Shown: positions 1 to 64,000, numbered from the stretch's first letter. The stretch is 64,000 nucleotides of DNA from Alphaproteobacteria bacterium (GCA_045655105.1 JAZOOQ010000056.1:75389-139388), one strand, 5' to 3'. A program made the numbers and translations. The notes: generated by a model not told the origin, from the letters alone.

Positions 1-1
1 A

Positions 2-160
2 GCCCAAGCCAAAGCCAGAGCAACGGTTCCATCTGTTGGCGAAGTTTCTGAAGAAGTTGAAGAAAATGTTGATATTTCAGAACTTTTTAATCCAAAAGAA
101 ACATCTGTAACAATGCCTAAAAAGCCTGCTATCAAAAAAAAGATGGATAAAAAGATCTAA
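2..160 (+). CDS. 3' end of an unidentified protein-coding gene (5' part lies outside the window)
   Basis: Frame 2 is open from the window edge (...AQAKARATVPSVGEVSEEVEEN...KKMDKKI) to TAA at 158-160. A hairpin plus T-run follows. No family recognised. Confidence 0.4.
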   Translation, partial: AQAKARATVPSVGEVSEEVEENVDISELFNPKETSVTMPKKPAIKKKMDKKI

Positions 161-165
161 GAAAA

Positions 166-192
166 AAAGCGCTTGTTAAAAGCGCTTTTTTT
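166..192 (+). terminator. rho-independent terminator
   Basis: aaagcgctt (166-174) pairs with aagcgcttt (180-188) around a 5-nt loop, followed by a T-run to 192. Confidence 0.6.
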
Positions 193-274
193 AGAAATTA
201 AAAATTAACTTGTTAAAAGTATCTGAATTCTTTAGTATTAAGTAAATTCAGGAAACCCTATTAGAGATTTTATA

Positions 275-790
275 ATGAAATTTTTATTTGTAATTCTTTT
301 AGTTTTATTGAGTTCTACGACTGCTTTTGCAAGTGGAGATATTATTATTCCTTTTTTACTATATAAATCATTTTGGATATCCATTATATGTATTCCCATT
401 TTAGAAGTGTTTTATTTCCTTTTAAAGTTAAGAAAATTGGATAAAAAGATACTTTGTTATGTCTTTATGGCAAATGCATTATCTATTATTATGGGTCCTA
501 TTTTTTGCTTGGTTTTTATTTATATTATGTGTCTACCTTTAGTCGGGTTGGGGGCCTTATTTCCTGCAATAAATGATATTGTTGATCAAGTTAGTTTGCT
601 GTTTATTGTTTCAAAAAATTCGGATATATTATTTTTAGATATGATTCCATCTCTGATTGTTTATTTTTTTGTAGTTGTTTTTTTAGAGTATAAAGTTTTG
701 TCTGAAAATATAAAAATAATTAATAAAAATAATTTATTAAAGGTTTTAGTAATAGTTAATTTATTTACTTTTATATTTTTTTTCATTTAA
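275..790 (+). CDS. polytopic membrane protein, unknown function
   Basis: 171-aa ORF, almost entirely hydrophobic segments (about 5 predicted helices), signal-like N-terminus MKFLFVILLVLLSSTTAFA. No recognisable motif. 3' end overlaps the convergent gene by 30 nt. Confidence 0.45.
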   Translation: MKFLFVILLVLLSSTTAFASGDIIIPFLLYKSFWISIICIPILEVFYFLLKLRKLDKKILCYVFMANALSIIMGPIFCLVFIYIMCLPLVGLGALFPAINDIVDQVSLLFIVSKNSDILFLDMIPSLIVYFFVVVFLEYKVLSENIKIINKNNLLKVLVIVNLFTFIFFFI

Positions 791-1720
791 AATATAATCA
801 ACGCGTTCTTGGGCAGAAAGATTTTCTGGATAAGTGTCAATTTCATCTAAAATAAGGGATAATCCTTTTTGATTAGCAATTTGAATGGCAAGTCCGGGGC
901 GGGCGTTTAATTCCAAAACCATTGGGCCTTTTTCTTTATCCATCACAATATCCGCCCCCAAATAACCAAGCCCAGTCATATCATATCCTTTTGCTGCAAT
1001 AAGGAGATGTGTTTTCCAATCAGGGACTGTTAATGTCATTAAATCTGCATGTGTATCTGGATGATAATTAAGAGGCATATTATGTTGAACGGCAGCAAGA
1101 GCTTTACCAGTTTGAATATCAAGACCAACGCCAACAGCCCCTTGATGAAGGTTTGCTCTTCCGCCTGATTCTTTTGTTGCAAGACGCATCATTGCCATTG
1201 CAGGGTAGCCTTTATAAACAATAATTCGAACATCTGGCACCCCTTGAAAACTATATTTTTTAAAAATATCGCTAAATGAAACCATTTCTTCGATAATGGC
1301 ATCATCATATCTTCCACCAAGGCTATAAAGACCACTTAAAATATTTGAAATATGTTGATAAACCTCGGTGTATTTTAAAATGCGTTCAGAGGCCGTTCTA
1401 AAATAATTTTTCGTATATTTTTTGATAACTAAAACGCCTTTTCCACCACTGCCATGAGCAGGTTTAATCACAAAACTTTTTGATCCCTTAACAATTGAAA
1501 GTAAATTTTTAACTTCATATTGCGCTTTGATAACGCCAATGAGTTTTGGTGTTTGAATATCAACGGTTTTGGCAAGTTCTTTTGTTTTAACCTTGTCATC
1601 CACAAGAGGATAAAGCCGGCGTTTATTGTTTAGACCAATAACGCGATAATTTCTTGCATTCATATTCAAAACGCCAGCTTTTTTTAATTCACTTGGCCAA
1701 ACAAATTTTTTAAAAAACAT
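761..1720 (-). CDS. alpha-L-glutamate ligase-related protein (RimK-like ATP-grasp)
   Basis: 319 aa. The N-terminus GVLNMNARNYRVIGLNNKRRLYPLVDDKVKTKELA and the ATP-grasp core (KPAHGSGGKGV ... ELNARPGL) fit the RimK-related ligase family. The start lies 1 nt after the stop of the upstream gene. Confidence 0.8.
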   Translation of the reverse strand: MFFKKFVWPSELKKAGVLNMNARNYRVIGLNNKRRLYPLVDDKVKTKELAKTVDIQTPKLIGVIKAQYEVKNLLSIVKGSKSFVIKPAHGSGGKGVLVIKKYTKNYFRTASERILKYTEVYQHISNILSGLYSLGGRYDDAIIEEMVSFSDIFKKYSFQGVPDVRIIVYKGYPAMAMMRLATKESGGRANLHQGAVGVGLDIQTGKALAAVQHNMPLNYHPDTHADLMTLTVPDWKTHLLIAAKGYDMTGLGYLGADIVMDKEKGPMVLELNARPGLAIQIANQKGLSLILDEIDTYPENLSAQERVDYILNEKKYKSK

Positions 1721-1721
1721 T

Positions 1722-3284
1722 TTATGATTTCCTTTTGGTGGATTTTTTATTGTTTTTTACCAATGGGGCAAATCTTTTAAGTTCGGTTAAACGATAGCCT
1801 GTATATGTTCCCAATAACATAGTGATAAATAAAATCACAAAGTTTAATTCATTAAACACAAACATCACATGTCTGATTGTTTCATTTTCAATAATAAAAT
1901 AAATTAAAATGGCGGCAAGAATGCTGTTAAACACTTCTTTAACTGCATGATGCAACCCTTCTTCTTCCCAAATAATTGAGGCCCGTTCAATAATCCATGC
2001 TAAAATAATAATTGGAAAAAAGAGGGCTGAAGCTCCAATTTTCCAATCCATTTGATATCCTATAATTGAAAAATATTGAATAATTAAGATAACAAAAACA
2101 ACAACGGCTGAAATGCGTGGAACCAATAATAAATTCAGTTTTGAAAGCAAAAATCTTAAGGCAAGCCCAATTGCAACAATTAAAGAAAAACAACCTAATC
2201 CTGAAAGTAATCCCGTTTCAACCAACGCCATGGAAATCAGCATAGGCGTAAACGTTCCCATTGTTTTCATTCCGATAACGTTTCTTAAAATAACAACAAG
2301 CAAAATGGCCAGAGGAAAAACCATAAGCCATTTAAGAGCATTTTGTTGATCAATTGGTAAGTTATAAATTGAGTAATTGAAAAAGGGTTCTTTTCCTGCA
2401 TTTTTAGCACGATATTTAGCCATACCAAAAGATGAATTTAATGATTTTAAAACAGAATATTTAATGGTAGAGTCTTTTCCACCAGAAACATCAAATAAAG
2501 AAGCGCTACCCTTTTGAAAGGCAATAAAGTTTAATGGGGCTCCTTCTTTTGCCGTTTGAATATCAAAAACTTGCCAACCTTTTTGTTCTTGATTGTAAAC
2601 TTCAATCATCACATCTGGAGAAAAAGTTTTTTTACCTTCTTCTAACATGATACCTCTAATTAGGCGAGCGGGAATGTTTTGAAGAGTTAATAATTCAATG
2701 ATTTTTTCTGCTTTTTCTTTTAAACTAATTTCTGGTGGAAAATAAGAATATGTTAATTCATTGGCTTCATTTTGATTGATGAAGTTGATTAAATTTTTAA
2801 CTTTGTTTTTGCTACCAAAAGTTTCAACTTGTGATAAAAGTTCTTTCGCAATAAGCATTGTTTCATCATCTAAAATAGGAGCCTCAACTATTGGTTCGGT
2901 TTTATCTTCATTAAAAGATAATTGTTCTTTTACATCATAAATTAACAGACGATAGTAAAGATCTTGTTGTTTTTGTTTTGGTGTACCTGTTATAATGAAA
3001 GAAGAATCTGTTGTTTGAGTTTGAAACCCTTTAGCAATAATACTTTCATCAAGGATTTTAAAATGCGCATCTTTATTTGGTCTAGCAAAAGTGATTTTTG
3101 ACTCATCAGCTGTTGGTGTAAACGTTAAATGAGCCTCAACGCGCCAAACAGGCGTTTTCTTTTCTGGTGTGAAACTAAAATCCAAATAATTCATCTTATA
3201 AAAAATGCTACACCCAGCAAAAATAAGAGAAAGGAATAAGCCTAAAGTTAAAAAGAGGCGAACAAAAATCATTTTTTTAAACAT
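1722..3284 (-). CDS. 7-TM membrane protein of the RimK-associated 'inactive transglutaminase-like' family
   Basis: 520 aa: N-terminal signal anchor, an extracytoplasmic region of about 320 aa, then about 7 hydrophobic helices. It sits between the RimK-like ligase and the retropepsin-like protease, the conserved neighbourhood of this family. Assignment rests on architecture and context, not on a catalytic motif. Confidence 0.6.
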   Translation of the reverse strand: MFKKMIFVRLFLTLGLFLSLIFAGCSIFYKMNYLDFSFTPEKKTPVWRVEAHLTFTPTADESKITFARPNKDAHFKILDESIIAKGFQTQTTDSSFIITGTPKQKQQDLYYRLLIYDVKEQLSFNEDKTEPIVEAPILDDETMLIAKELLSQVETFGSKNKVKNLINFINQNEANELTYSYFPPEISLKEKAEKIIELLTLQNIPARLIRGIMLEEGKKTFSPDVMIEVYNQEQKGWQVFDIQTAKEGAPLNFIAFQKGSASLFDVSGGKDSTIKYSVLKSLNSSFGMAKYRAKNAGKEPFFNYSIYNLPIDQQNALKWLMVFPLAILLVVILRNVIGMKTMGTFTPMLISMALVETGLLSGLGCFSLIVAIGLALRFLLSKLNLLLVPRISAVVVFVILIIQYFSIIGYQMDWKIGASALFFPIIILAWIIERASIIWEEEGLHHAVKEVFNSILAAILIYFIIENETIRHVMFVFNELNFVILFITMLLGTYTGYRLTELKRFAPLVKNNKKSTKRKS

Positions 3285-3294
3285 AAATCACCTG

Positions 3295-3864
3295 TTAATG
3301 TAATGTTTTCGATAAAGCAGTATCCACCAGAGCACGACCTTTTAAAATATTTCGACCAATCAATGCTTGATATTCAAATTTATCCCTGTTTGCTAAAGAA
3401 AATTGGGCTGAAATGCGTTCAGAACCGATTTTAACCGTCATTAACACAACGATTCTTTCTTCGGAAATTTCTTGTCTTTTGATTTTAACTTGTTTAAAAA
3501 CGCGTTTTTCAAAACGGTGTTTTTCGCCGGTCCGTTTATTATAAAAATCAAAAGACACCCATTTAACGCCTTCGCGTTCAAAAAGCTCAATATTTTGAGC
3601 ATCAATAGAAGAGTTTTCTGCCCCTGTATCTATGCGAGCAAAAACAGGTTTTTTAAGTGGAGAAAAATAAACAGGTTCAATTTCTCCAATAATACCTAAA
3701 TTATGAGTTTTTTTTGCTTGTTCTTCAATTGAAACAGCCGGCACAACAACTGTTTTTATTTTTTCAATTACTTTGGGTTGTTGAACTTCTTCTTGCTTTT
3801 CAATGAGAGAGCATCCTTGCAAGAACAAACAGAAAAATAAAAGAATAGAACTTATTTTCTTCAT
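3295..3864 (-). CDS. retropepsin-like aspartic protease lipoprotein (family usually annotated 'ATP-dependent zinc protease')
   Basis: 189 aa. Lipobox LFLQGC. ARIDTGAENSSID carries the D-T-G signature. First gene of the three-gene unit with the 7TM protein and RimK-like ligase. Confidence 0.65.
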   Translation of the reverse strand: MKKISSILLFFCLFLQGCSLIEKQEEVQQPKVIEKIKTVVVPAVSIEEQAKKTHNLGIIGEIEPVYFSPLKKPVFARIDTGAENSSIDAQNIELFEREGVKWVSFDFYNKRTGEKHRFEKRVFKQVKIKRQEISEERIVVLMTVKIGSERISAQFSLANRDKFEYQALIGRNILKGRALVDTALSKTLH

Positions 3865-3988
3865 AAAAACCTCGTTTATTTTTTTTATTACATTTTAGTT
3901 AAATCATTTAAAAAGTAAAGAAAAAAAATAAATCTACTCTTGCTATTTTTTCTTAAATAAAATATACATTTCACATAAGGAGAAAGAA

Positions 3989-4390
3989 ATGTCAAAAAAG
4001 ATAAGAAGATTGGCTTGTGTTTATCGGTTGTGTTTGAAAGAATTACGTCATATTCATAAAGCTTGTGCATGTTCTTATGAGGGAATGAAAGCAGCGTTTA
4101 AAAGCGAAATTGCTTTTCGTCAAGACTTAAATGTTTGCCTTGGCTTGGTTCTTTTGGCCCTTGTTCTTCCTGTTCCATTGGTTCAAAAACTGTTAATGAT
4201 TATGTCGCTCTTTATTATTATGATTGCTGAGCTTGCAAACACGGCAATTGAAACAACGATTGATCGGATTTCTGCCGAAATCCATCCTTTATCAAAAAAA
4301 GCAAAAGATATCGGCAGTTCTATTGTCTTTTTATCATTTATTTTAATGATTATTATTTATACCAGCATTATTTTTTCACTTATCTTTTAG
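3989..4390 (+). CDS. dgkA: diacylglycerol kinase
   Basis: 133 aa. EIAFRQDL ... ELANTAIETTIDRISAEIHPLSKKAKDIGSSIVF aligns by eye to E. coli DgkA (AAFRQE ... EILNSAIEAVVDRIGSEYHELSGRAKDMGSAAV). RBS aaggaga upstream. Confidence 0.85.
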   Translation: MSKKIRRLACVYRLCLKELRHIHKACACSYEGMKAAFKSEIAFRQDLNVCLGLVLLALVLPVPLVQKLLMIMSLFIIMIAELANTAIETTIDRISAEIHPLSKKAKDIGSSIVFLSFILMIIIYTSIIFSLIF

Positions 4391-4721
4391 AACCATGATG
4401 TTTGCCTTTATGGTGTGATTTTGGTTTGATGTGGTTTTTATGATGTGGAGTATGGTGTTTTTTATAATGTTTATGCGAAGCAACACCTAAAATAACGCCT
4501 CCAACAAGAGCTGTTAATCCAAGAGCGGTAGCTGCAGAATTATAGGCTGGTGTGTAATTATTTTTTTCAACCACAATTGTTTCTGTTGGTTGAATGTTTT
4601 GAATAATAACGTTTGGTTTTTCATCTTCAACATATATTGTTTTATAGTATCCTGCATGAGCAGGTAAACAAGAAAGGCTTAAAATTGCAGCCATTAATGT
4701 GAATGATATTTTCTTTTTCAT
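4380..4721 (-). CDS. small exported protein with one C-proximal TM segment and a His/Lys-rich tail
   Basis: 113 aa. Signal peptide MKKKISFTLMAAILSLSCLPAHA, hydrophobic segment AATALGLTALVGGVILGVA, tail HKHYKKHHTPHHKNHIKPKSHHKGKHHGSKR. Confidence 0.5.
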   Translation of the reverse strand: MKKKISFTLMAAILSLSCLPAHAGYYKTIYVEDEKPNVIIQNIQPTETIVVEKNNYTPAYNSAATALGLTALVGGVILGVASHKHYKKHHTPHHKNHIKPKSHHKGKHHGSKR

Positions 4722-4842
4722 TTTAAACTCCTTTTATCATTGGCATTCAATTTTGTTAACGAATGAAAATAAAATAAGTTCATTTTTATTTCTTGATATC
4801 AGAAAATATTTTTTGTAACATGAAATTAAAGTGAGTTGAAAT

Positions 4843-6009
4843 ATGGTTAAAAAATTATATTATACGAAAGCCTTATTAAAATATGAGCTTGAAAAATGTT
4901 TAAATTGTGTGGATAAACCTTGTAAACAGGCATGCCCTGTTGGATGCGATCCAAGTTTTTTTATTCGAAAAGCGAAAGAACAAGATTTTATAAGCGCCGC
5001 GCATTCAATTCGTGAAAAAAATCCATTAGGTGAAATTTGCGGTTTAGTTTGTTCTTCAAAATTTTGCATGCGTGCTTGCACGCGATCTAAAATAGATTGT
5101 CCTGTTAATATTCCAAAAATTCAGGCAACAATTTTACAAGAAGTGAAAGAAAAAGATGTTTTAGTTTCAGACTTAAAAAAAGAAAAAATTGCGGTTGTTG
5201 GTGGTGGACCAGCTGGTATTGGGGCAGCGGTTGCTTTTGCGAAAAATGGGTTTAGTTGCACCTTGTTTGAAGAAAATGAAAAAATAGGTGGAATGTTGAA
5301 TTTAATTCCATCTTCAAGATTGCCGGTTTCAACCCTTGAAAAAGAATTAAATAATATTCTTTCTTTGCCATATTTAAAAGTTCAAACAAATATTAAAATA
5401 TTAGATCCATTGAAGTTGATTCAAGAAGGATATGATTATGTTGTGATGGCAACAGGAGAGGGCGATATTAAAAGTTTGAATCTTGAAGGTGAGGATTATA
5501 CGATTAGTTGTTTTGATTATTTGAAAAATAAAGATTCATTTTCATCTTTAAAAAAGGTTGCCATTATTGGCGCTGGAAATGTTGCTCTTGATTGCGTTGA
5601 TGTTTTGAAAGAAAAAGGTGTTTCAGAAATTGAAATGTTTATGCGTCGCCCTCTTTATTTGATGAAGGTAGATAAAGAAAGGATTTTTGAATTAATAGAA
5701 TCGAAGGTGAATCTTCACCCAAATTCTGCGCCGATTAAAATTGAAAAGAATGGTGATTGTTTTTTTGTTTTATCAGCTAAAACGATATTGATCAATGATT
5801 CATTAAATCTAACAAATGAAGTGAGCGTTTATGAGGGATTTGATTTGGTTATCAAAGCGATTGGAGGAAAGGAAGTTCATCAAATTCAGCATGATCAAGT
5901 TTTTTATGCTGGAGAATGTAAATTGCATGCTTCTAGTGTTGTTGAATCATTAGCTGATGGAATTCAAACTGCTTATAAAATTATGAACCCTCTTTTAAAT
6001 TTGAAATAA
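4843..6009 (+). CDS. GltD/PreT-like NAD(P)H-dependent FAD/Fe-S oxidoreductase
   Basis: 388 aa. N-terminal Cys clusters CLNCVDKPCKQACPVGC and CGLVCSSKFCMRAC, dinucleotide fold VVGGGPAGIGAA and a second IIGAGNVALDC. This is the architecture of glutamate synthase small-subunit / dihydropyrimidine dehydrogenase PreT-like proteins. Confidence 0.7.
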   Translation: MVKKLYYTKALLKYELEKCLNCVDKPCKQACPVGCDPSFFIRKAKEQDFISAAHSIREKNPLGEICGLVCSSKFCMRACTRSKIDCPVNIPKIQATILQEVKEKDVLVSDLKKEKIAVVGGGPAGIGAAVAFAKNGFSCTLFEENEKIGGMLNLIPSSRLPVSTLEKELNNILSLPYLKVQTNIKILDPLKLIQEGYDYVVMATGEGDIKSLNLEGEDYTISCFDYLKNKDSFSSLKKVAIIGAGNVALDCVDVLKEKGVSEIEMFMRRPLYLMKVDKERIFELIESKVNLHPNSAPIKIEKNGDCFFVLSAKTILINDSLNLTNEVSVYEGFDLVIKAIGGKEVHQIQHDQVFYAGECKLHASSVVESLADGIQTAYKIMNPLLNLK

Positions 6010-6100
6010 AACCCTATTTTTTTTGAACGAGGGAAGAAAAGAGAAAATGCTTGCTGCTTTTTCACTTTTTTGTTATAATTTCAAAAAGAGGATGTTGTTC

Positions 6101-6565
6101 ATGAACAATAATGTTGAAAAAAACAATCGCCTAATGAGTTTAACGTATTCAAGTGATGAAGTGAAATCTCTTGAAAAAAAGGCAAAAAAATTGATTGATA
6201 GTTTAACAAATTCATTCGTTTTAGAAGCTAATGAGTTTTTGTTTGAAATGCAAAAATTGCTTCAAGAGGCTTCTGTTGTTGAAAAAAAGGAACGTTCTTT
6301 TATTCTTAAAAATCGTTTTTTTTCACTAGCACATGATTTAAAAGGGCAAGGAACAACTTATGGTTATGATATGATCACGCTTTTATCTGAACATATTTGT
6401 GATTTTATTCGAAGTAAATCCGTTTTTTCTCAAAAAGAAATTGATTTATTTGTTTTAGATGTTGAAGATATGAAAAAAGTATTATCGCAACCACCTCATG
6501 GGCTTTCATCTCGGTTAAAAAAAGAAATTATAAATCGCTTGGAGAAACAAAAATGTCTCAAATAA
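6101..6565 (+). CDS. single-domain histidine phosphotransfer (Hpt) protein
   Basis: SLAHDLKGQGTTYGY matches the Hpt H-x-L-K-G-x-x-x-x-x-G phospho-histidine motif. Start chosen at ATG 6101 (gagg 9 nt upstream). The track ORF begins at an alternative TTG at 6023, so the start is uncertain. The 3' end overlaps the response-regulator start by 13 nt. Confidence 0.6.
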   Translation: MNNNVEKNNRLMSLTYSSDEVKSLEKKAKKLIDSLTNSFVLEANEFLFEMQKLLQEASVVEKKERSFILKNRFFSLAHDLKGQGTTYGYDMITLLSEHICDFIRSKSVFSQKEIDLFVLDVEDMKKVLSQPPHGLSSRLKKEIINRLEKQKCLK

Positions 6566-7233
6566 CGCCACATATTTTAGTTGTTGATGATGATACGCGT
6601 TTAAGAAGGTTGTTGAAAAAATATTTAACCGAAAATGGATTTGTTGTTTCTCAAGCAAGTGGAGCGCAAGAGGCTAAAGAATTATTAAAATTGTTTTCAT
6701 TTTCTATTCTGATTTTAGATATGATGATGCCGGGTCAAAATGGGCAAGAATTAACGCGCGAGTTAAGAGAAAATCAATTTGAAACGCCTATTTTAATGTT
6801 AACGGCAATGGGCGATATTGATAATCGAATTAGTGGCCTTGAAGCAGGCGCTGATGATTATTTATCCAAGCCGTTCGAACCAAAAGAATTGCTCTTGCGA
6901 ATTAATAATATTTTGAAAAGACAAGTTCAACAAGAGATTAGAAAAGAGGTTTGTTTTGGTGATTGTGTGTATGATACAAAAACAAAACAGTTGCTTAAAG
7001 ATGGAAATTTTGTTTTATTAACAAATGTTGAACAAGATTTGTTAAGTGTGTTGGTATCTTCGCTTGGCGAGCCGATTTCAAGGGAAGATATTGCTTTGGC
7101 GTTAAAATCCGATAATTTAAGAGCAATTGATGTTCAAATTACAAGATTAAGACGCAAAATTGAAACAGATATTAAAAAACCGATTTGTATACAAACGGTT
7201 CGAGGAATGGGATATATTTTGGTGCCAAAATGA
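6553..7233 (+). CDS. OmpR-family response regulator
   Basis: 226 aa. Receiver domain (ILVVDDD ... LILDMMMPG ... LTA ... KPF) plus winged-helix C-terminus (VDVQITRLRRKIE ... IQTVRGMGYIL). Confidence 0.9.
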   Translation: MSQITPHILVVDDDTRLRRLLKKYLTENGFVVSQASGAQEAKELLKLFSFSILILDMMMPGQNGQELTRELRENQFETPILMLTAMGDIDNRISGLEAGADDYLSKPFEPKELLLRINNILKRQVQQEIRKEVCFGDCVYDTKTKQLLKDGNFVLLTNVEQDLLSVLVSSLGEPISREDIALALKSDNLRAIDVQITRLRRKIETDIKKPICIQTVRGMGYILVPK

Positions 7234-8627
7234 TTAAAAAAACGCCGTTTATTTTATTAAAAAGATTTTTAATTTGGTGTAGAGATACCTTAAAAGGAAC
7301 AAAAATAAAATTGTTGCCACAAAGTTTATTTTATCGCTTCATTTTGATTATTTTGATGCCACTTATTTTTTTGCAAACAGCAATGTTTTTCTTTTTTTAT
7401 GATAGGCATTGGCAAACTGTAAGTCGAAGATTGGCCACTGATGTTGCAGGTGAAATTCAAATTATTGCTGATTTTGTATCAGATCATGCCTCTCAATCAG
7501 AAATTGATTCTTTTATTAAAACGGCTCAAAATGCGCTTTCTCTTAAAATTGATTTTAGAGAAAATCAATTGATTCCTTTTCAAAGTTTGAATAAAACGGA
7601 TGCCTCGGTTGGTCATTTAACATACGAGCTTAATAATTTAAATTACCCTGTTTATATGAGTGAAGTTGAAAACAAACAATTAAGCGTTATGGTTCAATTA
7701 CCTCGAGGTGTTTTAAGTGTTTTAATTCCACAAAAAAGATTTTATAGTTCAACAGTTTTGGTTTTCTTAGGGTGGACAATTGGTTGTTCTGTTTTATTAT
7801 TTTTAATTGCTTTTTTGTTTATGAAAAATCAGGTTCGATCAATCGAAAAATTGGCCAGAGCTTCCGAGTTGTTTGGTATTGGTCATGATATTGCATTTAA
7901 ACCAACTGGGGCAACAGAAGTGAAACGAGCAGGGTTTGCATTTTTATTGATGAAAGATAGGATTTTAAAATACTTAAGTGAAAGAACAACAATGTTGGCA
8001 GGTGTTTCTCATGATTTAAGAACGCCGCTAACAAGAATGAAATTGCAACTTTCAATGATGCCTAAAGATGAAACAACCATAGATTTAACAGAAGATGTTG
8101 ATGAAATGGAAAAAATGTTAAATGGGTATCTTTCCTTTGCAAGAGGAGAAGGCAAAGAAACAGCTCAATTATTTCAATTAGATGAATTAGTTTCAATGCT
8201 TGTTGAAAAACAAAGAAAAATTGATCAGGATATTTCTCTTCATATTGAAGAAAGTGTTTCGATTACTGGTCGTCTTAATGATTTAACTCGAGCCATAACA
8301 AATATTTTAACTAATGCGGCTCGATATGCTAAAAAAACAAAATTAACACTTGGAATCCGAAATAAAAAAGCATTTTTAATGTTTGATGATAATGGACCTG
8401 GAATTCCAAAAGAAAAAAGAGATGAAGTGTTTCGAGCATTTTATCGTTTGGAATCATCAAGAAATAAAGCAACCGGTGGTATTGGCCTTGGTTTAACGAT
8501 TACCAGAGATATTATTTTATCTCATGGAGGTGAAATTTCCTTGGCAGAAAGCCCATTAGGAGGATTAAGAGTGTTGGTTTATTTACCTCTTTGTGGTCTT
8601 GAAACTCCACAGCCAGAGAGGGAATAA
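7230..8627 (+). CDS. EnvZ-like sensor histidine kinase
   Basis: Two N-terminal TM segments, H-box AGVSHDLRTPLTR, N-box ILTNAARYA, G-boxes DDNGPGIP and GGIGLGLTI. ATG 7230 overlaps the regulator stop (ATGA). The track ORF start at 7185 is rejected. Confidence 0.85.
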   Translation: MIKKTPFILLKRFLIWCRDTLKGTKIKLLPQSLFYRFILIILMPLIFLQTAMFFFFYDRHWQTVSRRLATDVAGEIQIIADFVSDHASQSEIDSFIKTAQNALSLKIDFRENQLIPFQSLNKTDASVGHLTYELNNLNYPVYMSEVENKQLSVMVQLPRGVLSVLIPQKRFYSSTVLVFLGWTIGCSVLLFLIAFLFMKNQVRSIEKLARASELFGIGHDIAFKPTGATEVKRAGFAFLLMKDRILKYLSERTTMLAGVSHDLRTPLTRMKLQLSMMPKDETTIDLTEDVDEMEKMLNGYLSFARGEGKETAQLFQLDELVSMLVEKQRKIDQDISLHIEESVSITGRLNDLTRAITNILTNAARYAKKTKLTLGIRNKKAFLMFDDNGPGIPKEKRDEVFRAFYRLESSRNKATGGIGLGLTITRDIILSHGGEISLAESPLGGLRVLVYLPLCGLETPQPERE

Positions 8628-8691
8628 AATTTAAAAAATTCCAACTCTTTTAAAAAAAACAATTTTTTACAGATAGAACGCATTTTTTTTC

Positions 8692-8720
8692 TTGCAACTT
8701 CATTTTCAAAGTTGTAATAT
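8692..8720 (+). promoter_or_regulatory. candidate sigma70-type promoter of the pilus cluster
   Basis: TTGCAA (8692-8697), 17-nt spacer, TAATAT (8715-8720), about 95 nt upstream of the first cluster gene. Confidence 0.35.
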
Positions 8721-8813
8721 GAAATATATTCTGTGGCTTTAAGAGTTTAAAAATAATTCTCTTTTGAGATGGAATAAAGAAAAATATATGTTTTTCAGGG
8801 GGATAGTAAAGAC

Positions 8814-9848
8814 ATGTTTCAACAAAAAATTCTTCTCTTTGTTTGTGCCTTTGGGTTGTTTTCAGCCACTTCTTTTGCTGGTTCGTTTGAAAGTTTGGAA
8901 ATCGCACAAGGTGATGGTGATCCAAGAGAGAGCTCTGTTCAAGAACGATTAATGGATGCTAAAACTTTAGCAGATGAAGATGTTGCCACGGTGACGGCTG
9001 AAGGTGATTTCGTTGTTCCAACGTATTTATTGCAAACGGTGGAAGATGGTGTTGAGGAAAAACCTGTTCAAGTAACAAGAAAGGTGGAAAAAGAGCTTCC
9101 TGTTGTGGTTGTGACTCAAACGGAGATAACTCCTGTATCTGAGCAAATGGATGTTGAAAGAAAATTGACGGGTGGTACAAAACAAACGGAAAAAATTTAT
9201 AGTGAAGCTATTTCACGTAAATCTTCAAAGTCGGTTAAAAAACAACCTGCTGATATTTTGAAGCCAGGAAAAATAAAGGAATCTGTGGTGTCTTCAACTG
9301 ATGATGATATCAATGATATTTTATCGGGTGCTTATGAAACGGAAAAAACTTCGTCGGATAAAAAGCCATTGTTGTTGCCTTTAAAAGGAAATGCGAGTAA
9401 GGTTGGGAAGACTCAAACGAATGAAAGTTTTCCAAAGCCGATGATGAATACGTATTCTTCGGTTTATGCGGATAAAATTATTGAGGCGACAAAAGCAAAT
9501 GAAAAATTGCCTTTGATTATGCCAATGGATTTGAAGGTTTCATTTTATCCAAATGCAACGGATTTTTCTGGTAAAACAATTAAATGGGTAAAAGCTTTTT
9601 CGTATAGAGCATTGCAAGATCCAAGATATGTTGTGCAAGTTCGTTTAAGTAAAGAAAAACCATATTTGCAAGAAAAAAGATTACGTCTTGTTGAAAAGAT
9701 TTTGATGGGGGCGGGTTTGTCAAAACATCAATTGGTTGTTGATTATGTTGAAAGACCAGAAGATAGTCTTGTTTTGAGAATGGTGAAAAAAGAACCGGCT
9801 GTTTCTGTTAAATCGACCGGTAAAGAGAAAAGAGTTATTAATTGGTAA
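8814..9848 (+). CDS. secreted protein, first gene of the type IVb pilus-like cluster (possible degenerate OmpA/MotB-like C-terminus)
   Basis: 344 aa. Signal peptide MFQQKILLFVCAFGLFSATSFAG. C-terminal about 100 aa (KVSFYPNATDFSGKTIKWVKAF ... VVQVRLS ... EKRLRLVEKILMGAGLSKHQLVVDYVE) has the strand/helix spacing of OmpA_C-type domains but lacks the clear peptidoglycan-binding residues. Confidence 0.5.
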   Translation: MFQQKILLFVCAFGLFSATSFAGSFESLEIAQGDGDPRESSVQERLMDAKTLADEDVATVTAEGDFVVPTYLLQTVEDGVEEKPVQVTRKVEKELPVVVVTQTEITPVSEQMDVERKLTGGTKQTEKIYSEAISRKSSKSVKKQPADILKPGKIKESVVSSTDDDINDILSGAYETEKTSSDKKPLLLPLKGNASKVGKTQTNESFPKPMMNTYSSVYADKIIEATKANEKLPLIMPMDLKVSFYPNATDFSGKTIKWVKAFSYRALQDPRYVVQVRLSKEKPYLQEKRLRLVEKILMGAGLSKHQLVVDYVERPEDSLVLRMVKKEPAVSVKSTGKEKRVINW

Positions 9849-9865
9849 TTGGAAAGGGAGTTGAA

Positions 9866-10669
9866 ATGAAACAAATGTTTTTAAAACAAACAATGATTGC
9901 CGGTTTGTTATTCCTTAATGTTGGTATGTTGAGTGGATGTACTTCTTTGGAAGGTGATGGGGAGCAAATGATTGAGCCAGATGTGGCTCACCATGAAGTT
10001 GCCCCTGCTTTTAGTGTTGACGCGGGTATTTGTTCACCAGAAAATCCAAGTGCATGCATTGTTTCATTTGAAGATGCTGATGTAATGTTAGGGCAAGCTC
10101 CGGCTTATGGTCAAATGGCTGTTGCAACAGATTCAGCATATGCAATTCAAATGGCTCCAGTTTCAATTTCTGTTCCAATGATTGAGCAAGGATTGTCAGT
10201 GAAAGAAAAAATTGCTCAAAGAGAACAAGAACAAAAAGATTTGGCGTTGACTCCTGTTGATAATGCCGCAGTTGTTTGCAATGGGGAAGATTGTTCAAAT
10301 CAATTGTTTAAATCAGAAACTCAAAAAGAAGTTCAAACAACAGTAACTGAAGAACAAACATTAAGACCTGTAACATTAAATGATAAAATTGCTTATGGGG
10401 AAGGGAATCATGATTGGGAAGCCAAAGCAGGTGATACAATGAGAGATTTGTTACGCCAATGGGGTGAAGCTTCCGGGTGGACAGTTGTTTGGAAAATTGA
10501 TAGAAATTATCATTTAGAGGCAGGAGTTGTTTTTAGAGGGAGCTTTACTGAAGTTGCTGCCGCGTTTATTCGCTCATTTGCACGAGCAACGCCAGCTCCA
10601 ATCGGAACGTTTTATAAAGGAAATAGAGTGTTGGTCATAAGTTCGCAGGAGAATGAAAATGCTGATTAA
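9866..10669 (+). CDS. PilL-like lipoprotein with TcpQ-type C-terminal domain
   Basis: Lipobox MLSGC. The C-terminus GDTMRDLLRQWGEASGWTVVWKIDRNYHLEAGVVFRGSFTEVAAAFIRSF ... FYKGNRVLVI matches the TcpQ/PilL domain pattern as I remember it. RBS gggag before ATG 9866. 3' end overlaps the secretin gene. Confidence 0.6.
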   Translation: MKQMFLKQTMIAGLLFLNVGMLSGCTSLEGDGEQMIEPDVAHHEVAPAFSVDAGICSPENPSACIVSFEDADVMLGQAPAYGQMAVATDSAYAIQMAPVSISVPMIEQGLSVKEKIAQREQEQKDLALTPVDNAAVVCNGEDCSNQLFKSETQKEVQTTVTEEQTLRPVTLNDKIAYGEGNHDWEAKAGDTMRDLLRQWGEASGWTVVWKIDRNYHLEAGVVFRGSFTEVAAAFIRSFARATPAPIGTFYKGNRVLVISSQENENAD

Positions 10670-12332
10670 ACCCGTCAAATTAATTTTAACAATGGCAGTG
10701 CTTGCAACAAGCTTTTCCTTAACGGCTTGTAATAAGTATGCTGAAAAAACTGATGCAAAGATTGAAACAGTTTTGGAAAGAACGGAAGATTATTTACAAC
10801 AAGCAACTATTCCAGATCTTCCTGAAACAACTGATACTGTTCGAACAAAAGAAGATATTTGGTTGGGAAACACCAGTGTTAAAATTTCACAAGGGGATAG
10901 TTTACCACCAGAAATGGAAGAAGAGGATGCTTTAACGATTACGATATCTGAAGAAGCAAGTTTACCTTTCTTGGCCAATGAAATTTCAGATGCAACGGGT
11001 CTTCATGTTCGTTTAGATAGTTTGAAAGCATCAAAAGAAATTCCTGCTGAAACAATTCCAATTAATTACACTGGTACATTGAGTGGATTGTTAGATTATA
11101 TTGCAAATAGATATGGTGTTTGGTGGCGTTATAAAGATAAGACAATTAGTTTTTACAGCCAAGAAACACGTATTTTTAATATCTATGCCTTGCCTGTTGA
11201 AACAAGCATTTCAAATTCTTTAAGTGGTGCAACAATGGGCAGTTCTGATAACAGTTCATCTAATTCAACTTCAACATTAACTTCTTCAGCAAATTTGGCC
11301 TTATGGGATAATATTGAAAACAGTTTAAACCAAATTGTTGGTGAAGAGGGGCAACTTTCATTTAGCCGTGTTGCTGGTACAGTTACAATTACAGCAAGCC
11401 CATTTATTATTAAAGAAGCAGCCGAATGGATTAATGCCTTTAACCAAAAATTATCTCGTCAAGTTGCAATTTCTGTAAAAGTGTTGCAAGTTTCAGTTTC
11501 AAACCAAGATAATTATGGTTTTGACTTAGGCTTAGTTTTCAATAATGCTGATATTTTAGGAACATTTTCAAGTGCTTATTCTTTAAGTGGTGCAGCAACG
11601 GCTGGAACATTATCAATGATGTTGTTAAAACCTGATTCAAAATGGACGAATTCAAAAGCCATTGTTCAAGCATTCTCAGTTTTGGGTAAAACAGCTTTGG
11701 TAACATCTGCAAGTGCAACAACCTTAAATAATAAAGTTGCACCAATTCAAATTACAACACAAGAAAACTATGTGAAAGAAACAAATGTTTCAACATCTGG
11801 TAGTGGAACAGACCGAAGTGTTGACGTTGATATGGAAACTGATACATTGAATTATGGTTTTATGATGGAAGTTTTGCCAAGAATTTTAAATCACGGGAAT
11901 TTAATTTTAATGTTCTCTTTAAATTTAACAGATTTGGTGTCTTTGAAAAACTTCACATCTACAGGGGCTCAAACAAATGCTGACACATTGGCAAGTGAAA
12001 CATCAGATTCAGATGATAGCGATAAAGATGATGATGAAGAAGATGATGATGATTCAGTTGCTGATGATGCGAATACAGTTGTTCAATTGCCAAAAATTCA
12101 AACGCGTGGATTTATTCAAGAAATTGCAATGCGTTCTGGATCAACGCTTGTTTTGACAGGGTTTGAAAAAGTTCAAGATAGAATGACAACAACTGGTATT
12201 GGCAAAGCAAAAATCGGTATTTTAGGCGGTGGTGCTTTGAATGATAATGTGCGAGATGTTCTTGTTATCTTGTTAACTCCAGAAGTTTTGGAATCACCGC
12301 TTTCTGCAGAATCCCGCATGAGAGATTTTTAA
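10653..12332 (+). CDS. type IVb pilus secretin lipoprotein (PilN in R64 nomenclature)
   Basis: 559 aa. Lipobox SLTAC. Secretin C-domain (VLGKTALVTSASATTLNNKVAPIQI ... TRGFIQEIAMRSGSTLVLTGFE ... DVLVILLTPEVL). The alternative start ATG 10659 is better spaced from aggag. Confidence 0.8.
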   Translation: MKMLIKPVKLILTMAVLATSFSLTACNKYAEKTDAKIETVLERTEDYLQQATIPDLPETTDTVRTKEDIWLGNTSVKISQGDSLPPEMEEEDALTITISEEASLPFLANEISDATGLHVRLDSLKASKEIPAETIPINYTGTLSGLLDYIANRYGVWWRYKDKTISFYSQETRIFNIYALPVETSISNSLSGATMGSSDNSSSNSTSTLTSSANLALWDNIENSLNQIVGEEGQLSFSRVAGTVTITASPFIIKEAAEWINAFNQKLSRQVAISVKVLQVSVSNQDNYGFDLGLVFNNADILGTFSSAYSLSGAATAGTLSMMLLKPDSKWTNSKAIVQAFSVLGKTALVTSASATTLNNKVAPIQITTQENYVKETNVSTSGSGTDRSVDVDMETDTLNYGFMMEVLPRILNHGNLILMFSLNLTDLVSLKNFTSTGAQTNADTLASETSDSDDSDKDDDEEDDDDSVADDANTVVQLPKIQTRGFIQEIAMRSGSTLVLTGFEKVQDRMTTTGIGKAKIGILGGGALNDNVRDVLVILLTPEVLESPLSAESRMRDF

Positions 12333-12345
12333 GGAGTCTTAAAGA

Positions 12346-13713
12346 ATGACAGATGAACGCGATGCCTTAATAGGAACAACAGCGCCAAGCGATATTCAGC
12401 TTTCTCCAACAGAGATGGTTGAGCGGGGAACCGTTGTTATTAAAAAGGTTAAATATGCTGTTGGCTTGATTTGGCAGCCACTTCAAGATCCAGATAATCC
12501 ATCTCCTGAAATCAGAGAGGCTATGGATACGGATGCGGATTCAGATTTATACTGTTTGCGTATCACTGCTTCTCCACAGTATGGTTTGGGTCGCACCTCT
12601 ATGGGGCATCGCACTGGTGAGCTTTCTTTGGCTGCAACAATTGCTTCTGCTTTATCTGATAAAACATCTATTTGTGGTGTTTTTAAAGTTGAAGAAGGAT
12701 GGTATTTTATTGCTGTTAGAAATGACTTGATTTTATCTGAAAATGATGTTCTTTTCAAAACAGAAGAAGAGGCTGAGGCTGCTTTTTATCGCATGATGAG
12801 CGTTCCAGATTGGGATATGAAAATTGTTCCAGCAGAATGGAATGTTGAAGGTGCTGTCACAAGAACAATTGAATCGATTGTTAGGGAATCTCGTGTTCGT
12901 GTTCGCTTAGAAGAATTAGGGGCAAAGAAGAAAAACCAAATTTTATTATTTATTGGTATTGCTCTTGTAATTGCTATAAGCAGTTTTGTTTACTCTATGT
13001 TTACGGTGTTTACACCTGTTATACAACAAGAGGAAAAAATTGAACCAATTTCAATTCCTGAAATTATTAGGCCTGTTGAACCAACACCGGAAAAGCCAAA
13101 ACCTTGGGAAAAAATTCCTGATACAAAAACATTTTTAAATAAATGTTGGAATAACGCTTATCAATTAAAAACACTTAATATTCCTGGTTGGGCTTTAGGG
13201 ATTGTTTCTTGTACTAGCTCTGGGTTAACAACCTCTTGGTCGAGAGGAGATTCTTCAATTTGGTCAAATCCTCCAAGAATTCGTTGGATTAAAGCTGCGC
13301 TGAATGAATATAAAATGACGAATGTGAATATTCAAATCAGCAAAGATGGGGCTTCAGCAAGTGGAAATGTTGCTTTTTATGATATTCCTTTAATTGCTTC
13401 AGTTCCTCTTTACACTGAACAACAATTATGGGAAGAATTAACAGATATTAAACAAGCGATTAATTTATCCATTGAATTTCAACGCAAAACGGTTTTAGAT
13501 CCGCCAGATAATCCTGATGGTTCAAAACCAGAGCATCAACAAGAATATGTTTATTTCATCTTTTCTGTCACCTCGTCCTACACCCCATTTGAATGGTTAA
13601 CATTCTTTAATAAATTCCCGGGTTTAGAATTGACAAAAATAGAATTTAATCCGTTAACAGAACCATCCGATCCGAATAAATGGAAATATGAAGGGAGAAT
13701 CTATGCAAAATAA
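12346..13713 (+). CDS. PilO-like bitopic inner-membrane pilus assembly protein (type IVb)
   Basis: 455 aa. Cytoplasmic N-domain of about 190 aa (VKYAVGLIWQPL ...), one TM (ILLFIGIALVIAISSFVYSMFTVF), periplasmic C-domain. Its position between secretin and PilP-like gene matches the R64/PAPI-1 order. Assigned mainly by context. Confidence 0.5.
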   Translation: MTDERDALIGTTAPSDIQLSPTEMVERGTVVIKKVKYAVGLIWQPLQDPDNPSPEIREAMDTDADSDLYCLRITASPQYGLGRTSMGHRTGELSLAATIASALSDKTSICGVFKVEEGWYFIAVRNDLILSENDVLFKTEEEAEAAFYRMMSVPDWDMKIVPAEWNVEGAVTRTIESIVRESRVRVRLEELGAKKKNQILLFIGIALVIAISSFVYSMFTVFTPVIQQEEKIEPISIPEIIRPVEPTPEKPKPWEKIPDTKTFLNKCWNNAYQLKTLNIPGWALGIVSCTSSGLTTSWSRGDSSIWSNPPRIRWIKAALNEYKMTNVNIQISKDGASASGNVAFYDIPLIASVPLYTEQQLWEELTDIKQAINLSIEFQRKTVLDPPDNPDGSKPEHQQEYVYFIFSVTSSYTPFEWLTFFNKFPGLELTKIEFNPLTEPSDPNKWKYEGRIYAK

Positions 13714-14755
13714 AACATTAATTTTATTAGGGGCATTTGTTTTATCAACAACCTCATTAGTTTCACCAACAATGGCACAAACAGAAGGGGTAAGTAATGA
13801 AGTGGCTGTTGAAGTTAAACAAGAAGGCCAAGCAAATATCCCTGCTGTTGAAAAAACAAAAGCCGTTGATGAGGTAATTGGCGATAATGTGAGTATCAAT
13901 CCAGATAAAATCGTTGATTTCCCTGGTCGTCCCTCATTAGGAAGTATTGAAATGGCAACACTTCCAGGTATTAATGAAACATTAGTGAATGGTCCAGCCC
14001 CAATGGGAGAATCTTTATCTTCAAAAGATATGCCAAGTGAACAGTTATTGGGTCGTATTACAACGGAAGTTTTCCAAGAAATGGCTGATTTAGAAAGAGG
14101 TAACGTCTTTTTAAAATTACAAAGCCAAAAAGAGGAACTTAAAAATAATTTAGAAGCTTTGCGTGCGAAATATAGACAAGCACGTTTAGATGAAATTGCC
14201 AAACGTGAAGATGTTGTTCGTTCCCGTATTAACTGGTGGCAAGAGCAAGAAAACATTCGTATTGAAATGGAAAAGAAAAAGGCTGAAACAGAGGCTATTG
14301 AACAACAAATTGCAGAAGCTGAAGAACTTAGAAACAAACTTAGAACGGAAGCAATGGCAGAAAAAGAAGCAGCAAAAAATATGCCAGCCCCAGTTGTTGA
14401 AGCTACTCCAAAAGAAGAACCAAAACCTGTTGTTGCAGCTCCTGAACCAGCACCTGTTGCTGAATCTGAATTTTCAGGATCAATTGGTCAATCAGCTTCT
14501 TCTCTTTACTCATTACTTGGAGTGAGAGGATTGAAAGGAAGATTAACAGCTCGTCTTGAAAATAAAGAAGATGGAACTGTTTTAAATGTTAAAAAAGGTC
14601 AACGTTTAAAAACAGGGCATAAGATTTTGCGTGTAGATAGAGACTCTGTTCAAATTTCATTTGCTGGAAGAGTTGAAGTGATTTTACTTGCATCACCAAA
14701 AACAATCACAGATGCCTCTTCCGAAACTTCAGAAGAAGTTGTTGAAGTTGAATAA
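13703..14755 (+). CDS. PilP-like periplasmic protein, extended form
   Basis: Signal peptide MQNKTLILLGAFVLSTTSLVSPTMA, coiled-coil segment, Pro-rich linker PAPVVEATPKEEPKPVVAAPEPAPVA. The C-terminal beta domain (LTARLENKEDGTVLNVKKGQRLKTGHKILRVDRDSVQISFAGRVEVI) resembles PilP. ATG 13703 has RBS aagggag and overlaps the upstream stop by 11 nt. Confidence 0.45.
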   Translation: MQNKTLILLGAFVLSTTSLVSPTMAQTEGVSNEVAVEVKQEGQANIPAVEKTKAVDEVIGDNVSINPDKIVDFPGRPSLGSIEMATLPGINETLVNGPAPMGESLSSKDMPSEQLLGRITTEVFQEMADLERGNVFLKLQSQKEELKNNLEALRAKYRQARLDEIAKREDVVRSRINWWQEQENIRIEMEKKKAETEAIEQQIAEAEELRNKLRTEAMAEKEAAKNMPAPVVEATPKEEPKPVVAAPEPAPVAESEFSGSIGQSASSLYSLLGVRGLKGRLTARLENKEDGTVLNVKKGQRLKTGHKILRVDRDSVQISFAGRVEVILLASPKTITDASSETSEEVVEVE

Positions 14756-14802
14756 TAAAAAAAGATTATAAAGAACGTTTAAGTTTGTCAAAAGGGGACA
14801 AA

Positions 14803-17001
14803 ATGAATTTTTGGAATAAAAATGGGACAAGAAATCAGGATGAAGGAATGAGCTCATCATCTAATTTATTGGATGTTTCTGCTATTGATATTCCTGATTC
14901 AGATCAAAATGATCAATATGTGGAAGATGTTTTTTCAAAAACATCTGGTGTATCAACGTCTTTTGATATAGAAGAAGAAATTTCTTCTTCTCCCATAATT
15001 GATCATCCTGCAGCTCCATTTATGGCACCTCCAATTCCAAAAGCCCCTCTTTCTTCCATTCATCAAGAAATAGATATGTCGGTTAACGAATATGATGATT
15101 TGCCAACTTTAGAAGTTGAAGAAGAACTTTCAACTTTAGATAAAGAAGAAGTAGTTGAAGAAAAAATACAAGAGGTTTTTGAAGAACAAGAAATAAAAGT
15201 TGATCCCCAAGAAGTAGAAGGAACTAAAATGGTTCCTGAAAACTCTTTTCCAGATGGTATTGTTCCAATGGCTCAAGCGCCACGTTCTAAAACCTTTGTG
15301 AAACAAGCAGAGCCAGAACTTAGTGTTTCTAAAAAAGATGAAAAAGCAACCAAAGAAGAAGTTAAAGAGGAAAAAACAGTTAGTGAAGATTTGGAATATA
15401 TTCACTATTCAAATCCTTTGTTCTTAAAAAAACTTTTTGCAAATGGGAATACGTGCATCACTGCACCAGGAGCCGCTTTCCAACTTAAAGATGATATGCG
15501 TTCCTTATTGGCATTGTTTTCAAATGGGCGATATTTTGTTGCAGAAACATATAAATATGATGGTAAAGTTTTAAGCTTTGAATATCTGGTTAAAAAGCGC
15601 AATCTCCAAATTGGAAAACCTGAATATGTTCCTATGACGGTGCTTAGCACAATCTATGAATATGCTGCTCAAAACTCTTATGCTGAAGATACAGATGAAG
15701 TTACAGAAAAACCAGACGTTGTTGAACAAGCACAAGCGCGTATGCAACGAGACTTTATTACTATTATTTCTCGTGCTGCAGCAATGCACGTTTCCGATAT
15801 TCATATTGTGGTAGCTGAAAACACCATTGTTATGTTCCGCGTTAATGGTTTGATGCAAACAGAAATGGAATATAAAAAAGAATGGGGTGAAAGCTTTGTT
15901 CGTGCAGCCTTTGCTTCTGCAGATATTTCTGATGCAAACTATGCACAAAACGAATATCAAGCTGCTCAAAAACTTGGACGGACGCCACTTCGTGGTTCTC
16001 ATGGTAAATTAATTTTGCCAAGAAACATCTTGGGTGTTCGTCTTCAATTTAACCCAATTGCTTTCGGTACGCGTTATGTTGTTTTGCGTTTGCTTTATGC
16101 TGAAGAAAGCATGGAATCAGATAGCGCATTAGAATCTCTTGGATTTACGAAAAAAGATACAGAAGATTTTTATAAACTTCGTGGTGAACCAACAGGAATT
16201 ACCATTATTTCAGGGCCAACGGGTTCTGGTAAATCAACAACACTGCAACGAAACATGATTGCAATGTTGCAAGAAAGAAACTATGAAGTAAACTTAATTA
16301 CGGTGGAAGATCCTCCAGAATATCCAATTCCTGGGGCTCGCCAAATGCCAGTTACAAATGCCACCATTGAAGAAGCTAAAGAAAGGGAGTTTACAAAAGC
16401 ATTGGCTGCCGCTCTTCGTTCTGACCCTGACTCTATGATGATCGGGGAAGTTCGTACTCTTTCTGCTGCAGACCTTGCTTTTAGAGCCGCTCTTTCAGGG
16501 CACAACGTGTGGACAACGTTGCACGCTAACAACGCACCATCTATTTTAATTCGTTTAAAAGATATGGGGGTGGAAGAATTTAAATTGAAGGATCCTGAAA
16601 TTATCAAAGGATTAACAGCTCAACGTTTATTTAGACGTCTTTGTCCGCATTGTAGAATTCCTGCAACTGAACGCTTAAGTTTGCCAATTATTGAACGTTT
16701 AAGAACAGGATTTGGAGATATTGCTCTTGAAACAACATATTTAAGAGGTCAAGGTTGTAAACATTGTGACTTTAAAGGGGTTAAAGGCCGTATCGCTGTT
16801 TCTGAAATTATTTTGCCAGATACAACATTCCTTGAATTAATGTTAAAGGGAGATACGGTTAAAGCCATTAACTATTGGATTAATGAATTAAATGGAACAA
16901 CCTTGCGCGAATCGGCTTTAAGACATATGTTTAATGGTATTATTGATATTGGTGAAGTTGAAAGATGGACAGGATTCCTCGATCAAACAATCACGGGTTA
17001 A
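14803..17001 (+). CDS. GspE/PilB-family assembly ATPase (PilQ in R64 nomenclature) with a long acidic N-terminal extension
   Basis: Walker A GPTGSGKST, Asp-box region, Walker B DPDSMMIGEVR, His box GHNVWTTLHAN, tetracysteine CPHC ... CKHC. ATG 14803 preceded by aaagggga. Confidence 0.9.
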   Translation: MNFWNKNGTRNQDEGMSSSSNLLDVSAIDIPDSDQNDQYVEDVFSKTSGVSTSFDIEEEISSSPIIDHPAAPFMAPPIPKAPLSSIHQEIDMSVNEYDDLPTLEVEEELSTLDKEEVVEEKIQEVFEEQEIKVDPQEVEGTKMVPENSFPDGIVPMAQAPRSKTFVKQAEPELSVSKKDEKATKEEVKEEKTVSEDLEYIHYSNPLFLKKLFANGNTCITAPGAAFQLKDDMRSLLALFSNGRYFVAETYKYDGKVLSFEYLVKKRNLQIGKPEYVPMTVLSTIYEYAAQNSYAEDTDEVTEKPDVVEQAQARMQRDFITIISRAAAMHVSDIHIVVAENTIVMFRVNGLMQTEMEYKKEWGESFVRAAFASADISDANYAQNEYQAAQKLGRTPLRGSHGKLILPRNILGVRLQFNPIAFGTRYVVLRLLYAEESMESDSALESLGFTKKDTEDFYKLRGEPTGITIISGPTGSGKSTTLQRNMIAMLQERNYEVNLITVEDPPEYPIPGARQMPVTNATIEEAKEREFTKALAAALRSDPDSMMIGEVRTLSAADLAFRAALSGHNVWTTLHANNAPSILIRLKDMGVEEFKLKDPEIIKGLTAQRLFRRLCPHCRIPATERLSLPIIERLRTGFGDIALETTYLRGQGCKHCDFKGVKGRIAVSEIILPDTTFLELMLKGDTVKAINYWINELNGTTLRESALRHMFNGIIDIGEVERWTGFLDQTITG

Positions 17002-17014
17002 GGAGCAAAGTTAA

Positions 17015-18142
17015 ATGAATAAATCAACGAAAAAGGTAGTTGTTAGACCAGTAAGCAGTTTTGAAATTGCTTTTGCAAAATTTCTGTTTTGCCATTTACC
17101 TTCAAGTAGTTCATCGCGTATTGCTCTTTATAATAAATTAAGATCTCTTCTTAAAAACCGATTTTCATTGATGGATGCATTGGAACGGATTTATCAAATT
17201 GCATCAAAAGATGGAAAAAATCCATATGACACTGATGCTATTGCCATTTCATGTTGGATGAAATCTGTTCGAAATGGGGACCCATTTTCAGTTGCATTAA
17301 AAGGATGGGCTCCAAGCACAGAATTATTAATGCTTTCGGTTGGTGATGTTGCTAATTTGGAATCGGCTCTTGAAAATACGGTTCGCGTTGTTGAAGGTAT
17401 TAAACGGATGAAAAGTGCGGTTATGGGAGCGGTTTTGTATCCACTCTTTTTGATCAGTATGGTATTCTTTTTGATTTGGGGTGTGGGTGCTTTCATGGTG
17501 CCACCAATGGTTGATGCTGTTCCAAATTTAAGATGGACAGGTCTTTCCTTATCTTTGGTTAATCTTTCTATTTTTGTGCAAGAACATCCTCTATTTCTTT
17601 TTGCCACATTACCAATTGCTGTTGTTATAGTAGTTTTTACTTTTCCAAGGTGGAAAAAGGATTCAAGAGCTATTGCTGATAAAATGCCTCCATGGTCAAT
17701 TTACCGCATTTTTATTGGTGTGGGTTGGCTTTTATCTTTATCAGCTCTTGTAAGCGCTGGAACGCCTGTTTCAAAAGCGATGAGAGCTTTGCGCCATGAT
17801 GCTTCACCTTATTTGCTTTATCGCATTGATAGCGCGTTAAAACACGTTAATAACGGTGATAATATTGGTGATGCTCTTTATAAAACAGGGTTGGGTTTCC
17901 CAGATGAAGAAGTTATTGGTGATTTAAGAATTTATTCTGAATTGGATAACTTTACCGAAGCTCTTGAACGTTTATCTGTTGACTGGATGGAAGATTCCAT
18001 TAATGATGTTGCCACTAAAGCTGGTGCTTTAAATGGTTTGGCTATTTTAATGATTGCTGCCGTTATTTGTTGGGTTGTTGCAGGTACATTTGATATGCAA
18101 GAACAAATGGTTAATGGCATGGGTTTGGGAGCAGGGCGATAG
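17015..18142 (+). CDS. GspF/PilC-family inner-membrane platform protein (PilR in R64 nomenclature)
   Basis: 375 aa. Two repeats of the T2SS-F-type helical domain separated by TM segments (three hydrophobic helices). Immediately follows the ATPase. Confidence 0.8.
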   Translation: MNKSTKKVVVRPVSSFEIAFAKFLFCHLPSSSSSRIALYNKLRSLLKNRFSLMDALERIYQIASKDGKNPYDTDAIAISCWMKSVRNGDPFSVALKGWAPSTELLMLSVGDVANLESALENTVRVVEGIKRMKSAVMGAVLYPLFLISMVFFLIWGVGAFMVPPMVDAVPNLRWTGLSLSLVNLSIFVQEHPLFLFATLPIAVVIVVFTFPRWKKDSRAIADKMPPWSIYRIFIGVGWLLSLSALVSAGTPVSKAMRALRHDASPYLLYRIDSALKHVNNGDNIGDALYKTGLGFPDEEVIGDLRIYSELDNFTEALERLSVDWMEDSINDVATKAGALNGLAILMIAAVICWVVAGTFDMQEQMVNGMGLGAGR

Positions 18143-18168
18143 TTCATTATTCCTTAAAAGAAATAAAA

Positions 18169-18196
18169 AAAGGGGGGGCAATCCTCCTTTTTTTTA
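18169..18196 (+). terminator. rho-independent terminator ending the pilus cluster
   Basis: aaaggggg (18169-18176) pairs with cctccttt (18183-18190) with one G-T wobble, then a T-run to 18196. Confidence 0.6.
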
Positions 18197-18213
18197 TAGA
18201 TAAGCTAAAATAA

Positions 18214-18237
18214 TACCCCCTGTGTTCGCAGGGGGTA
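18214..18237 (-). terminator. terminator hairpin downstream of glyQS
   Basis: Perfect 9-bp stem taccccctg / cagggggta with a 6-nt loop. On the minus strand it is followed by a T-rich tract. Confidence 0.6.
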
Positions 18238-18243
18238 AGCTAT

Positions 18244-19608
18244 TTAAATGAAATATTCTTTTAAAAGATTTGGCAATTCTTCTAATGAAACGCGTTTTTG
18301 TTCCATTGTATCTCTATCGCGAATGGTAACAGTTGTTGGACTTTGTTCAATACTTTCAAAGTCAACAGTGATACAAAATGGAGTTCCAATTTCATCATGA
18401 CGACGATAAGCTTTTCCAATGTTGCCAGAATCTTCAAGCATAACGCGACCAATGCCTGTTTTTAAAAGAGTGTTTTTAATATTGCGGGCCATTTCCATAA
18501 TTTGTGGATTATTGCGTTTAAGTGGAATAACGGCAGCTTTAACTGGTGCTAAATGTTTTTTAAGTTTTAAAACCGTTCTTGTTTCACCATTTGGTAAAGT
18601 TTCTTCCGTGTATGCTTCAGTTAAAACAGCTAAAACACCACGTTCAACACCTGCAGATGGTTCAACAACAAATGGAACATACCATTTTTTTGTTTCATCA
18701 TCAAAAAGAGCGAGTTTTGTGTTGCTTTCTTTGTTTTCATGAGGTGTTGCTGTTAATTCTAATTCAGATTGGTATCTTGTATGATTGCCAAGATCATAGT
18801 CTGTTCTATCAGCAATACCTTCTAATTCTTCTAATCCATGTGGGAATTCATATTCCAAATCATAAGTTGCTTTAGAATAGTGGGCTAATTCTTCTTTTTC
18901 AATGGCATGAACTTTTAATTTATCTTTATCAAGACCTTGATCTAACCACCATTGAATGCGGGTATCTTTCCATGTTTCAAGCCATTGTTCATCAGTTCCT
19001 GGTTTAACAAAATATTCAAGTTCCATTTGTTCAAATTCACGCACACGGAAAATAAAGTTACGTGGCGTAATTTCATTACGGAATGATTTACCAATTTGAG
19101 CAATTCCAAAAGGGGCTTTTCTGGCCGTTGAATCAACAACATTTTTAAATTGCGTGAAAATTGCTTGAGCTGTTTCAGGGCGCAAATAGGCAAAGTTTGA
19201 ACCATCTTCAATTGGACCAACTGTTGTTTTAAACATTAAGTTAAACATTCTTGGTTCGGTTAATTCTGTTGAACCACAATTAGGGCATTTCCCATCTTTA
19301 ATATGGTCAGCTCTAAAGCGATTTTTGCATTTTTTGCAATCAGTTAATGGGTCTGTAAATGTTGATTCATGTCCACTGTAATGCAAAACTTTTTGATGTG
19401 TTAAAATAGAAGAATCTAATCCTTCAATATCATCGCGTTCATAAATCATTGAACGCCACCAAGCTGCTTTTAAATTATTTTTGAGTTCAACGCCTAAAGG
19501 ACCAAAATCATAAACCCCTTGTAAACCGCCATAAATATCGGCATTTTGAAAAATAAATCCTCGTCTTTTACAAAGTGAAACCAATTGGTCCATTGATGTT
19601 GCTGGCAT
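18244..19608 (-). CDS. glyQS: glycine--tRNA ligase, homodimeric (alpha2) type
   Basis: 454 aa. [43 protein letters not shown] is near-identical in pattern to Thermus-type GlyRS. Class II motifs present. Confidence 0.9.
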
Positions 19609-19688
19609 AATAAACTCCTATCATAAAAATTAACAAACGAGGCAATAATACCATAAAATAAAGAAAAATTCAATGTTATTAGAAAAAA

Positions 19689-20474
19689 TTACTTAAATTT
19701 TTGAGAAAGCCAATTATTCAAAATTATTTCTAATTCTTTTTTGTTTTCGTCGGAGCGAAAAGTATGTGTTCCATTTTTAATGATATGAAGTTCTTTATCT
19801 GATTTTAGTTTTGAAAAAAGATCTTCATTTATTTCTTTTGTTGATGAAATATCACGATCGCCCGCAATAATTAAAGTGGGGCAGGTAATATGCTGAGCCA
19901 ACGTTTCAAGTTGATACTTTTGAGCATCATGAATATGATCAAAACTAATATATCCATTCACGTGTGGATTTTTTTCTTTTTCTTTATAGAGATATTTTTC
20001 TTGTTTCCATTTTAAAACAAAATCAGGTTTTGTTTTTTTATAAGAATCTAAAAGTTTGTTCCCATTATAAACAGGAGCAAGGCAAATAATTCCTTTAAAG
20101 AGGGATGGTTCTTTTATGGCCTGAAATAAAACAGCTCCAGCCCCTAAAGAATGCCCAAGAGCGAAAAATGGTTCTTGATAAAAATTTTGTTTTTTAGCCC
20201 AGTTTAAAATGACTTCAAAATCTTGGATGAAGTTTGAAAAACAAGCGTTTTTAAGATTGCCATCCGATTCGCCAAATGAATGTCTTGCATCGTAAAGACA
20301 AACGGCTAATCCTTTGTTTAAAAAGATGTCAGCGCATTTTAAAAGATAGTCTTCTTCTTTAAAGCCCGCTAATCCATGCAAAATAAAAACAAGCCCTAAT
20401 GCATCTTGTTTAGGGGTTAAAAGTTGCGCAATAATGTTTTCTTTTTGGAGTGTTGGGATAATAAATTTTTGCAT
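19689..20474 (-). CDS. alpha/beta-fold hydrolase (lysophospholipase/esterase-like)
   Basis: 261 aa. HG oxyanion region VFILHGLAG, nucleophile elbow GHSLGAG, C-terminal GTHTF (catalytic His). Confidence 0.7.
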   Translation of the reverse strand: MQKFIIPTLQKENIIAQLLTPKQDALGLVFILHGLAGFKEEDYLLKCADIFLNKGLAVCLYDARHSFGESDGNLKNACFSNFIQDFEVILNWAKKQNFYQEPFFALGHSLGAGAVLFQAIKEPSLFKGIICLAPVYNGNKLLDSYKKTKPDFVLKWKQEKYLYKEKEKNPHVNGYISFDHIHDAQKYQLETLAQHITCPTLIIAGDRDISSTKEINEDLFSKLKSDKELHIIKNGTHTFRSDENKKELEIILNNWLSQKFK

Positions 20475-20486
20475 TTAATTAAATAT

Positions 20487-20516
20487 AAAAAAACGGGGTT
20501 TCCCCCGTTTTTTTTG
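20487..20516 (-). terminator. bidirectional-looking rho-independent terminator
   Basis: cgggg (20494-20498) pairs with ccccg (20503-20507) around a 4-nt loop, flanked by an A-run and a T-run. Separates the small gene at 20521 from the hydrolase gene. Confidence 0.6.
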
Positions 20517-20520
20517 TTTG

Positions 20521-20853
20521 TTATTTAGGTCTTTTTGCAGATAAATGATAAACACCTGTTTCTGGATTGAGTGTATATGTTTCAATTCCCCATCTATCCC
20601 AAACAACTTCAAAAGAAGATGGTGTGATATTTTGAATTCGACCTTGGTCTGGTCCATTTTTACGACGAGCACGATTTGCTTCAAGTGGAACGAGCTCATC
20701 TCTCCAAGCTGGATGTTGAACTGTTACGGCTTTTGTAAAGTTCACATCTGAACTTGTTCCTGGTAAACTATCAAACAATGCATTGTTTGAATAATATGCA
20801 ACACCGGCTGTCAACCCACCCAAAACGACTAAAAATAATAAAAATTTTTTCAT
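20521..20853 (-). CDS. small N-terminally anchored/secreted protein, unknown function
   Basis: ATG at 20853 (MKKFLLFLVVLGGLTAGVAYYS ...) preceded by aggaga. The longer track ORF (to 20991) runs through a poly-A/T tract and is rejected. Confidence 0.5.
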   Translation of the reverse strand: MKKFLLFLVVLGGLTAGVAYYSNNALFDSLPGTSSDVNFTKAVTVQHPAWRDELVPLEANRARRKNGPDQGRIQNITPSSFEVVWDRWGIETYTLNPETGVYHLSAKRPK

Positions 20854-20951
20854 TTTTTCTCTCCTTCTATTTCTATTCTTATTTTTATGTATCAAAAAAA
20901 AAATAAAAAAACAACAAAAAAAATTAAAAAAATTAAAAATTTTTAAAAAAA

Positions 20952-21338
20952 TTAAAATGATAGCGGAAATGAGGTTTGGATTATTCCACAATCCATTTGA
21001 TAAAGATTGTTTTTTTCTTTAGATTTTCCATCTGTTTGCTTCTTAAATTTATTAAAAAGAGCATCAGGAGTATCTGTAAATGATTGGCATTGGCTAAAAT
21101 TTAAAAGAATTGTTTCTTCTTTTTGTTCATAAGTTTGATCACTTGAAAAAGAAAATTCTTGTGGAGTTTTAAAATTATAATCGATTGGGATTGTTAAATT
21201 AAGTGAGGGCCTGAAATAATTAATTTTAGATATTTCTTGTTTTTGAAGAGGTGTTTGTTGCATAACAGGTTTTTCTTTAAAAAAAGAAAAAATTAACAAA
21301 CCAAGTAAAATAATAAGAAGAATTAAAATTTTTTTCAT
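20952..21338 (-). CDS. small secreted protein, unknown function
   Basis: 128 aa. Signal/anchor MKKILILLIILLGLLIFSFF. No recognisable motif. Confidence 0.45.
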   Translation of the reverse strand: MKKILILLIILLGLLIFSFFKEKPVMQQTPLQKQEISKINYFRPSLNLTIPIDYNFKTPQEFSFSSDQTYEQKEETILLNFSQCQSFTDTPDALFNKFKKQTDGKSKEKNNLYQMDCGIIQTSFPLSF

Positions 21339-21374
21339 AAGAAAAATTATACTTTAAAAAAAAGATTTTTCAAA

Positions 21375-21403
21375 TAAAAAAGAGGGAAAGTCCCTCTTTT
21401 TTA
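21375..21403 (-). terminator. rho-independent terminator after the orphan operon
   Basis: agaggga (21381-21387) pairs with tccctct (21391-21397), flanked by A- and T-runs. Overlaps the stop codon at 21401. Confidence 0.55.
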
Positions 21404-22063
21404 TTTTGTTCGTTGAAGTGTTTTTAAGGCTTCATATAAGGCTTTTTGAACTGAAACAGGAAGTCTTGCGGCTCCAGATTTTATTTCATGTGGTGTTAAT
21501 TTTTTGCCGCTTTCAATCCAGCTATTCAAAATGGTATTTGAATTTAAAAACAATTCATTTACTTTATTAATTTGTTTATGTGCTGTTACAACATTTGTAT
21601 ATTTTCTTTTTTCATAAGCTGTACAAGCAAAGTTTTTTTCAATAGCAGGAGTAACAATGGCTCCCAATTGAATGGCTTTTGCATATAAAACAGGATTAAT
21701 TGAGCACTTTGAAATTAATTCAAGAATTGTTTCTCCAATGGGTTCATTTTCTGAGTTGTTTGTTTTTGCTTGGCATTTCATATCAATTGATTGAAGGTGA
21801 ATCAATTGAGGTGTTTTTTTGATTTTTTGGCTAAAACGCGTTAAATAAAATTGAATATGCGATTCGGCTCGTTGATAGGCAAGTTTTTTATCTTCAATAT
21901 AAGGTAATAAATTAACGTTTTCTGCAATTTCAGAAAGCATTCCTAATATATTTTCCGAATCTTGTGAAGCTAATTCTCTTGATTTTTCAATTTCATAATC
22001 AGTGAGCGATTCGTGATTCGCATTTTTTAATAATAATTCTTTGATTTCATTATTTTCTTTCAT
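21401..22063 (-). CDS. hypothetical soluble protein (orphan operon, gene 3)
   Basis: 220-aa ORF with no signal peptide or TM segment and no motif I recognise. 16-nt gap to the upstream gene. Confidence 0.55.
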   Translation of the reverse strand: MKENNEIKELLLKNANHESLTDYEIEKSRELASQDSENILGMLSEIAENVNLLPYIEDKKLAYQRAESHIQFYLTRFSQKIKKTPQLIHLQSIDMKCQAKTNNSENEPIGETILELISKCSINPVLYAKAIQLGAIVTPAIEKNFACTAYEKRKYTNVVTAHKQINKVNELFLNSNTILNSWIESGKKLTPHEIKSGAARLPVSVQKALYEALKTLQRTK

Positions 22064-22079
22064 TATTTTATCCTTTTAA

Positions 22080-22475
22080 TTAGCGAGAGTTTTCATTTTT
22101 TTGAAAAAACTGACAGGGTGTGTTTATTCCTCCTTTTTTTCTAAAGGCAAGTGTGGACGAGCTGTTTAAAAAATGCGAGAGAATGCCCTTTTGAATTTTT
22201 TTGCTTATTTGACCTTTGTTAAAAGCATGCAAAATAAGTTTTGGTTTTGCATAACAAAGATAAATGCTTTTCCATTTTTTATATTCTTGTTGCATAAAAC
22301 CAGTTTTATCTTGTTTTTCACAATATGCTTGATAGTAACACATTTGGTTAAATGCATTATCCTGATTTTCTTTTGCATTTTGATATAGTTTATCTGCAGG
22401 ATCTTGGGCGCTTTTTAAAATAGGCTCAAGCGCAGATAAAAGTTGATGAAAATAGGTGCTTGTTTTTGAACTCAT
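22080..22475 (-). CDS. hypothetical soluble protein (orphan operon, gene 2)
   Basis: 131-aa ORF, basic and Cys-containing (CYYQAYC). No motif recognised. Start lies 1 nt after the upstream stop. Confidence 0.5.
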   Translation of the reverse strand: MSSKTSTYFHQLLSALEPILKSAQDPADKLYQNAKENQDNAFNQMCYYQAYCEKQDKTGFMQQEYKKWKSIYLCYAKPKLILHAFNKGQISKKIQKGILSHFLNSSSTLAFRKKGGINTPCQFFQKNENSR

Positions 22476-22476
22476 T

Positions 22477-23394
22477 TTATCTTCCTTGTCTATTAGAAAG
22501 CATGTATTGTTTTAATTCTTTTACGGTTAATAATTTATTGTTGTTAGCAATCAAGTTTGAATAATTATCCATTTCGTGCGTTGTCATTTGTTCCCTGATT
22601 TTTTTGATAACTGGAACTTTTGCTGTGTGGTCTAAAATTTTTTGCCGTGCAACAGATGAAATGCTTGGTAAGTATTTTTGAATTAAATCTGGGTTTTTAT
22701 ATGTTTTATAAACTAAAAAGCCATCTGTTGCATTGATAGAATCTTCTTTTTGATTATCAAGTTGGCAATATTGGCGAAAAGCTTGATCTTTTATATTATC
22801 TAAATAGTTTGGCTGAATTTGTTTGATTTTTCGGATAATATCAAGTGTGAATAAAATTTCACGAGCAGATTTTGTTTCTTGAAATTTAACATTTGTTCCA
22901 GTTGGAGTGATACCGGCAGGCAATTCAGGGGCAACTGATTGCCATAATGGTTTGGTGAACGCTCTGATAAAACGATCTTGAAAGTAGGGGGGATAACTGT
23001 TTATATTGATTCTTAACATGTTAGGAAAGTTGCAAATATCATGAATGGCTTTTAATAACGCAATATCATCTGATGTTCCTGGAATACCGAATGCTTCATC
23101 TAAACGTAAAGTTGAAAAATGCCGGTCTTGTCGTTCATGAACGATTAATTTTGCAATGGGAGTTATTGGACCTCCGTTATACCAATGAGAAGGATCAGTT
23201 AAAACTTTATCTATACCATTGATAATATTATTGATTTTTGCTTTTCTTGAAAAGAAAAAGTGTTTGAATTTTAATATGGCTGCTTCTTTTTTTGAAAGAG
23301 GTTCTAAAAAAATGTTGTTATCCTGCCCAGGGGTTGTTAAAGATGCTTCTTGTGTTGAAAACAACTTTTCCTTTTTTGCTAATGTGTTGTTCAT
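22477..23394 (-). CDS. hypothetical soluble protein (orphan operon, gene 1)
   Basis: 305-aa ORF with no signal peptide and no motif recognised. Confidence 0.55.
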   Translation of the reverse strand: MNNTLAKKEKLFSTQEASLTTPGQDNNIFLEPLSKKEAAILKFKHFFFSRKAKINNIINGIDKVLTDPSHWYNGGPITPIAKLIVHERQDRHFSTLRLDEAFGIPGTSDDIALLKAIHDICNFPNMLRININSYPPYFQDRFIRAFTKPLWQSVAPELPAGITPTGTNVKFQETKSAREILFTLDIIRKIKQIQPNYLDNIKDQAFRQYCQLDNQKEDSINATDGFLVYKTYKNPDLIQKYLPSISSVARQKILDHTAKVPVIKKIREQMTTHEMDNYSNLIANNNKLLTVKELKQYMLSNRQGR

Positions 23395-23556
23395 AACTCT
23401 CTCTATTTTTTATTAAAAATCAAATGAATTTTGATAGATTATATCATAAAGCAATAATTATGTCAACTATTTTATATAAAAACAAAAAGATGAAAAAAAC
23501 ACCCTCTTTTTTTTAAGAAGGATGTTTTTTTATTTTTATTTTTATTTATTACTGTG

Positions 23557-24036
23557 TTATTCTTTTATTTTAACTTTTTTAGGCGCTTCTTTTTCATCTG
23601 TTATTTTAGGGATAACGATTTTTAGCACGCCATTTTTAAAATCAGCTTCAGCTTTTTCAGTTTGGCAGTTTTCGGGTAAGGCAATGCTCCTGTTTAAAAA
23701 ACCAAAGGAGCGTTCTGAAAAATAATAGCCATCTTCATTTGTTGTTTCATGGGAGTTTGTTTTTTCTCCTTTGATTGTTAAATATCCATCTTTTGAAATT
23801 TGGATATCAATATCTGCTGATTTCATTCCGGGAAGCTCTGCTTCAACCATAACAGCTTTATCTGTTTCAAAAATATCAATATCTGGATCAAATAAATTTA
23901 AATCAGAATTATCTGTCCAATTACGCGGAGCTAAATGTTTGTTGAAAATGCGATTGATTTCATTTTGAATATGATCAACTTCTTTATTCCTTTTATTTAT
24001 ATATTTTTGAGTATAAGGTGCAACTTTTTGTTTCAT
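23557..24036 (-). CDS. Hsp20/alpha-crystallin small heat-shock protein
   Basis: 159 aa. AELPGMKSADIDIQISKDGYLTIKGEK ... SFGFLNRSIALPENCQTEKAEADFKNGVLKIVIPK is a typical alpha-crystallin domain. Confidence 0.9.
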   Translation of the reverse strand: MKQKVAPYTQKYINKRNKEVDHIQNEINRIFNKHLAPRNWTDNSDLNLFDPDIDIFETDKAVMVEAELPGMKSADIDIQISKDGYLTIKGEKTNSHETTNEDGYYFSERSFGFLNRSIALPENCQTEKAEADFKNGVLKIVIPKITDEKEAPKKVKIKE

Positions 24037-24052
24037 TTTTTTCTCCTTTAAT

Positions 24053-24093
24053 AAAAAACGCTTATCACAATTTTTCAGATAAGCGTTTTTTTG
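24053..24093 (-). terminator. rho-independent terminator of the ABC exporter gene
   Basis: Perfect 10-bp stem aacgcttatc (24057-24066) / gataagcgtt (24078-24087). A T-run follows on the minus strand. Confidence 0.65.
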
Positions 24094-24114
24094 TTGTGAA
24101 CAATAAAAAATGAA

Positions 24115-25911
24115 CTATTGTGTATCCATCTTTTTGGATTTAAATTGAGCCATATAAAGCGCATGATAAGCGCTTTTATTTTCAAGAAGAGTTTCATGAG
24201 TTCCTTCTTCAATGATTTTTCCTTCATTGACAACAACAATTTTATCGGCATTTTGAATGGTTGAAAGGCGATGTGCGATTACAAAAACCGTTCGATCATT
24301 CATTAAATTATCAATAGCTTGTTGAACAATGGCTTCTGATTTATTATCAAGAGCGGATGTTGCTTCATCTAAAATAACAATTGGTGCATCTTTTAAGAAA
24401 GCTCTTGCGATTGCAACGCGTTGTTTTTGACCACCTGACAAAAGAACGCCACGTTCGCCGATTTCTGTATCCAGCCCCTTGGGAAGAGATTTGATGAATT
24501 CATCTAAACAAGCACTTCTTAAAGCTTTTTCAATTTCTTCAGTTGTTGCATTTTGTTTGCCAAGTAAAATATTATCTCTGATTGTTCCAGCAAACAAGAA
24601 ATTATCTTGAAACACAACGGCAATTTGATCTCTAAGAGATTTTAACGATACATCTTTAATATCAACATTATCAATTAGGATATTTCCTTTTGATATTTCA
24701 TAAAATCTTGGCAGTAAGTTTACAAGAGTTGTTTTTCCGCCACCAGAATTTCCAACAAAAGCTATTTTTTCGCCTTTTTTGATGGTTAAATTAATATCGT
24801 TTAAAACGTTTTTTTTGCCATCATAACTAAAAGTGATATTTTTATATTCAATTTGATTTTGAATGGGAGATAAAGCTGGGGCATTTTCTTTTTCTGAAAC
24901 ACTCATTTTCATTTCTAAAAATTCAAAAACGCGTTCAATAGCCATGAAAGACATTTGAACGGCGGTGAAATTTTTTCCAATGTTTTTAACTGGTGTGTAA
25001 AGCATTAAAAGAGCCGTCATAAAAGCAACGAAATCACCACTTGTAATTGTTCCAGATTTAATTAAATAACTTCCATACCAAATTGTTCCTGCAATTCCTA
25101 AAGAAATGATGATATGCATCATTGGAGAAAGCCAAGCAGTTTTTTGCGTGTATTTAATTTTTAATTTAAACATTTGTTTTAACACGCTTGAAAAACGACT
25201 TGATTGGTGATCTTCAAGGTTGTAAGATGCAATTGTTTTTAATCCTGAAAAAGTTTCATTAAAAGCAGTTAAAACAGCGCCCCCAGCCATAACAGTTGAA
25301 TTCATAACTTCTTTAATTTTTTTTCTGATTTGGGTTAGGGGATAAAGAGCGGAACCTAAAACAATTATAGCAATAATAGCTAATTGCCAAGAAGTGTAAA
25401 ATAAAACAAAAATAAGAGAAAATGAAGAGAAAAGACGTGTGGTGAAAACTTTTAGATTGTTTAATAAACCAGAACAAGCCAAATTAGGATCACTATCACA
25501 TCTGAAAACAACAAATCCTGAAGTATTTTTATCCACAAATGCGGATTCACAAGTAACAAGTTTTTGATAAATTTTTTCTTTAACATTGTTTGTGATTTTT
25601 CCGCCAACCCAAGCATTTAAATATGAGGCTCCATATTCTAAAGCGCTTTGAATAATTGTGAAAACAACAATAAAAAGAGGAATAACATAAAGAGGTAAAT
25701 TGAAAGGTGTTTCTCCACCTTTTTCCATGATGACAGTATCCATAAATGGCTTTAAAGAAAGGGCAATAACTGCATCTAATGAACCAATTGGAATGGTGAT
25801 AAGTGTGGCTGCTAAAGCTCTTCCCCAAAATGGTTTAATAAAAGGCCACATTCTGGAATAATTTAAAATAAAAGCATTCTTTTTTAATCGATCTTTAATT
25901 TTTTGTTTCAT
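24115..25911 (-). CDS. MsbA-like ABC exporter (fused permease/ATPase), paralog 1
   Basis: Six-helix TMD, Walker A GNSGGGKTT, signature LSGGQKQR, Walker B ILDEATSALD. ATG 25911 with gagga RBS is preferred over the TTG at 25965 used by the track. Confidence 0.9.
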   Translation of the reverse strand: MKQKIKDRLKKNAFILNYSRMWPFIKPFWGRALAATLITIPIGSLDAVIALSLKPFMDTVIMEKGGETPFNLPLYVIPLFIVVFTIIQSALEYGASYLNAWVGGKITNNVKEKIYQKLVTCESAFVDKNTSGFVVFRCDSDPNLACSGLLNNLKVFTTRLFSSFSLIFVLFYTSWQLAIIAIIVLGSALYPLTQIRKKIKEVMNSTVMAGGAVLTAFNETFSGLKTIASYNLEDHQSSRFSSVLKQMFKLKIKYTQKTAWLSPMMHIIISLGIAGTIWYGSYLIKSGTITSGDFVAFMTALLMLYTPVKNIGKNFTAVQMSFMAIERVFEFLEMKMSVSEKENAPALSPIQNQIEYKNITFSYDGKKNVLNDINLTIKKGEKIAFVGNSGGGKTTLVNLLPRFYEISKGNILIDNVDIKDVSLKSLRDQIAVVFQDNFLFAGTIRDNILLGKQNATTEEIEKALRSACLDEFIKSLPKGLDTEIGERGVLLSGGQKQRVAIARAFLKDAPIVILDEATSALDNKSEAIVQQAIDNLMNDRTVFVIAHRLSTIQNADKIVVVNEGKIIEEGTHETLLENKSAYHALYMAQFKSKKMDTQ

Positions 25912-26125
25912 GGTTTCCTCTAAAAAAGTTTCTTTTATACTAGCTGAAAGGAAATTTTTTGTCAACCGCTCTGCTTATCTTGTTGAAATTGTTGTGTTAT
26001 TAAAAAAATAGAGTGAAAATAAATATAAAAAAATAATTTAAAAAAAAGACTATCTTTTTGCTTGTAAATGAAAAAAATATATGCTAGAAAGTAAGAAGCG
26101 CTAAAAAAAATATGTGGGGGCAAGG

Positions 26126-29100
26126 GTGAAGAGATTTAAATTCTCATTTTCTGTTTTTGCTTTTTTTGCCGTTATTTATTCGGTGAATGCATTTGCAGCT
26201 TCTGAAGCTGATATGCAGTTAAAACCTTTTCAAATTGAATTAACGCCCTCAAATTCTTCTTATTCTTCGTCAGCAGATATTGATGCTGGAGATAACTATG
26301 GTATATTGATTAATCAATTAAATTCTTCTTTTGATACAACCATTAATAATGCTGGACAAATACTTTCAAGTGAAAATGGATATGGAATTTATGGGGCAGC
26401 TTATCCAACACGAGGTGGAAGTGTTTTAATTGAAAATACGGGTACAATTCAAAATATCCAACTTCAAGAATTTACCAAAACAACGATTTTAAATGAAAAG
26501 AAACCAATAACTGAAGGTGGAACAACCAGTGTAACAAACGTAAAGCCTTTGCTAACAGGTAATATTTTATTGGGAACAAATGCTGAAATCGGCAATAGAG
26601 ATGCAGATATTAGAGCTGATTTAATTTCGCTAGACTATGGTGGTATTATCAAAAATGGTATTGAAGATGTTTATGGTATTGTTGAGGGTGAAGTTAAATT
26701 AACAGATGTTGTTTTTTCTGATGCGCGGTTAGAAGGGAATATACTCCAGTTTGGTGCCTCTGGTAAACTTTATAATGGTCATATAACGGATATGTATACC
26801 GTAAAGTTTGGCGATGATGGGACCATTTTTAACGTTGGTGATAATTATATCTGGAAAGAAGATGCTGATGGAGATGGCGCGGTAGATTCTGAAAATAAAG
26901 CTGGAAAATGGATGGAAACATTTTCAAAGTTTTATGCAGATGATGTGTTGATGGGTGCAAATGGAAAAATTTTAAATGAAATGGGAACAACATTTGATGT
27001 TGGAACAATTCAGATGGGTAATAATGCAACCATTACAAATGGCGCTGATTATGCGTTTAAATATGCAAGTGTTTTTACCGTACAAACAGGTGAAGTGGTC
27101 ACAACAACTGTAACAGATGAAAATGGGAATACATCAACAACTGTTGAAAGCAATCTTTCAGATGAAGAAGTGGAAATGATGGAAGTTCCTCATGCTTCTT
27201 CTTTTCATGCAGATCGGATTATTGTTGGTGATAATTCAACCATTGAAAATAGAAAAGATAGTGTGATGACGGGTCATGATATCACTTTTGGTGAGAATGG
27301 CACGTTTAATATTCAAAGTGGAAAAGTTACCCTTTCATCTTCTGAAACAAGCGATTCGGATAAAGCGTTTTTAAAAGAAGAGTCTTCTTTAAATTTTGGT
27401 AAGGGATCTTCTTTATTTGTTGGTGCAGAATTGCAAGAAGCTGTATTAGAACCACAAGTTTCTGATTTAACAGATATAGTGGGTAATGTAACAACTCAAA
27501 CATGGGCAATTGTTCCTGAAGAAATTTTAAGTCCAAGAGTTTATCGTGGGGAACTATTTGTTGATAATGTAAATATGGGAGAAAATTCTTCTCTTAAACT
27601 TTTAGGTGGCAGAATTGAAGGCGAAACCATCAATATGAAAGATGGTGCTAGTATTTATATGGATCAACAAACATATCAAGTTGGTGATTATCCGCTCACA
27701 TATTTAGCTGAATTGGATATAAATAAGGGTATTTATTTAGGTAATTCATCTTCAATCACCGTTGTTAATGGAACGATTAATACGCCTATTGTTAAATTTT
27801 TAGATGATGGTAAATTTACAACCTCTTCAAGTTTCACTGTGAACCAGTTAGATATGGGGAAAAGAGCTGAAGTAACCGTTGCCGGTGTGTTGAAATCAAA
27901 TGTAACTTTAGGTTCTGATTCAAAAGTATTAATTACCAATCCGGTTTTGTTAGATGAATTGGCAACAGGTATTCCGCCATACACATATGAAGGAGGCGGT
28001 ATTCAAGGCTCTCTTAAAAAAGCGAATGGGGCTGAAAATGTTCATGTAACGGTTCGATCAAGCGACAATCGTTTTTATACCCTTTTAAAAGGAGAGATTG
28101 ATGTTGATTCAATTTTATTGGATCAAGGTCTTTTGGAACTTGAAGGCAGTATTAAAGGGGATATTTCTTTAAATACGGATACGATTTTGCGCTTAACAGG
28201 CCGTGATCTTCATATTTATGATCCGGTTACAAGAATTGCAGGTTCAACGAATACAACAGTTGAAGTCGCTGTTCCAGATCAAGAATTTTATAACACAAGC
28301 AATTGGATTAGTGCAGAAAATTTGCTGTTGTCAAATGGTGGTATTTCAATTAATAATGCGGTTAATTTTGATCACGTTGTGATGGGGGATAACACCACAA
28401 TTCGTTTAACAGGGGATTATAAAATTGGTGACATTAAAGAGCAAAATGGTTCAGCAGTGAATACAACGCTTGAAATTGCAGCTGGAAAAGGTAAGAGCAT
28501 TAATTCAAGTGGCTCCATGCATATGGATCGGATTTTGATTTCAAGTGGTAATTTTAATGTTTTTCATGATATTCATTCGTTAACTTCATCAGGGCCTGTA
28601 TCAATCCCAGCTTCACCAATTGATGGTATTGAGCTTGCAACTGATACTTCTTTAACAACATTTGCGAATGTTTCTGTGAATCAAATTTTAAGAGATCAAG
28701 AATTAATCAAAAAAGGTGAAGATGTTTCAAATACAACCGTAACAGTTAATGCTGATCATTTCCAAGTTCTTAGAAATGTTGATATTGATAATTTAAATAT
28801 GAACGGTGGCGTTTTTGAATTTATGAATAAAGATGGAACGAATGCCGTTAATGTTACAAATGATATTGAATTAAAACCTTATTCTGCTTTGGCTGGAAGC
28901 GGTATTTTAAATATTAAATCAGGGCATTTGGCTTTGCGAGAAAATGCGCGTTTAGCTGTTTCAATGCAAGATATTGAAACAAAGCCGATTTCTGAGTTAA
29001 AAGTTATCTCATCTGATACAATAATAACAGATTCAACATTGCCATATCAAACCAAAGCATTAACTGTTGAAACAGATTCGACAGGGTATATTGATGTGCG

Positions 29101-30550
29101 CGCAAGTGGGGCTCAAAATGATAAAATTACTGTTGAAGGAACTGTTAATTTAGCTGATGGAACAAGAGTTTTGGTGCGTGATATTCAAACAAACCAAGAA
29201 TATGAAATTTTATCTGCTACACAATTGAATGGAAATAGCGATAAATTACGCACAACATTCTTGTGGAGTGGTGTTGATAAGAAGATTGAAAATAATGCAT
29301 TATCAATATCTGTTAAAGGTGTTAAAACTTTAAAAGAAGGTATTCAAATTGCGGATCATTCTAAAAATGTTGATGAACTTGCAGATACATTGACAAAAAT
29401 TCGTCAAAGTGAGGGCGCTTATAGTATTGATCCTTTCTTGGATACAGTTTTCTTTGCAGAATCTGCTGATGAAGCTGTTCGTGTTTTAGATGAATATTCT
29501 CCAGAAGGATATTTAAACACAATGCAAGCTTCTATGCGTATGCAAAAAGTTTTCAAAGAAAGTGTGTTGGGCGAAATGAATGCTATGCGCAATTATCGCA
29601 TTAAAAATCAAACAACGCGTTATTATGTGAAAAACCCATATTATTATGGTCGCCCAGGACATGAAAGATATTATTATGGATTCCAAACAGGGCGCAGAAA
29701 CCCTTATATGGATCGTAGATCAGACCGAGGCGGAATTTGGGCAAAACCATTTATGCTTTCATTAACTCAAGATGATAAAGATAATCAAAGTGGGTATGAT
29801 TTAAATGCCTATGGGTTTACAGCTGGTATCGATCGTAAAGTTGGTGTGTTCACCATGGGGCTTGCTGCTTTATATGCCACAGGCGATATGGAACAAAACA
29901 ACAAAAATATGAAGTCTGATTTAACAACATATGGTTTAGGCGTTTACGGAAGTATAAACCCACACTATTCTCGCACGTTTATGGATTTTTATGCCTTGTG
30001 GAGTCAAACAAGTGTTGATTCAAAACGATCCATTAATTCTCTGTCAGAATCTTCAAAAGCTGATTTTGATATGACAGCATTTACATTAGGTGCTGATGTT
30101 GGATATGAGATTTTGGTTGCTCCTAACTTTATTGTAACTCCAAAAATTGGGTTAGATTATACCTCAATTGAAATGGATAATGTTGCTGAAAAAGGAACAG
30201 GTAGAGCAAGAGTCTTATTAAAGGGAACAGATTTAACAAGCATTCAAATGCCTGTTGAAATTAAAGCTGCCTTTGATTTTGGTAGTCATAATTATCGTTT
30301 CCGCCCAGAGTTCCATGCTAGATGGACGCATGAATTTGGTGACACAGCAGCTAAATCAACAGCCAATTTTGTTAGATATGCCGCGCCATTTGCTGTTGAA
30401 GGGTTGAACGTTGATAAAGATGTGTTCACTGTTGGGGGATCTTTGTTATGGCTTTATGGTTTAAGTGAATTTGAACTTAAATACGACTATGATTTCTCTT
30501 CAACTTCAACGGGTCATAGCATCAATATGGGCTATAAATATCTCTTCTAG
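26126..30550 (+). CDS. large autotransporter (type Va) with a beta-helix-like repetitive passenger
   Basis: Signal peptide (V)KRFKFSFSVFAFFAVIYSVNAFA, a Cys-free passenger of about 1150 aa rich in N/G/T/I repeats, and a C-terminal beta-barrel domain (GGIWAKPFM ... GFTAGIDRKV ...) ending in GYKYLF. Start GTG 26126 vs 26114 is uncertain. Confidence 0.85.
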   Translation: MKRFKFSFSVFAFFAVIYSVNAFAASEADMQLKPFQIELTPSNSSYSSSADIDAGDNYGILINQLNSSFDTTINNAGQILSSENGYGIYGAAYPTRGGSVLIENTGTIQNIQLQEFTKTTILNEKKPITEGGTTSVTNVKPLLTGNILLGTNAEIGNRDADIRADLISLDYGGIIKNGIEDVYGIVEGEVKLTDVVFSDARLEGNILQFGASGKLYNGHITDMYTVKFGDDGTIFNVGDNYIWKEDADGDGAVDSENKAGKWMETFSKFYADDVLMGANGKILNEMGTTFDVGTIQMGNNATITNGADYAFKYASVFTVQTGEVVTTTVTDENGNTSTTVESNLSDEEVEMMEVPHASSFHADRIIVGDNSTIENRKDSVMTGHDITFGENGTFNIQSGKVTLSSSETSDSDKAFLKEESSLNFGKGSSLFVGAELQEAVLEPQVSDLTDIVGNVTTQTWAIVPEEILSPRVYRGELFVDNVNMGENSSLKLLGGRIEGETINMKDGASIYMDQQTYQVGDYPLTYLAELDINKGIYLGNSSSITVVNGTINTPIVKFLDDGKFTTSSSFTVNQLDMGKRAEVTVAGVLKSNVTLGSDSKVLITNPVLLDELATGIPPYTYEGGGIQGSLKKANGAENVHVTVRSSDNRFYTLLKGEIDVDSILLDQGLLELEGSIKGDISLNTDTILRLTGRDLHIYDPVTRIAGSTNTTVEVAVPDQEFYNTSNWISAENLLLSNGGISINNAVNFDHVVMGDNTTIRLTGDYKIGDIKEQNGSAVNTTLEIAAGKGKSINSSGSMHMDRILISSGNFNVFHDIHSLTSSGPVSIPASPIDGIELATDTSLTTFANVSVNQILRDQELIKKGEDVSNTTVTVNADHFQVLRNVDIDNLNMNGGVFEFMNKDGTNAVNVTNDIELKPYSALAGSGILNIKSGHLALRENARLAVSMQDIETKPISELKVISSDTIITDSTLPYQTKALTVETDSTGYIDVRASGAQNDKITVEGTVNLADGTRVLVRDIQTNQEYEILSATQLNGNSDKLRTTFLWSGVDKKIENNALSISVKGVKTLKEGIQIADHSKNVDELADTLTKIRQSEGAYSIDPFLDTVFFAESADEAVRVLDEYSPEGYLNTMQASMRMQKVFKESVLGEMNAMRNYRIKNQTTRYYVKNPYYYGRPGHERYYYGFQTGRRNPYMDRRSDRGGIWAKPFMLSLTQDDKDNQSGYDLNAYGFTAGIDRKVGVFTMGLAALYATGDMEQNNKNMKSDLTTYGLGVYGSINPHYSRTFMDFYALWSQTSVDSKRSINSLSESSKADFDMTAFTLGADVGYEILVAPNFIVTPKIGLDYTSIEMDNVAEKGTGRARVLLKGTDLTSIQMPVEIKAAFDFGSHNYRFRPEFHARWTHEFGDTAAKSTANFVRYAAPFAVEGLNVDKDVFTVGGSLLWLYGLSEFELKYDYDFSSTSTGHSINMGYKYLF

Positions 30551-30660
30551 AGATGTGAGGTTATAAAGTTTATTTTTTTAAGGTTTTAGCTTGCTTTTAT
30601 TTTATAAACATTTTAGATTAAATGTATTGATTCATTATATCTAAAATAAGGAGAAAATAG

Positions 30661-31581
30661 ATGTATGAGAATATAGAATTTATTGTTGCTTGTGCTGGGA
30701 AAAGCACGCGCAATTTTCCCCATTCAAAAGGAATTGCACATAAATGTTTGATGCCGTTTGGGGATATCAGATTGATTGACTGTGTGCTTCAAGATGTTGT
30801 TCGCATGGGTGGGCGGCATATCACATTGGTTGTGTCGGATCAAGTGACAATTGATGCATTTAAAGAAGCTTTAAAAACTGATTTAAAAACTGAAAGTAAA
30901 TTACGTAAAGGGGGAAGGGAAAGGATTGCTGATGTGTTAAGAGCAACCTTTTTACCGGAAGATATTGATTTAAAATATGTGATACAGGAAACGCCAATCG
31001 GAACGGCGCAAGTTTTGGGATTGGCGCATCGTTTATCGCCTGACAGACACGCGGTTTTGATTTTTCCGGATGATTTAATTGATTCAACAAAGGCTGAAAT
31101 TCCTTTTGTTAAAAAGATTACGGATTCATTCTTGCAAAACACAAAACAAATTTTATTAACAGGGATTGTTAAAGAAGATGTAAGCAATAACTCGATTTTG
31201 GTTAACAATCGTTTGATTGAAAAACCAAAAAATCCAACAAGCAATATTGCCGGTTATTCCCCGTATGCTTTTCCTAAAGAATGTTTGGATTCAATTGAAA
31301 GGCAAACGACTGAAATTGAAAAAACAGGAAAAATGCCAGAAGGATTAGCACTTGGTGAATGGGTTTATACTGATGGGATTAATGCCTTTTTGGATAATGG
31401 TGGTGAAGAAGCCGGATTTTTTGCTAAAATGGAAATTTTAGATCCTGAAAAATATGAAATGATGGATACGGGTTCTTTGCCTCTTTATGAAAAGGCGTTG
31501 ATAAGAGAATTATTAACACGTTCTTTCTTTGCAAAGGAAAATAAAGAATATGTTCGTAAGCTTTTAAGAGATATGGAATAA
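30661..31581 (+). CDS. sugar-phosphate nucleotidyltransferase (GalU/NTP-transferase-like)
   Basis: 306 aa. The N-terminal IVACAGKSTRNFPHSKGIAHKCLMP resembles the G-x-G-T-R ... K-x-x-x-P nucleotide-binding loop of NTP transferases. Substrate not assignable. Confidence 0.65.
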   Translation: MYENIEFIVACAGKSTRNFPHSKGIAHKCLMPFGDIRLIDCVLQDVVRMGGRHITLVVSDQVTIDAFKEALKTDLKTESKLRKGGRERIADVLRATFLPEDIDLKYVIQETPIGTAQVLGLAHRLSPDRHAVLIFPDDLIDSTKAEIPFVKKITDSFLQNTKQILLTGIVKEDVSNNSILVNNRLIEKPKNPTSNIAGYSPYAFPKECLDSIERQTTEIEKTGKMPEGLALGEWVYTDGINAFLDNGGEEAGFFAKMEILDPEKYEMMDTGSLPLYEKALIRELLTRSFFAKENKEYVRKLLRDME

Positions 31582-31596
31582 TTTTAAAGTAAAAAT

Positions 31597-31629
31597 AAAA
31601 AACCACCGAATAAAATCGGTGGTTTTTTT
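31597..31629. terminator. bidirectional rho-independent terminator
   Basis: ccaccga (31603-31609) pairs with tcggtgg (31616-31622), with an A-run before and a T-run after. Lies between convergent genes. Confidence 0.65.
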
Positions 31630-31644
31630 ATATGAAACTATAAT

Positions 31645-32136
31645 CTATTCTCTAAACATAAAGACTAAAGTGGATTCTTCTGAGCACTCCGTATCTTGTG
31701 TTGGAGAGGCTAAATCAACATAGTGAAATGTTTTCCTTGTTAAGCTAGCATCATAAAGTTGTTGACAAGCAACAAGAGGAACTTTTTGATAGGTGATAGA
31801 GAAGGAGTTTCCCGCATCTTCTGATTGAATGGTAATAGAGCCTCCCCATCTGTTTTCCAAGGAATATGTTGTGCCTGTTAATACGCAATCATCAAGAGCT
31901 TTTTCTTGGCACATTTCTTGCAAATTAATGCCAGAATAATTGCTATCCCAAGAATAAGTATCCGCAACGTCAGCGGCAATATTATCAACTTCTAAAATAG
32001 TTGAGTTGACTCTAAAATAGGAGTCAACATAGCCCATTGAGGTAATCCCACCAATACTGATTAACCCAATAATGGCGATAACGCCCAACATTTCAACCAT
32101 ACTACGACCAGATTGTTCTTTTTTACTTGTCTTCAT
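31645..32136 (-). CDS. type IV pilin/pseudopilin-like protein (prepilin motif G|RSMVEM)
   Basis: MKTSKKEQSG|RSMVEMLGVIAIIGLISIGG: short basic leader, Gly at -1, Glu at +5, about 20-aa hydrophobic helix. Four Cys in the C-terminal half. ATG 32136. Confidence 0.75.
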   Translation of the reverse strand: MKTSKKEQSGRSMVEMLGVIAIIGLISIGGITSMGYVDSYFRVNSTILEVDNIAADVADTYSWDSNYSGINLQEMCQEKALDDCVLTGTTYSLENRWGGSITIQSEDAGNSFSITYQKVPLVACQQLYDASLTRKTFHYVDLASPTQDTECSEESTLVFMFRE

Positions 32137-32269
32137 AATTGCCCCCACATAAGATGCTTTTCCTCTTTTTATTATATCAGAAAATGAAAAAAACTACAAG
32201 GAATTATTAAAAAATAATATTTTTTGAACAGAACTTGCAAAATTTTAAAAAAAATGCTTTTATAAAAAG

Positions 32270-33415
32270 ATGATTACAACAACTGAAGAATTAAAAGAAG
32301 TATGTCAGCGCTTTGCGACACATTCTTTTGTTACAATTGATACAGAATTTTTAAGAGAATATACTTTTTACTCTAAATTATGCGTGATTCAAGCTGCAAG
32401 TCCAGATGAAGCGGTTTTGATTGATCCTCTTTCAAAAGAATTGGATTTAACACCTTTTTTTGAGTTATTAGAAAATAAAAATGTTGTAAAAGTATTTCAT
32501 TCTGGCCGTCAGGATATTGAAATTTTTTATAATATGACTAAAAAAATTCCTTATCCTATTTTTGATACCCAGATTGCAGCTATGGTTTTAGGATATGGAG
32601 ATAGCGTTGGATATCAGCAGTTGGTTTCAGATTTATTGCATATTGAAATTGATAAAGGAATGCGTGTAACGGATTGGTCAAAGCGCCCGTTATCTGATGC
32701 TCAATTAGAATATGCTTTAAGTGATGTGACTTATTTAAGAGATGTTTATTTATTGGTAAATGAAAAGGTGATGCATCAAAACCGTTCGTCTTGGATTGAA
32801 GAAGAAATGAATCAGTTATATGATGAAAATCTTTATGAACCATCTCATGAAAAAATTGCTTCGAAATTAAAATATAATTTTAAGTCAAAACAACCAAAAT
32901 ATATTTATCAAGATCTTTATTTATGGCGTGAAGAGCAAGCTAAAAAATTAAATATGCCTCGACGCCAAATATTAAAAGATGAAGTGATGCAAGATATTGC
33001 TAGAGCGCACCCAAAATCGTTGGAAGAATTATCAGCATTGAGAAGTATTATCCCTTCTTTTTTGAAGAAACAAAGAGCGCAAGAAGTTGTTGATGTTGTA
33101 AATGCCGCTCTTTTAAAAAAGCCTGAAGATTTTTACCCTTTTCCAGAAGAAAAAAAACATATTATTGGTAATAAAAATTTGATGTCAATATTGCATTTAT
33201 TATTGGATATGGTGTCTGGAAAAGAAAAAATTGCATCAAAATTAATTGGAACCCAAGAAGATTTATATCAATTTGCCTATGGTTTATCAAAACCAGCATT
33301 TATGTTTGGTTGGCGATATGAAATTTTTGGCAAATATGCTGAACAAATTAAAGAAGGAAAAGTTGGTTTGTTTTATAATCCGAAAAGCAAAATTGTTGAA
33401 TTTAAAGAATTTTAA
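32270..33415 (+). CDS. rnd: ribonuclease D
   Basis: 381 aa. DEDDy exonuclease motifs VTIDTEF, HSGRQDIE, YALSDVTYL, followed by an HRDC-like region. Confidence 0.85.
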   Translation: MITTTEELKEVCQRFATHSFVTIDTEFLREYTFYSKLCVIQAASPDEAVLIDPLSKELDLTPFFELLENKNVVKVFHSGRQDIEIFYNMTKKIPYPIFDTQIAAMVLGYGDSVGYQQLVSDLLHIEIDKGMRVTDWSKRPLSDAQLEYALSDVTYLRDVYLLVNEKVMHQNRSSWIEEEMNQLYDENLYEPSHEKIASKLKYNFKSKQPKYIYQDLYLWREEQAKKLNMPRRQILKDEVMQDIARAHPKSLEELSALRSIIPSFLKKQRAQEVVDVVNAALLKKPEDFYPFPEEKKHIIGNKNLMSILHLLLDMVSGKEKIASKLIGTQEDLYQFAYGLSKPAFMFGWRYEIFGKYAEQIKEGKVGLFYNPKSKIVEFKEF

Positions 33416-33483
33416 AAATTTGTTGACAAAAAATTGATTTTTTGTTATTATACTCCTCATATCATCTTTATGAGGAGTTTTTT

Positions 33484-34755
33484 ATGAATAAAAAAATGAT
33501 TGGTCGACTAATTGCCAAAGGAGATAAAAAAGAGCTTGAAAAGGCAATTGGAGAGACGTTGCCAGAAGTTTTAAATGAATATGGTGAAACGCCTTTAATG
33601 TGGGCTATTCGTTTTGGATATACAACGGATGGGGATGATATTTTTAAAATGATTTTGAATATGCCGCAAGATTTAAATAAAAAAGATTCAATTGGTTTTT
33701 CGGCACTTTCATATGCTCTTTCATTGCGTAGACCTGCTTTTGCGGAAGCATTAGTTGAAAAGGGGGCTGATATTAATGTTCCTTGCAAAATTGCCATTGC
33801 ACCACATCCAAGAGCATATGCTGCTCATAAAGCTGCTTTTTTGAGTCATGCAATTAAGCCTTATCCTGTTGAGCAAGAACAAATTTTGCATCCAATCAGT
33901 TTGGCAATTTATAAATCTTATGATGATTTGGTTTATAAAATGATAGATGGGGGCGGTAATTTAGACTCAGTTGGTGGATTGGATATTACTCCATTATCAA
34001 TTTCTATTCGCACAGGTAAATTAGATATTTTGCAATATCTTCTTGAAAGAGGGGCAAATCCAAATGTGTTGCCAAAAAATTGGTCTAATTATGGGGTTAA
34101 ACCAGAAAGTATTTGTCCTGTTGCAATTAAAAAGGCATTAAAATATGGCTGTGGAGCTTCCATAAGCTTATTATTAAAAGCGGGTTCTCGTTTGCCAAAG
34201 CTTTTTTTAAGACGCGATAATTTTTATTCAACACCACTTACATATCTTTTTTCTCAACCAAAAGAACAATTAGCTGAGCCGTATTATTGTTTGCGTCAAT
34301 TGCAAAAAAGATTTGATATTTCTGTATGTGACTCTGATAGTAGATCTCCTCTTTCTTATGCCATTGAAAATAATTTTGATGATTATTTGATTTCTTCATT
34401 GCTACATGAAAAAGTTAATAATTTAAAAGATAAATTTGCATGCACACCAATGATATATGCTTGGTTAAATAAAGATACATCTGTTATGAAAATTCTATAT
34501 AATGCGGGTGTACCAATGGCTTCAAGTGTTTATGAACCAACAGGGCAAACGCTTTTGATGATGTCTGTTGAGAAAAAAGATTATCAGATGGTAGACTTTT
34601 TAATGAAGCATTCACCTTTGCTTTTAACGAAAGATGGTATGGGACGTAGCATAATATCATATATTGATGAAACAATGCCATTTTTTAAAGAAATATCTAA
34701 AGAATATCAAGCTCAACAAGAAAAAATGCAACAATATTTGCAACGAAACAAATAA
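33484..34755 (+). CDS. ankyrin-repeat protein
   Basis: Repeated G-x-TPLM/L-x-A ... G-A-D/N-x-N units (GETPLMWAIRFG, GFSALSYALS ... KGADINV, DITPLSISIRTGKLDILQYLLERGANPNV, SRSPLSYAIE, GQTLLMMSVEKKDYQMVDFLMKH). ATG 33484 with aggag RBS. Confidence 0.8.
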   Translation: MNKKMIGRLIAKGDKKELEKAIGETLPEVLNEYGETPLMWAIRFGYTTDGDDIFKMILNMPQDLNKKDSIGFSALSYALSLRRPAFAEALVEKGADINVPCKIAIAPHPRAYAAHKAAFLSHAIKPYPVEQEQILHPISLAIYKSYDDLVYKMIDGGGNLDSVGGLDITPLSISIRTGKLDILQYLLERGANPNVLPKNWSNYGVKPESICPVAIKKALKYGCGASISLLLKAGSRLPKLFLRRDNFYSTPLTYLFSQPKEQLAEPYYCLRQLQKRFDISVCDSDSRSPLSYAIENNFDDYLISSLLHEKVNNLKDKFACTPMIYAWLNKDTSVMKILYNAGVPMASSVYEPTGQTLLMMSVEKKDYQMVDFLMKHSPLLLTKDGMGRSIISYIDETMPFFKEISKEYQAQQEKMQQYLQRNK

Positions 34756-34759
34756 ATTT

Positions 34760-36268
34760 TTATGCGTTTTTCTTTAATGGATTTTTATAAAATAACGCTT
34801 CTTTTACATGCATTGATTTAACGATCTCTGATTGAGCCAAATCAGCGATAGTTCTTGCAACGCGAATGGTGCGATGATAGCCTCTGGCTGAAAGATGAAG
34901 TTTTTCGGCAGCTACTTGTAAAAAGCGAATAGCATCTTCTTCTAAATGTGCATGTTTTTCTAAAAACATACCATCAGCTTCGGCATTTCTTAAAATATTT
35001 GTTCCCTTATATCTTTCTTTTGCAAATTCCAGCGCATTTTTAACTCTGGTTGCAACTGTTTGAGATGATTCCCCAGTAGATGTTGTTAAATCCCATGGGT
35101 TAACGGCTGGAACTTCAATTTGTAAATCAATGCGATCTAATAACGGACCAGATATTTTTGAAAGGTATTCTAAACCGCATTTAGGTGCTTTAGCGCATTC
35201 GTTCCCTAAAACCCCTAAGTAGCCACATTTGCAAGGATTCATGGCTGTGATTAATTGAAATCTTGCTGGGTAAGAAAGGTGTGCATTAGCTCTTGCAACG
35301 GTGATTAAGCCTGTTTCCATTGGTTGACGCAAGGATTCTAAAACGCTTCTATTAAATTCTGGTAATTCATCTAAAAACAAAACACCTCTATGCGCTAAAG
35401 ATATTTCTCCAGGGCGAGCTTTTGATCCACCGCCTGTTAAGGATGCCATTGTGGCGGAATGGTGTGGTGCTCTGAAAGGGCGTTTGGTAACAAAATTTCC
35501 TTCCTTTATTAATCCTGCAACAGAATAAATTTGGCTAACTTCTAACATTTCTTCTTTGCTTAATTCGGGTAATAAGGAAGAAAGACGGGCTGCAAGCATG
35601 GATTTTCCGGTTCCTGGAGGGCCAATCATTAACATATTGTGCCCACCGGCGGCTGCAATTTCAAGAGCGCGTTTGGCAGATTCTTGACCTTTAATTTCAA
35701 CAAGATCAAGAAGTGGTGTATTGTCTTTAAAATCAAGAGGTTTTGGTTTGGGTAAAATAATTTCTCCTTTTAAATGGTTTAAAAGAGAAAGCAAATCAGG
35801 GGCTGCAACAATATTAGGTGTTTCAGCCCATAAAGCTTCAGCGCCTTGAGTTTCAGGACAAATAAATCCCAAATTTTCTTTTTTAGCTTCAATGGCTGCA
35901 GGTAAAATCCCTGAAACAGAGCGGATGCTTCCATCTAAACCTAATTCGCCCATCATAATAAAATCTTTTATTTTTGAATGGGGAATAACTTGCATTGCTG
36001 CTAAAAGTGCCATAGCAATAGGAAGATCATAATGCGTGCCTTCTTTAAAAACATCAGCAGGTGCAAGATTAACGGTAATCCGTTGAGGGGGAAGGTGAAG
36101 ATTTAAGGTGTGTAGTGCGGCGCGAACGCGTTCTCTGCTTTCAGTAATCGCCTTATCACCAAGCCCCACAATTGAAAAACTTGGAAGTCCACTTGTAATT
36201 TGAACTTCAATTTTAATTTTTAAAACATGAATACCTAAAAAGGCAACAGTATTTGTTGATGAGATCAT
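34760..36268 (-). CDS. comM: YifB/ComM-family Mg-chelatase-like AAA+ ATPase
   Basis: 502 aa. N-terminal Lon-protease-like domain, Walker A GPPGTGKSMLA, Walker B VLFLDELPEF, C-terminal ChlI-like region. Confidence 0.9.
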   Translation of the reverse strand: MISSTNTVAFLGIHVLKIKIEVQITSGLPSFSIVGLGDKAITESRERVRAALHTLNLHLPPQRITVNLAPADVFKEGTHYDLPIAMALLAAMQVIPHSKIKDFIMMGELGLDGSIRSVSGILPAAIEAKKENLGFICPETQGAEALWAETPNIVAAPDLLSLLNHLKGEIILPKPKPLDFKDNTPLLDLVEIKGQESAKRALEIAAAGGHNMLMIGPPGTGKSMLAARLSSLLPELSKEEMLEVSQIYSVAGLIKEGNFVTKRPFRAPHHSATMASLTGGGSKARPGEISLAHRGVLFLDELPEFNRSVLESLRQPMETGLITVARANAHLSYPARFQLITAMNPCKCGYLGVLGNECAKAPKCGLEYLSKISGPLLDRIDLQIEVPAVNPWDLTTSTGESSQTVATRVKNALEFAKERYKGTNILRNAEADGMFLEKHAHLEEDAIRFLQVAAEKLHLSARGYHRTIRVARTIADLAQSEIVKSMHVKEALFYKNPLKKNA

Positions 36269-37276
36269 TTACCACCGTGGAATATTGATATTTTCAGATT
36301 GCAATGAAGGTGTTTGTGTTTCAGTTGGTGTTGGCATAATTTCTTCATAATAAACTTCATTTTCGCTTTGCCAAACAGGATAAGCTTCTTGCCCAGACAT
36401 CACATGATTTGCTGGAATTTGTTGCACTTGAGGTAATTGATATGTGTCTGGTAAAATAACCTCTGCTGATCCTTGTGTTGGATAAAAATCATTCGTGGTT
36501 TGAGTTTCAACATATGGAATATATGTTTGAGGTTGTTGTTGATAAGAATGATTTATCGGTTCTAAATTTGTTGACACATAAGAATTTGCTTGTTCCATAA
36601 TAGGTTGAGCTTGCTGAACAGGTTGAGGCTGTTGAACAGGTGGTTGCGGTTGCTGAACAGGTTGAACTGGCGCATTTTGAGTTGGTGCTTGAGTTGCATA
36701 GTTTTGTGTTTGAGTATTGGGTGTTGAATAAAATGGCGCTGGTTGAGTCGGTGTTTGAGCAACAGGAGCTGCCTGTGGGACCATTGGAGTCGGATAAGCA
36801 AAAGGAGCCATTTGAGGCAAAACAATTGTTTGAAAGAAAGGTGAACCACCGCCATTGCCATTTGGTGCAGCTTGCAAAATTTGAGGCATAATATTCGAAC
36901 TTGCTTGAGGTAAAACAACAGGAGGTGGCGTGGTTTGTGCTGGAGCAACCGGTGTTTGTTGGATTGGTTGCTGAGGTTGAGTAACTGGAGGAGGGGGTGT
37001 TTGAGCAGGAGCTACCTGTGGTTGTTGAGCGGTTACGGGTTGCACAGCTGGAGGAGGGGTTTGTTGTGGAGTGACCACAGATGGAGATTTAATAGCTGCT
37101 AAAATTTCTTCTAAAATAGAGCGATCATCATCTTTTTTTTGTTCTTCAACAATAGTGATTTCTTCTTTTGGAGGCATTAATTCGCTTTGAATAAATGCAT
37201 CAGATTCTGGCTTTTGAGTTGGCATACAAGCAGACAAAAAAGCAAAACTTAATAAAAAATATAAACGACTATTCAT
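36269..37276 (-). CDS. Pro/Gln-rich lipoprotein, unknown function
   Basis: Lipobox FLSAC, then a low-complexity region of about 200 aa (TPPPAVQPVTAQQPQVAPAQTPPPPVTQPQQP ... PVQQPQPPVQQPQPVQQAQP). Its stop abuts the comM start (TAAATG). Confidence 0.6.
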   Translation of the reverse strand: MNSRLYFLLSFAFLSACMPTQKPESDAFIQSELMPPKEEITIVEEQKKDDDRSILEEILAAIKSPSVVTPQQTPPPAVQPVTAQQPQVAPAQTPPPPVTQPQQPIQQTPVAPAQTTPPPVVLPQASSNIMPQILQAAPNGNGGGSPFFQTIVLPQMAPFAYPTPMVPQAAPVAQTPTQPAPFYSTPNTQTQNYATQAPTQNAPVQPVQQPQPPVQQPQPVQQAQPIMEQANSYVSTNLEPINHSYQQQPQTYIPYVETQTTNDFYPTQGSAEVILPDTYQLPQVQQIPANHVMSGQEAYPVWQSENEVYYEEIMPTPTETQTPSLQSENINIPRW

Positions 37277-37366
37277 GGTCCCCACCTCTAAATAAATTGT
37301 TCATTTCTTTAAGCGAGTATATCAAAAACTTTTTTAAAAGGAAAGACTTTTTTTCTTTTTTTTATA

Positions 37367-38635
37367 TTAATTTTTTGATTTGATTCGTTTAATTTTAGCT
37401 CCCAATTTTGAAAGTTTTTTCTCTAATTGATAATACCCTCTATCAATATGATAAATGCGTTTGACGATGGTTTCCCCTTTTGCAATTAAAGCAGCTAAAA
37501 CAAGGGAAACACCGCCTCTTAAATCAGAAGACATAACTTGCGCGCCGCTTAAATTTTTAACGCCCGTGATTAAGATGGCATTATTATTTAAAACAGTTAT
37601 ATTAGCGCCCATTCGTTTTAATTCTGGGATATGCATGAATCTGTTTTCAAAAATTCTTTCTTCAATTAAGCTCATTCCTGGTGCTAAAGAAAGAAGAGTT
37701 GATAAAGGGGCTTGGGCATCTGTTGGAAAACCTGGATATTCTGAGGTTGTTAACGAAGTTGCTTTTAAAGAGGCTTTTGTTGCATCAACTAAAATACCAT
37801 TTTTATCTTCTTTAAAAATAATATTAGATGGACGTAATGCATCCACAATGGCATTCATTAAATTTATTTTGGCGCCTTTTAAAAATATTTTTCCTTTTGT
37901 GAGTGCAGCGGCAACTGCAAATGTGGCCGCTTCAATTCTATCGGCAACAACTTCATGGCTTGTTCCATGCAATTCTTCAACGCCTTCAATGGTTAAAACT
38001 TTTGTTCCAATGCCTGAAATTTTTGCACCCATTTTAACTAAAATATCAATTAAATCCATTACTTCTGGTTCAAGTGCGGGATTATGAATGGTTGTTGTTC
38101 CTTTGGTTAAAACAGCTGCCATGATGGTGTTATGTGTTGCGCCAACAGAAACTTTAGGGAAGAAGATATTGGCTCCATGTAATGGACCTTTAGCGCAAAC
38201 ATATCCATTTTCAACTTTAATATCAGCCCCCATTTCTTTAAGGGCATTTAAATATAAATCAACAGGTCGTGTTCCAATAGCGCACCCACCTGGAAGAGAA
38301 ACTTCAGCTTCGCCAAAACGAGCCAATAATGGACCTAAAACCCAAAAAGAGGCACGCATTTTTGAAACAAAATTATAGTCGGCATGAAAATTTGTTATTT
38401 TATCAGCAGTTAAAGTCATTGAAGATTTTTTTGCTTTTATTTTCATTCCCATACTTTTAAGAAGATCTGATAAAGTGTTCACATCAGAAAGATAAGAAAT
38501 GTTTGAAAGTGTTACCGGTTCTTTTGTTAAAAGTGCGGCAATCATAATTGGAAGAATGGCATTTTTTGCACCATTAATTTCCACTTCACCTTTTAATTGG
38601 CACCCACCTTGAATTTTAAATGCATACATTTTCAA
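37367..38635 (-). CDS. murA: UDP-N-acetylglucosamine 1-carboxyvinyltransferase
   Basis: 422 aa. GAKNAILPIMIAALL, active-site loop LPGGCAIGTRPVDL, C-terminal HIDRGY. Confidence 0.95.
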   Translation of the reverse strand: MKMYAFKIQGGCQLKGEVEINGAKNAILPIMIAALLTKEPVTLSNISYLSDVNTLSDLLKSMGMKIKAKKSSMTLTADKITNFHADYNFVSKMRASFWVLGPLLARFGEAEVSLPGGCAIGTRPVDLYLNALKEMGADIKVENGYVCAKGPLHGANIFFPKVSVGATHNTIMAAVLTKGTTTIHNPALEPEVMDLIDILVKMGAKISGIGTKVLTIEGVEELHGTSHEVVADRIEAATFAVAAALTKGKIFLKGAKINLMNAIVDALRPSNIIFKEDKNGILVDATKASLKATSLTTSEYPGFPTDAQAPLSTLLSLAPGMSLIEERIFENRFMHIPELKRMGANITVLNNNAILITGVKNLSGAQVMSSDLRGGVSLVLAALIAKGETIVKRIYHIDRGYYQLEKKLSKLGAKIKRIKSKN

Positions 38636-38656
38636 ATCTCCTTTTTAAGAAGTTTT

Positions 38657-38815
38657 TTATTTTTTTTCGCGTTCTTCTTTTTGTTTTTTTCTAAGCTGAA
38701 TATTTTTTTGAAGCTCACGCGCTTGTTTTAAAAATTTTTCAGCTTGTTTTTGGGATAAATTTAAATTTTCTTTAATTGTTTGAATTAGTTTATCATCTTT
38801 TTCAATTGTTGTCAT
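38657..38815 (-). CDS. small Lys/Glu-rich coiled-coil protein, unknown function
   Basis: 52 aa from ATG 38815 (MTTIEKDDKLIQ ... KKQKEEREKK), wedged between dtd and murA on the same strand. The track ORF start overlapping dtd is rejected. Confidence 0.4.
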   Translation of the reverse strand: MTTIEKDDKLIQTIKENLNLSQKQAEKFLKQARELQKNIQLRKKQKEEREKK

Positions 38816-38819
38816 TTTT

Positions 38820-39257
38820 TTAGCTTTCCAAAATAAAAGTTGCAGGACCACTATTTTTAATTTCAACAAGCATATCGGCACCAAAAACGCCTGTTTGAGT
38901 TGGGATATTTTTATCTTTTAAAAGTTGAACAAATTGATCAAATAAAAGATGGGCTTGTTCGGGATTTCCTGCTTTTGTGAACGAAGGGCGGCGTCCATGA
39001 GAACAATCTGCTAAAAGAGTGAACTGAGAAACGGCTAAAATCGAGCCATTTACATCTAAAATAGATTTATTCATTTTGCCATTTTCATCTTCAAAAATGC
39101 GCAAAACAGAAACTTTTTCTGCCATTTTTGAGATTGTTTCAGTTGTATCTGTTTCTTCGATGCCAACTAATAAACAAAATCCCATTTGGCAAGAGCCCAC
39201 TTCTTGATTTTCAACATGAACTTTGCTGGATAAAACGCGTTGTAAAACAATTTTCAT
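38820..39257 (-). CDS. dtd: D-aminoacyl-tRNA deacylase
   Basis: 145 aa. MKIVLQRV ..., SQFTLLAD, NSGPATFILES (Dtd SQFTL and N-x-GP-x-T motifs). Confidence 0.9.
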   Translation of the reverse strand: MKIVLQRVLSSKVHVENQEVGSCQMGFCLLVGIEETDTTETISKMAEKVSVLRIFEDENGKMNKSILDVNGSILAVSQFTLLADCSHGRRPSFTKAGNPEQAHLLFDQFVQLLKDKNIPTQTGVFGADMLVEIKNSGPATFILES

Positions 39258-39371
39258 TTTTAACCTCTTTATTGCTTATAAAGGTATGTTTTTTTTCTTT
39301 TAAAGTCAAGAAAAATCTTCTTTTTAAAAAGGGTGATTTAATTGGAATTTATCTTTATTTTTTGCCATTAT

Positions 39372-39408
39372 TTTAAATAAAAAAGGCAATCTTGAATGAT
39401 TGCCTTTT
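39372..39408 (-). terminator. rho-independent terminator
   Basis: 11-bp stem aaaaggcaatc (39381-39391) / gattgcctttt (39398-39408). A T-run follows on the minus strand. Confidence 0.6.
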
Positions 39409-39417
39409 AAAAAGATT

Positions 39418-40176
39418 TTATCTTGATCTTGAATGGTTTTGCCCTGAGAAAAATTTTGCTCTTTGAGCTTCCAAAATTTTTGCTTTTTCAATTGTTTCTT
39501 GATAATCAACGGTTCTTGAAAGGCTTCTTTTATGTCTAAATAATTCGCTGACAATATAAAGAGGAACAATTGGTCTTAATATTGGATTTGATTTATTTTG
39601 TGAGCAATTATCTGTTTGTTGGTGACGGCTGGTTAATAAATAAAGCGTTCCAGTTGAATTCGTTGCTTCAATTAAATTTGCAATAATTTCTGCATTTTCA
39701 CTAAAATTACCGGTCGGTGTTAAAAAAGAGCTATTTAAACAAACAGAAGCAAATGTTGGTTGAATGGAATTATTAATATAATTTGCAACATTTAAAAGAG
39801 TTTCTTGATCTGAAGTATAAGCTGAAGAATTAAAAAATTGAGCTTGAGAAACAAGAGATTCTCCTCTTAAATGAGCACTTCTATTAATGCAAGAAACTGT
39901 ATCTTTATAAATGCCTACGCTTCTATCTTTTCCTAAAGCTAAAACAGGTTTATCATGTAATAACCCTTTTTCTAAAATAGCAAAGTGTGGGGATTGTTCT
40001 TCTTCATTAGAAATACCGTTTGATGTGATAAGAACAATATTTTTTCCTCCATCTTTTTGATGATTTATTAAGGCTCTTTCAATAAATGTACCCGTTTTGC
40101 TTTTACCTTCTGTTACACCAAAAAATTCAGCAATATTTAAAACGAGTTCGCTAAGGCTTGAAAATTTTTTTGTCAT
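39418..40176 (-). CDS. hypothetical soluble protein (monocistronic orphan)
   Basis: 252-aa ORF with its own terminator. No signal peptide or TM segment and no motif I recognise. Confidence 0.5.
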   Translation of the reverse strand: MTKKFSSLSELVLNIAEFFGVTEGKSKTGTFIERALINHQKDGGKNIVLITSNGISNEEEQSPHFAILEKGLLHDKPVLALGKDRSVGIYKDTVSCINRSAHLRGESLVSQAQFFNSSAYTSDQETLLNVANYINNSIQPTFASVCLNSSFLTPTGNFSENAEIIANLIEATNSTGTLYLLTSRHQQTDNCSQNKSNPILRPIVPLYIVSELFRHKRSLSRTVDYQETIEKAKILEAQRAKFFSGQNHSRSR

Positions 40177-40250
40177 ATAAAATCCTTTACGTTAAAACTA
40201 TGAGGGCATTTTAACATAAAAAAGATTGTTTGTCAAATATTTTATAAATA

Positions 40251-41633
40251 TTAACAAGTTAAAACGTTTGTGGCTAAACCACCTAATGAAGTTTCTTTAT
40301 ATTTTTTATTAAGATGTTTGCCTGTTTCATACATGGTTTTAATCACATTATCAAGGCTAACAAGATGTTCTCCATCACCTCTTAAGGCAAGTCGAGCCGC
40401 ATTAACGGCTTTTGTTGCCCCCATGGCATTTCGCTCAATACAAGGGATTTGAACCAATCCTGCAATAGGATCGCAGGTTAAACCTAAATTATGTTCCATG
40501 GCAATTTCTGCAGCATTTTCAATTTGTTCTGGTGTTCCGCCCATAGCAGCAGTTAACCCAGCTGCAGCCATTGAGCAGGCAACGCCCACTTCCCCTTGGC
40601 ACCCAACTTCTGCACCAGAAATAGAGGCATTTGTGCGATAAAGTGAACAAATGGCAGAAGCGGTTAATAAAAAGATGCCGATGCCAATTTCTTTTTGAAA
40701 AGGGGATTTAAGAGATGAAAATCTTTCATAATATCTTAAAACTGAAGGCATAATGCCAGCCGAACCCATTGTTGGAGCGGTTACAATTTTTCCGCCACAA
40801 GCATTTTCTTCTGATACAGCAAAAGCCCATAAGTTAATCCAATCAATCACCATCAATGGATCGGAATTATTTTGGATGAAATTTTCTTTTAGGCGTTTAT
40901 AAATTCTAGGAGCTCTTCGTTGAATATTTAATCCTCCTGGAAGTTCACCTTTATGGTGGATACCTGCCTCAATGGATTCATCCATAACTTTATAAATTTT
41001 TCCAATGCCTTCTCTGATTTCATTAAACGAACGCAAGGCTTCTTCATTTTTCATAACAATTTGATCAATTGTCATGTTATGTTTTTTTGTTAAGGCAATT
41101 AATTCATCACATGTATCAAAGGGATAGGGGACAAATATCTTTTTTTGTTCAGTTGTTTTATTGATGTTAGCTTGTTTTTTAATTGTTCCGCCCCCGATTG
41201 AAAAATATGTTTCTTCAAATACAATCCTGTTTTTGCTATCATAGGCAGTGAATTTCATTCCATTGGAATGTTCTTTTAAAAAGATTTTCTTTTCTAAAAT
41301 AATATCTGAATCCATATCAAAAGAAATTTGTTTTTGATTTCCTAGGTTCAATATTTTTTCATTTTTAATTTTTTCAAGCGGATTTAAACTTAAATCAATT
41401 GTTTCTGCTTCAAAACCAGCTAATCCATAAACACAAGCATTTAAAGTGCCATGTCCAACACCTGTTAATGCTAAAGACCCATAAAGGGTAACAATCACTT
41501 TATTGACATTTGAAATTTTATTTTGTTCAATCAAAGTGTCGCTAAATTCTTTGGCTGCACGCATTGGACCAACTGTATGTGAACTTGAAGGGCCAATTCC
41601 AATTGAAAAGACATCAAAAAATGAATGATACAT
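40251..41633 (-). CDS. sdaA: L-serine ammonia-lyase (Fe-S dependent, single chain)
   Basis: 460 aa. [23 protein letters not shown]-terminus and conserved C-terminal alpha domain with Cys ligands. Confidence 0.9.
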
Positions 41634-41645
41634 GTGTTCTCCTTT

Positions 41646-43427
41646 TTAGCCGTTATGTTTAAATTGGGCTTGATATAAAGCAAAATAGGCATTTTGCTTT
41701 TCAAGTAATTCTTTATGTGTGCCACTTTCAATGATTTCACCAGAGTTAATGACGATAATTTTATCAGCATTTTGAACCGTTGATAAACGATGAGCAATCA
41801 CAATAACCGTTCTATCTTTCATTAAGTTGTCGATGGCTTGTTGAACAATAGCTTCAGATTTGTTATCAAGAGCGGATGTTGCTTCATCTAAAATAACAAT
41901 TGGTGCATTTTTAAGGAAGGCTCTAGCAATAGCAATACGTTGTTTTTGTCCACCAGAAAGCAGAACGCCTCGTTCCCCAATTTCTGTATCTAATCCATTT
42001 TCAAGAGAGCTGATAAATTCATCTAAACAAGCCATTTTAATTGCTTTTTCAACTTCTTTTTTTGTTGCAGTTGGTTTGCCAAGCATAATATTATCTTTAA
42101 TTGTTCCTGAAAATAAGAAGTTATCTTGAAATACAACAGCAATTTGATCTCGAAGACTGCTTAGTGAAATATCTTTAACATTTAAACCATCAATTAAAAT
42201 TTCTCCACTGTTAACATCATAAAATCTTGGAATTAAATTTACAACGGTTGTTTTTCCGCCACCAGAATTACCAACAAGAGCAACAGTTTCTCCTTTTTTA
42301 ATGGTTAAATTGATATTTTTTAAAATTTGTTTTTCTTCTGTATATGAAAAGTCAACATTTTTAAATTCGATTTCATTTTTAAGAGCGGGCATTTCTTTTG
42401 CTTTTTTGTTTTCTTGAATTTGAACTTTCATGTCAATCATTTCAAAAACACGTTCAATAGCCATTAAAGAAAGTTGAACAGCATTAAAGTTTTTGCCAAT
42501 ATTTTTAATAGGTGTGTAAAGCATAAGCATAGCAGTGATAAAAGCAACAAAGTCACCAGCAGAAATTGTTTTGCTTTTAATTAAATAGCTTCCATACCAA
42601 ATGGCTGCAGCCATACCAATGGCAATAATGATATGCATCACAGGGGAAAGCCAGGCTGTGCGTTGAGTATTTTTAATTGAAAGTTTGAAACTTTGGGTTA
42701 AAATACCAAAAAATTTATCCCTTTGATGATTATGTAAATTATAAGATTTAATGGTTTTGTTTCCTGCATATGTTTCATTAAATGCCGTTAAAACTTGCCC
42801 GTTTACAACAACACTTTGAGCAACAATTTTTTTGATTTTTTTTCTGATTTTTGTAACTGGATATAAAGCAGATCCTAACACAACGATGGCAATAATTGCC
42901 AGTTGCCAAGATGTGTAAAGTAAAACACCAATGAGAGTGAGAGAAGAGAAAATTCTGGTTGTGAATGTTTTAACATTATTTAATAATCCAGAACAAGCTG
43001 TATTCGCATCTGCGTCAAAACGAGTGACGATAAGGCCTGAAGAAACGCTATCTAAAAAAGAGGTATCTAAAACCAAAAGTTTTTCATATAACTTTTTTTT
43101 CATTTCTTGAGTGATTTTTCCACCCGTCCATGCGCTTAAGTAAGCTGAAGCATATTCAAGAGCTGATTGAAATAAAGTGAAAAGAATGATAAAAATAGGA
43201 ATCACATAAAGCGGTAAATTAAAAGGAGTTTCCCCATTTTGTGAAACAACAACTGTGTCCATAAATGGTTTTAAGGCTAAAGCAATAACCGCATCTAACG
43301 CACCAATTGGTAAGGTGATGAGTGTGGCTAATAAACATCTGAACCAATAAGGTTTAACCAAAGGCCACATACGTTGATATGCTTCAACGAGATTAACTTT
43401 TTTAATTTCCGGTTTTTTTGCCATCAT
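41646..43427 (-). CDS. MsbA-like ABC exporter, paralog 2
   Basis: 593 aa. Same motifs as paralog 1 (GNSGGGKTT, LSGGQKQR, ILDEATSALD). 69 of 99 residues are identical to paralog 1 in the N-terminal stretch I aligned by eye. Confidence 0.9.
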   Translation of the reverse strand: MMAKKPEIKKVNLVEAYQRMWPLVKPYWFRCLLATLITLPIGALDAVIALALKPFMDTVVVSQNGETPFNLPLYVIPIFIILFTLFQSALEYASAYLSAWTGGKITQEMKKKLYEKLLVLDTSFLDSVSSGLIVTRFDADANTACSGLLNNVKTFTTRIFSSLTLIGVLLYTSWQLAIIAIVVLGSALYPVTKIRKKIKKIVAQSVVVNGQVLTAFNETYAGNKTIKSYNLHNHQRDKFFGILTQSFKLSIKNTQRTAWLSPVMHIIIAIGMAAAIWYGSYLIKSKTISAGDFVAFITAMLMLYTPIKNIGKNFNAVQLSLMAIERVFEMIDMKVQIQENKKAKEMPALKNEIEFKNVDFSYTEEKQILKNINLTIKKGETVALVGNSGGGKTTVVNLIPRFYDVNSGEILIDGLNVKDISLSSLRDQIAVVFQDNFLFSGTIKDNIMLGKPTATKKEVEKAIKMACLDEFISSLENGLDTEIGERGVLLSGGQKQRIAIARAFLKNAPIVILDEATSALDNKSEAIVQQAIDNLMKDRTVIVIAHRLSTVQNADKIIVINSGEIIESGTHKELLEKQNAYFALYQAQFKHNG

Positions 43428-43436
43428 AAGCTCCGT

Positions 43437-44081
43437 TTATAAGTTTGATTGAATAAATGATATAATATGATTTAAATGTAATTGACTGATAGAATGAGGG
43501 GCAAATGGATCAATAATTTCAGTTGTATGAAATCCACTGTTTTCAAAAAGAGGTTTTGTTCGTTTTGCTGCTTGTTCAGGAATAACTGTATCCATTTCTC
43601 CTCGTGTAATTAAAACATTTGGTTTTTGAGCCAAAGAAGGAATATTGTATGGTGGAACAGGAGACATTAAAATCAGCCCAGCAAATTTTTCTGTTTCATT
43701 AAAAATGGTTTGAGCAGCCATTAATCCACCTTGTGAAAAACCGCCGATAAATATATCTTTATTTTTTAACCCAGTTTGTTTTTTTATAGAGTTAATGTAT
43801 CCTTGTGTTAAATGAATTTTTTCATTGGCTCGTTGGCTTAAAATATCTAAATAATTTTCATCCAAAGCAGGTTTTTGAAAATAATCATCTAGACTGAACC
43901 ATTCATAACCAGCTCCAAAAGTTGGTGTTGGTGCATCAGGCATAAAAAAAGCCATAGACGGGAAAGAATTTTTAAAAAAAGGGGTGAGGGAATATAAGTC
44001 ATTGCCATCTGCTCCATACCCATGAAATAAAATGAGTGCTTTTTGAACATCATTTGGAACAAATGAAGGGCCATCTAACAT
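43437..44081 (-). CDS. phospholipase/carboxylesterase-family alpha/beta hydrolase
   Basis: 214 aa. ILFHGYGADGNDL, nucleophile elbow GFSQGG, C-terminal Asp/His region. Confidence 0.75.
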   Translation of the reverse strand: MLDGPSFVPNDVQKALILFHGYGADGNDLYSLTPFFKNSFPSMAFFMPDAPTPTFGAGYEWFSLDDYFQKPALDENYLDILSQRANEKIHLTQGYINSIKKQTGLKNKDIFIGGFSQGGLMAAQTIFNETEKFAGLILMSPVPPYNIPSLAQKPNVLITRGEMDTVIPEQAAKRTKPLFENSGFHTTEIIDPFAPHSISQLHLNHIISFIQSNL

Positions 44082-44181
44082 GAAATTCTCCTTGAAAGAA
44101 TGTTTTTTTTGTGTTAAACAAAGAATACACTATAAGATGTTTTTTATAATCGGATTATAAAGTTTTTAAGGATAAAAAGCA

Positions 44182-44625
44182 ATGAAAAAAAACAACTTGA
44201 TTTCTTTTTGTGTATTAGTCAGTTTTTTTGTTTCAAGTTCCGTATTTGCTGGAGGAAGGACTTTAAAGGGTGTTTCAGAAACGGAACAGTTGGGTATTTC
44301 GGCTGGCGTTGCGTTGGCATGCAAAGTGGATATGGAAAAACTTAAAAATTATGAAATGATTGCAAGCAGAATTATTGCAAATCCACTTAAAAGTGAAAAA
44401 GCAGAAAAAGAAGCTTTGCATCTTTACGCGCAAGCAAAATTAAAAGCTTTTGCTGAACAAAAAAAACAAAAATTGATGAATTGCGTTGAAGTATTAGAGC
44501 GTTTTGAGGAACAAGATATTTTTAATTCAGTTGTTTATCGAGATGGAACAATTAAATTACCAAATGGAAAGATTTTAAAACCTAAACGCCCTTTAGCGGT
44601 TTCTAAAGATAAAAAGAAAAAATAA
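44182..44625 (+). CDS. small secreted protein, unknown function
   Basis: 147 aa. Signal peptide MKKNNLISFCVLVSFFVSSSVFAG, Lys-rich C-terminus. Confidence 0.5.
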   Translation: MKKNNLISFCVLVSFFVSSSVFAGGRTLKGVSETEQLGISAGVALACKVDMEKLKNYEMIASRIIANPLKSEKAEKEALHLYAQAKLKAFAEQKKQKLMNCVEVLERFEEQDIFNSVVYRDGTIKLPNGKILKPKRPLAVSKDKKKK

Positions 44626-44636
44626 AAAGGGAAAAG

Positions 44637-46721
44637 ATGCGCCCATCAATATTAAATGGTTTGTTTTTACCTGTTTCATCAATTTCAGGAATTGGTCCAA
44701 AACTCAGCGTGCTTATTGAAAAGGCCTGTGGTAAATATACACAAGATGTGTTGTTTTCAATGCCAAGTGGTGTTTTATATCGCCCCTATGTTGAAAGCAA
44801 AAATCGTTTAATTGCTGGATCGTTGGCAACGATTTTATTTGAAGTTATTTCTCATCAAAAACCATTAAAAAGATCTCAGCCATATAAAGTGAAAGGTTTG
44901 TTTGATCACCAAGAAGCTGAGTTGATTTTTTTTAATTACAATGAAAAATATTTGCAAGATCGATTAAAAGTAAATGAGAAGTATTTTATTTCCGGAAAAA
45001 TTGAATTTTTTATGGGAAAAGTTGGTGTTCTTCATCCAGATTTTATTTCAAAAATAAAAGAAGAAATTCCTGTTTTTGAACCAGTTTATCCTTTAACAGC
45101 AGGTCTTAGTGGAAAGGTGATGACTCGTGCGGTTAAGTCTGTTTTAGATGGAATTCCTGATTTGCCTGAATGGCAAGATAAAGAATTTATGAAGAAACAA
45201 GGCTTTATTGATTGGAAAAATTCTATGATAAAGGCGCATCATCCACAAAAATCATCAGATTTATTTTTAGATGATAAATTTAGAATGCGTTTGGCTTATG
45301 ATGAATTATTGGCAAATCAATTGGCGCTTTTTTTAGCACGATCCCATCATAAAAAACAAAAAGGAATTCAAATTAAGCCTATAAGATCCATTTTAAATGA
45401 TGTTCTTTCAAAATTGCCTTTTGATCTAACGGGAGCTCAAAAAAGAGTGATAGAAGAAATCAGAAATGATTTATTGTCTGAAGATAAAATGATCCGTCTT
45501 TTGCAAGGAGATGTGGGTGCTGGAAAAACGCTTGTTTCATTGGCCGCTCTTTTAATGGTTTGTGAGGGTGGTTTTCAAGGAGTTTTAATGGCTCCGACAG
45601 ATATTTTAGCAGGGCAACATTTTAATTCTTTTGAAAAAATATTGCAAGGAACCAATATTCGAATTGCTCTTTTAACAGGAAGAGAAAAAGGCAAAAAAAG
45701 AGATAAAATTTTAGAGGCTTTATTATCTGGAGAAATTGATATTTTAATCGGAACCCATGCGGTTTTTACCGAGGATGTTCAATATAAAAATTTGGCGCTT
45801 GTTGTGATTGATGAACAACATAAATTTGGGGTTCAACAACGGTTGCAATTAACAAAAAAACAAAAGGGTGTTAATTTGCTTGTGATGACAGCAACACCGA
45901 TTCCAAGAACGCTTGCGTTAACATCTTATGGAGATATGGATATTTCAATATTAGATGAAAAACCCAAAAATAGACAGCCAATTGAAACAAAGGTGATTTC
46001 TGTTGATAAGGTTTTTGATGTTATAGAAAAGTTGAATATGAAGATTAAAACAAGTGAAAAAAGAATTCAAGTTTATTGGGTTTGCCCGCTTGTTCAAGAA
46101 TCTGAAAAGTTGGATTTAATGGCCGCTGAAAAACGATTTGAAGAGCTTAAAGAAGTTTTTGGTGATCAAGTTGGCATGGTTCATGGTAAAATGAAAAGTG
46201 CAGAAAAAGATTTGGTGATGGATCGTTTTAAAAATGGTGAGTTATCTGTTCTTGTTTCAACAACGGTGATTGAAGTTGGTGTGGATGTTCCTGCGGCAAG
46301 TGTGATGGTGATTGAACATTCGGAACGTTTTGGATTAGCAGGGTTGCATCAATTACGTGGTCGAGTTGGAAGAGGATCAGAAAAGTCAGTTTGTTTATTA
46401 TTATATGGGAAACAGCTTTCTGAAACTGGTAAGGCTAGATTGAAAGTAATGCGGGAAAGTGAGAATGGTTTTGTGATTGCTGAAGAAGATTTGCGTTTAA
46501 GAGGTGCAGGCGATTTATTGGGGGTCAAACAAAGTGGTTTACCGCAATTTAAAATGGCTGATTTATCGGTTCACCAACACTTATTAAAAACAGCAGCTCA
46601 AGATGCAAAAACAATTTTATCAATAGATCCATATTTGGAATCTGAACGAGGGAAGGCCCTTCGTATTTTACTTTATTTATTTCAAAAAGATTCAGAAATT
46701 TTAACATTGAAAGCAGGATAA
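44637..46721 (+). CDS. recG: ATP-dependent DNA helicase RecG
   Basis: 694 aa. Wedge-domain N-terminus, helicase motifs GDVGAGKT, DEQHKFG, TATPIPRT, QLRGRVGRG. Confidence 0.9.
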   Translation: MRPSILNGLFLPVSSISGIGPKLSVLIEKACGKYTQDVLFSMPSGVLYRPYVESKNRLIAGSLATILFEVISHQKPLKRSQPYKVKGLFDHQEAELIFFNYNEKYLQDRLKVNEKYFISGKIEFFMGKVGVLHPDFISKIKEEIPVFEPVYPLTAGLSGKVMTRAVKSVLDGIPDLPEWQDKEFMKKQGFIDWKNSMIKAHHPQKSSDLFLDDKFRMRLAYDELLANQLALFLARSHHKKQKGIQIKPIRSILNDVLSKLPFDLTGAQKRVIEEIRNDLLSEDKMIRLLQGDVGAGKTLVSLAALLMVCEGGFQGVLMAPTDILAGQHFNSFEKILQGTNIRIALLTGREKGKKRDKILEALLSGEIDILIGTHAVFTEDVQYKNLALVVIDEQHKFGVQQRLQLTKKQKGVNLLVMTATPIPRTLALTSYGDMDISILDEKPKNRQPIETKVISVDKVFDVIEKLNMKIKTSEKRIQVYWVCPLVQESEKLDLMAAEKRFEELKEVFGDQVGMVHGKMKSAEKDLVMDRFKNGELSVLVSTTVIEVGVDVPAASVMVIEHSERFGLAGLHQLRGRVGRGSEKSVCLLLYGKQLSETGKARLKVMRESENGFVIAEEDLRLRGAGDLLGVKQSGLPQFKMADLSVHQHLLKTAAQDAKTILSIDPYLESERGKALRILLYLFQKDSEILTLKAG

Positions 46722-46722
46722 C

Positions 46723-47181
46723 GTGACACTTAAATTTACATTACAGCCCCCTGAGGTAACAAAAGCACTTCGAAAAGAATTTGATCGAAGAGATATGAAT
46801 CATAAATTTGTTAAATGGCTTTATCGTAAAGGTTTTTTAGATCAATATAAAGATGTGATCAGTTTAGAGCGTGCCAAGCGTGGTAAAATCCCTCATGGAT
46901 TTGATGTGCATCATATTTTACCTCTTTCAGGTGGAGGAAATAACCATGTTTCAAATTTTTGTTTGATAGAAAAATCATTGCATAAATTTATTAATAAAAA
47001 ATGCTTTGAACCAGCGCTTCGCCATATTAAAATTGGCGAATCTGTTGATATTGAAATTCCTGATTTTCCAAAGGTTGCTTTAAGACGGGATTATAATGGA
47101 TTTATTGACCAAAAGTTAAAGCATTCGAGAGATAGGCAAAAATTTTATCAATATTTAAAACGTTGGCAAAAAGGAAAATAA
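46723..47181 (+). CDS. HNH-motif protein (putative nuclease)
   Basis: 152 aa from GTG 46723, 1 nt after the recG stop. FDVHHILPLSGGGNNHVSNFCLIEKSLHKFIN fits the HNH beta-beta-alpha pattern (HH ... N ... H). Confidence 0.55.
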   Translation: MTLKFTLQPPEVTKALRKEFDRRDMNHKFVKWLYRKGFLDQYKDVISLERAKRGKIPHGFDVHHILPLSGGGNNHVSNFCLIEKSLHKFINKKCFEPALRHIKIGESVDIEIPDFPKVALRRDYNGFIDQKLKHSRDRQKFYQYLKRWQKGK

Positions 47182-47183
47182 GT

Positions 47184-47567
47184 TTAAAGCCTTGTTTGAA
47201 GATAAGTATAAATTTCTTTATATTGATCTTTTGTTAAGTTATAATAAGATTGATAGTTAAATGCTTTTCTTAATTCTGCGTGAATGGAATTAGGGTGCCT
47301 TTTTTCTTTTAATGCAATTTGCTTAATTAATTTTTTATATGTCAATTTTTCAACGGGAGATATAGTGATATATTCAACTTTGCTTGAGGTCAAATTCGAT
47401 TTGGCTTGAAATGAAGAGTATGCAAAACAACATAAAAAACCTGCAAAAAAAATAAAACTTAATAAACTTATTATTAAAAAAAGTTTTTTATATTTGTGAG
47501 GCTTTTTGTTTGAATTTGCATATACTGCTTGATTAAACAGATAGGTGATTTCATTATCGATATTCAT
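47184..47567 (-). CDS. single-pass membrane protein, unknown function (co-transcribed with the XRE regulator)
   Basis: 127 aa. TM LFLIISLLSFIFFAGFLCCFAY. 10-nt gap after the XRE gene. Confidence 0.45.
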   Translation of the reverse strand: MNIDNEITYLFNQAVYANSNKKPHKYKKLFLIISLLSFIFFAGFLCCFAYSSFQAKSNLTSSKVEYITISPVEKLTYKKLIKQIALKEKRHPNSIHAELRKAFNYQSYYNLTKDQYKEIYTYLQTRL

Positions 47568-47577
47568 GGTAAAATGC

Positions 47578-48006
47578 TTAAGCTGTTTTTTTTGTTATCA
47601 GATCCATTATTATATCTTGTATATTTTGAGAAGAGTTATCGTTTGAAGGATGTTTTGAAAATTTTTCATAAAGGAGTAAAATAAGTTTAGCCTTTTGTTC
47701 GGGCGAAAAATGAAGTTTTTTTTCAATTATTAACTTTTCTATTGAAATTATAATCGAAGTTAATCTGTTTTTATCAAAAGGTTCTCCTTTAGGTTGAAAT
47801 TCAGAAGGTAATAAATCCCATTTTGAAATATTTAAAACCTTTGAAATAGAAAGAATTTTATCCAAAGGAATAGGATACCCTTTCTCATACCTATCCCAAT
47901 GTTGTTGACTCACTCCAATTTTTTCAGCCAAAGCTTTTTGGGAAAGACCAAGAGCTATTCTTTTGTTTTTTAAGAGGGAAGGTTGAATAAATTCATTCTT
48001 TTTCAT
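47578..48006 (-). CDS. XRE-family helix-turn-helix transcriptional regulator
   Basis: 142 aa. LKNKRIALGLSQKALAEKIGVSQQHWDRYEKG is a canonical Cro/C1-type HTH. C-terminal about 70 aa unassigned. Confidence 0.8.
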   Translation of the reverse strand: MKKNEFIQPSLLKNKRIALGLSQKALAEKIGVSQQHWDRYEKGYPIPLDKILSISKVLNISKWDLLPSEFQPKGEPFDKNRLTSIIISIEKLIIEKKLHFSPEQKAKLILLLYEKFSKHPSNDNSSQNIQDIIMDLITKKTA

Positions 48007-48012
48007 AGTGTT

Positions 48013-48040
48013 ATTATATCAAAAAAAATGATTTTGTCTA
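48013..48040 (-). promoter_or_regulatory. candidate promoter of the XRE gene (would give a leaderless or near-leaderless mRNA)
   Basis: On the minus strand: TAGACA (48040-48035), 16-nt spacer, TATAAT (48018-48013). The -10 element ends 6 nt before the ATG at 48006. Confidence 0.4.
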
Positions 48041-48053
48041 TAGGATTTTTTTG

Positions 48054-48082
48054 TTGACATTACACATTTTATGTGTTACATA
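48054..48082 (+). promoter_or_regulatory. candidate divergent promoter with an embedded palindromic operator
   Basis: TTGACA (48054-48059), 17-nt spacer, TACATA (48077-48082). The spacer contains the perfect inverted repeat acacat-ttt-atgtgt (48062-48076). Confidence 0.4.
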
Positions 48083-48145
48083 CCCAATTATGGGAAAAGT
48101 TGAATTTTTATTTTAATTTTTTTGTTTTAATTGAAAGGAAATTTT

Positions 48146-48349
48146 ATGTCAAAATTAACAGATAGCAATATTTTGAGCGCACTTCAAGAAGGAAAAACAA
48201 TAGATTTAAATGGAAATATTTTATTGCGTGAATTATTAGAAGGAAGTGAAGGGGTTCTTTATGCATTATATCAAGAAGAAAGTTTATGGAAGCCTTATTC
48301 ACCTAAAGTTTATGATTTAATGCAATCAACTTGGACAATAAAAAAATAA
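48146..48349 (+). CDS. small hypothetical protein
   Basis: 67 aa from ATG 48146 (RBS aaagga). No motif recognised. Confidence 0.4.
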   Translation: MSKLTDSNILSALQEGKTIDLNGNILLRELLEGSEGVLYALYQEESLWKPYSPKVYDLMQSTWTIKK

Positions 48350-48405
48350 TATCTTTACTCTTGAAAAACTTTTTAATACATGTAACATTAAAAGGGGAGG
48401 TGCAA

Positions 48406-49695
48406 ATGGATATTATTGGCATTATGACGGGTAATTCTTTAGATGCTTGTGATTTAGTTTTAACAAGATTCAATCAGGATAAGATGCAAGATTTGGCATT
48501 TGCATCATTTGCTATTTCAAAGAGCCTTCAAAAAGATATTTCTCGTTTGAAAAAGAAAGTTCAAAGTAAAGAAATTTCTCTTGAAAATATATCATCAGAC
48601 TCATTTTTTATTCAAGTTCATAATAGATATATCAAATGGGTAGCAACTTCAGTAAAAAAATTTTTAAAGCAAAATTCTTTAACAAGAAGGGATATTGATT
48701 TAATTGGGTTTCATGGTCAAACATTGGATCATAATCCACCAAGTGTTGCCTCTTCTTTTGATGAAGTTTACACGCTTCAAATGGGATCTGGTGATTATTT
48801 AAGCGATTTAATAAAAATTCCGGTTATTTCGGATTTTAGATCTGATGATATTATGCATAAAGGAGAAGGGGCTCCTTTAATACCGCCTCATAATGAACAT
48901 TTTGCACAAATGTTGAAATTAGATGATTGCATTTTTTATAATGCAGGAAATACCTCTAATTTAGCGGTGATTCAAAATAAAAAAGTGATCCAAGGATTTG
49001 ATAGTGGCCCTTTTAATGAATTTAGCGATTATTTGGTTCGTTACTACAAAAAAGCATCTTATGATAAGGATACTTGTTGGGGGATAAAAGGGAAGTTAGA
49101 TTTTGAGTTGTTGGATACTCTTTTTCAAAAAGCAGCTCTTTTAAAAACAAATAAAAATTTCTTTTTATTGGCGCCACCTAAATCAGCTGATCCTTCTTTA
49201 TATGGATTTAAATATCAGTTAAAACCAAAAAATGATGTCGAATTTTATCAAATGCTTCATACGGTTCAATATTTTGCAGGGTATATAGCTGCATATTCAT
49301 TAAAATATATTCAAAGTAAACAATTGCCAAGCACCTTTGTTTTATTTGGTGGAGGCTGGAAAAATAAAGTTTCACTTCAAGCTTTTTCAAATTTATTAGT
49401 AGGTAATGGTTTTGAACTTTCTGATCATCAAACAGATTTTAAAGAAATTCGTTCCAGATTATCAAGTTCCCCTAAAATTTTAATGCCTGAAGGAGCTGAT
49501 TATATGGAAGCAAGATTAATGGCTGATTTAGCTTATTTTTTTGAGATGAAAAAGCCATGGACTGACTTTAATTTAACTGGTATTCAAAATCAGGTTGTGT
49601 TGGGTAAAAAATCACAACCTGATTCTTCAAGAAAAACTTATGCAGATTTAGTTTCCAGAGCCAATAAAGGCTGGCAACGCTTTTTAAAGCAATAA
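48406..49695 (+). CDS. anmK: anhydro-N-acetylmuramic acid kinase
   Basis: GIMTGNSLDACD (compare GVMSGTSLDGVD in E. coli AnmK), GFHGQT, SDFRSDDIMHKGEGAPLIP (compare DFRRRDIALGGQGAPLVP). ATG 48406 with ggggagg RBS. Confidence 0.8.
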   Translation: MDIIGIMTGNSLDACDLVLTRFNQDKMQDLAFASFAISKSLQKDISRLKKKVQSKEISLENISSDSFFIQVHNRYIKWVATSVKKFLKQNSLTRRDIDLIGFHGQTLDHNPPSVASSFDEVYTLQMGSGDYLSDLIKIPVISDFRSDDIMHKGEGAPLIPPHNEHFAQMLKLDDCIFYNAGNTSNLAVIQNKKVIQGFDSGPFNEFSDYLVRYYKKASYDKDTCWGIKGKLDFELLDTLFQKAALLKTNKNFFLLAPPKSADPSLYGFKYQLKPKNDVEFYQMLHTVQYFAGYIAAYSLKYIQSKQLPSTFVLFGGGWKNKVSLQAFSNLLVGNGFELSDHQTDFKEIRSRLSSSPKILMPEGADYMEARLMADLAYFFEMKKPWTDFNLTGIQNQVVLGKKSQPDSSRKTYADLVSRANKGWQRFLKQ

Positions 49696-50952
49696 TCCTG
49701 CAATGGCAGCAGAAACATAAGATGTTAATGTGCCGCAAAGTAAGGCTTTATAGCAAAGTTTTGCTAAGTCTTGTCTGCGAGAGGGCTCTAATTCTCCAAT
49801 ACCTCCAATTTGCATAGCAATTGATCCAAAATTAGCAAATCCACATAATGCAAATGAAGCGATAATCATCCCTTTATCTGAAAGAGGAGTTGTTAAATTT
49901 GTAAGATTTAGATAAGCAATAAATTCGTTAAACACTAATTTTTCGCCCATGAGTGAACCCACTGTGAAAATTTCATTAACTGGAACGCCAAGTAATAAGG
50001 CAATTCCAGAAAATATAACGCCTAAAATTCCACTTAAAGAAAGTTCTTTAATATTTAAAGCACCAATGTGAGCAGGAACATTTAAAACATCAACAAGAAA
50101 TGAACCAAATAAGCCTAAACAATAATCAAATAAAGCAATTAAGGCGATTAATCCAATAATCATTGCAATGATGTTTAAGGCAACTTTTAGACCCGTTGAT
50201 GCACCAGAGGCAATCGCATCGATTAGGTTAATCCCTGTATGTTGATTATTTAAAGAAAGTTCTTGGTCAGGATTAATTTTTTCTGTTTCTGGATAAACAA
50301 TTTTTGAAATAACCAATGCGCCTGGAGCCGCCATAAAACTAGCGGCTAATAAATATTCTGCAGGAACACCCATTCCAATATAAACAGCCATAATGCTACC
50401 AGAAATACAAGCAAGAGATCCTGTCATGGATGCAAGTAATTGGGAAAGAGACATTTTTTTGAGGTGAGGTTGAATAAGCATTTGAGCTTCAACTTGTCCA
50501 ATAAATGCACTGGCAATATTTGAAATGGCTTCGGCTCCTGTGATATTCATTAGTTTATACATGCCTTTTCCACAAAACAAAATGATACGTTGCATAATGC
50601 CATAGTAATAGAGAACATTGACCAAAACCATCACAAAAATTAAAACAGGAATAAGTGTGAGTGCAAAAATAAAATCAGCCCCAGGTCCCAAAACTTCAGT
50701 TAGTTTTTGAGGTCTATCCGTTAAAAATCCAAACACAAAATTTCCACCATTTGCGGCAAAAGTAAGGATTTGTTGAATGCCATTTCCAAGTGATTTGAAA
50801 ATGCTTTGCCCTACTGATGTTTTTAAAATAAAAAAGGCTAAAATAAATTGAAGGGAAAGACCAACAATAACCGTTCTGTAATTAATGTTTTTTTTGTTAT
50901 TAGAAATAAGATAACAAAAAATAAGAATAAAAATAATACCTAAAATACCCAT
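49684..50952 (-). CDS. NupC/CNT-family concentrative nucleoside transporter
   Basis: 422 aa, polytopic. N-terminal pattern (NRKxINxRTVxxGLxLQFxLAxFxLKT) and overall layout typical of NupC. Confidence 0.8.
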   Translation of the reverse strand: MGILGIIFILIFCYLISNNKKNINYRTVIVGLSLQFILAFFILKTSVGQSIFKSLGNGIQQILTFAANGGNFVFGFLTDRPQKLTEVLGPGADFIFALTLIPVLIFVMVLVNVLYYYGIMQRIILFCGKGMYKLMNITGAEAISNIASAFIGQVEAQMLIQPHLKKMSLSQLLASMTGSLACISGSIMAVYIGMGVPAEYLLAASFMAAPGALVISKIVYPETEKINPDQELSLNNQHTGINLIDAIASGASTGLKVALNIIAMIIGLIALIALFDYCLGLFGSFLVDVLNVPAHIGALNIKELSLSGILGVIFSGIALLLGVPVNEIFTVGSLMGEKLVFNEFIAYLNLTNLTTPLSDKGMIIASFALCGFANFGSIAMQIGGIGELEPSRRQDLAKLCYKALLCGTLTSYVSAAIAGLLL

Positions 50953-50967
50953 TTAAAAATCCCATTT

Positions 50968-51867
50968 TTAAAATTTACGAACATTTATTTTTTTAAGAGT
51001 GTCAATCCAATTATCTTTTTCTTTTGCAGGAAGTTTTTTATAATTGAATTGAGCGATGCAAAATCCTTGAGGTGCTGGAAAAATATGTCCAATAATTTGC
51101 AATTTTTTTTCATGCAAATTCACTTCGTATAATCTTGAAATATCTGTTTTAAAAATGGTATCCATATCAGCATTGTTTCGTCTATAGTTGCTGGCCATCC
51201 ATTCATTGATTTTATTGAAATGATCATTATCTTGTTTTGGTGTATAGGAACAAGTTAAATCTAAAATTTGACTCCATTTCCCGCTTCTATAATTTTCGGA
51301 TTTTAAACCATAAACTACGTGAATGGCGCTTTCTTTTTTTTCAACAAGAGCAACGCGCCATTTTTCCATATCTAATGGAGTTAAAATATTTGAAAGAATT
51401 TTTTCTTTTTCGCGTTCCGTAACACTCCATTCATCTTTTTGTTTTTCTTTAAGTTCGTTTATCTTTTTATCATATTTTTTTGCTTCTTTTTTAGGAAGAA
51501 TATCTGTAGCTTGCAAGTAATAAGAAAGTGCTTCGGAATTATTTTGTTGTGTTTCATAATATTCAGCCAATAAGATATATGCATTCCATTCGGAAGGGAA
51601 TTTTTGAATTGCTTCACGATACATATTCACCCCTTTTGTTGGCTCATCATTTAAGATATAGCTTAAGCCCAGCATGCAGTAAGATTTATAAAGTGAGGGA
51701 TCATAAGTCAGGGAGTTTTCAAAAGCAAAGACAGCTTTTTGAAATTCCCTATTATTATAGGCTTTCATACCTGCATTATAGGCTGCTTCTCCTTCGTTAA
51801 ACGCAAAAGTTGGTTGAGAAAATAATAAAAACAATCCAGTTAATACGGAAAGAAATTTAAATGACAT
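50968..51867 (-). CDS. secreted TPR-repeat protein
   Basis: Signal peptide MSFKFLSVLTGLFLLFSQPTFA and at least three TPR-like units (AYNAGMKAYNNREFQKAVFAFENSL ... YKSYCMLGLSY ... AYILLAEYYETQQNNSEALSYYLQA). Confidence 0.7.
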   Translation of the reverse strand: MSFKFLSVLTGLFLLFSQPTFAFNEGEAAYNAGMKAYNNREFQKAVFAFENSLTYDPSLYKSYCMLGLSYILNDEPTKGVNMYREAIQKFPSEWNAYILLAEYYETQQNNSEALSYYLQATDILPKKEAKKYDKKINELKEKQKDEWSVTEREKEKILSNILTPLDMEKWRVALVEKKESAIHVVYGLKSENYRSGKWSQILDLTCSYTPKQDNDHFNKINEWMASNYRRNNADMDTIFKTDISRLYEVNLHEKKLQIIGHIFPAPQGFCIAQFNYKKLPAKEKDNWIDTLKKINVRKF

Positions 51868-51892
51868 TTTTAAACCTCATTTTACTTTTTAA

Positions 51893-52498
51893 TTATTTCT
51901 TTTTTGATTTTTTATTTGCTGCAGCATCTAATCTGTTTTGAACTTTTTCAATAACCGAAAACAAATCTTCTGGAGAATTTGCAAAATCAATAAAATCTGT
52001 TTTATCTTGGTTTAGTGTCCCATCTTGAAGCATTTTAAATAATAATGCACCTAAAGGAGCCCAAAAATTATTAAAATTTAGGAAAATAAGAGGTTTTTTA
52101 GGTATTTCACCTGTTTGAATTGAAACAGCAAAGTCGGATATTTCATCCATGGTTCCCCACCCACCAGGGCCAGCTAAAATCACTTCGCCTAAATCCATCA
52201 TTTTTCTTTTGCGTTCAGCTAAATTATCAACAACTTCAATTTCGCCTTTTTTAAATAAATTTGGATTTTTGCATTGTAAATCTAAAAGTTTTTGTGTTGT
52301 GATTCCAATCACTTTTCCTTTTTTACTGCGAACCCCTTGAAAGGCGGCCCCCATCATTCCTTCATCACCAATTCCATAAACCATGGTGATTTTTTTCTTG
52401 GCTAATAATTGGCCAACTTCAAACATAGGTTCGCGATAAACTTCAGCAATAGTTGGTGCTGCACCGGCCCAAACAGTTATTCTTTTATATTTTTTCAT
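51893..52498 (-). CDS. LOG-family nucleotide 5'-monophosphate nucleosidase (TIGR00730-type Rossmann protein)
   Basis: 201 aa. VYGIGDEGMMGA and the hallmark GPGGWGTMDEI (PGGxGTxxE) motif. Confidence 0.85.
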   Translation of the reverse strand: MKKYKRITVWAGAAPTIAEVYREPMFEVGQLLAKKKITMVYGIGDEGMMGAAFQGVRSKKGKVIGITTQKLLDLQCKNPNLFKKGEIEVVDNLAERKRKMMDLGEVILAGPGGWGTMDEISDFAVSIQTGEIPKKPLIFLNFNNFWAPLGALLFKMLQDGTLNQDKTDFIDFANSPEDLFSVIEKVQNRLDAAANKKSKKK

Positions 52499-52560
52499 GT
52501 CTCACCTATTTTTTTTATGAATAATGATTTTATTATACGTTCTTTTTTGGAAACTGCAAT

Positions 52561-52590
52561 AAAAAAAGCCGTTTGAAAACGGCTTTTTCT
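52561..52590 (-). terminator. rho-independent terminator after the secA-pilin unit
   Basis: aaagccgtt (52565-52573) pairs with aacggcttt (52578-52586) around a 4-nt loop. A T-run follows on the minus strand. Confidence 0.65.
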
Positions 52591-52591
52591 T

Positions 52592-52996
52592 TTATCTTGC
52601 TTTTCGACCAATTTTTAATTGAAGAACGCAATTTATCTGTTGACCTTTTACGGAAAAATCATTTGTGTTACTTTTTACATATTGGCTACTGAAACTTCTA
52701 AATCCTTGTAAATCACCAAAGGCAGTGTCATAGTTTTTAAAACACACAATACCGCTTTCAGATAAAGCCATATCGATCTGACCAACTGTATCCATGCCAG
52801 CTGCAGCGAGCGAAGAAAAGCTTTTACCACCGGTTCCTTGACCTGCAAGATTGATGGCCGTATTTAATATTTTGGAATAATTAATACGTTTCATTGCTAA
52901 AGTATATCCAGCATAACCACCAATAGATAAAATGCCAATAATAGCTAGAACAGCAAGCATTTCAACCATTGAACGACCTGATTCATTTTTTTTCAT
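52592..52996 (-). CDS. type IV pilin/pseudopilin-like protein, second copy (G|RSMVEM)
   Basis: MKKNESG|RSMVEMLAVLAIIGILSIGG. Two C-terminal Cys (CFKNYD ... NCVL) suit a pilin D-region disulfide. It starts 19 nt after the secA stop with no intervening hairpin. Confidence 0.75.
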   Translation of the reverse strand: MKKNESGRSMVEMLAVLAIIGILSIGGYAGYTLAMKRINYSKILNTAINLAGQGTGGKSFSSLAAAGMDTVGQIDMALSESGIVCFKNYDTAFGDLQGFRSFSSQYVKSNTNDFSVKGQQINCVLQLKIGRKAR

Positions 52997-53015
52997 TTTT
53001 TTGCCCTTTCATCAA

Positions 53016-55640
53016 TTAAGCAATTGTGCCGCAGCAGTGTTTGAATTTTTTTCCAGATCCACAAGGACAAGGAGCATTTCTTGAGATTTGGCCTTCTGGA
53101 GTTGAAAATGGATCTTGTGTTGTTGGATCAACTGGATTTGGATGTGTTTCTTTTAAATCCTGATTATTTCTTTCTTGAAGTTGAAATTGCATTTGTGAGA
53201 TAATTTCAGTTACTTGAGTTCTTACTTTTGTGAGTAATGTTTCAAATAAAATGAAAGCTTCTCGTTTATATTCATTTAATGGATTTTTTTGACCATAAGC
53301 CCTTAAGTTAATAGCTGTTTTCATGAAATCTAATGTATGCAAATGTTCTTTCCAACATTGGTCAATTGTTTGAATTAAAATGCTCTTTTCAAGATTGATT
53401 CTTAAATCTTCTGGTAAAATAGCCATTTTTGTGTCAATTGCTTGTTCCACTAATTCACATGTGCGTTCAACAAGAACTTCAGGTGTAACACCTGGATCAT
53501 TAACCCAAGAATTAAATGGGGCTTCCACATTAAATTTCTTTAAAACAGCTTGAGTTAATTCCTCTTTATTCCAATCAGATGGAACAGAGCGAGGAGGGGC
53601 TAATTCAAAGATAAGATTTTCAATAGTGTCTAAGCGCATTTCTTTTAATGTATTTGAAACGCTTGGCGCTAACATTAATTCTTTTCGTTGTTCATAAATA
53701 GCAGAACGTTGATCATTCATCACATCATCAAATTTAAGCAAGTTTTTACGCACATCAAAGTGATATGTTTCAACTTTCTTTTGGGCAACAGCTAAAGCTT
53801 TTGTGATATAATTATGAGTGATTGGTTCGCCTCTTTTAAGGCCTAATCTTGTTAAAATATTTTGAATGCGTTCTGCACCAAAAATGCGCATTAAATCATC
53901 TTCAAGTGAAACATAGAATTTGGATAATCCAGGATCGCCTTGACGACCAGAGCGCCCGCGTAACTGATTATCAATACGGCGACTTTCATGGCGTTCTGAA
54001 CCTAAAACAAATAATCCACCAGCAGCCAAAACTTGTTCTTTTTTCTGAGCTACTTCTGCTTTAATTTTTTCTAAAAGAGCTTCTTTATTTGCTGTTGGAT
54101 CTTTTTCAAGGGCTTCATGTAAAAGCATTTCAACGTTGCCCCCTAATTGGATATCCGTTCCACGGCCAGCCATGTTGGTTGCAATTGTAACGGCACCAGG
54201 TGCCCCAGCTTGCGCAATAATTTTAGCTTCTTGTTCATGATGGCGCGCATTTAACACATTGAATGAAATGTTTGTTTTTTTCTTCATCAAGTCAGCTAAA
54301 ATTTCTGATTTTTCAATAGATCCTGTGCCGATTAAAACAGGCTGCCCTTTTTCATGAGCTTTTTTAACATCTTCAATAATAGCTTCATATTTTTCTTCAG
54401 CTGTTCGATAAATTACATCATTTTCATCAACACGTTGAGGTGTTTTATTTGTTGGCACTTCAACAACTTGTAAATGATAAATATCATCAAATTCAGCTGC
54501 TTCTGTCATCGCGGTTCCAGTCATACCTGCTAATTTTGGATACATTCTGAAATAGTTTTGGAATGTAACAGAAGCCAGTGTTTGGTTTTCTGGTTGAATA
54601 GTAACGCCTTCTTTTGCTTCGATTGCTTGATGTAACCCATCAGAATAACGGCGCCCATTCATCATACGGCCAGTGAATTCATCAATGATAATCACTTGGT
54701 CATCTTTAACGATATAATCTTTATCTTTTGTAAACAAAGTGTTTGCACGCAAAGCTTGATCAATATGATGAACAAATGCAATATTTTGAGGATCATAAAG
54801 ATTACTTTGAATAAGACCTGCATCTAACAACAATTGTTCAACATATTCGGTTCCCAATTCAGTTAAAGAAACCGTGCGGTGTTTTTCATCTTTTTCATAA
54901 TGTTCTGGACGAACAGTTTTAACAAGTTTATCAACGCTGATATATCGTTCAGATGAGTTTTCTGCTGGGCCTGAAATAATTAAAGGTGTTCTCGCTTCAT
55001 CAATTAAAATTGAGTCAACTTCATCAACAATGGCATAATAAAATGGGCGTTGAACCATTTCTTTAATTTCAAAACGCATATTATCGCGCAAATAATCAAA
55101 TCCAAGCTCATTATTTGTTGCATAAGTGATATCTGAATTATAGGCGGCTCTTCTTTCGTTTTGTTCCATATCGTGAGTGATACAGCCAACAGTTAAACCT
55201 AAAAAGCGATAGATTTGACCCATCCATTCGCTATCGCGTTTTGCCAAATAATCATTAACCGTAACAACATGAACCCCTTTACCCGTTAAAGCATTTAAAT
55301 AAACAGGCATTGTGGCAACAAGCGTTTTTCCTTCCCCTGTGCGCATTTCGGCAATTTGACCATTATTTAAGATGATGCCCCCTAATAATTGAACATCAAA
55401 TGGGCGAAGACCTAAAACACGTTTTGCGCCTTCTCTAACGCTTGCAAAAGCTTCTGGTAAAATGCTTTCTAAACTTTCTCCGTTTTGAATTCTTGTTTTA
55501 TATTCTTGAGTTTTATCTCTTAATTGATCATCACTTAATAATTCATATGATGCTTCCAATTCATTGATTTTTGAAATTGTTTTTTTAAATTTTTTGAGAT
55601 ATCTGTCGTTTGCCGACCCGAAAATACTTTTTAAAAACAT
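53016..55640 (-). CDS. secA: preprotein translocase ATPase SecA
   Basis: 874 aa. [40 protein letters not shown]-terminal zinc motif [14 protein letters not shown]. Confidence 0.95.
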
Positions 55641-55824
55641 AGTGACCCTTTCATCAGCATTTCATCTGTTAATGATTTTTAAATAATGCATTTTTATGCT
55701 AAAGTCAAGGGTTCAAAAATTTTATTGTATGCCATAAAAAAAGATGTTTTTATTATGTTATATTTTTTTATGTGATATATTAGAATAGTTAAATTTTAAA
55801 AAAGAAATTCTTTTAATTTGTTTT

Positions 55825-56619
55825 TTAAGATAATGTATTTGATATTTCTAAAATATCTTTTGTTGCTTGGGATTGTGGTGCAAAGGAAAGCAATGAAGTT
55901 TGTTCTTGAAGGGCTTTTTTAACCATGGAGTCATAATGAATAATCCCGCCAAGTTTTGGTTCAATATGCAAAAAGGTTTTAAGTGCTGTTAAAAATGTTT
56001 GATATGTTTGTTGCCCTTCAGAAATAGTGTCAACCATATTAACTAGGAGTTGAATTTCTTGAGAAGGATCTTCTTTGTTTAAAAGTTGAATAAATTGATA
56101 GGCATCCGTTAAAGAAGATGGCGTATTGGTAATTAAAACAAGGTGTTTTTTTGCGCATTTTGCTAATTGAAGAGTGTTTTCATAAATGCCCGATCCTAAA
56201 TCAATGAGCACTTTATCATAATAGGAAGCTAAAATCAAAAGATCATCCATTAATAATTTGAGTTGAGAAGCGTTTAAATTGGCCAAGGCTTGATCACCAG
56301 AATGACCTGAAATAATATCGCAACCCGTATTTATGTCATGTGTAACAGCTAAGTGAAGTGGATCATTCATTTTTATCACATTATCAAGAGTTTCAGTTGG
56401 AGAAATGTTTAAATGAATATCAATATTTGATAACCCTAAATCGCCATCAAAAAGAAGCACTTTCAGGCCTTGGTTGCTCAATGCATGAGCCAATGTAACG
56501 GCAAGAGTTGTTTTGCCAACACCTCCTTTCCCAGAAGCAATAGAAATAATGTTGTTGCCATTTAAACGATCTTGAATATCTGTTAAAAGTTCTTTGTTTT
56601 GTTGGGTGTTTTCTTGCAT
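55825..56619 (-). CDS. flhG: FlhG/MinD-like ParA-family ATPase
   Basis: 264 aa. Deviant Walker A SGKGGVGKTT. Lies directly downstream of the FlhF-like gene (4-nt gap). Confidence 0.65.
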   Translation of the reverse strand: MQENTQQNKELLTDIQDRLNGNNIISIASGKGGVGKTTLAVTLAHALSNQGLKVLLFDGDLGLSNIDIHLNISPTETLDNVIKMNDPLHLAVTHDINTGCDIISGHSGDQALANLNASQLKLLMDDLLILASYYDKVLIDLGSGIYENTLQLAKCAKKHLVLITNTPSSLTDAYQFIQLLNKEDPSQEIQLLVNMVDTISEGQQTYQTFLTALKTFLHIEPKLGGIIHYDSMVKKALQEQTSLLSFAPQSQATKDILEISNTLS

Positions 56620-56622
56620 TTT

Positions 56623-57555
56623 TTATCTTTCTATATAAGATGGGGAAAAGAGTTTTGCTAAATTATTGGGCGTTGCTTCTATAACGGGGTCAATAACCTT
56701 ATTTGAAAAACAAAGGGCGGTTAATTGAAGAGGGTTATGAATTAATGTTTGGCATAGCCCTGAATATTTAACATGAGTATCTAATTTTGTTGCAATTAAA
56801 AGGTTGCAAGCATTTTTATGAAAGAGGGCTCCTTGTGCAATGGCTTCTTTATCATCCAAACCAGCAGGCATCACTAAAATAAATTCAGCGTCACTGATTT
56901 CAGATTTAATGTTTTTTAATTGATGCATATCTTCATTGTTAAATGGATTGAATGCAGGTGTGTCAATTAAAATATAATTGCTTTGAAGCCTTAAAAGCGT
57001 TACCGTTTCATTTAATTTTTTTATATCAGTTATTGTTTGAAAAGGAATGTTATTTTCTTTTGAAAAGTTTTCTAAATCATGATTGTTTGGCTGAAGCGAA
57101 AGGATACAGGGCTCAATTTTTTCTTTTTGAGCTAATAGAGCCATTTTTTTTAAGGTTAAAGTTTTTCCAACACCAGCATTCCCAATAAAAGCATAAACCT
57201 TTTTTAAAGTGATTGGATAAATGGGATTAAAGTGAAACAATTCTTCAAAAGCAAAAGAAAGTAATTTTTCATCATTAGGTTTAACGCTTTTATTTTTTGT
57301 TGCTCTTACAAGTCTGTCAATTAAAACTTCATCTAAAGCATGATGTTTTAGAAGATTGGTAAAATATTTCTTTTTTTCAAGTGTTTTTTCTGTTTGAACA
57401 TCAAAATCTTTTTTTTGTTTTTTTATAAAAACACTTACCTTTACGCCTTGACTAACGCTTGTAACCGATCGGATGACAGCTTCTTTTTTGTAAAGAGTTT
57501 CAATAATATTAAGTGCATTCACAAGATTTGGAGCAAAAAAAGATTTGATTTTCAT
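56623..57555 (-). CDS. flhF: FlhF-like SRP-type GTPase (divergent G3 motif)
   Basis: 310 aa. FlhF-like N-terminus MKIKSFFAPNLVNALNIIETLYKKEAVI, G1 GNAGVGKT, G4 TKLDT. The expected DTAG is DTPAF. Confidence 0.6.
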   Translation of the reverse strand: MKIKSFFAPNLVNALNIIETLYKKEAVIRSVTSVSQGVKVSVFIKKQKKDFDVQTEKTLEKKKYFTNLLKHHALDEVLIDRLVRATKNKSVKPNDEKLLSFAFEELFHFNPIYPITLKKVYAFIGNAGVGKTLTLKKMALLAQKEKIEPCILSLQPNNHDLENFSKENNIPFQTITDIKKLNETVTLLRLQSNYILIDTPAFNPFNNEDMHQLKNIKSEISDAEFILVMPAGLDDKEAIAQGALFHKNACNLLIATKLDTHVKYSGLCQTLIHNPLQLTALCFSNKVIDPVIEATPNNLAKLFSPSYIER

Positions 57556-57878
57556 TTTTCCTCAGTTGCTAAAGATTGGAAGGTAAGAGTGTGAAGTGTT
57601 TTTCCTGTATTTGGTTGAATCATATAAATTTTACTTATTTTTTCATTTTCTGTTATTGAAATGCATAAAAGATTTTGACAGGCAAAAACATTTTGAATGG
57701 TTTCATTTTCAGGGATTGAAAAAAAGCTTTCTTTTTTGGTGAAGGAAAGATTTTGTTCTTGTTTTAGGTTGCTTTTCGAATTCTTTTTTGCTATCTTGTG
57801 AAATAATAAGCAAAAACCAATGGCTAAAAGACCAGTCAATAAAAAGACAATAAATTTGACAAGTAATAATTTGTTCAT
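57552..57878 (-). CDS. small N-terminally anchored membrane protein
   Basis: 108 aa. TM LLLVKFIVFLLTGLLAIGFCLLF. Its stop overlaps the flhF-like start (ATGA). Confidence 0.45.
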   Translation of the reverse strand: MNKLLLVKFIVFLLTGLLAIGFCLLFHKIAKKNSKSNLKQEQNLSFTKKESFFSIPENETIQNVFACQNLLCISITENEKISKIYMIQPNTGKTLHTLTFQSLATEEK

Positions 57879-57908
57879 TTTTATCCTCTTATATAAAGGA
57901 GTTTCATT

Positions 57909-58922
57909 ATGCAGGAGTTTGAAGACGATTTTGCCCCTGAAACAGTGTTAGAATATCAAAAAAACACACCACTTGTCACTAAAAAAGTGCTTGAAAATGA
58001 AAAAAATATGCGTCTTGATAAATTTTTGGTTTCTTGTTTTCCAGAATTTTCGCGCAATCGAATTATTAAATTGATTGAAACAGATTGTGTGACATATGAA
58101 CAAGATAAAAGATACGCAGATGAACCTGATTTAAAAGTGAAAGAAGGGGATTCATTTGTGATCACTATGCCAGATGCTATTCCAGCAGAGCCAGAGGCAG
58201 AAAATATTCCTCTTGATATTTTATATGAAGATGATGATTTAATTGTTGTGAACAAGCCAGCTGGAATGGTTGTTCATCCAGGAGCAGGGAATTATCAAGG
58301 AACTCTTGTGAATGCGCTTTTATATCATTGTAAGGAGTCTCTTTCAGGTATTGGTGGGGTTTTGCGTCCAGGAATTGTTCATAGAATTGATAAAGAAACA
58401 AGCGGTATTTTAGTTGTGGCAAAAAATGATTTTGCACATGTTCATTTATCTGAACAATTTAAAAAACACACGATTGAAAGGGTTTATCAAGCCTTTGTGT
58501 GGGGTGCTTTAAAACAAAAAGAAGGTATTGTTTCTTCTTTAATTGGAAGAAGTTCATCCAATCGGCAAAAAATGGCTGTTGTAACAACAAATGGTAAGCA
58601 TGCGGTTACGCATTATGAATGTTTAGATATCTATCCAAAAGTTCCAGCTAGTTTTATTAAATGTGTTTTAGAAACGGGAAGAACGCATCAAATCAGAGTG
58701 CATATGACTTCACTGGGGCATTCTTTAATTGGAGATAGTGTTTATGGAATGATTCCAAAATCAGCGCCTTCTCAATTAAGATTTTTTCAAAGACAAGCTC
58801 TTCATGCTTGCTTTTTAGGGTTTATTCACCCTCGAACAGAAAAGTTTCTTTCATTTGAGGTGCCTTTGCCAAAAGATATGGCTGATTTAAAAGAGTTGCT
58901 TGAAAAAAATTATAAGATATGA
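57909..58922 (+). CDS. rluD: 23S rRNA pseudouridine synthase, RluD family
   Basis: 337 aa. S4 domain (MRLDKFL), catalytic HRIDKETSGILVVAK, GRTHQIRVH. Confidence 0.85.
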   Translation: MQEFEDDFAPETVLEYQKNTPLVTKKVLENEKNMRLDKFLVSCFPEFSRNRIIKLIETDCVTYEQDKRYADEPDLKVKEGDSFVITMPDAIPAEPEAENIPLDILYEDDDLIVVNKPAGMVVHPGAGNYQGTLVNALLYHCKESLSGIGGVLRPGIVHRIDKETSGILVVAKNDFAHVHLSEQFKKHTIERVYQAFVWGALKQKEGIVSSLIGRSSSNRQKMAVVTTNGKHAVTHYECLDIYPKVPASFIKCVLETGRTHQIRVHMTSLGHSLIGDSVYGMIPKSAPSQLRFFQRQALHACFLGFIHPRTEKFLSFEVPLPKDMADLKELLEKNYKI

Positions 58923-58926
58923 AAAA

Positions 58927-58956
58927 TGCGTGGTGCCAAGGAAGAAGCACCACGCA
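58927..58956. terminator. bidirectional terminator hairpin
   Basis: 10-bp stem tgcgtggtgc (58927-58936) / gcaccacgca (58947-58956), between convergent genes. Confidence 0.55.
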
Positions 58957-58979
58957 TCGCTTATTTTTAAGTGGGAGTC

Positions 58980-59567
58980 TTAAAAATAAAATCTTGCGGT
59001 TAATTTAATGTCATGAGAGCGCATGTCTTCTTTGCTACGACCTGTATAACCTTCTTTTGATTTGACACGAGCTTGACCTAAATCAACATATCTATATCCA
59101 AGGTCAAGGGACATGCAATCTGTAAACATATGTTCAATACCAGCACCAACTGTCCAAGCAAAGTTAGATTTTGTTGCCCCTTTGGCATCATGCATATCAT
59201 CTGTTACGTTCCATGCCATACCAAGACCCGCCATTCCGTAAACATTGAAATGATGGCTCATTGGATATGTTAAATAGAAGTTAGCTAAAACAGGAAGAGA
59301 CCAGACATCTGTTTTTTTGCTTCTATCTGCTTTCATGTCAACATTACCCCAACCGCGATAGCCAACTGTTAAATCAGTTCTGAAATAGTTGTTGATATGA
59401 TATCCCATACCAACGCCTAAAATTCCAGCATCACCATTAGATTCTGTGCCAAGTGAATAACCACCTTCAGCTAATACATAAGGGCTTTGAAAGTCATATG
59501 CAGAAGCTGATGATGCGCTAAAAAGCATCAAGGCAGCAGCAAAGCCTGATAATAAATATTTCTTCAT
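58980..59567 (-). CDS. small outer-membrane beta-barrel protein (OmpA-TM/OmpW-like porin family)
   Basis: Signal peptide MKKYLLSGFAAALMLFSASSASA, alternating amphipathic strands, terminal KLTARFYF. ATG 59567 with aaaggag RBS. Confidence 0.7.
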   Translation of the reverse strand: MKKYLLSGFAAALMLFSASSASAYDFQSPYVLAEGGYSLGTESNGDAGILGVGMGYHINNYFRTDLTVGYRGWGNVDMKADRSKKTDVWSLPVLANFYLTYPMSHHFNVYGMAGLGMAWNVTDDMHDAKGATKSNFAWTVGAGIEHMFTDCMSLDLGYRYVDLGQARVKSKEGYTGRSKEDMRSHDIKLTARFYF

Positions 59568-59778
59568 TTTAATCTCCTTTCTTAAAATAAACTGAAGCAA
59601 TTTTACATTAGGTATGAAAGAAAGGGTTGTCTAGATAATGTATTGAATTTTATGTAAAATAAATATAATGATATGTTGAATCAAATAAAAAAAATAAAAA
59701 AATATGGCTTAAAATAACTTCTTGAAAAATTTTTGGGTTCATGATAAAATAAAAAAAAGCAAAAAAGGAGAGATTTTT

Positions 59779-60234
59779 ATGAGTGTAAACGATCGTATTA
59801 TTCAAAGTATTATTGATAAGGATGAAAATTTTATCTGGGAAGTAACAGGCTCTATCAGAGACATTAAGTTTAATCCTTTTTATTTATTGTTAACAATTTT
59901 AACATTTGGATTGTTTGCTATTATTCTTTATTATAATCGCATTTATCATAGTTATATTTTAACATCTCAACGTTTAGTTGTTATTTCAGGTATTTTTTCA
60001 AAAGATGTTGATGAAATTGAACTTTTTAGGGTTGTTGATAGTTCTGCTTCGCAAACAATGATTGATGTATGGGCGGATTTAGGGGATATTTATATTAATT
60101 CAACAGATAAAACAGGGATGCTTAGAATGCATAAAATTAGGCATCCTCATCGTGTTCGTGATTCGCTTCGTAAACAATATATGGCTGCGCGTCAGAAAAA
60201 GGGAACTGTGATTTTAGAAAGTATTAATTCATAA
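59779..60234 (+). CDS. membrane-anchored bacterial PH (bPH_2/YdbS-like) domain protein
   Basis: TM hairpin (FYLLLTILTFGLFAIILYY), then ILTSQRLVVISGIFSKDVDEIELFRVVD, typical of bPH_2. ATG 59779 with aaggaga RBS. Confidence 0.6.
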   Translation: MSVNDRIIQSIIDKDENFIWEVTGSIRDIKFNPFYLLLTILTFGLFAIILYYNRIYHSYILTSQRLVVISGIFSKDVDEIELFRVVDSSASQTMIDVWADLGDIYINSTDKTGMLRMHKIRHPHRVRDSLRKQYMAARQKKGTVILESINS

Positions 60235-60270
60235 CTTTTAATGATTTATCAAAAAAGCATATAATTGTAT

Positions 60271-60300
60271 TTGACAAGTTGAAAAATATTGGTGTAATCT
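60271..60300 (+). promoter_or_regulatory. candidate promoter of the small lipoprotein gene
   Basis: TTGACA (60271-60276), 18-nt spacer, TAATCT (60295-60300). Confidence 0.35.
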
Positions 60301-60332
60301 TTTTTTGTTAAACCAATTGAAAGGATTTAAAA

Positions 60333-60494
60333 ATGAAAAAAGTATTAATGATTGCAGCTCTTGCTTTAGTTGTTTCAACATTGTCAGGTTGTATGGGTGA
60401 ACGTGGTCGCATCGGTGGTCAAAAAGTTTGCACAAATCAATATTTCTTGGGTCTTATTTCTGTTTCAGAATTGTTTGATCCTTGTGGTAAATAA
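60333..60494 (+). CDS. 53-aa lipoprotein (not in the supplied ORF track)
   Basis: My own translation gives MKKVLMIAALALVVSTLSGCMGERGRIGGQKVCTNQYFLGLISVSELFDPCGK. Lipobox LSGC, RBS aaagga, promoter upstream and terminator downstream. Confidence 0.6.
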   Translation: MKKVLMIAALALVVSTLSGCMGERGRIGGQKVCTNQYFLGLISVSELFDPCGK

Positions 60495-60502
60495 GGTTTG
60501 AT

Positions 60503-60542
60503 AAAAAAAAGAGGAAAGGCTATTTGGTTTTTCCTCTTTTTT
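60503..60542 (+). terminator. rho-independent terminator
   Basis: aagaggaaa (60509-60517) pairs with tttcctctt (60530-60538), then a T-run. Confidence 0.6.
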
Positions 60543-60592
60543 ATTGATTTTATAAAGTTTTTTTGAAAATAAAGAAAAAACAAAAAAACTTC

Positions 60593-60621
60593 TTGCATTT
60601 TAAAAAAAAATTATTTATAAT
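60593..60621 (+). promoter_or_regulatory. promoter of tRNA-Leu
   Basis: TTGCAT (60593-60598), 17-nt spacer, consensus TATAAT (60616-60621), 13 nt upstream of the mature tRNA 5' end. Confidence 0.55.
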
Positions 60622-60634
60622 GCATCTAAATTTT

Positions 60635-60719
60635 GCGGTTATGGCGGAATTGGTAGACGCGCAGCGTTGAGGTCGCTGTGGAGAGATCCGTGGAAGTTCG
60701 AGTCTTCTTAACCGCACCA
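60635..60719 (+). tRNA. tRNA-Leu (anticodon GAG), CCA encoded
   Basis: 85 nt. Acceptor stem gcggtta/taaccgc plus A-CCA, anticodon stem cagcg/cgctg with loop ttGAGgt, long variable arm (class II), T-arm gaag-ttcgagt-cttc. Confidence 0.9.
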
Positions 60720-60799
60720 TAAAATAAACTCCCTTTTTGGGAGTTTTTTTATTGTTTGGTAACGAAGACTATTACCCGATTTTCTAAGCTCTTTTTTTG
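60704..60799 (+). repeat. direct repeat copy 1 (96 bp; includes the last 16 nt of tRNA-Leu)
   Basis: Identical to 60884-60979 except for one mismatch (A at 60774, G at 60954). The offset is exactly 180 bp. Confidence 0.95.
60727..60750 (+). terminator. rho-independent terminator of tRNA-Leu (duplicated at 60907-60930)
   Basis: aactccc / gggagtt stem with a ttttt loop, then a T-run. Confidence 0.7.
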
Positions 60800-60883
60800 T
60801 TTTAATAAATCAAAAAAGTCGCTAAGAAACTTTGGGAGCTTGCAGACAAAAACTTGCCATTCAAGGCAACTTTTTGCTTAGCG

Positions 60884-60979
60884 CTTCTTAACCGCACCAT
60901 AAAATAAACTCCCTTTTTGGGAGTTTTTTTATTGTTTGGTAACGAAGACTATTGCCCGATTTTCTAAGCTCTTTTTTTG
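60884..60979 (+). repeat. direct repeat copy 2 (96 bp; tRNA 3'-end fragment plus terminator plus 57 nt)
   Basis: See copy 1. Preceded by an 84-bp unique spacer (60800-60883). Confidence 0.95.
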
Positions 60980-61024
60980 AATGTTTTTCTTGTTAAATTA
61001 GTTGTTTTTAAAAGGTTTTTATAT

Positions 61025-61053
61025 TTGACAAGTTGCTTAAAATATGTTAAACT
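61025..61053 (+). promoter_or_regulatory. candidate alaS promoter
   Basis: TTGACA (61025-61030), 17-nt spacer, TAAACT (61048-61053). Confidence 0.4.
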
Positions 61054-61094
61054 TTTGCCGTTTATAGTAAATTTAATGCGCGAGGAAATTATTT

Positions 61095-62846
61095 ATGAAT
61101 ATCAGGGATGCTTATATAGAGTTTTTTAAAGAAAGAGATCACGTTCAAATTCCATCTGCTCCGATTGTGCCAGAAAACGATCCTTCTGTTTTGTTTAACA
61201 CGGCAGGTATGCAACCATTGGTTCCTTATTTAAAAGGGGCTGATCATCCAAATGGAACAAGATTATGCGATTATCAAAAATGTTTAAGAACAAACGATTT
61301 AGATGAAGTGGGTGATGCTGTTCATCACACGTTTTTTGAAATGCTTGGCAACTGGAGTTTAGGTGATTACTTTAAAAAAGAAAGTTTAACTTGGAGTTTT
61401 GAATTTTTAACAAAAAGTTTAAATGTGCCTGTTGAAAAATTGGCTGTCAGTGTCTTTGAAGGTAATGAAGTTGTTCCAGCAGATGAAGAAAGTATTGAAA
61501 TTTGGAAATCATTGGGCTTGCCAGAAAAGCGCATTAAAATGTTATCTGATAACTGGTGGCCAAATATGGAAGCCACGGGTCCATGTGGTCCAGACTCTGA
61601 AATTTTTTATTGGAGCAGTTTAGAACCAGTTCCTGAAGAATTTGATCCAGCTGATGATAGATGGGTTGAAATTTGGAACAATGTGTTTATGCAATGCATG
61701 CATCATGAAGATGGTTCTTTCTCAAACTTGCCTAAAAAGAATGTTGATACAGGGATGGGTCTTGAACGTATCACTGCTGTTTTAGAAGGCGTGAAAGATA
61801 ACTATCAATCTTCTGTTTGGAAAGATGTGATTTCAAAAATCGTTGAAATTGCAAAAGCTCCTTATGAAGGGAATGAACGCGAAATGCGCATTATTGCTGA
61901 TCATATCAGAAGTGCTGTGTTTATCAGCGCAGATCCAGCAGGAATTAAACCAAGTAACACAGATCAAGGTTATATTTTACGTCGTTTGATCAGAAGAACA
62001 ATTCGCTATGCAAAATCAATTGGAATTGATTTAAATTCAAATTGGGAAGTTGAATTGGCTCAATTAATTGTTGCAAAATTTGGTAAATATTACCCTGAAT
62101 TAGAACGCAATGCTCAAGTTGTTTATGATGTTTTAACAACAGAAAAAGTTAAATTTGGGAAAACACTTGATAATGGTTTAAAAGAATTTGAAAAAATCAC
62201 AGAAAATTTAACTGATAAAAAGTTAAATAAAGATTTGGCATTTAAACTTTATGATACATATGGATTCCCTCTTGAATTAACGGTTGAATTATCTCAAGAA
62301 AAAGGAATTGAAGTTGATACAGAAGGATTCCAAGAAAAATTTGAAGAGCATAAAGCAAAAAGCCGTCAAGGTGCTGAACAAAAATTTAAAGGTGGTTTGG
62401 CAAGTTCTGGTGAAACGGAAGCTAAATATCATACAGCAACTCACTTGTTAAATGCGGCTTTAAAGAAAGTTGTGAATGAAAATATTCATCAAAAAGGTTC
62501 AAATATCACAGCTGAACGTATGCGCTTTGACTTTAACTGTGATCATAAATTGACGGATGAAGAAAAATCAAAAGTTGAGGTTTTGGTTAATGAATGGATT
62601 CAAGCTGGATTAGAAGTAACTATTGCTCAAATGAGTAAAGCAGAAGCAATTGCCAGTGGGGCAGAGGCTTCCTTTATTGAAAGATATCCTGATCCAGTAA
62701 CTGTTTATAGTGTTGGTGATGTTTCTAGAGAAGTTTGTGGTGGTCCACATGCAACGAATACCAACACACTTGGAACATTTAAGATTAAGAAAGAAGAAGC
62801 AGTTGCTTCTGGTATTCGAAGAATTAAAGCTGTTTTAGTTGATTAA
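61095..62846 (+). CDS. alaS: alanine--tRNA ligase, short form (catalytic and editing domains, no C-Ala domain)
   Basis: 583 aa. N-terminal class II core (FNTAGMQPLVPYL, FEMLGNWSLGDYFK, WNNVFMQ), editing-domain motifs HTATHLL and CGGPH. The ORF ends right after the editing domain. Confidence 0.9.
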   Translation: MNIRDAYIEFFKERDHVQIPSAPIVPENDPSVLFNTAGMQPLVPYLKGADHPNGTRLCDYQKCLRTNDLDEVGDAVHHTFFEMLGNWSLGDYFKKESLTWSFEFLTKSLNVPVEKLAVSVFEGNEVVPADEESIEIWKSLGLPEKRIKMLSDNWWPNMEATGPCGPDSEIFYWSSLEPVPEEFDPADDRWVEIWNNVFMQCMHHEDGSFSNLPKKNVDTGMGLERITAVLEGVKDNYQSSVWKDVISKIVEIAKAPYEGNEREMRIIADHIRSAVFISADPAGIKPSNTDQGYILRRLIRRTIRYAKSIGIDLNSNWEVELAQLIVAKFGKYYPELERNAQVVYDVLTTEKVKFGKTLDNGLKEFEKITENLTDKKLNKDLAFKLYDTYGFPLELTVELSQEKGIEVDTEGFQEKFEEHKAKSRQGAEQKFKGGLASSGETEAKYHTATHLLNAALKKVVNENIHQKGSNITAERMRFDFNCDHKLTDEEKSKVEVLVNEWIQAGLEVTIAQMSKAEAIASGAEASFIERYPDPVTVYSVGDVSREVCGGPHATNTNTLGTFKIKKEEAVASGIRRIKAVLVD

Positions 62847-62866
62847 TCTTATGTTAAGCTAAAAAT

Positions 62867-62898
62867 AAAAAAAGCGAGTCGGTTGGCTCGCTTTTTTG
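62867..62898 (+). terminator. rho-independent terminator of alaS
   Basis: agcgagtc (62873-62880) pairs with ggctcgct (62885-62892) with one wobble and a 4-nt loop, then a T-run. Confidence 0.7.
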
Positions 62899-63131
62899 TT
62901 TATGTTGATTATTTTTAGTGTTTGATATTTTATAAAATAGTTTTTGTTCTTTTTTTATAATATGATTCTAAAGGCGCATTTTTATTTTTTAGCACAGGTA
63001 AAAAAATTTGTCAAGAGTTGTAAAAATATATTGATTTTATTAAATTATCTTTGTTTTTTTCTTTTGTTTGTGATATATTTTAAACAACTTGAAACAGTCA
63101 AGTTACTATTTTTAAATTAAAGGAGGGAAAT

Positions 63132-63782
63132 ATGATTTTTGAAAGTATCTATAATCAACAACAGCCGAATAAAGAGGATTTTAAGTTACCAAATGGTGAG
63201 TGTAATTATGTGGCTTATCAAGAAGCATGTGATAAATATGAACTGAGTTCACATCATTACAAAAAGATTTGGCGAGATGAAAAGACTGGCAAGCATTTGT
63301 TTACAGAGGATCTTCAATTTACTGAGGGGCCTTATTATCATGAAAATGGTCAAGGTGATTGGACCTCAACTTATAAGGCTCATTTCCCGATAAACACATG
63401 GGAAACACCAGAGGAAGTTTTTCGGATTAAACAAAAAGCAGATAGAGAAAATAAACCCTTTCATCATGAAATTATATCCATTGAAGATGAAATGAAAAGT
63501 TTTTCTCCAGTAATTCAACAAAAGTGGGAAAATACTCTTACCGAAATTAAAAAAAAGGAATCGATTGATATATATCAACAAGTTTCAAGCGCGCAAAAAG
63601 AATTCCTTGTAAAAGCAAGAAAATGGCAAAATTTAGAAGGTGTTAAAGCCAAGGTGGAAAAAAGAAACCAAGATCCTGTTTGGATTTCAATGAAATTGAT
63701 GGCGCGTGCGATGGTTAAATCTCAACAAAAGAGTATGGCTCGTGCATTGATTAAAGAATATCTGAACCATACAAAAGTTTAA
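63132..63782 (+). CDS. hypothetical soluble protein
   Basis: 216-aa ORF, RBS aaaggaggg, Lys/Glu-rich C-terminal half. No motif recognised. Confidence 0.5.
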   Translation: MIFESIYNQQQPNKEDFKLPNGECNYVAYQEACDKYELSSHHYKKIWRDEKTGKHLFTEDLQFTEGPYYHENGQGDWTSTYKAHFPINTWETPEEVFRIKQKADRENKPFHHEIISIEDEMKSFSPVIQQKWENTLTEIKKKESIDIYQQVSSAQKEFLVKARKWQNLEGVKAKVEKRNQDPVWISMKLMARAMVKSQQKSMARALIKEYLNHTKV

Positions 63783-63830
63783 AAGATAAGAAATTGTTTT
63801 TTAAGTGTTGATGTGATTTTTATATATCGA

Positions 63831-63857
63831 AAAGCTCCATTTTTTGGGGCTTTTTTT
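63831..63857 (+). terminator. rho-independent terminator
   Basis: aaagctcc / ggggcttt stem (one wobble), then a T-run. Confidence 0.55.
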
Positions 63858-64000
63858 ATGCATTAAAAAATGAAAAATAAAGGATATTTGTTTTTTTAGT
63901 TAACGACTTATTTCAAATTTTAAAGTCGGAAATTTAATGGTCGTTAGATTTGCCTGTTTTTTAGCACAAAAATTATGCTTTAAAATGGGCTTTTTTTTGC

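Follow-up and report, generated by a model that had tools for sequence, protein, structure and literature searches.

A block of seven co-directional genes in a 64,000-nucleotide stretch of an alphaproteobacterial genome (the window) raises the question of what a type IVb (T4b) pilus machine does when no pilin gene adjoins it. The first-pass annotation of the window had proposed either a domesticated T4b machine using pilins encoded in trans or a device resembling a type II secretion system (T2SS). The host is an uncultured low-GC gut alphaproteobacterium, and such organisms are known from MAGs alone. We consider it probable that the block codes for an envelope-spanning machine that assembles an R64-variant T4b pilus, and that this machine is a stable chromosomal trait of the clade, its pilin genes having dispersed.

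Layout and proteins of the seven-gene block

The seven genes lie between 8814 and 18142 in the ORF listing of the window (Table 1). As first described, they are tightly packed, overlapping at 10653-10669 and, with the conserved MQNK start of the fifth (PilP-like) gene, at 13703-13713, with remaining gaps of at most 29 nt. Two weak sigma-70-like promoter matches fall within the 186 nt that precede the first pil gene. The block ends, again as first described, at two terminators, seen as terminator-like hairpins at 18172-18186 on the + strand (with a T-run) and at 18237-18214 on the - strand, the downstream neighbour that faces the block being the dimeric glycine-tRNA ligase (glyQS). From spacing and terminator-like motifs, the genes from 8814 to 18142 are predicted to form one operon.

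Table 1. Features of the window, with strand and supporting evidence
Feature	Position	Strand	Evidence
Single-domain Hpt-like protein, first gene of regulatory module	6023-6565	+	Profile matches CheA P1/Hpt domains in PDB, 1e-4
OmpR-family response regulator	6553-7233	+	Response_reg 2e-30; Trans_reg_C 1e-15
EnvZ-like non-hybrid sensor histidine kinase	7185-8627	+	HisKA; HATPase_c
Two sigma-70-like promoter matches	8703-8792	+	Consensus scan, 9/12 each; weak evidence
P1, secreted, OmpA-C/Pal/MotB-like C-terminal domain	8814-9848	+	ORF listing; signal peptide; AF2 and Foldseek
PilL-like lipoprotein, C-terminal TcpQ domain	9842-10669	+	ORF listing; PF10671 4e-17, residues 191-268; lipobox LSGC
PilN-type lipoprotein secretin, outer-membrane channel, with acidic insert	10653-12332	+	ORF listing; Secretin PF00263 2e-9; lipobox LTAC
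PilO2, bitopic	12346-13713	+	ORF listing; PAP_PilO PF06864 9e-32
PilP-like protein	13703-14755	+	ORF listing (start 13688/13703); signal peptide, coiled coil of about 100 residues, C-terminal PilP/GspC-HR beta domain (AF2 and Foldseek)
PilQ-like assembly ATPase (GspE/PilB family)	14785-17001	+	ORF listing; T2SSE 2e-69, residues 318-727
PilR-like inner-membrane platform (GspF family)	17015-18142	+	ORF listing; T2SSF 1e-23, two stretches
Terminator-like hairpin and T-run, operon end	18172-18195	+	Motif scan
Terminator-like hairpin of convergent glyQS gene	18214-18237	-	Motif scan; GlyRS identity
PilS-family (T4b) prepilin	31645-32136	-	PilS_N PF08805 1e-11; Bundlin 4e-5; 10-residue leader, G|RSMVEM, 153-residue mature part
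Second small prepilin	52592-52996	-	N_methyl/TIGR02532; 7-residue leader, G|RSMVEM, 127-residue mature part

Proteins were assigned to families by Pfam and NCBIfam profile searches; five of the seven had a Pfam match, and the two without one, P1 and the fifth protein, were placed by structure. The profile and structure matches agree with the identities read from the sequence at the outset (secreted protein, PilL, secretin, PilO, PilP, GspE and GspF). P1 has a disordered N-terminal half, and its C-terminal domain (AF2 pLDDT about 90) matches Pal, MotB and OmpA-like domains in Foldseek (E 3e-6 to 1e-3). No Pfam domain was found in any of 98 P1 homologues, and P1 is the first gene of the block in every locus compared; we read it as a clade-specific, OmpA-like component of the machine. 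The PilL-like lipoprotein, whose true start is probably the ATG at 9866, matched TcpQ with 62 bits (PF10671 cutoff, 27) and was 24-36% identical to plasmid TcpQ-family proteins, such a TcpQ-domain lipoprotein adjoining the secretin being a feature of the R64 variant. The secretin passed PF00263 and was 25-29% identical to plasmid PilN proteins; its best model by far was TIGR02520 (PilN of T4b systems, 5e-77), with 259.5 bits, just under the 287.65-bit equivalog cutoff.

Residues 38-454 of PilO2 aligned to positions 2-419 of the 419-position PF06864 profile, a specific marker of the R64 variant whose family fold consists of a cytoplasmic actin-like domain, one TM helix and a periplasmic domain (PMC3984277). 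Its tblastn matches include plasmid proteins from Bosea, Salmonella and Methylovorus that bear the annotation "type 4b pilus protein PilO2". The PilP-like protein of the window had no match to a Pfam or NCBIfam sequence profile; its homologue P0311 reached TIGR03021 pilP_fam (35.0; cutoff, 34.65), and both NCBI and JGI give homologues the name PilP. In Foldseek its domain matched the PilP structures 3jc8_Pa (4e-4), 2lc4, 2ivw and 2y4y and the GspC HR structure 3oss_C (TM 0.84, rmsd 1.2 Å), and this modelled beta domain, itself an R64-variant feature, marks the protein as a predicted secretin N0 binder. The ATPase and platform, a GspE-family and a GspF-family protein in the same operon as in the R64 variant, were 34-40% identical to plasmid T4b ATPases and 31-35% identical to plasmid homologues, respectively. 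The top NCBIfam models of the ATPase were GspE (TIGR02533, 1.5e-70) and PilB, and a CxxC...CxxC motif is visible in its sequence.

Chromosomal setting and known relatives

More than 20 loci in gut Alphaproteobacteria MAGs carry the block, each in a chromosomal context. In 12 of them, L001-L012 (in full wherever contig ends permit), as well as in L029-L033, all seven genes occur and the block always ends at the platform gene. It has housekeeping neighbours, and block and neighbourhood are kept across several species-level MAGs. Based on two close relatives, dN/dS was 0.04-0.18 for all seven genes and both pilin genes. Pfam scans of every ORF of at least 110 aa in the 64 kb revealed no mobile-element genes, no PilV/shufflon, Rci recombinase or coupling protein, no second T2SSE/T2SSF and no retraction ATPase, and also no integrase, relaxase, T4SS protein or A24 peptidase (PF01478), as the first reading had it. 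Location inside an ICE, which would have spoken against that reading, is not indicated, with no ICE genes in the 64 kb and chromosomal synteny kept across species. The locus encodes an R64/PilL-R-type T4b machine that stops at the platform gene and lies in an ordinary chromosomal context.

R64/IncI1 and its plasmid relatives (Bosea pBSY19_1, Salmonella and Methylovorus pMsip01) share the order TcpQ-PilN-PilO2-PilP-ATPase-GspF, and in pMsip01 an annotated "OmpA family protein" precedes TcpQ, as P1 does here. However, proteins of the window are only 22-40% identical to those of the Bosea, Salmonella and Methylovorus clusters, and the machine is chromosomal and without conjugation genes. In contrast to R64, the operon ends at the platform, without PilM, a PilT-type lytic transglycosylase, PilU, PilV/shufflon or a second ATPase, and its PilP has a long coiled coil and its ATPase an acidic N-terminal extension of about 300 residues. 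Of the features of a full R64 variant, the 64 kb showed neither a PilU peptidase nor a PilV with shufflon/Rci, nor any sign of lying on a conjugative plasmid or ICE.

The earlier premise that every characterised relative has pilU and belongs to a conjugative element was too strong. Burkholderia pseudomallei Tfp7, an R64-variant T4b system conserved genus-wide in which TcpQ replaces PilL, is chromosomal, and a dedicated pilU is absent from its cluster and from that of Pseudomonas aeruginosa PAPI-1 (PMC3984277), as it is from the window. Both of these clusters have pilS, pilV and pilM in the operon and pilT2 nearby, whereas in the window no pilin gene is part of the operon, and relatives have a much enlarged, scattered pilin family. 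The T4bP peptidase is treated as a "loner" by TXSScan (PMC6668835). When 1.3 Mb of related loci were scanned for A24 motifs, only L049 gave a match (PF01478 3e-17), which is unlinked to the machine and belongs to the MAG carrying L012; none was found in the loci of the closest relatives.

TCP of Vibrio cholerae and BFP of EPEC resemble the window system in their TcpQ-type secretin partner, BfpC/PilO2-type bitopic actin-like protein, Bundlin/PilS-type pilin fold family and role in gut colonisation (PMC3984277), the last being a predicted one here. They differ in that each is one self-contained operon that includes a peptidase gene (TcpJ, BfpP), in their long-leader pilins and in their accessory proteins. 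A further comparison is a cluster in gut MAGs of a sister lineage (L025, and L028 from GCA_045538005.1), also chromosomal, which has homologues of all seven proteins (identity for ATPase, 62%; platform, 51%; secretin, 36-38%; PilO, 30-32%) and continues with a PilS-like TM-anchored protein, a major pilin and a PilT-like ATPase, none of which is attached to the block in the lineage of the window.

The dispersed pilin genes

Exactly two G|RSMVEM prepilin-like genes were found in the window. The one at 31.6 kb (dN/dS about 0.1) has 175 homologues; among the 120 listed, nearly all carry PF08805. In the sister lineage, distant homologues that share its SGRSMVEM N-terminus exactly follow the platform gene directly. 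In closer relatives (L019, L020 and L022), the orthologue is co-oriented with the machine and 7 kb downstream of it. In the window, the gene is 13.5 kb from the machine and on the opposite strand, an arrangement brought about by an inversion of about 21 kb in this genome. These positions suggest that the pilin genes formerly adjoined the machine and dispersed later, and that the pilin at 31.6 kb is the cognate pilin, apparently displaced from the operon. The first-pass annotation was right that the pilins are separate from the machine in lying outside the operon, but their distance is partly a local accident, the inversion being superimposed on a 7-kb ancestral spacing. It was likewise right about the short, T4a-like leader of the 31.6-kb pilin, but not in taking these distant pilins as T4a-like, since the globular domain is of PilS/Bundlin type in Pfam and the gene is orthologous to pilins right behind the machine in the sister lineage. 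Of its two proposals, the domesticated T4b machine with trans-encoded pilins is strongly favoured by the comparative data.

A PilS-family pilin is shared with the R64 thin pilus (PilI-PilV); however, a full R64 variant has its PilS pilin in the operon, with a leader of 15-30 residues, whereas this gene is off the operon and on the other strand, and its product has a 10-residue leader. The combination of a short leader and Arg at +1 is atypical for T4b pilins. A type IVa pilus, which would have a PilMNOPQ operon, PilB/PilC/PilT and a G|FTLIE-type pilin, was rejected, as the window contains no PilM, PilN, PilO (PF04350), PilQ or PilT, and leader length is the only T4a-like trait of the pilin.

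The second, small prepilin (dN/dS 0.075) has orthologues only in L034 (89%) and L035 (68%), and its N-terminus is common to hundreds of paralogues. It is likely to belong to a dispersed family of small pilins and is probably a further substrate; the main candidate for the filament subunit is the PilS-family pilin, probably together with the small pilin and other paralogues elsewhere in the genome. Species-representative genomes contain at least 562 genes for G|RSMVEM prepilins, with at least 18 in one genome, and the best 80 of the at least 562 SGRSMVEM prepilins all come from gut MAGs, 79 of them labelled Alphaproteobacteria. The repertoire includes 8-copy tandem arrays and some members with C-terminal domains of 300-500 residues, and paralogues are 92% identical in the N-terminus versus about 41% in the variable region.

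The kind of machine is known; to have its pilin genes scattered is unusual. We suggest, as a tentative idea, that the T4b machine may have become uncoupled from any single pilin gene and may serve as a common assembly/export platform for a diversifying, genome-wide G|RSMVEM repertoire; if true, it would vary the cell surface or display adhesins by means of pili. A TrbC/VirB2-like protein might be a further partner of such a platform; its gene, conserved and alone, is divergent from the block and upstream of it in L011, L012 and L029-L033, and is absent from the 64-kb window.

Alternative functions and proposed working

The secretion device offered as the other proposal, in which the G|RSMVEM proteins would form a short periplasmic pseudopilus pushing folded proteins through the secretin, with no surface pilus, appears improbable. 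In its favour, GspE is the top-scoring model for the ATPase, GspC HR gives the best superposition with the PilP-like domain, the window contains neither a retraction ATPase nor a tip adhesin, and some T4b pili (TCP, CFA/III) export soluble proteins as well. However, the family matches in the window include no GspL, GspM or PDZ-bearing GspC and no gspG-K pseudopilin operon, and T2SS was rejected as a class; found instead were PilO2 and a TcpQ-domain partner, which are T4b hallmarks, and a PilN-type secretin. Moreover, the conserved pilin belongs to the PilS/Bundlin family of filament-forming pilins, and the PilT-like ATPase that adjoins the pilin in the sister lineage implies an extended retractile fibre.

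We regard it as very unlikely that the block is what is left of a thin-pilus operon from a plasmid or of an integrated conjugative element, either decaying or still stabilising mating pairs for a T4SS encoded at another site. Its closest annotated relatives are plasmid-borne, some of them conjugative, and the lone divergent TrbC/VirB2-like gene mirrors the trb/pil arrangement of pMsip01; but this gene is missing from the window, the 64 kb contain none of the conjugation, integration or shufflon functions sought, the same housekeeping neighbourhood recurs across species-level MAGs, and decay is unlikely because purifying selection is strong. A DNA-uptake (competence) pilus is hardly credible: a comM-like gene (34760-36268; Mg_chelatase/ChlI domains) lies between machine and pilin in the ancestral arrangement, but ComM-like genes are common among non-competent bacteria and the window has no comEA, comEC or dprA. 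T4b systems are also not known as competence pili, a role assigned to Com and some T4aP (PMC6668835).

For an R64-variant T4b pilus, the roles of the named families suggest the following working. Prepilins with a class III signal (leader-G|RSMVEM...) would be inserted in the inner membrane and cleaved after Gly by an A24 prepilin peptidase encoded elsewhere. The PilQ-like GspE-family ATPase would power the PilR-like platform, raising pilins from the membrane into the growing filament. PilO2 and the coiled-coil PilP-like protein would form an alignment complex, with the HR domain of the latter docking onto the PilN lipoprotein secretin, which the TcpQ-domain lipoprotein PilL would stabilise, and OmpA-like P1 probably tethers the complex to peptidoglycan. 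The pilus is likely to serve adhesion and colonisation in the animal gut.

Transcription of the pil operon is likely to be controlled by the upstream module of Hpt, OmpR-type and EnvZ-type proteins, for all three of which the profile matches agree with the first reading. The top NCBIfam models of the regulator and kinase were OmpR (4e-63) and EnvZ (3e-56), both under cutoff, and the HDxKGQGxTxG motif of the Hpt-like protein was invariant in eight orthologues. The module adjoins the block in L001-L009, L030, L032 and L033, where a small gene precedes the regulator-kinase pair.

Organization, conservation and setting of the pil block

The seven co-directional genes of the pil block overlap or lie no more than 29 nt apart, and the ORF listing recovered both of the overlaps stated in the first-pass annotation. 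The profile searches proposed there identified five of the seven products directly from Pfam/NCBIfam models, namely a TcpQ-domain protein (PF10671, 4e-17), a secretin for which the PilN type-IVb family TIGR02520 was by far the top model (5e-77, slightly below the strict cutoff), PilO2 (PF06864 over the full length, 9e-32), a GspE-family ATPase (T2SSE, 2e-69) and a GspF-family platform protein (T2SSF, 1e-23). Lipoboxes are present in the TcpQ protein and the secretin. Other parts of the earlier description also held: the Hpt-OmpR-EnvZ unit preceding the block was recognized by profile searches, its Hpt protein having an invariant HDxKGQGxTxG motif and a profile match to CheA P1 domains; two terminator-like hairpins, one on each strand, follow the block and face the dimeric glycine-tRNA ligase (glyQS); and Pfam searches of the window ORFs of at least 110 aa found no A24 peptidase, integrase, relaxase or T4SS gene, nor a PilV gene or a second ATPase or platform gene. 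The sole tRNA gene in the window is distant from the block, at 60.6 kb. A genomic island recognizable by composition was rejected, with the cluster at 35-38% GC and the housekeeping murA-comM genes at a similar 36-38%; the DNA just upstream of the cluster has 30-32%.

Features of the window and of the related loci fetched for comparison (L-numbers)
Locus	Position (strand)	Feature	Remark
Window	761-3864 (-)	ATP-grasp protein (ATPgrasp_ST/RimK-like); inactive transglutaminase fused to 7TM domain; putative zinc protease (PF05618)	
Window	6023-8627	Hpt protein, OmpR-type regulator, EnvZ-like kinase	Upstream regulatory unit; profile searches
Window	8814-18142 (+)	Seven-gene pil block	
Window	8814-9848 (+)	P1	First gene of block
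Window	13703-14755 (+)	PilP-like protein	Fifth gene of block
Window	18244-39257	Inverted segment, glyQS to dtd	~21 kb; relative to L019, L020, L022
Window	20521-23394 (-)	Five successive ORFs (156, 128, 220, 131, 305 aa)	No Pfam match
Window	26111-26140; 32122-32151	Similar ~30-nt stretches	5' ends of autotransporter and pilin
Window	26114-30550 (+)	Autotransporter, 1478 aa	Near pilin
Window	31645-32136 (-)	PilS-family pilin	
Window	33442-34755 (+)	Ankyrin-repeat protein, 437 aa	Near pilin
Window	34760-36268 (-)	comM-like gene	Mg-chelatase/ChlI family
Window	52592-52996 (-)	Small pilin	
L001	16281-19277 (+)	Autotransporter, 998 aa	Between platform gene and glyQS
L011	5532-5888 (-)	TrbC/VirB2-family gene	
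L012	1306-1656 (-)	TrbC/VirB2-family gene	
L029	9434-9784 (-)	TrbC/VirB2-family gene	
L030	9368-9733 (-)	TrbC/VirB2-family gene	
L082	731-1147 (+)	TrbC/VirB2 gene	PF04956, 8e-11
L025	9270-11762	PilS-like protein, major pilin, PilT-like ATPase	Sister lineage
L028	9326-11720	PilS-like protein, major pilin, PilT-like ATPase	Sister lineage
L033	20060-21226 (+)	Large prepilin-like protein, at least 389 aa	
L049	5304-6050 (+)	A24 peptidase	PF01478, 3e-17
L051	605-2065	PilT-like ATPase	Beside pilin
L104, L066, L089, L093, L097 and 70 others		SGRSMVEM family loci	Gut Alphaproteobacteria MAGs; 8 tandem copies in L104

A search with the PilO-like protein returned 12 related loci (97% to 50% identity), all in MAGs labelled Alphaproteobacteria from animal guts, including those of sheep, yak and roe deer; the window itself has about 32% GC, and its source is thus an uncultured low-GC gut alphaproteobacterium. 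The autotransporter, the ankyrin-repeat protein and a nucleoside transporter encoded in the window suggest a host-associated lifestyle. The synteny comparison called for in the first-pass annotation showed that, as far as the contigs extend, the seven-gene block is kept complete in the 12 MAG loci; five other metagenomic loci have it too, and the platform gene is always last and the flanks always ordinary chromosomal genes. Against two relatives, dN/dS was 0.04-0.18 for all seven genes and both pilins. The block is thus a functional, vertically inherited trait rather than a decaying island, and the locus represents a type IVb (T4b) lineage under purifying selection in an uncultured clade of animal-gut Alphaproteobacteria.

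The regulatory module travels with the block in most lineages; a small protein-regulator-kinase trio adjoins the pil operon in most of those sampled, the identity of the small protein as Hpt having been checked in eight. Hpt proteins normally partner hybrid kinases, and it is therefore odd that a stand-alone Hpt protein is combined here with an OmpR-type regulator and a kinase that is EnvZ-like and non-hybrid. The three-gene set at 761-3864 is kept upstream of the pil locus in relatives. The five ORFs lacking a Pfam match were seen in none of the related loci examined and may encode lineage-specific secreted or effector-like proteins. In L001, a 97%-identical relative, the additional gene after the platform gene was considered as a pilus part and rejected, its product being an autotransporter. 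The autotransporter and ankyrin-repeat genes near the window pilin are candidate host-interaction genes.

The first and fifth components

Sequence methods gave nothing significant for either P1 or the fifth protein, whether Pfam/NCBIfam searches at E values up to 1, profile searches of the PDB or hhalign comparisons with the plasmid proteins; only structure prediction and Foldseek resolved their identities. None of 98 P1 homologues had a Pfam domain. In the AlphaFold model of P1, for which 35 sequences were used, the C-terminal domain is predicted with confidence (pLDDT about 90) and matches the peptidoglycan-associated domains of Pal, MotB and OmpA-like proteins (E 3e-6 to 1e-3), and the Methylovorus plasmid pMsip01 has at the position of P1, before TcpQ, a gene annotated 'OmpA family protein'. 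The model of the fifth protein, built from database homologues, comprises a signal peptide, a helix of ~100 residues and a confident C-terminal beta domain, whose closest structures are PilP of type IVa (T4a) machines and the HR domain of GspC/PulC (GspC HR, 3oss_C, TM 0.84, rmsd 1.2 A). A homologue of this protein at 51% identity reaches the NCBI R64-type pilP_fam model, and homologues carry the name PilP from both NCBI and JGI. The accessory proteins thus all resemble their PilL, PilO and PilP counterparts in profile or structure, as the initial reading had supposed.

Relation to known type IVb systems

The most familiar type IVb pili are the colonization factors of enteric Gammaproteobacteria (TCP, BFP, CFA/III) and those that assist conjugation (R64). 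When plasmids were searched by tblastn with PilO, genes for 'type 4b pilus protein PilO2' were found in Bosea, Salmonella and Methylovorus, in clusters with the same order as in the window (TcpQ, PilN, PilO2, PilP, ATPase, platform) and with products 22-40% identical to those of the window. The plasmid clusters, however, go on past the platform gene with a pilin, a PilT-like ATPase and PilV, whereas the window block stops there; the Salmonella cluster also includes an A24 peptidase and a lytic transglycosylase upstream of the pilin. The window system is a remote relative within the R64-variant T4b family, truncated behind its platform gene.

The R64 variant has been described, its PilO2 having a cytoplasmic actin-like domain in common with BfpC (PMC3984277). 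Absence of peptidase and conjugation genes is not new, since the Tfp7 operon of Burkholderia pseudomallei and PAPI-1 both have no pilU, Tfp7 is on the chromosome and is kept throughout the genus (PMC3984277), and the T4bP peptidase has been treated as a 'loner', peptidases being exchangeable between systems (PMC6668835). The pilins of T4bP normally lie mid-locus, and a 2019 survey added Acidithiobacillia and Nitrospirae to the Gammaproteobacteria, the only group in which T4bP had earlier been described (PMC6668835). New here are the taxon, this combination of accessory components, and pilins that have become detached, scattered and amplified. The parts peculiar to the lineage are the OmpA-like first component, the coiled-coil PilP, the ATPase with an acidic extension, the Hpt/OmpR/EnvZ-type control module, and a pilin signature consisting of a short leader and the invariant G|RSMVEM (predicted cleavage after Gly). 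Literature searches found the motif GRSMVEM in no paper of the searchable library and nothing specific on pili of this clade. This system, by which a poorly understood gut lineage may attach to its host, is of a kind that annotation pipelines demanding a pilin and a peptidase within the T4bP locus will overlook.

Detached pilins and unlinked partner genes

The window contains two, and only two, prepilin-like genes with G|RSMVEM; their products have leaders of 10 and 7 residues and Arg at +1. The short, T4a-like leaders reported earlier were thus seen again, but the proteins are of the T4b family and not of T4a type: the pilin at 31645 matches Pfam PilS (1e-11) and also Bundlin, and among its 175 homologues PF08805 was found in almost all of the 120 listed. 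More distant homologues of ~200 residues carry PilS and Bundlin domains, retain the N-terminus …EQSGRSMVEMLGVLAIIGVLS and are encoded directly 3' of the platform gene in a homologous block (ATPase 62% and platform 51% identical to those of the window); the G|RSMVEM pilins are thus the cognate subunits of this machine family. The order in the sister block is P1-like, TcpQ, secretin, PilO, PilP-like, ATPase, platform, PilS-like protein, major pilin and PilT-like ATPase; in this higher-GC lineage (L025, L028) the PilS-like protein has a plain TM anchor with no G|xxxxE.

In closer relatives (L019, L020 and L022), dtd, murA, comM and rnd come before the orthologous pilin gene, which is co-oriented with the machine and ~7 kb downstream of it. 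The segment bearing these genes and the pilin is inverted in the window and in L001, so that glyQS adjoins the platform gene and the pilin is 13.5 kb off on the minus strand; the separation of machine and pilin is therefore due in part to a recent inversion. One breakpoint falls directly after the platform gene, and no repeats were found at the breakpoints, only chance AT-rich or Shine-Dalgarno-like matches. The suggestion of a domesticated T4b machine using trans-encoded pilins was largely right. The usual T4b arrangement is one self-contained operon; contrary to this layout, the pilins here lie apart from the machine at scattered sites and, in relatives, are massively duplicated.

The comM-like gene lies between machine and pilin in the ancestral order, a position that may be coincidental and is noteworthy with regard to DNA uptake. 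At their 5' ends, the autotransporter and pilin genes have in common a similar stretch (TATGTGGGGGCAA...TGAAGA) that probably reflects a strong GGGGG ribosome-binding site and similar first codons; it could also be a common control element.

A scan for SGRSMVEM in species-representative genomes produced more than 597 matches, at least 562 of them confirmed, and the motif is a simple marker with which to mine these pilins. Gut MAGs supplied every one of the best 80 matches, and 79 of these are labelled Alphaproteobacteria; within this subset, JAZQXL01, which carries the same machine, had at least 18 copies, including an eight-gene array, and a second genome at least 14. Seventeen JAZQXL01 paralogues shared 92% identity over the first 40 residues versus 41% beyond, with a conserved four-cysteine frame. 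Mature proteins of the family are mostly of 120-160 residues, about one-sixth having 250-510. The second window pilin, with clear orthologues in the nearest relatives only, probably belongs to the family and to its group of small proteins. A more novel possibility, drawn from the relatives rather than from the window, which has only two such genes, is that the machine may serve as a shared platform for a large and variable prepilin repertoire. In L033, the large G|RSMVEM protein is encoded directly after the platform gene, the position of PilV in some plasmid systems.

The window had no match to PF01478, and when all fetched loci (1.3 Mb) were scanned for the peptidase motif together with TM segments, two genes emerged, one on the Salmonella plasmid and one in L049, the latter being the sole A24 peptidase found in the clade. 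The L049 gene adjoins yqeY-dnaG-rpoD, with a pilin gene about 5 kb away; its MAG is the one that contains L012, and the pil operon there is on another contig, so that an unlinked peptidase exists in one or more members of the wider clade. Used as a query, the L049 peptidase recovered only itself among the genome contigs scanned. Only in the sister lineage is the pil cluster joined to a gene for a PilT-like ATPase, and another was found beside a pilin in L051.

A conserved TrbC/VirB2-family gene of 116-123 residues lies divergently upstream of P1 in L011, L012 and L029-L033, with no other T4SS genes near it; tblastn found none in the window, and the subclade of the window lacks it at this position. 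In L082, from a genome of the same family as the window, such a gene lies among rpsB/tsf and adjoins a pilin. Given the divergent trb/pil arrangement on pMsip01, an old plasmid origin is plausible.
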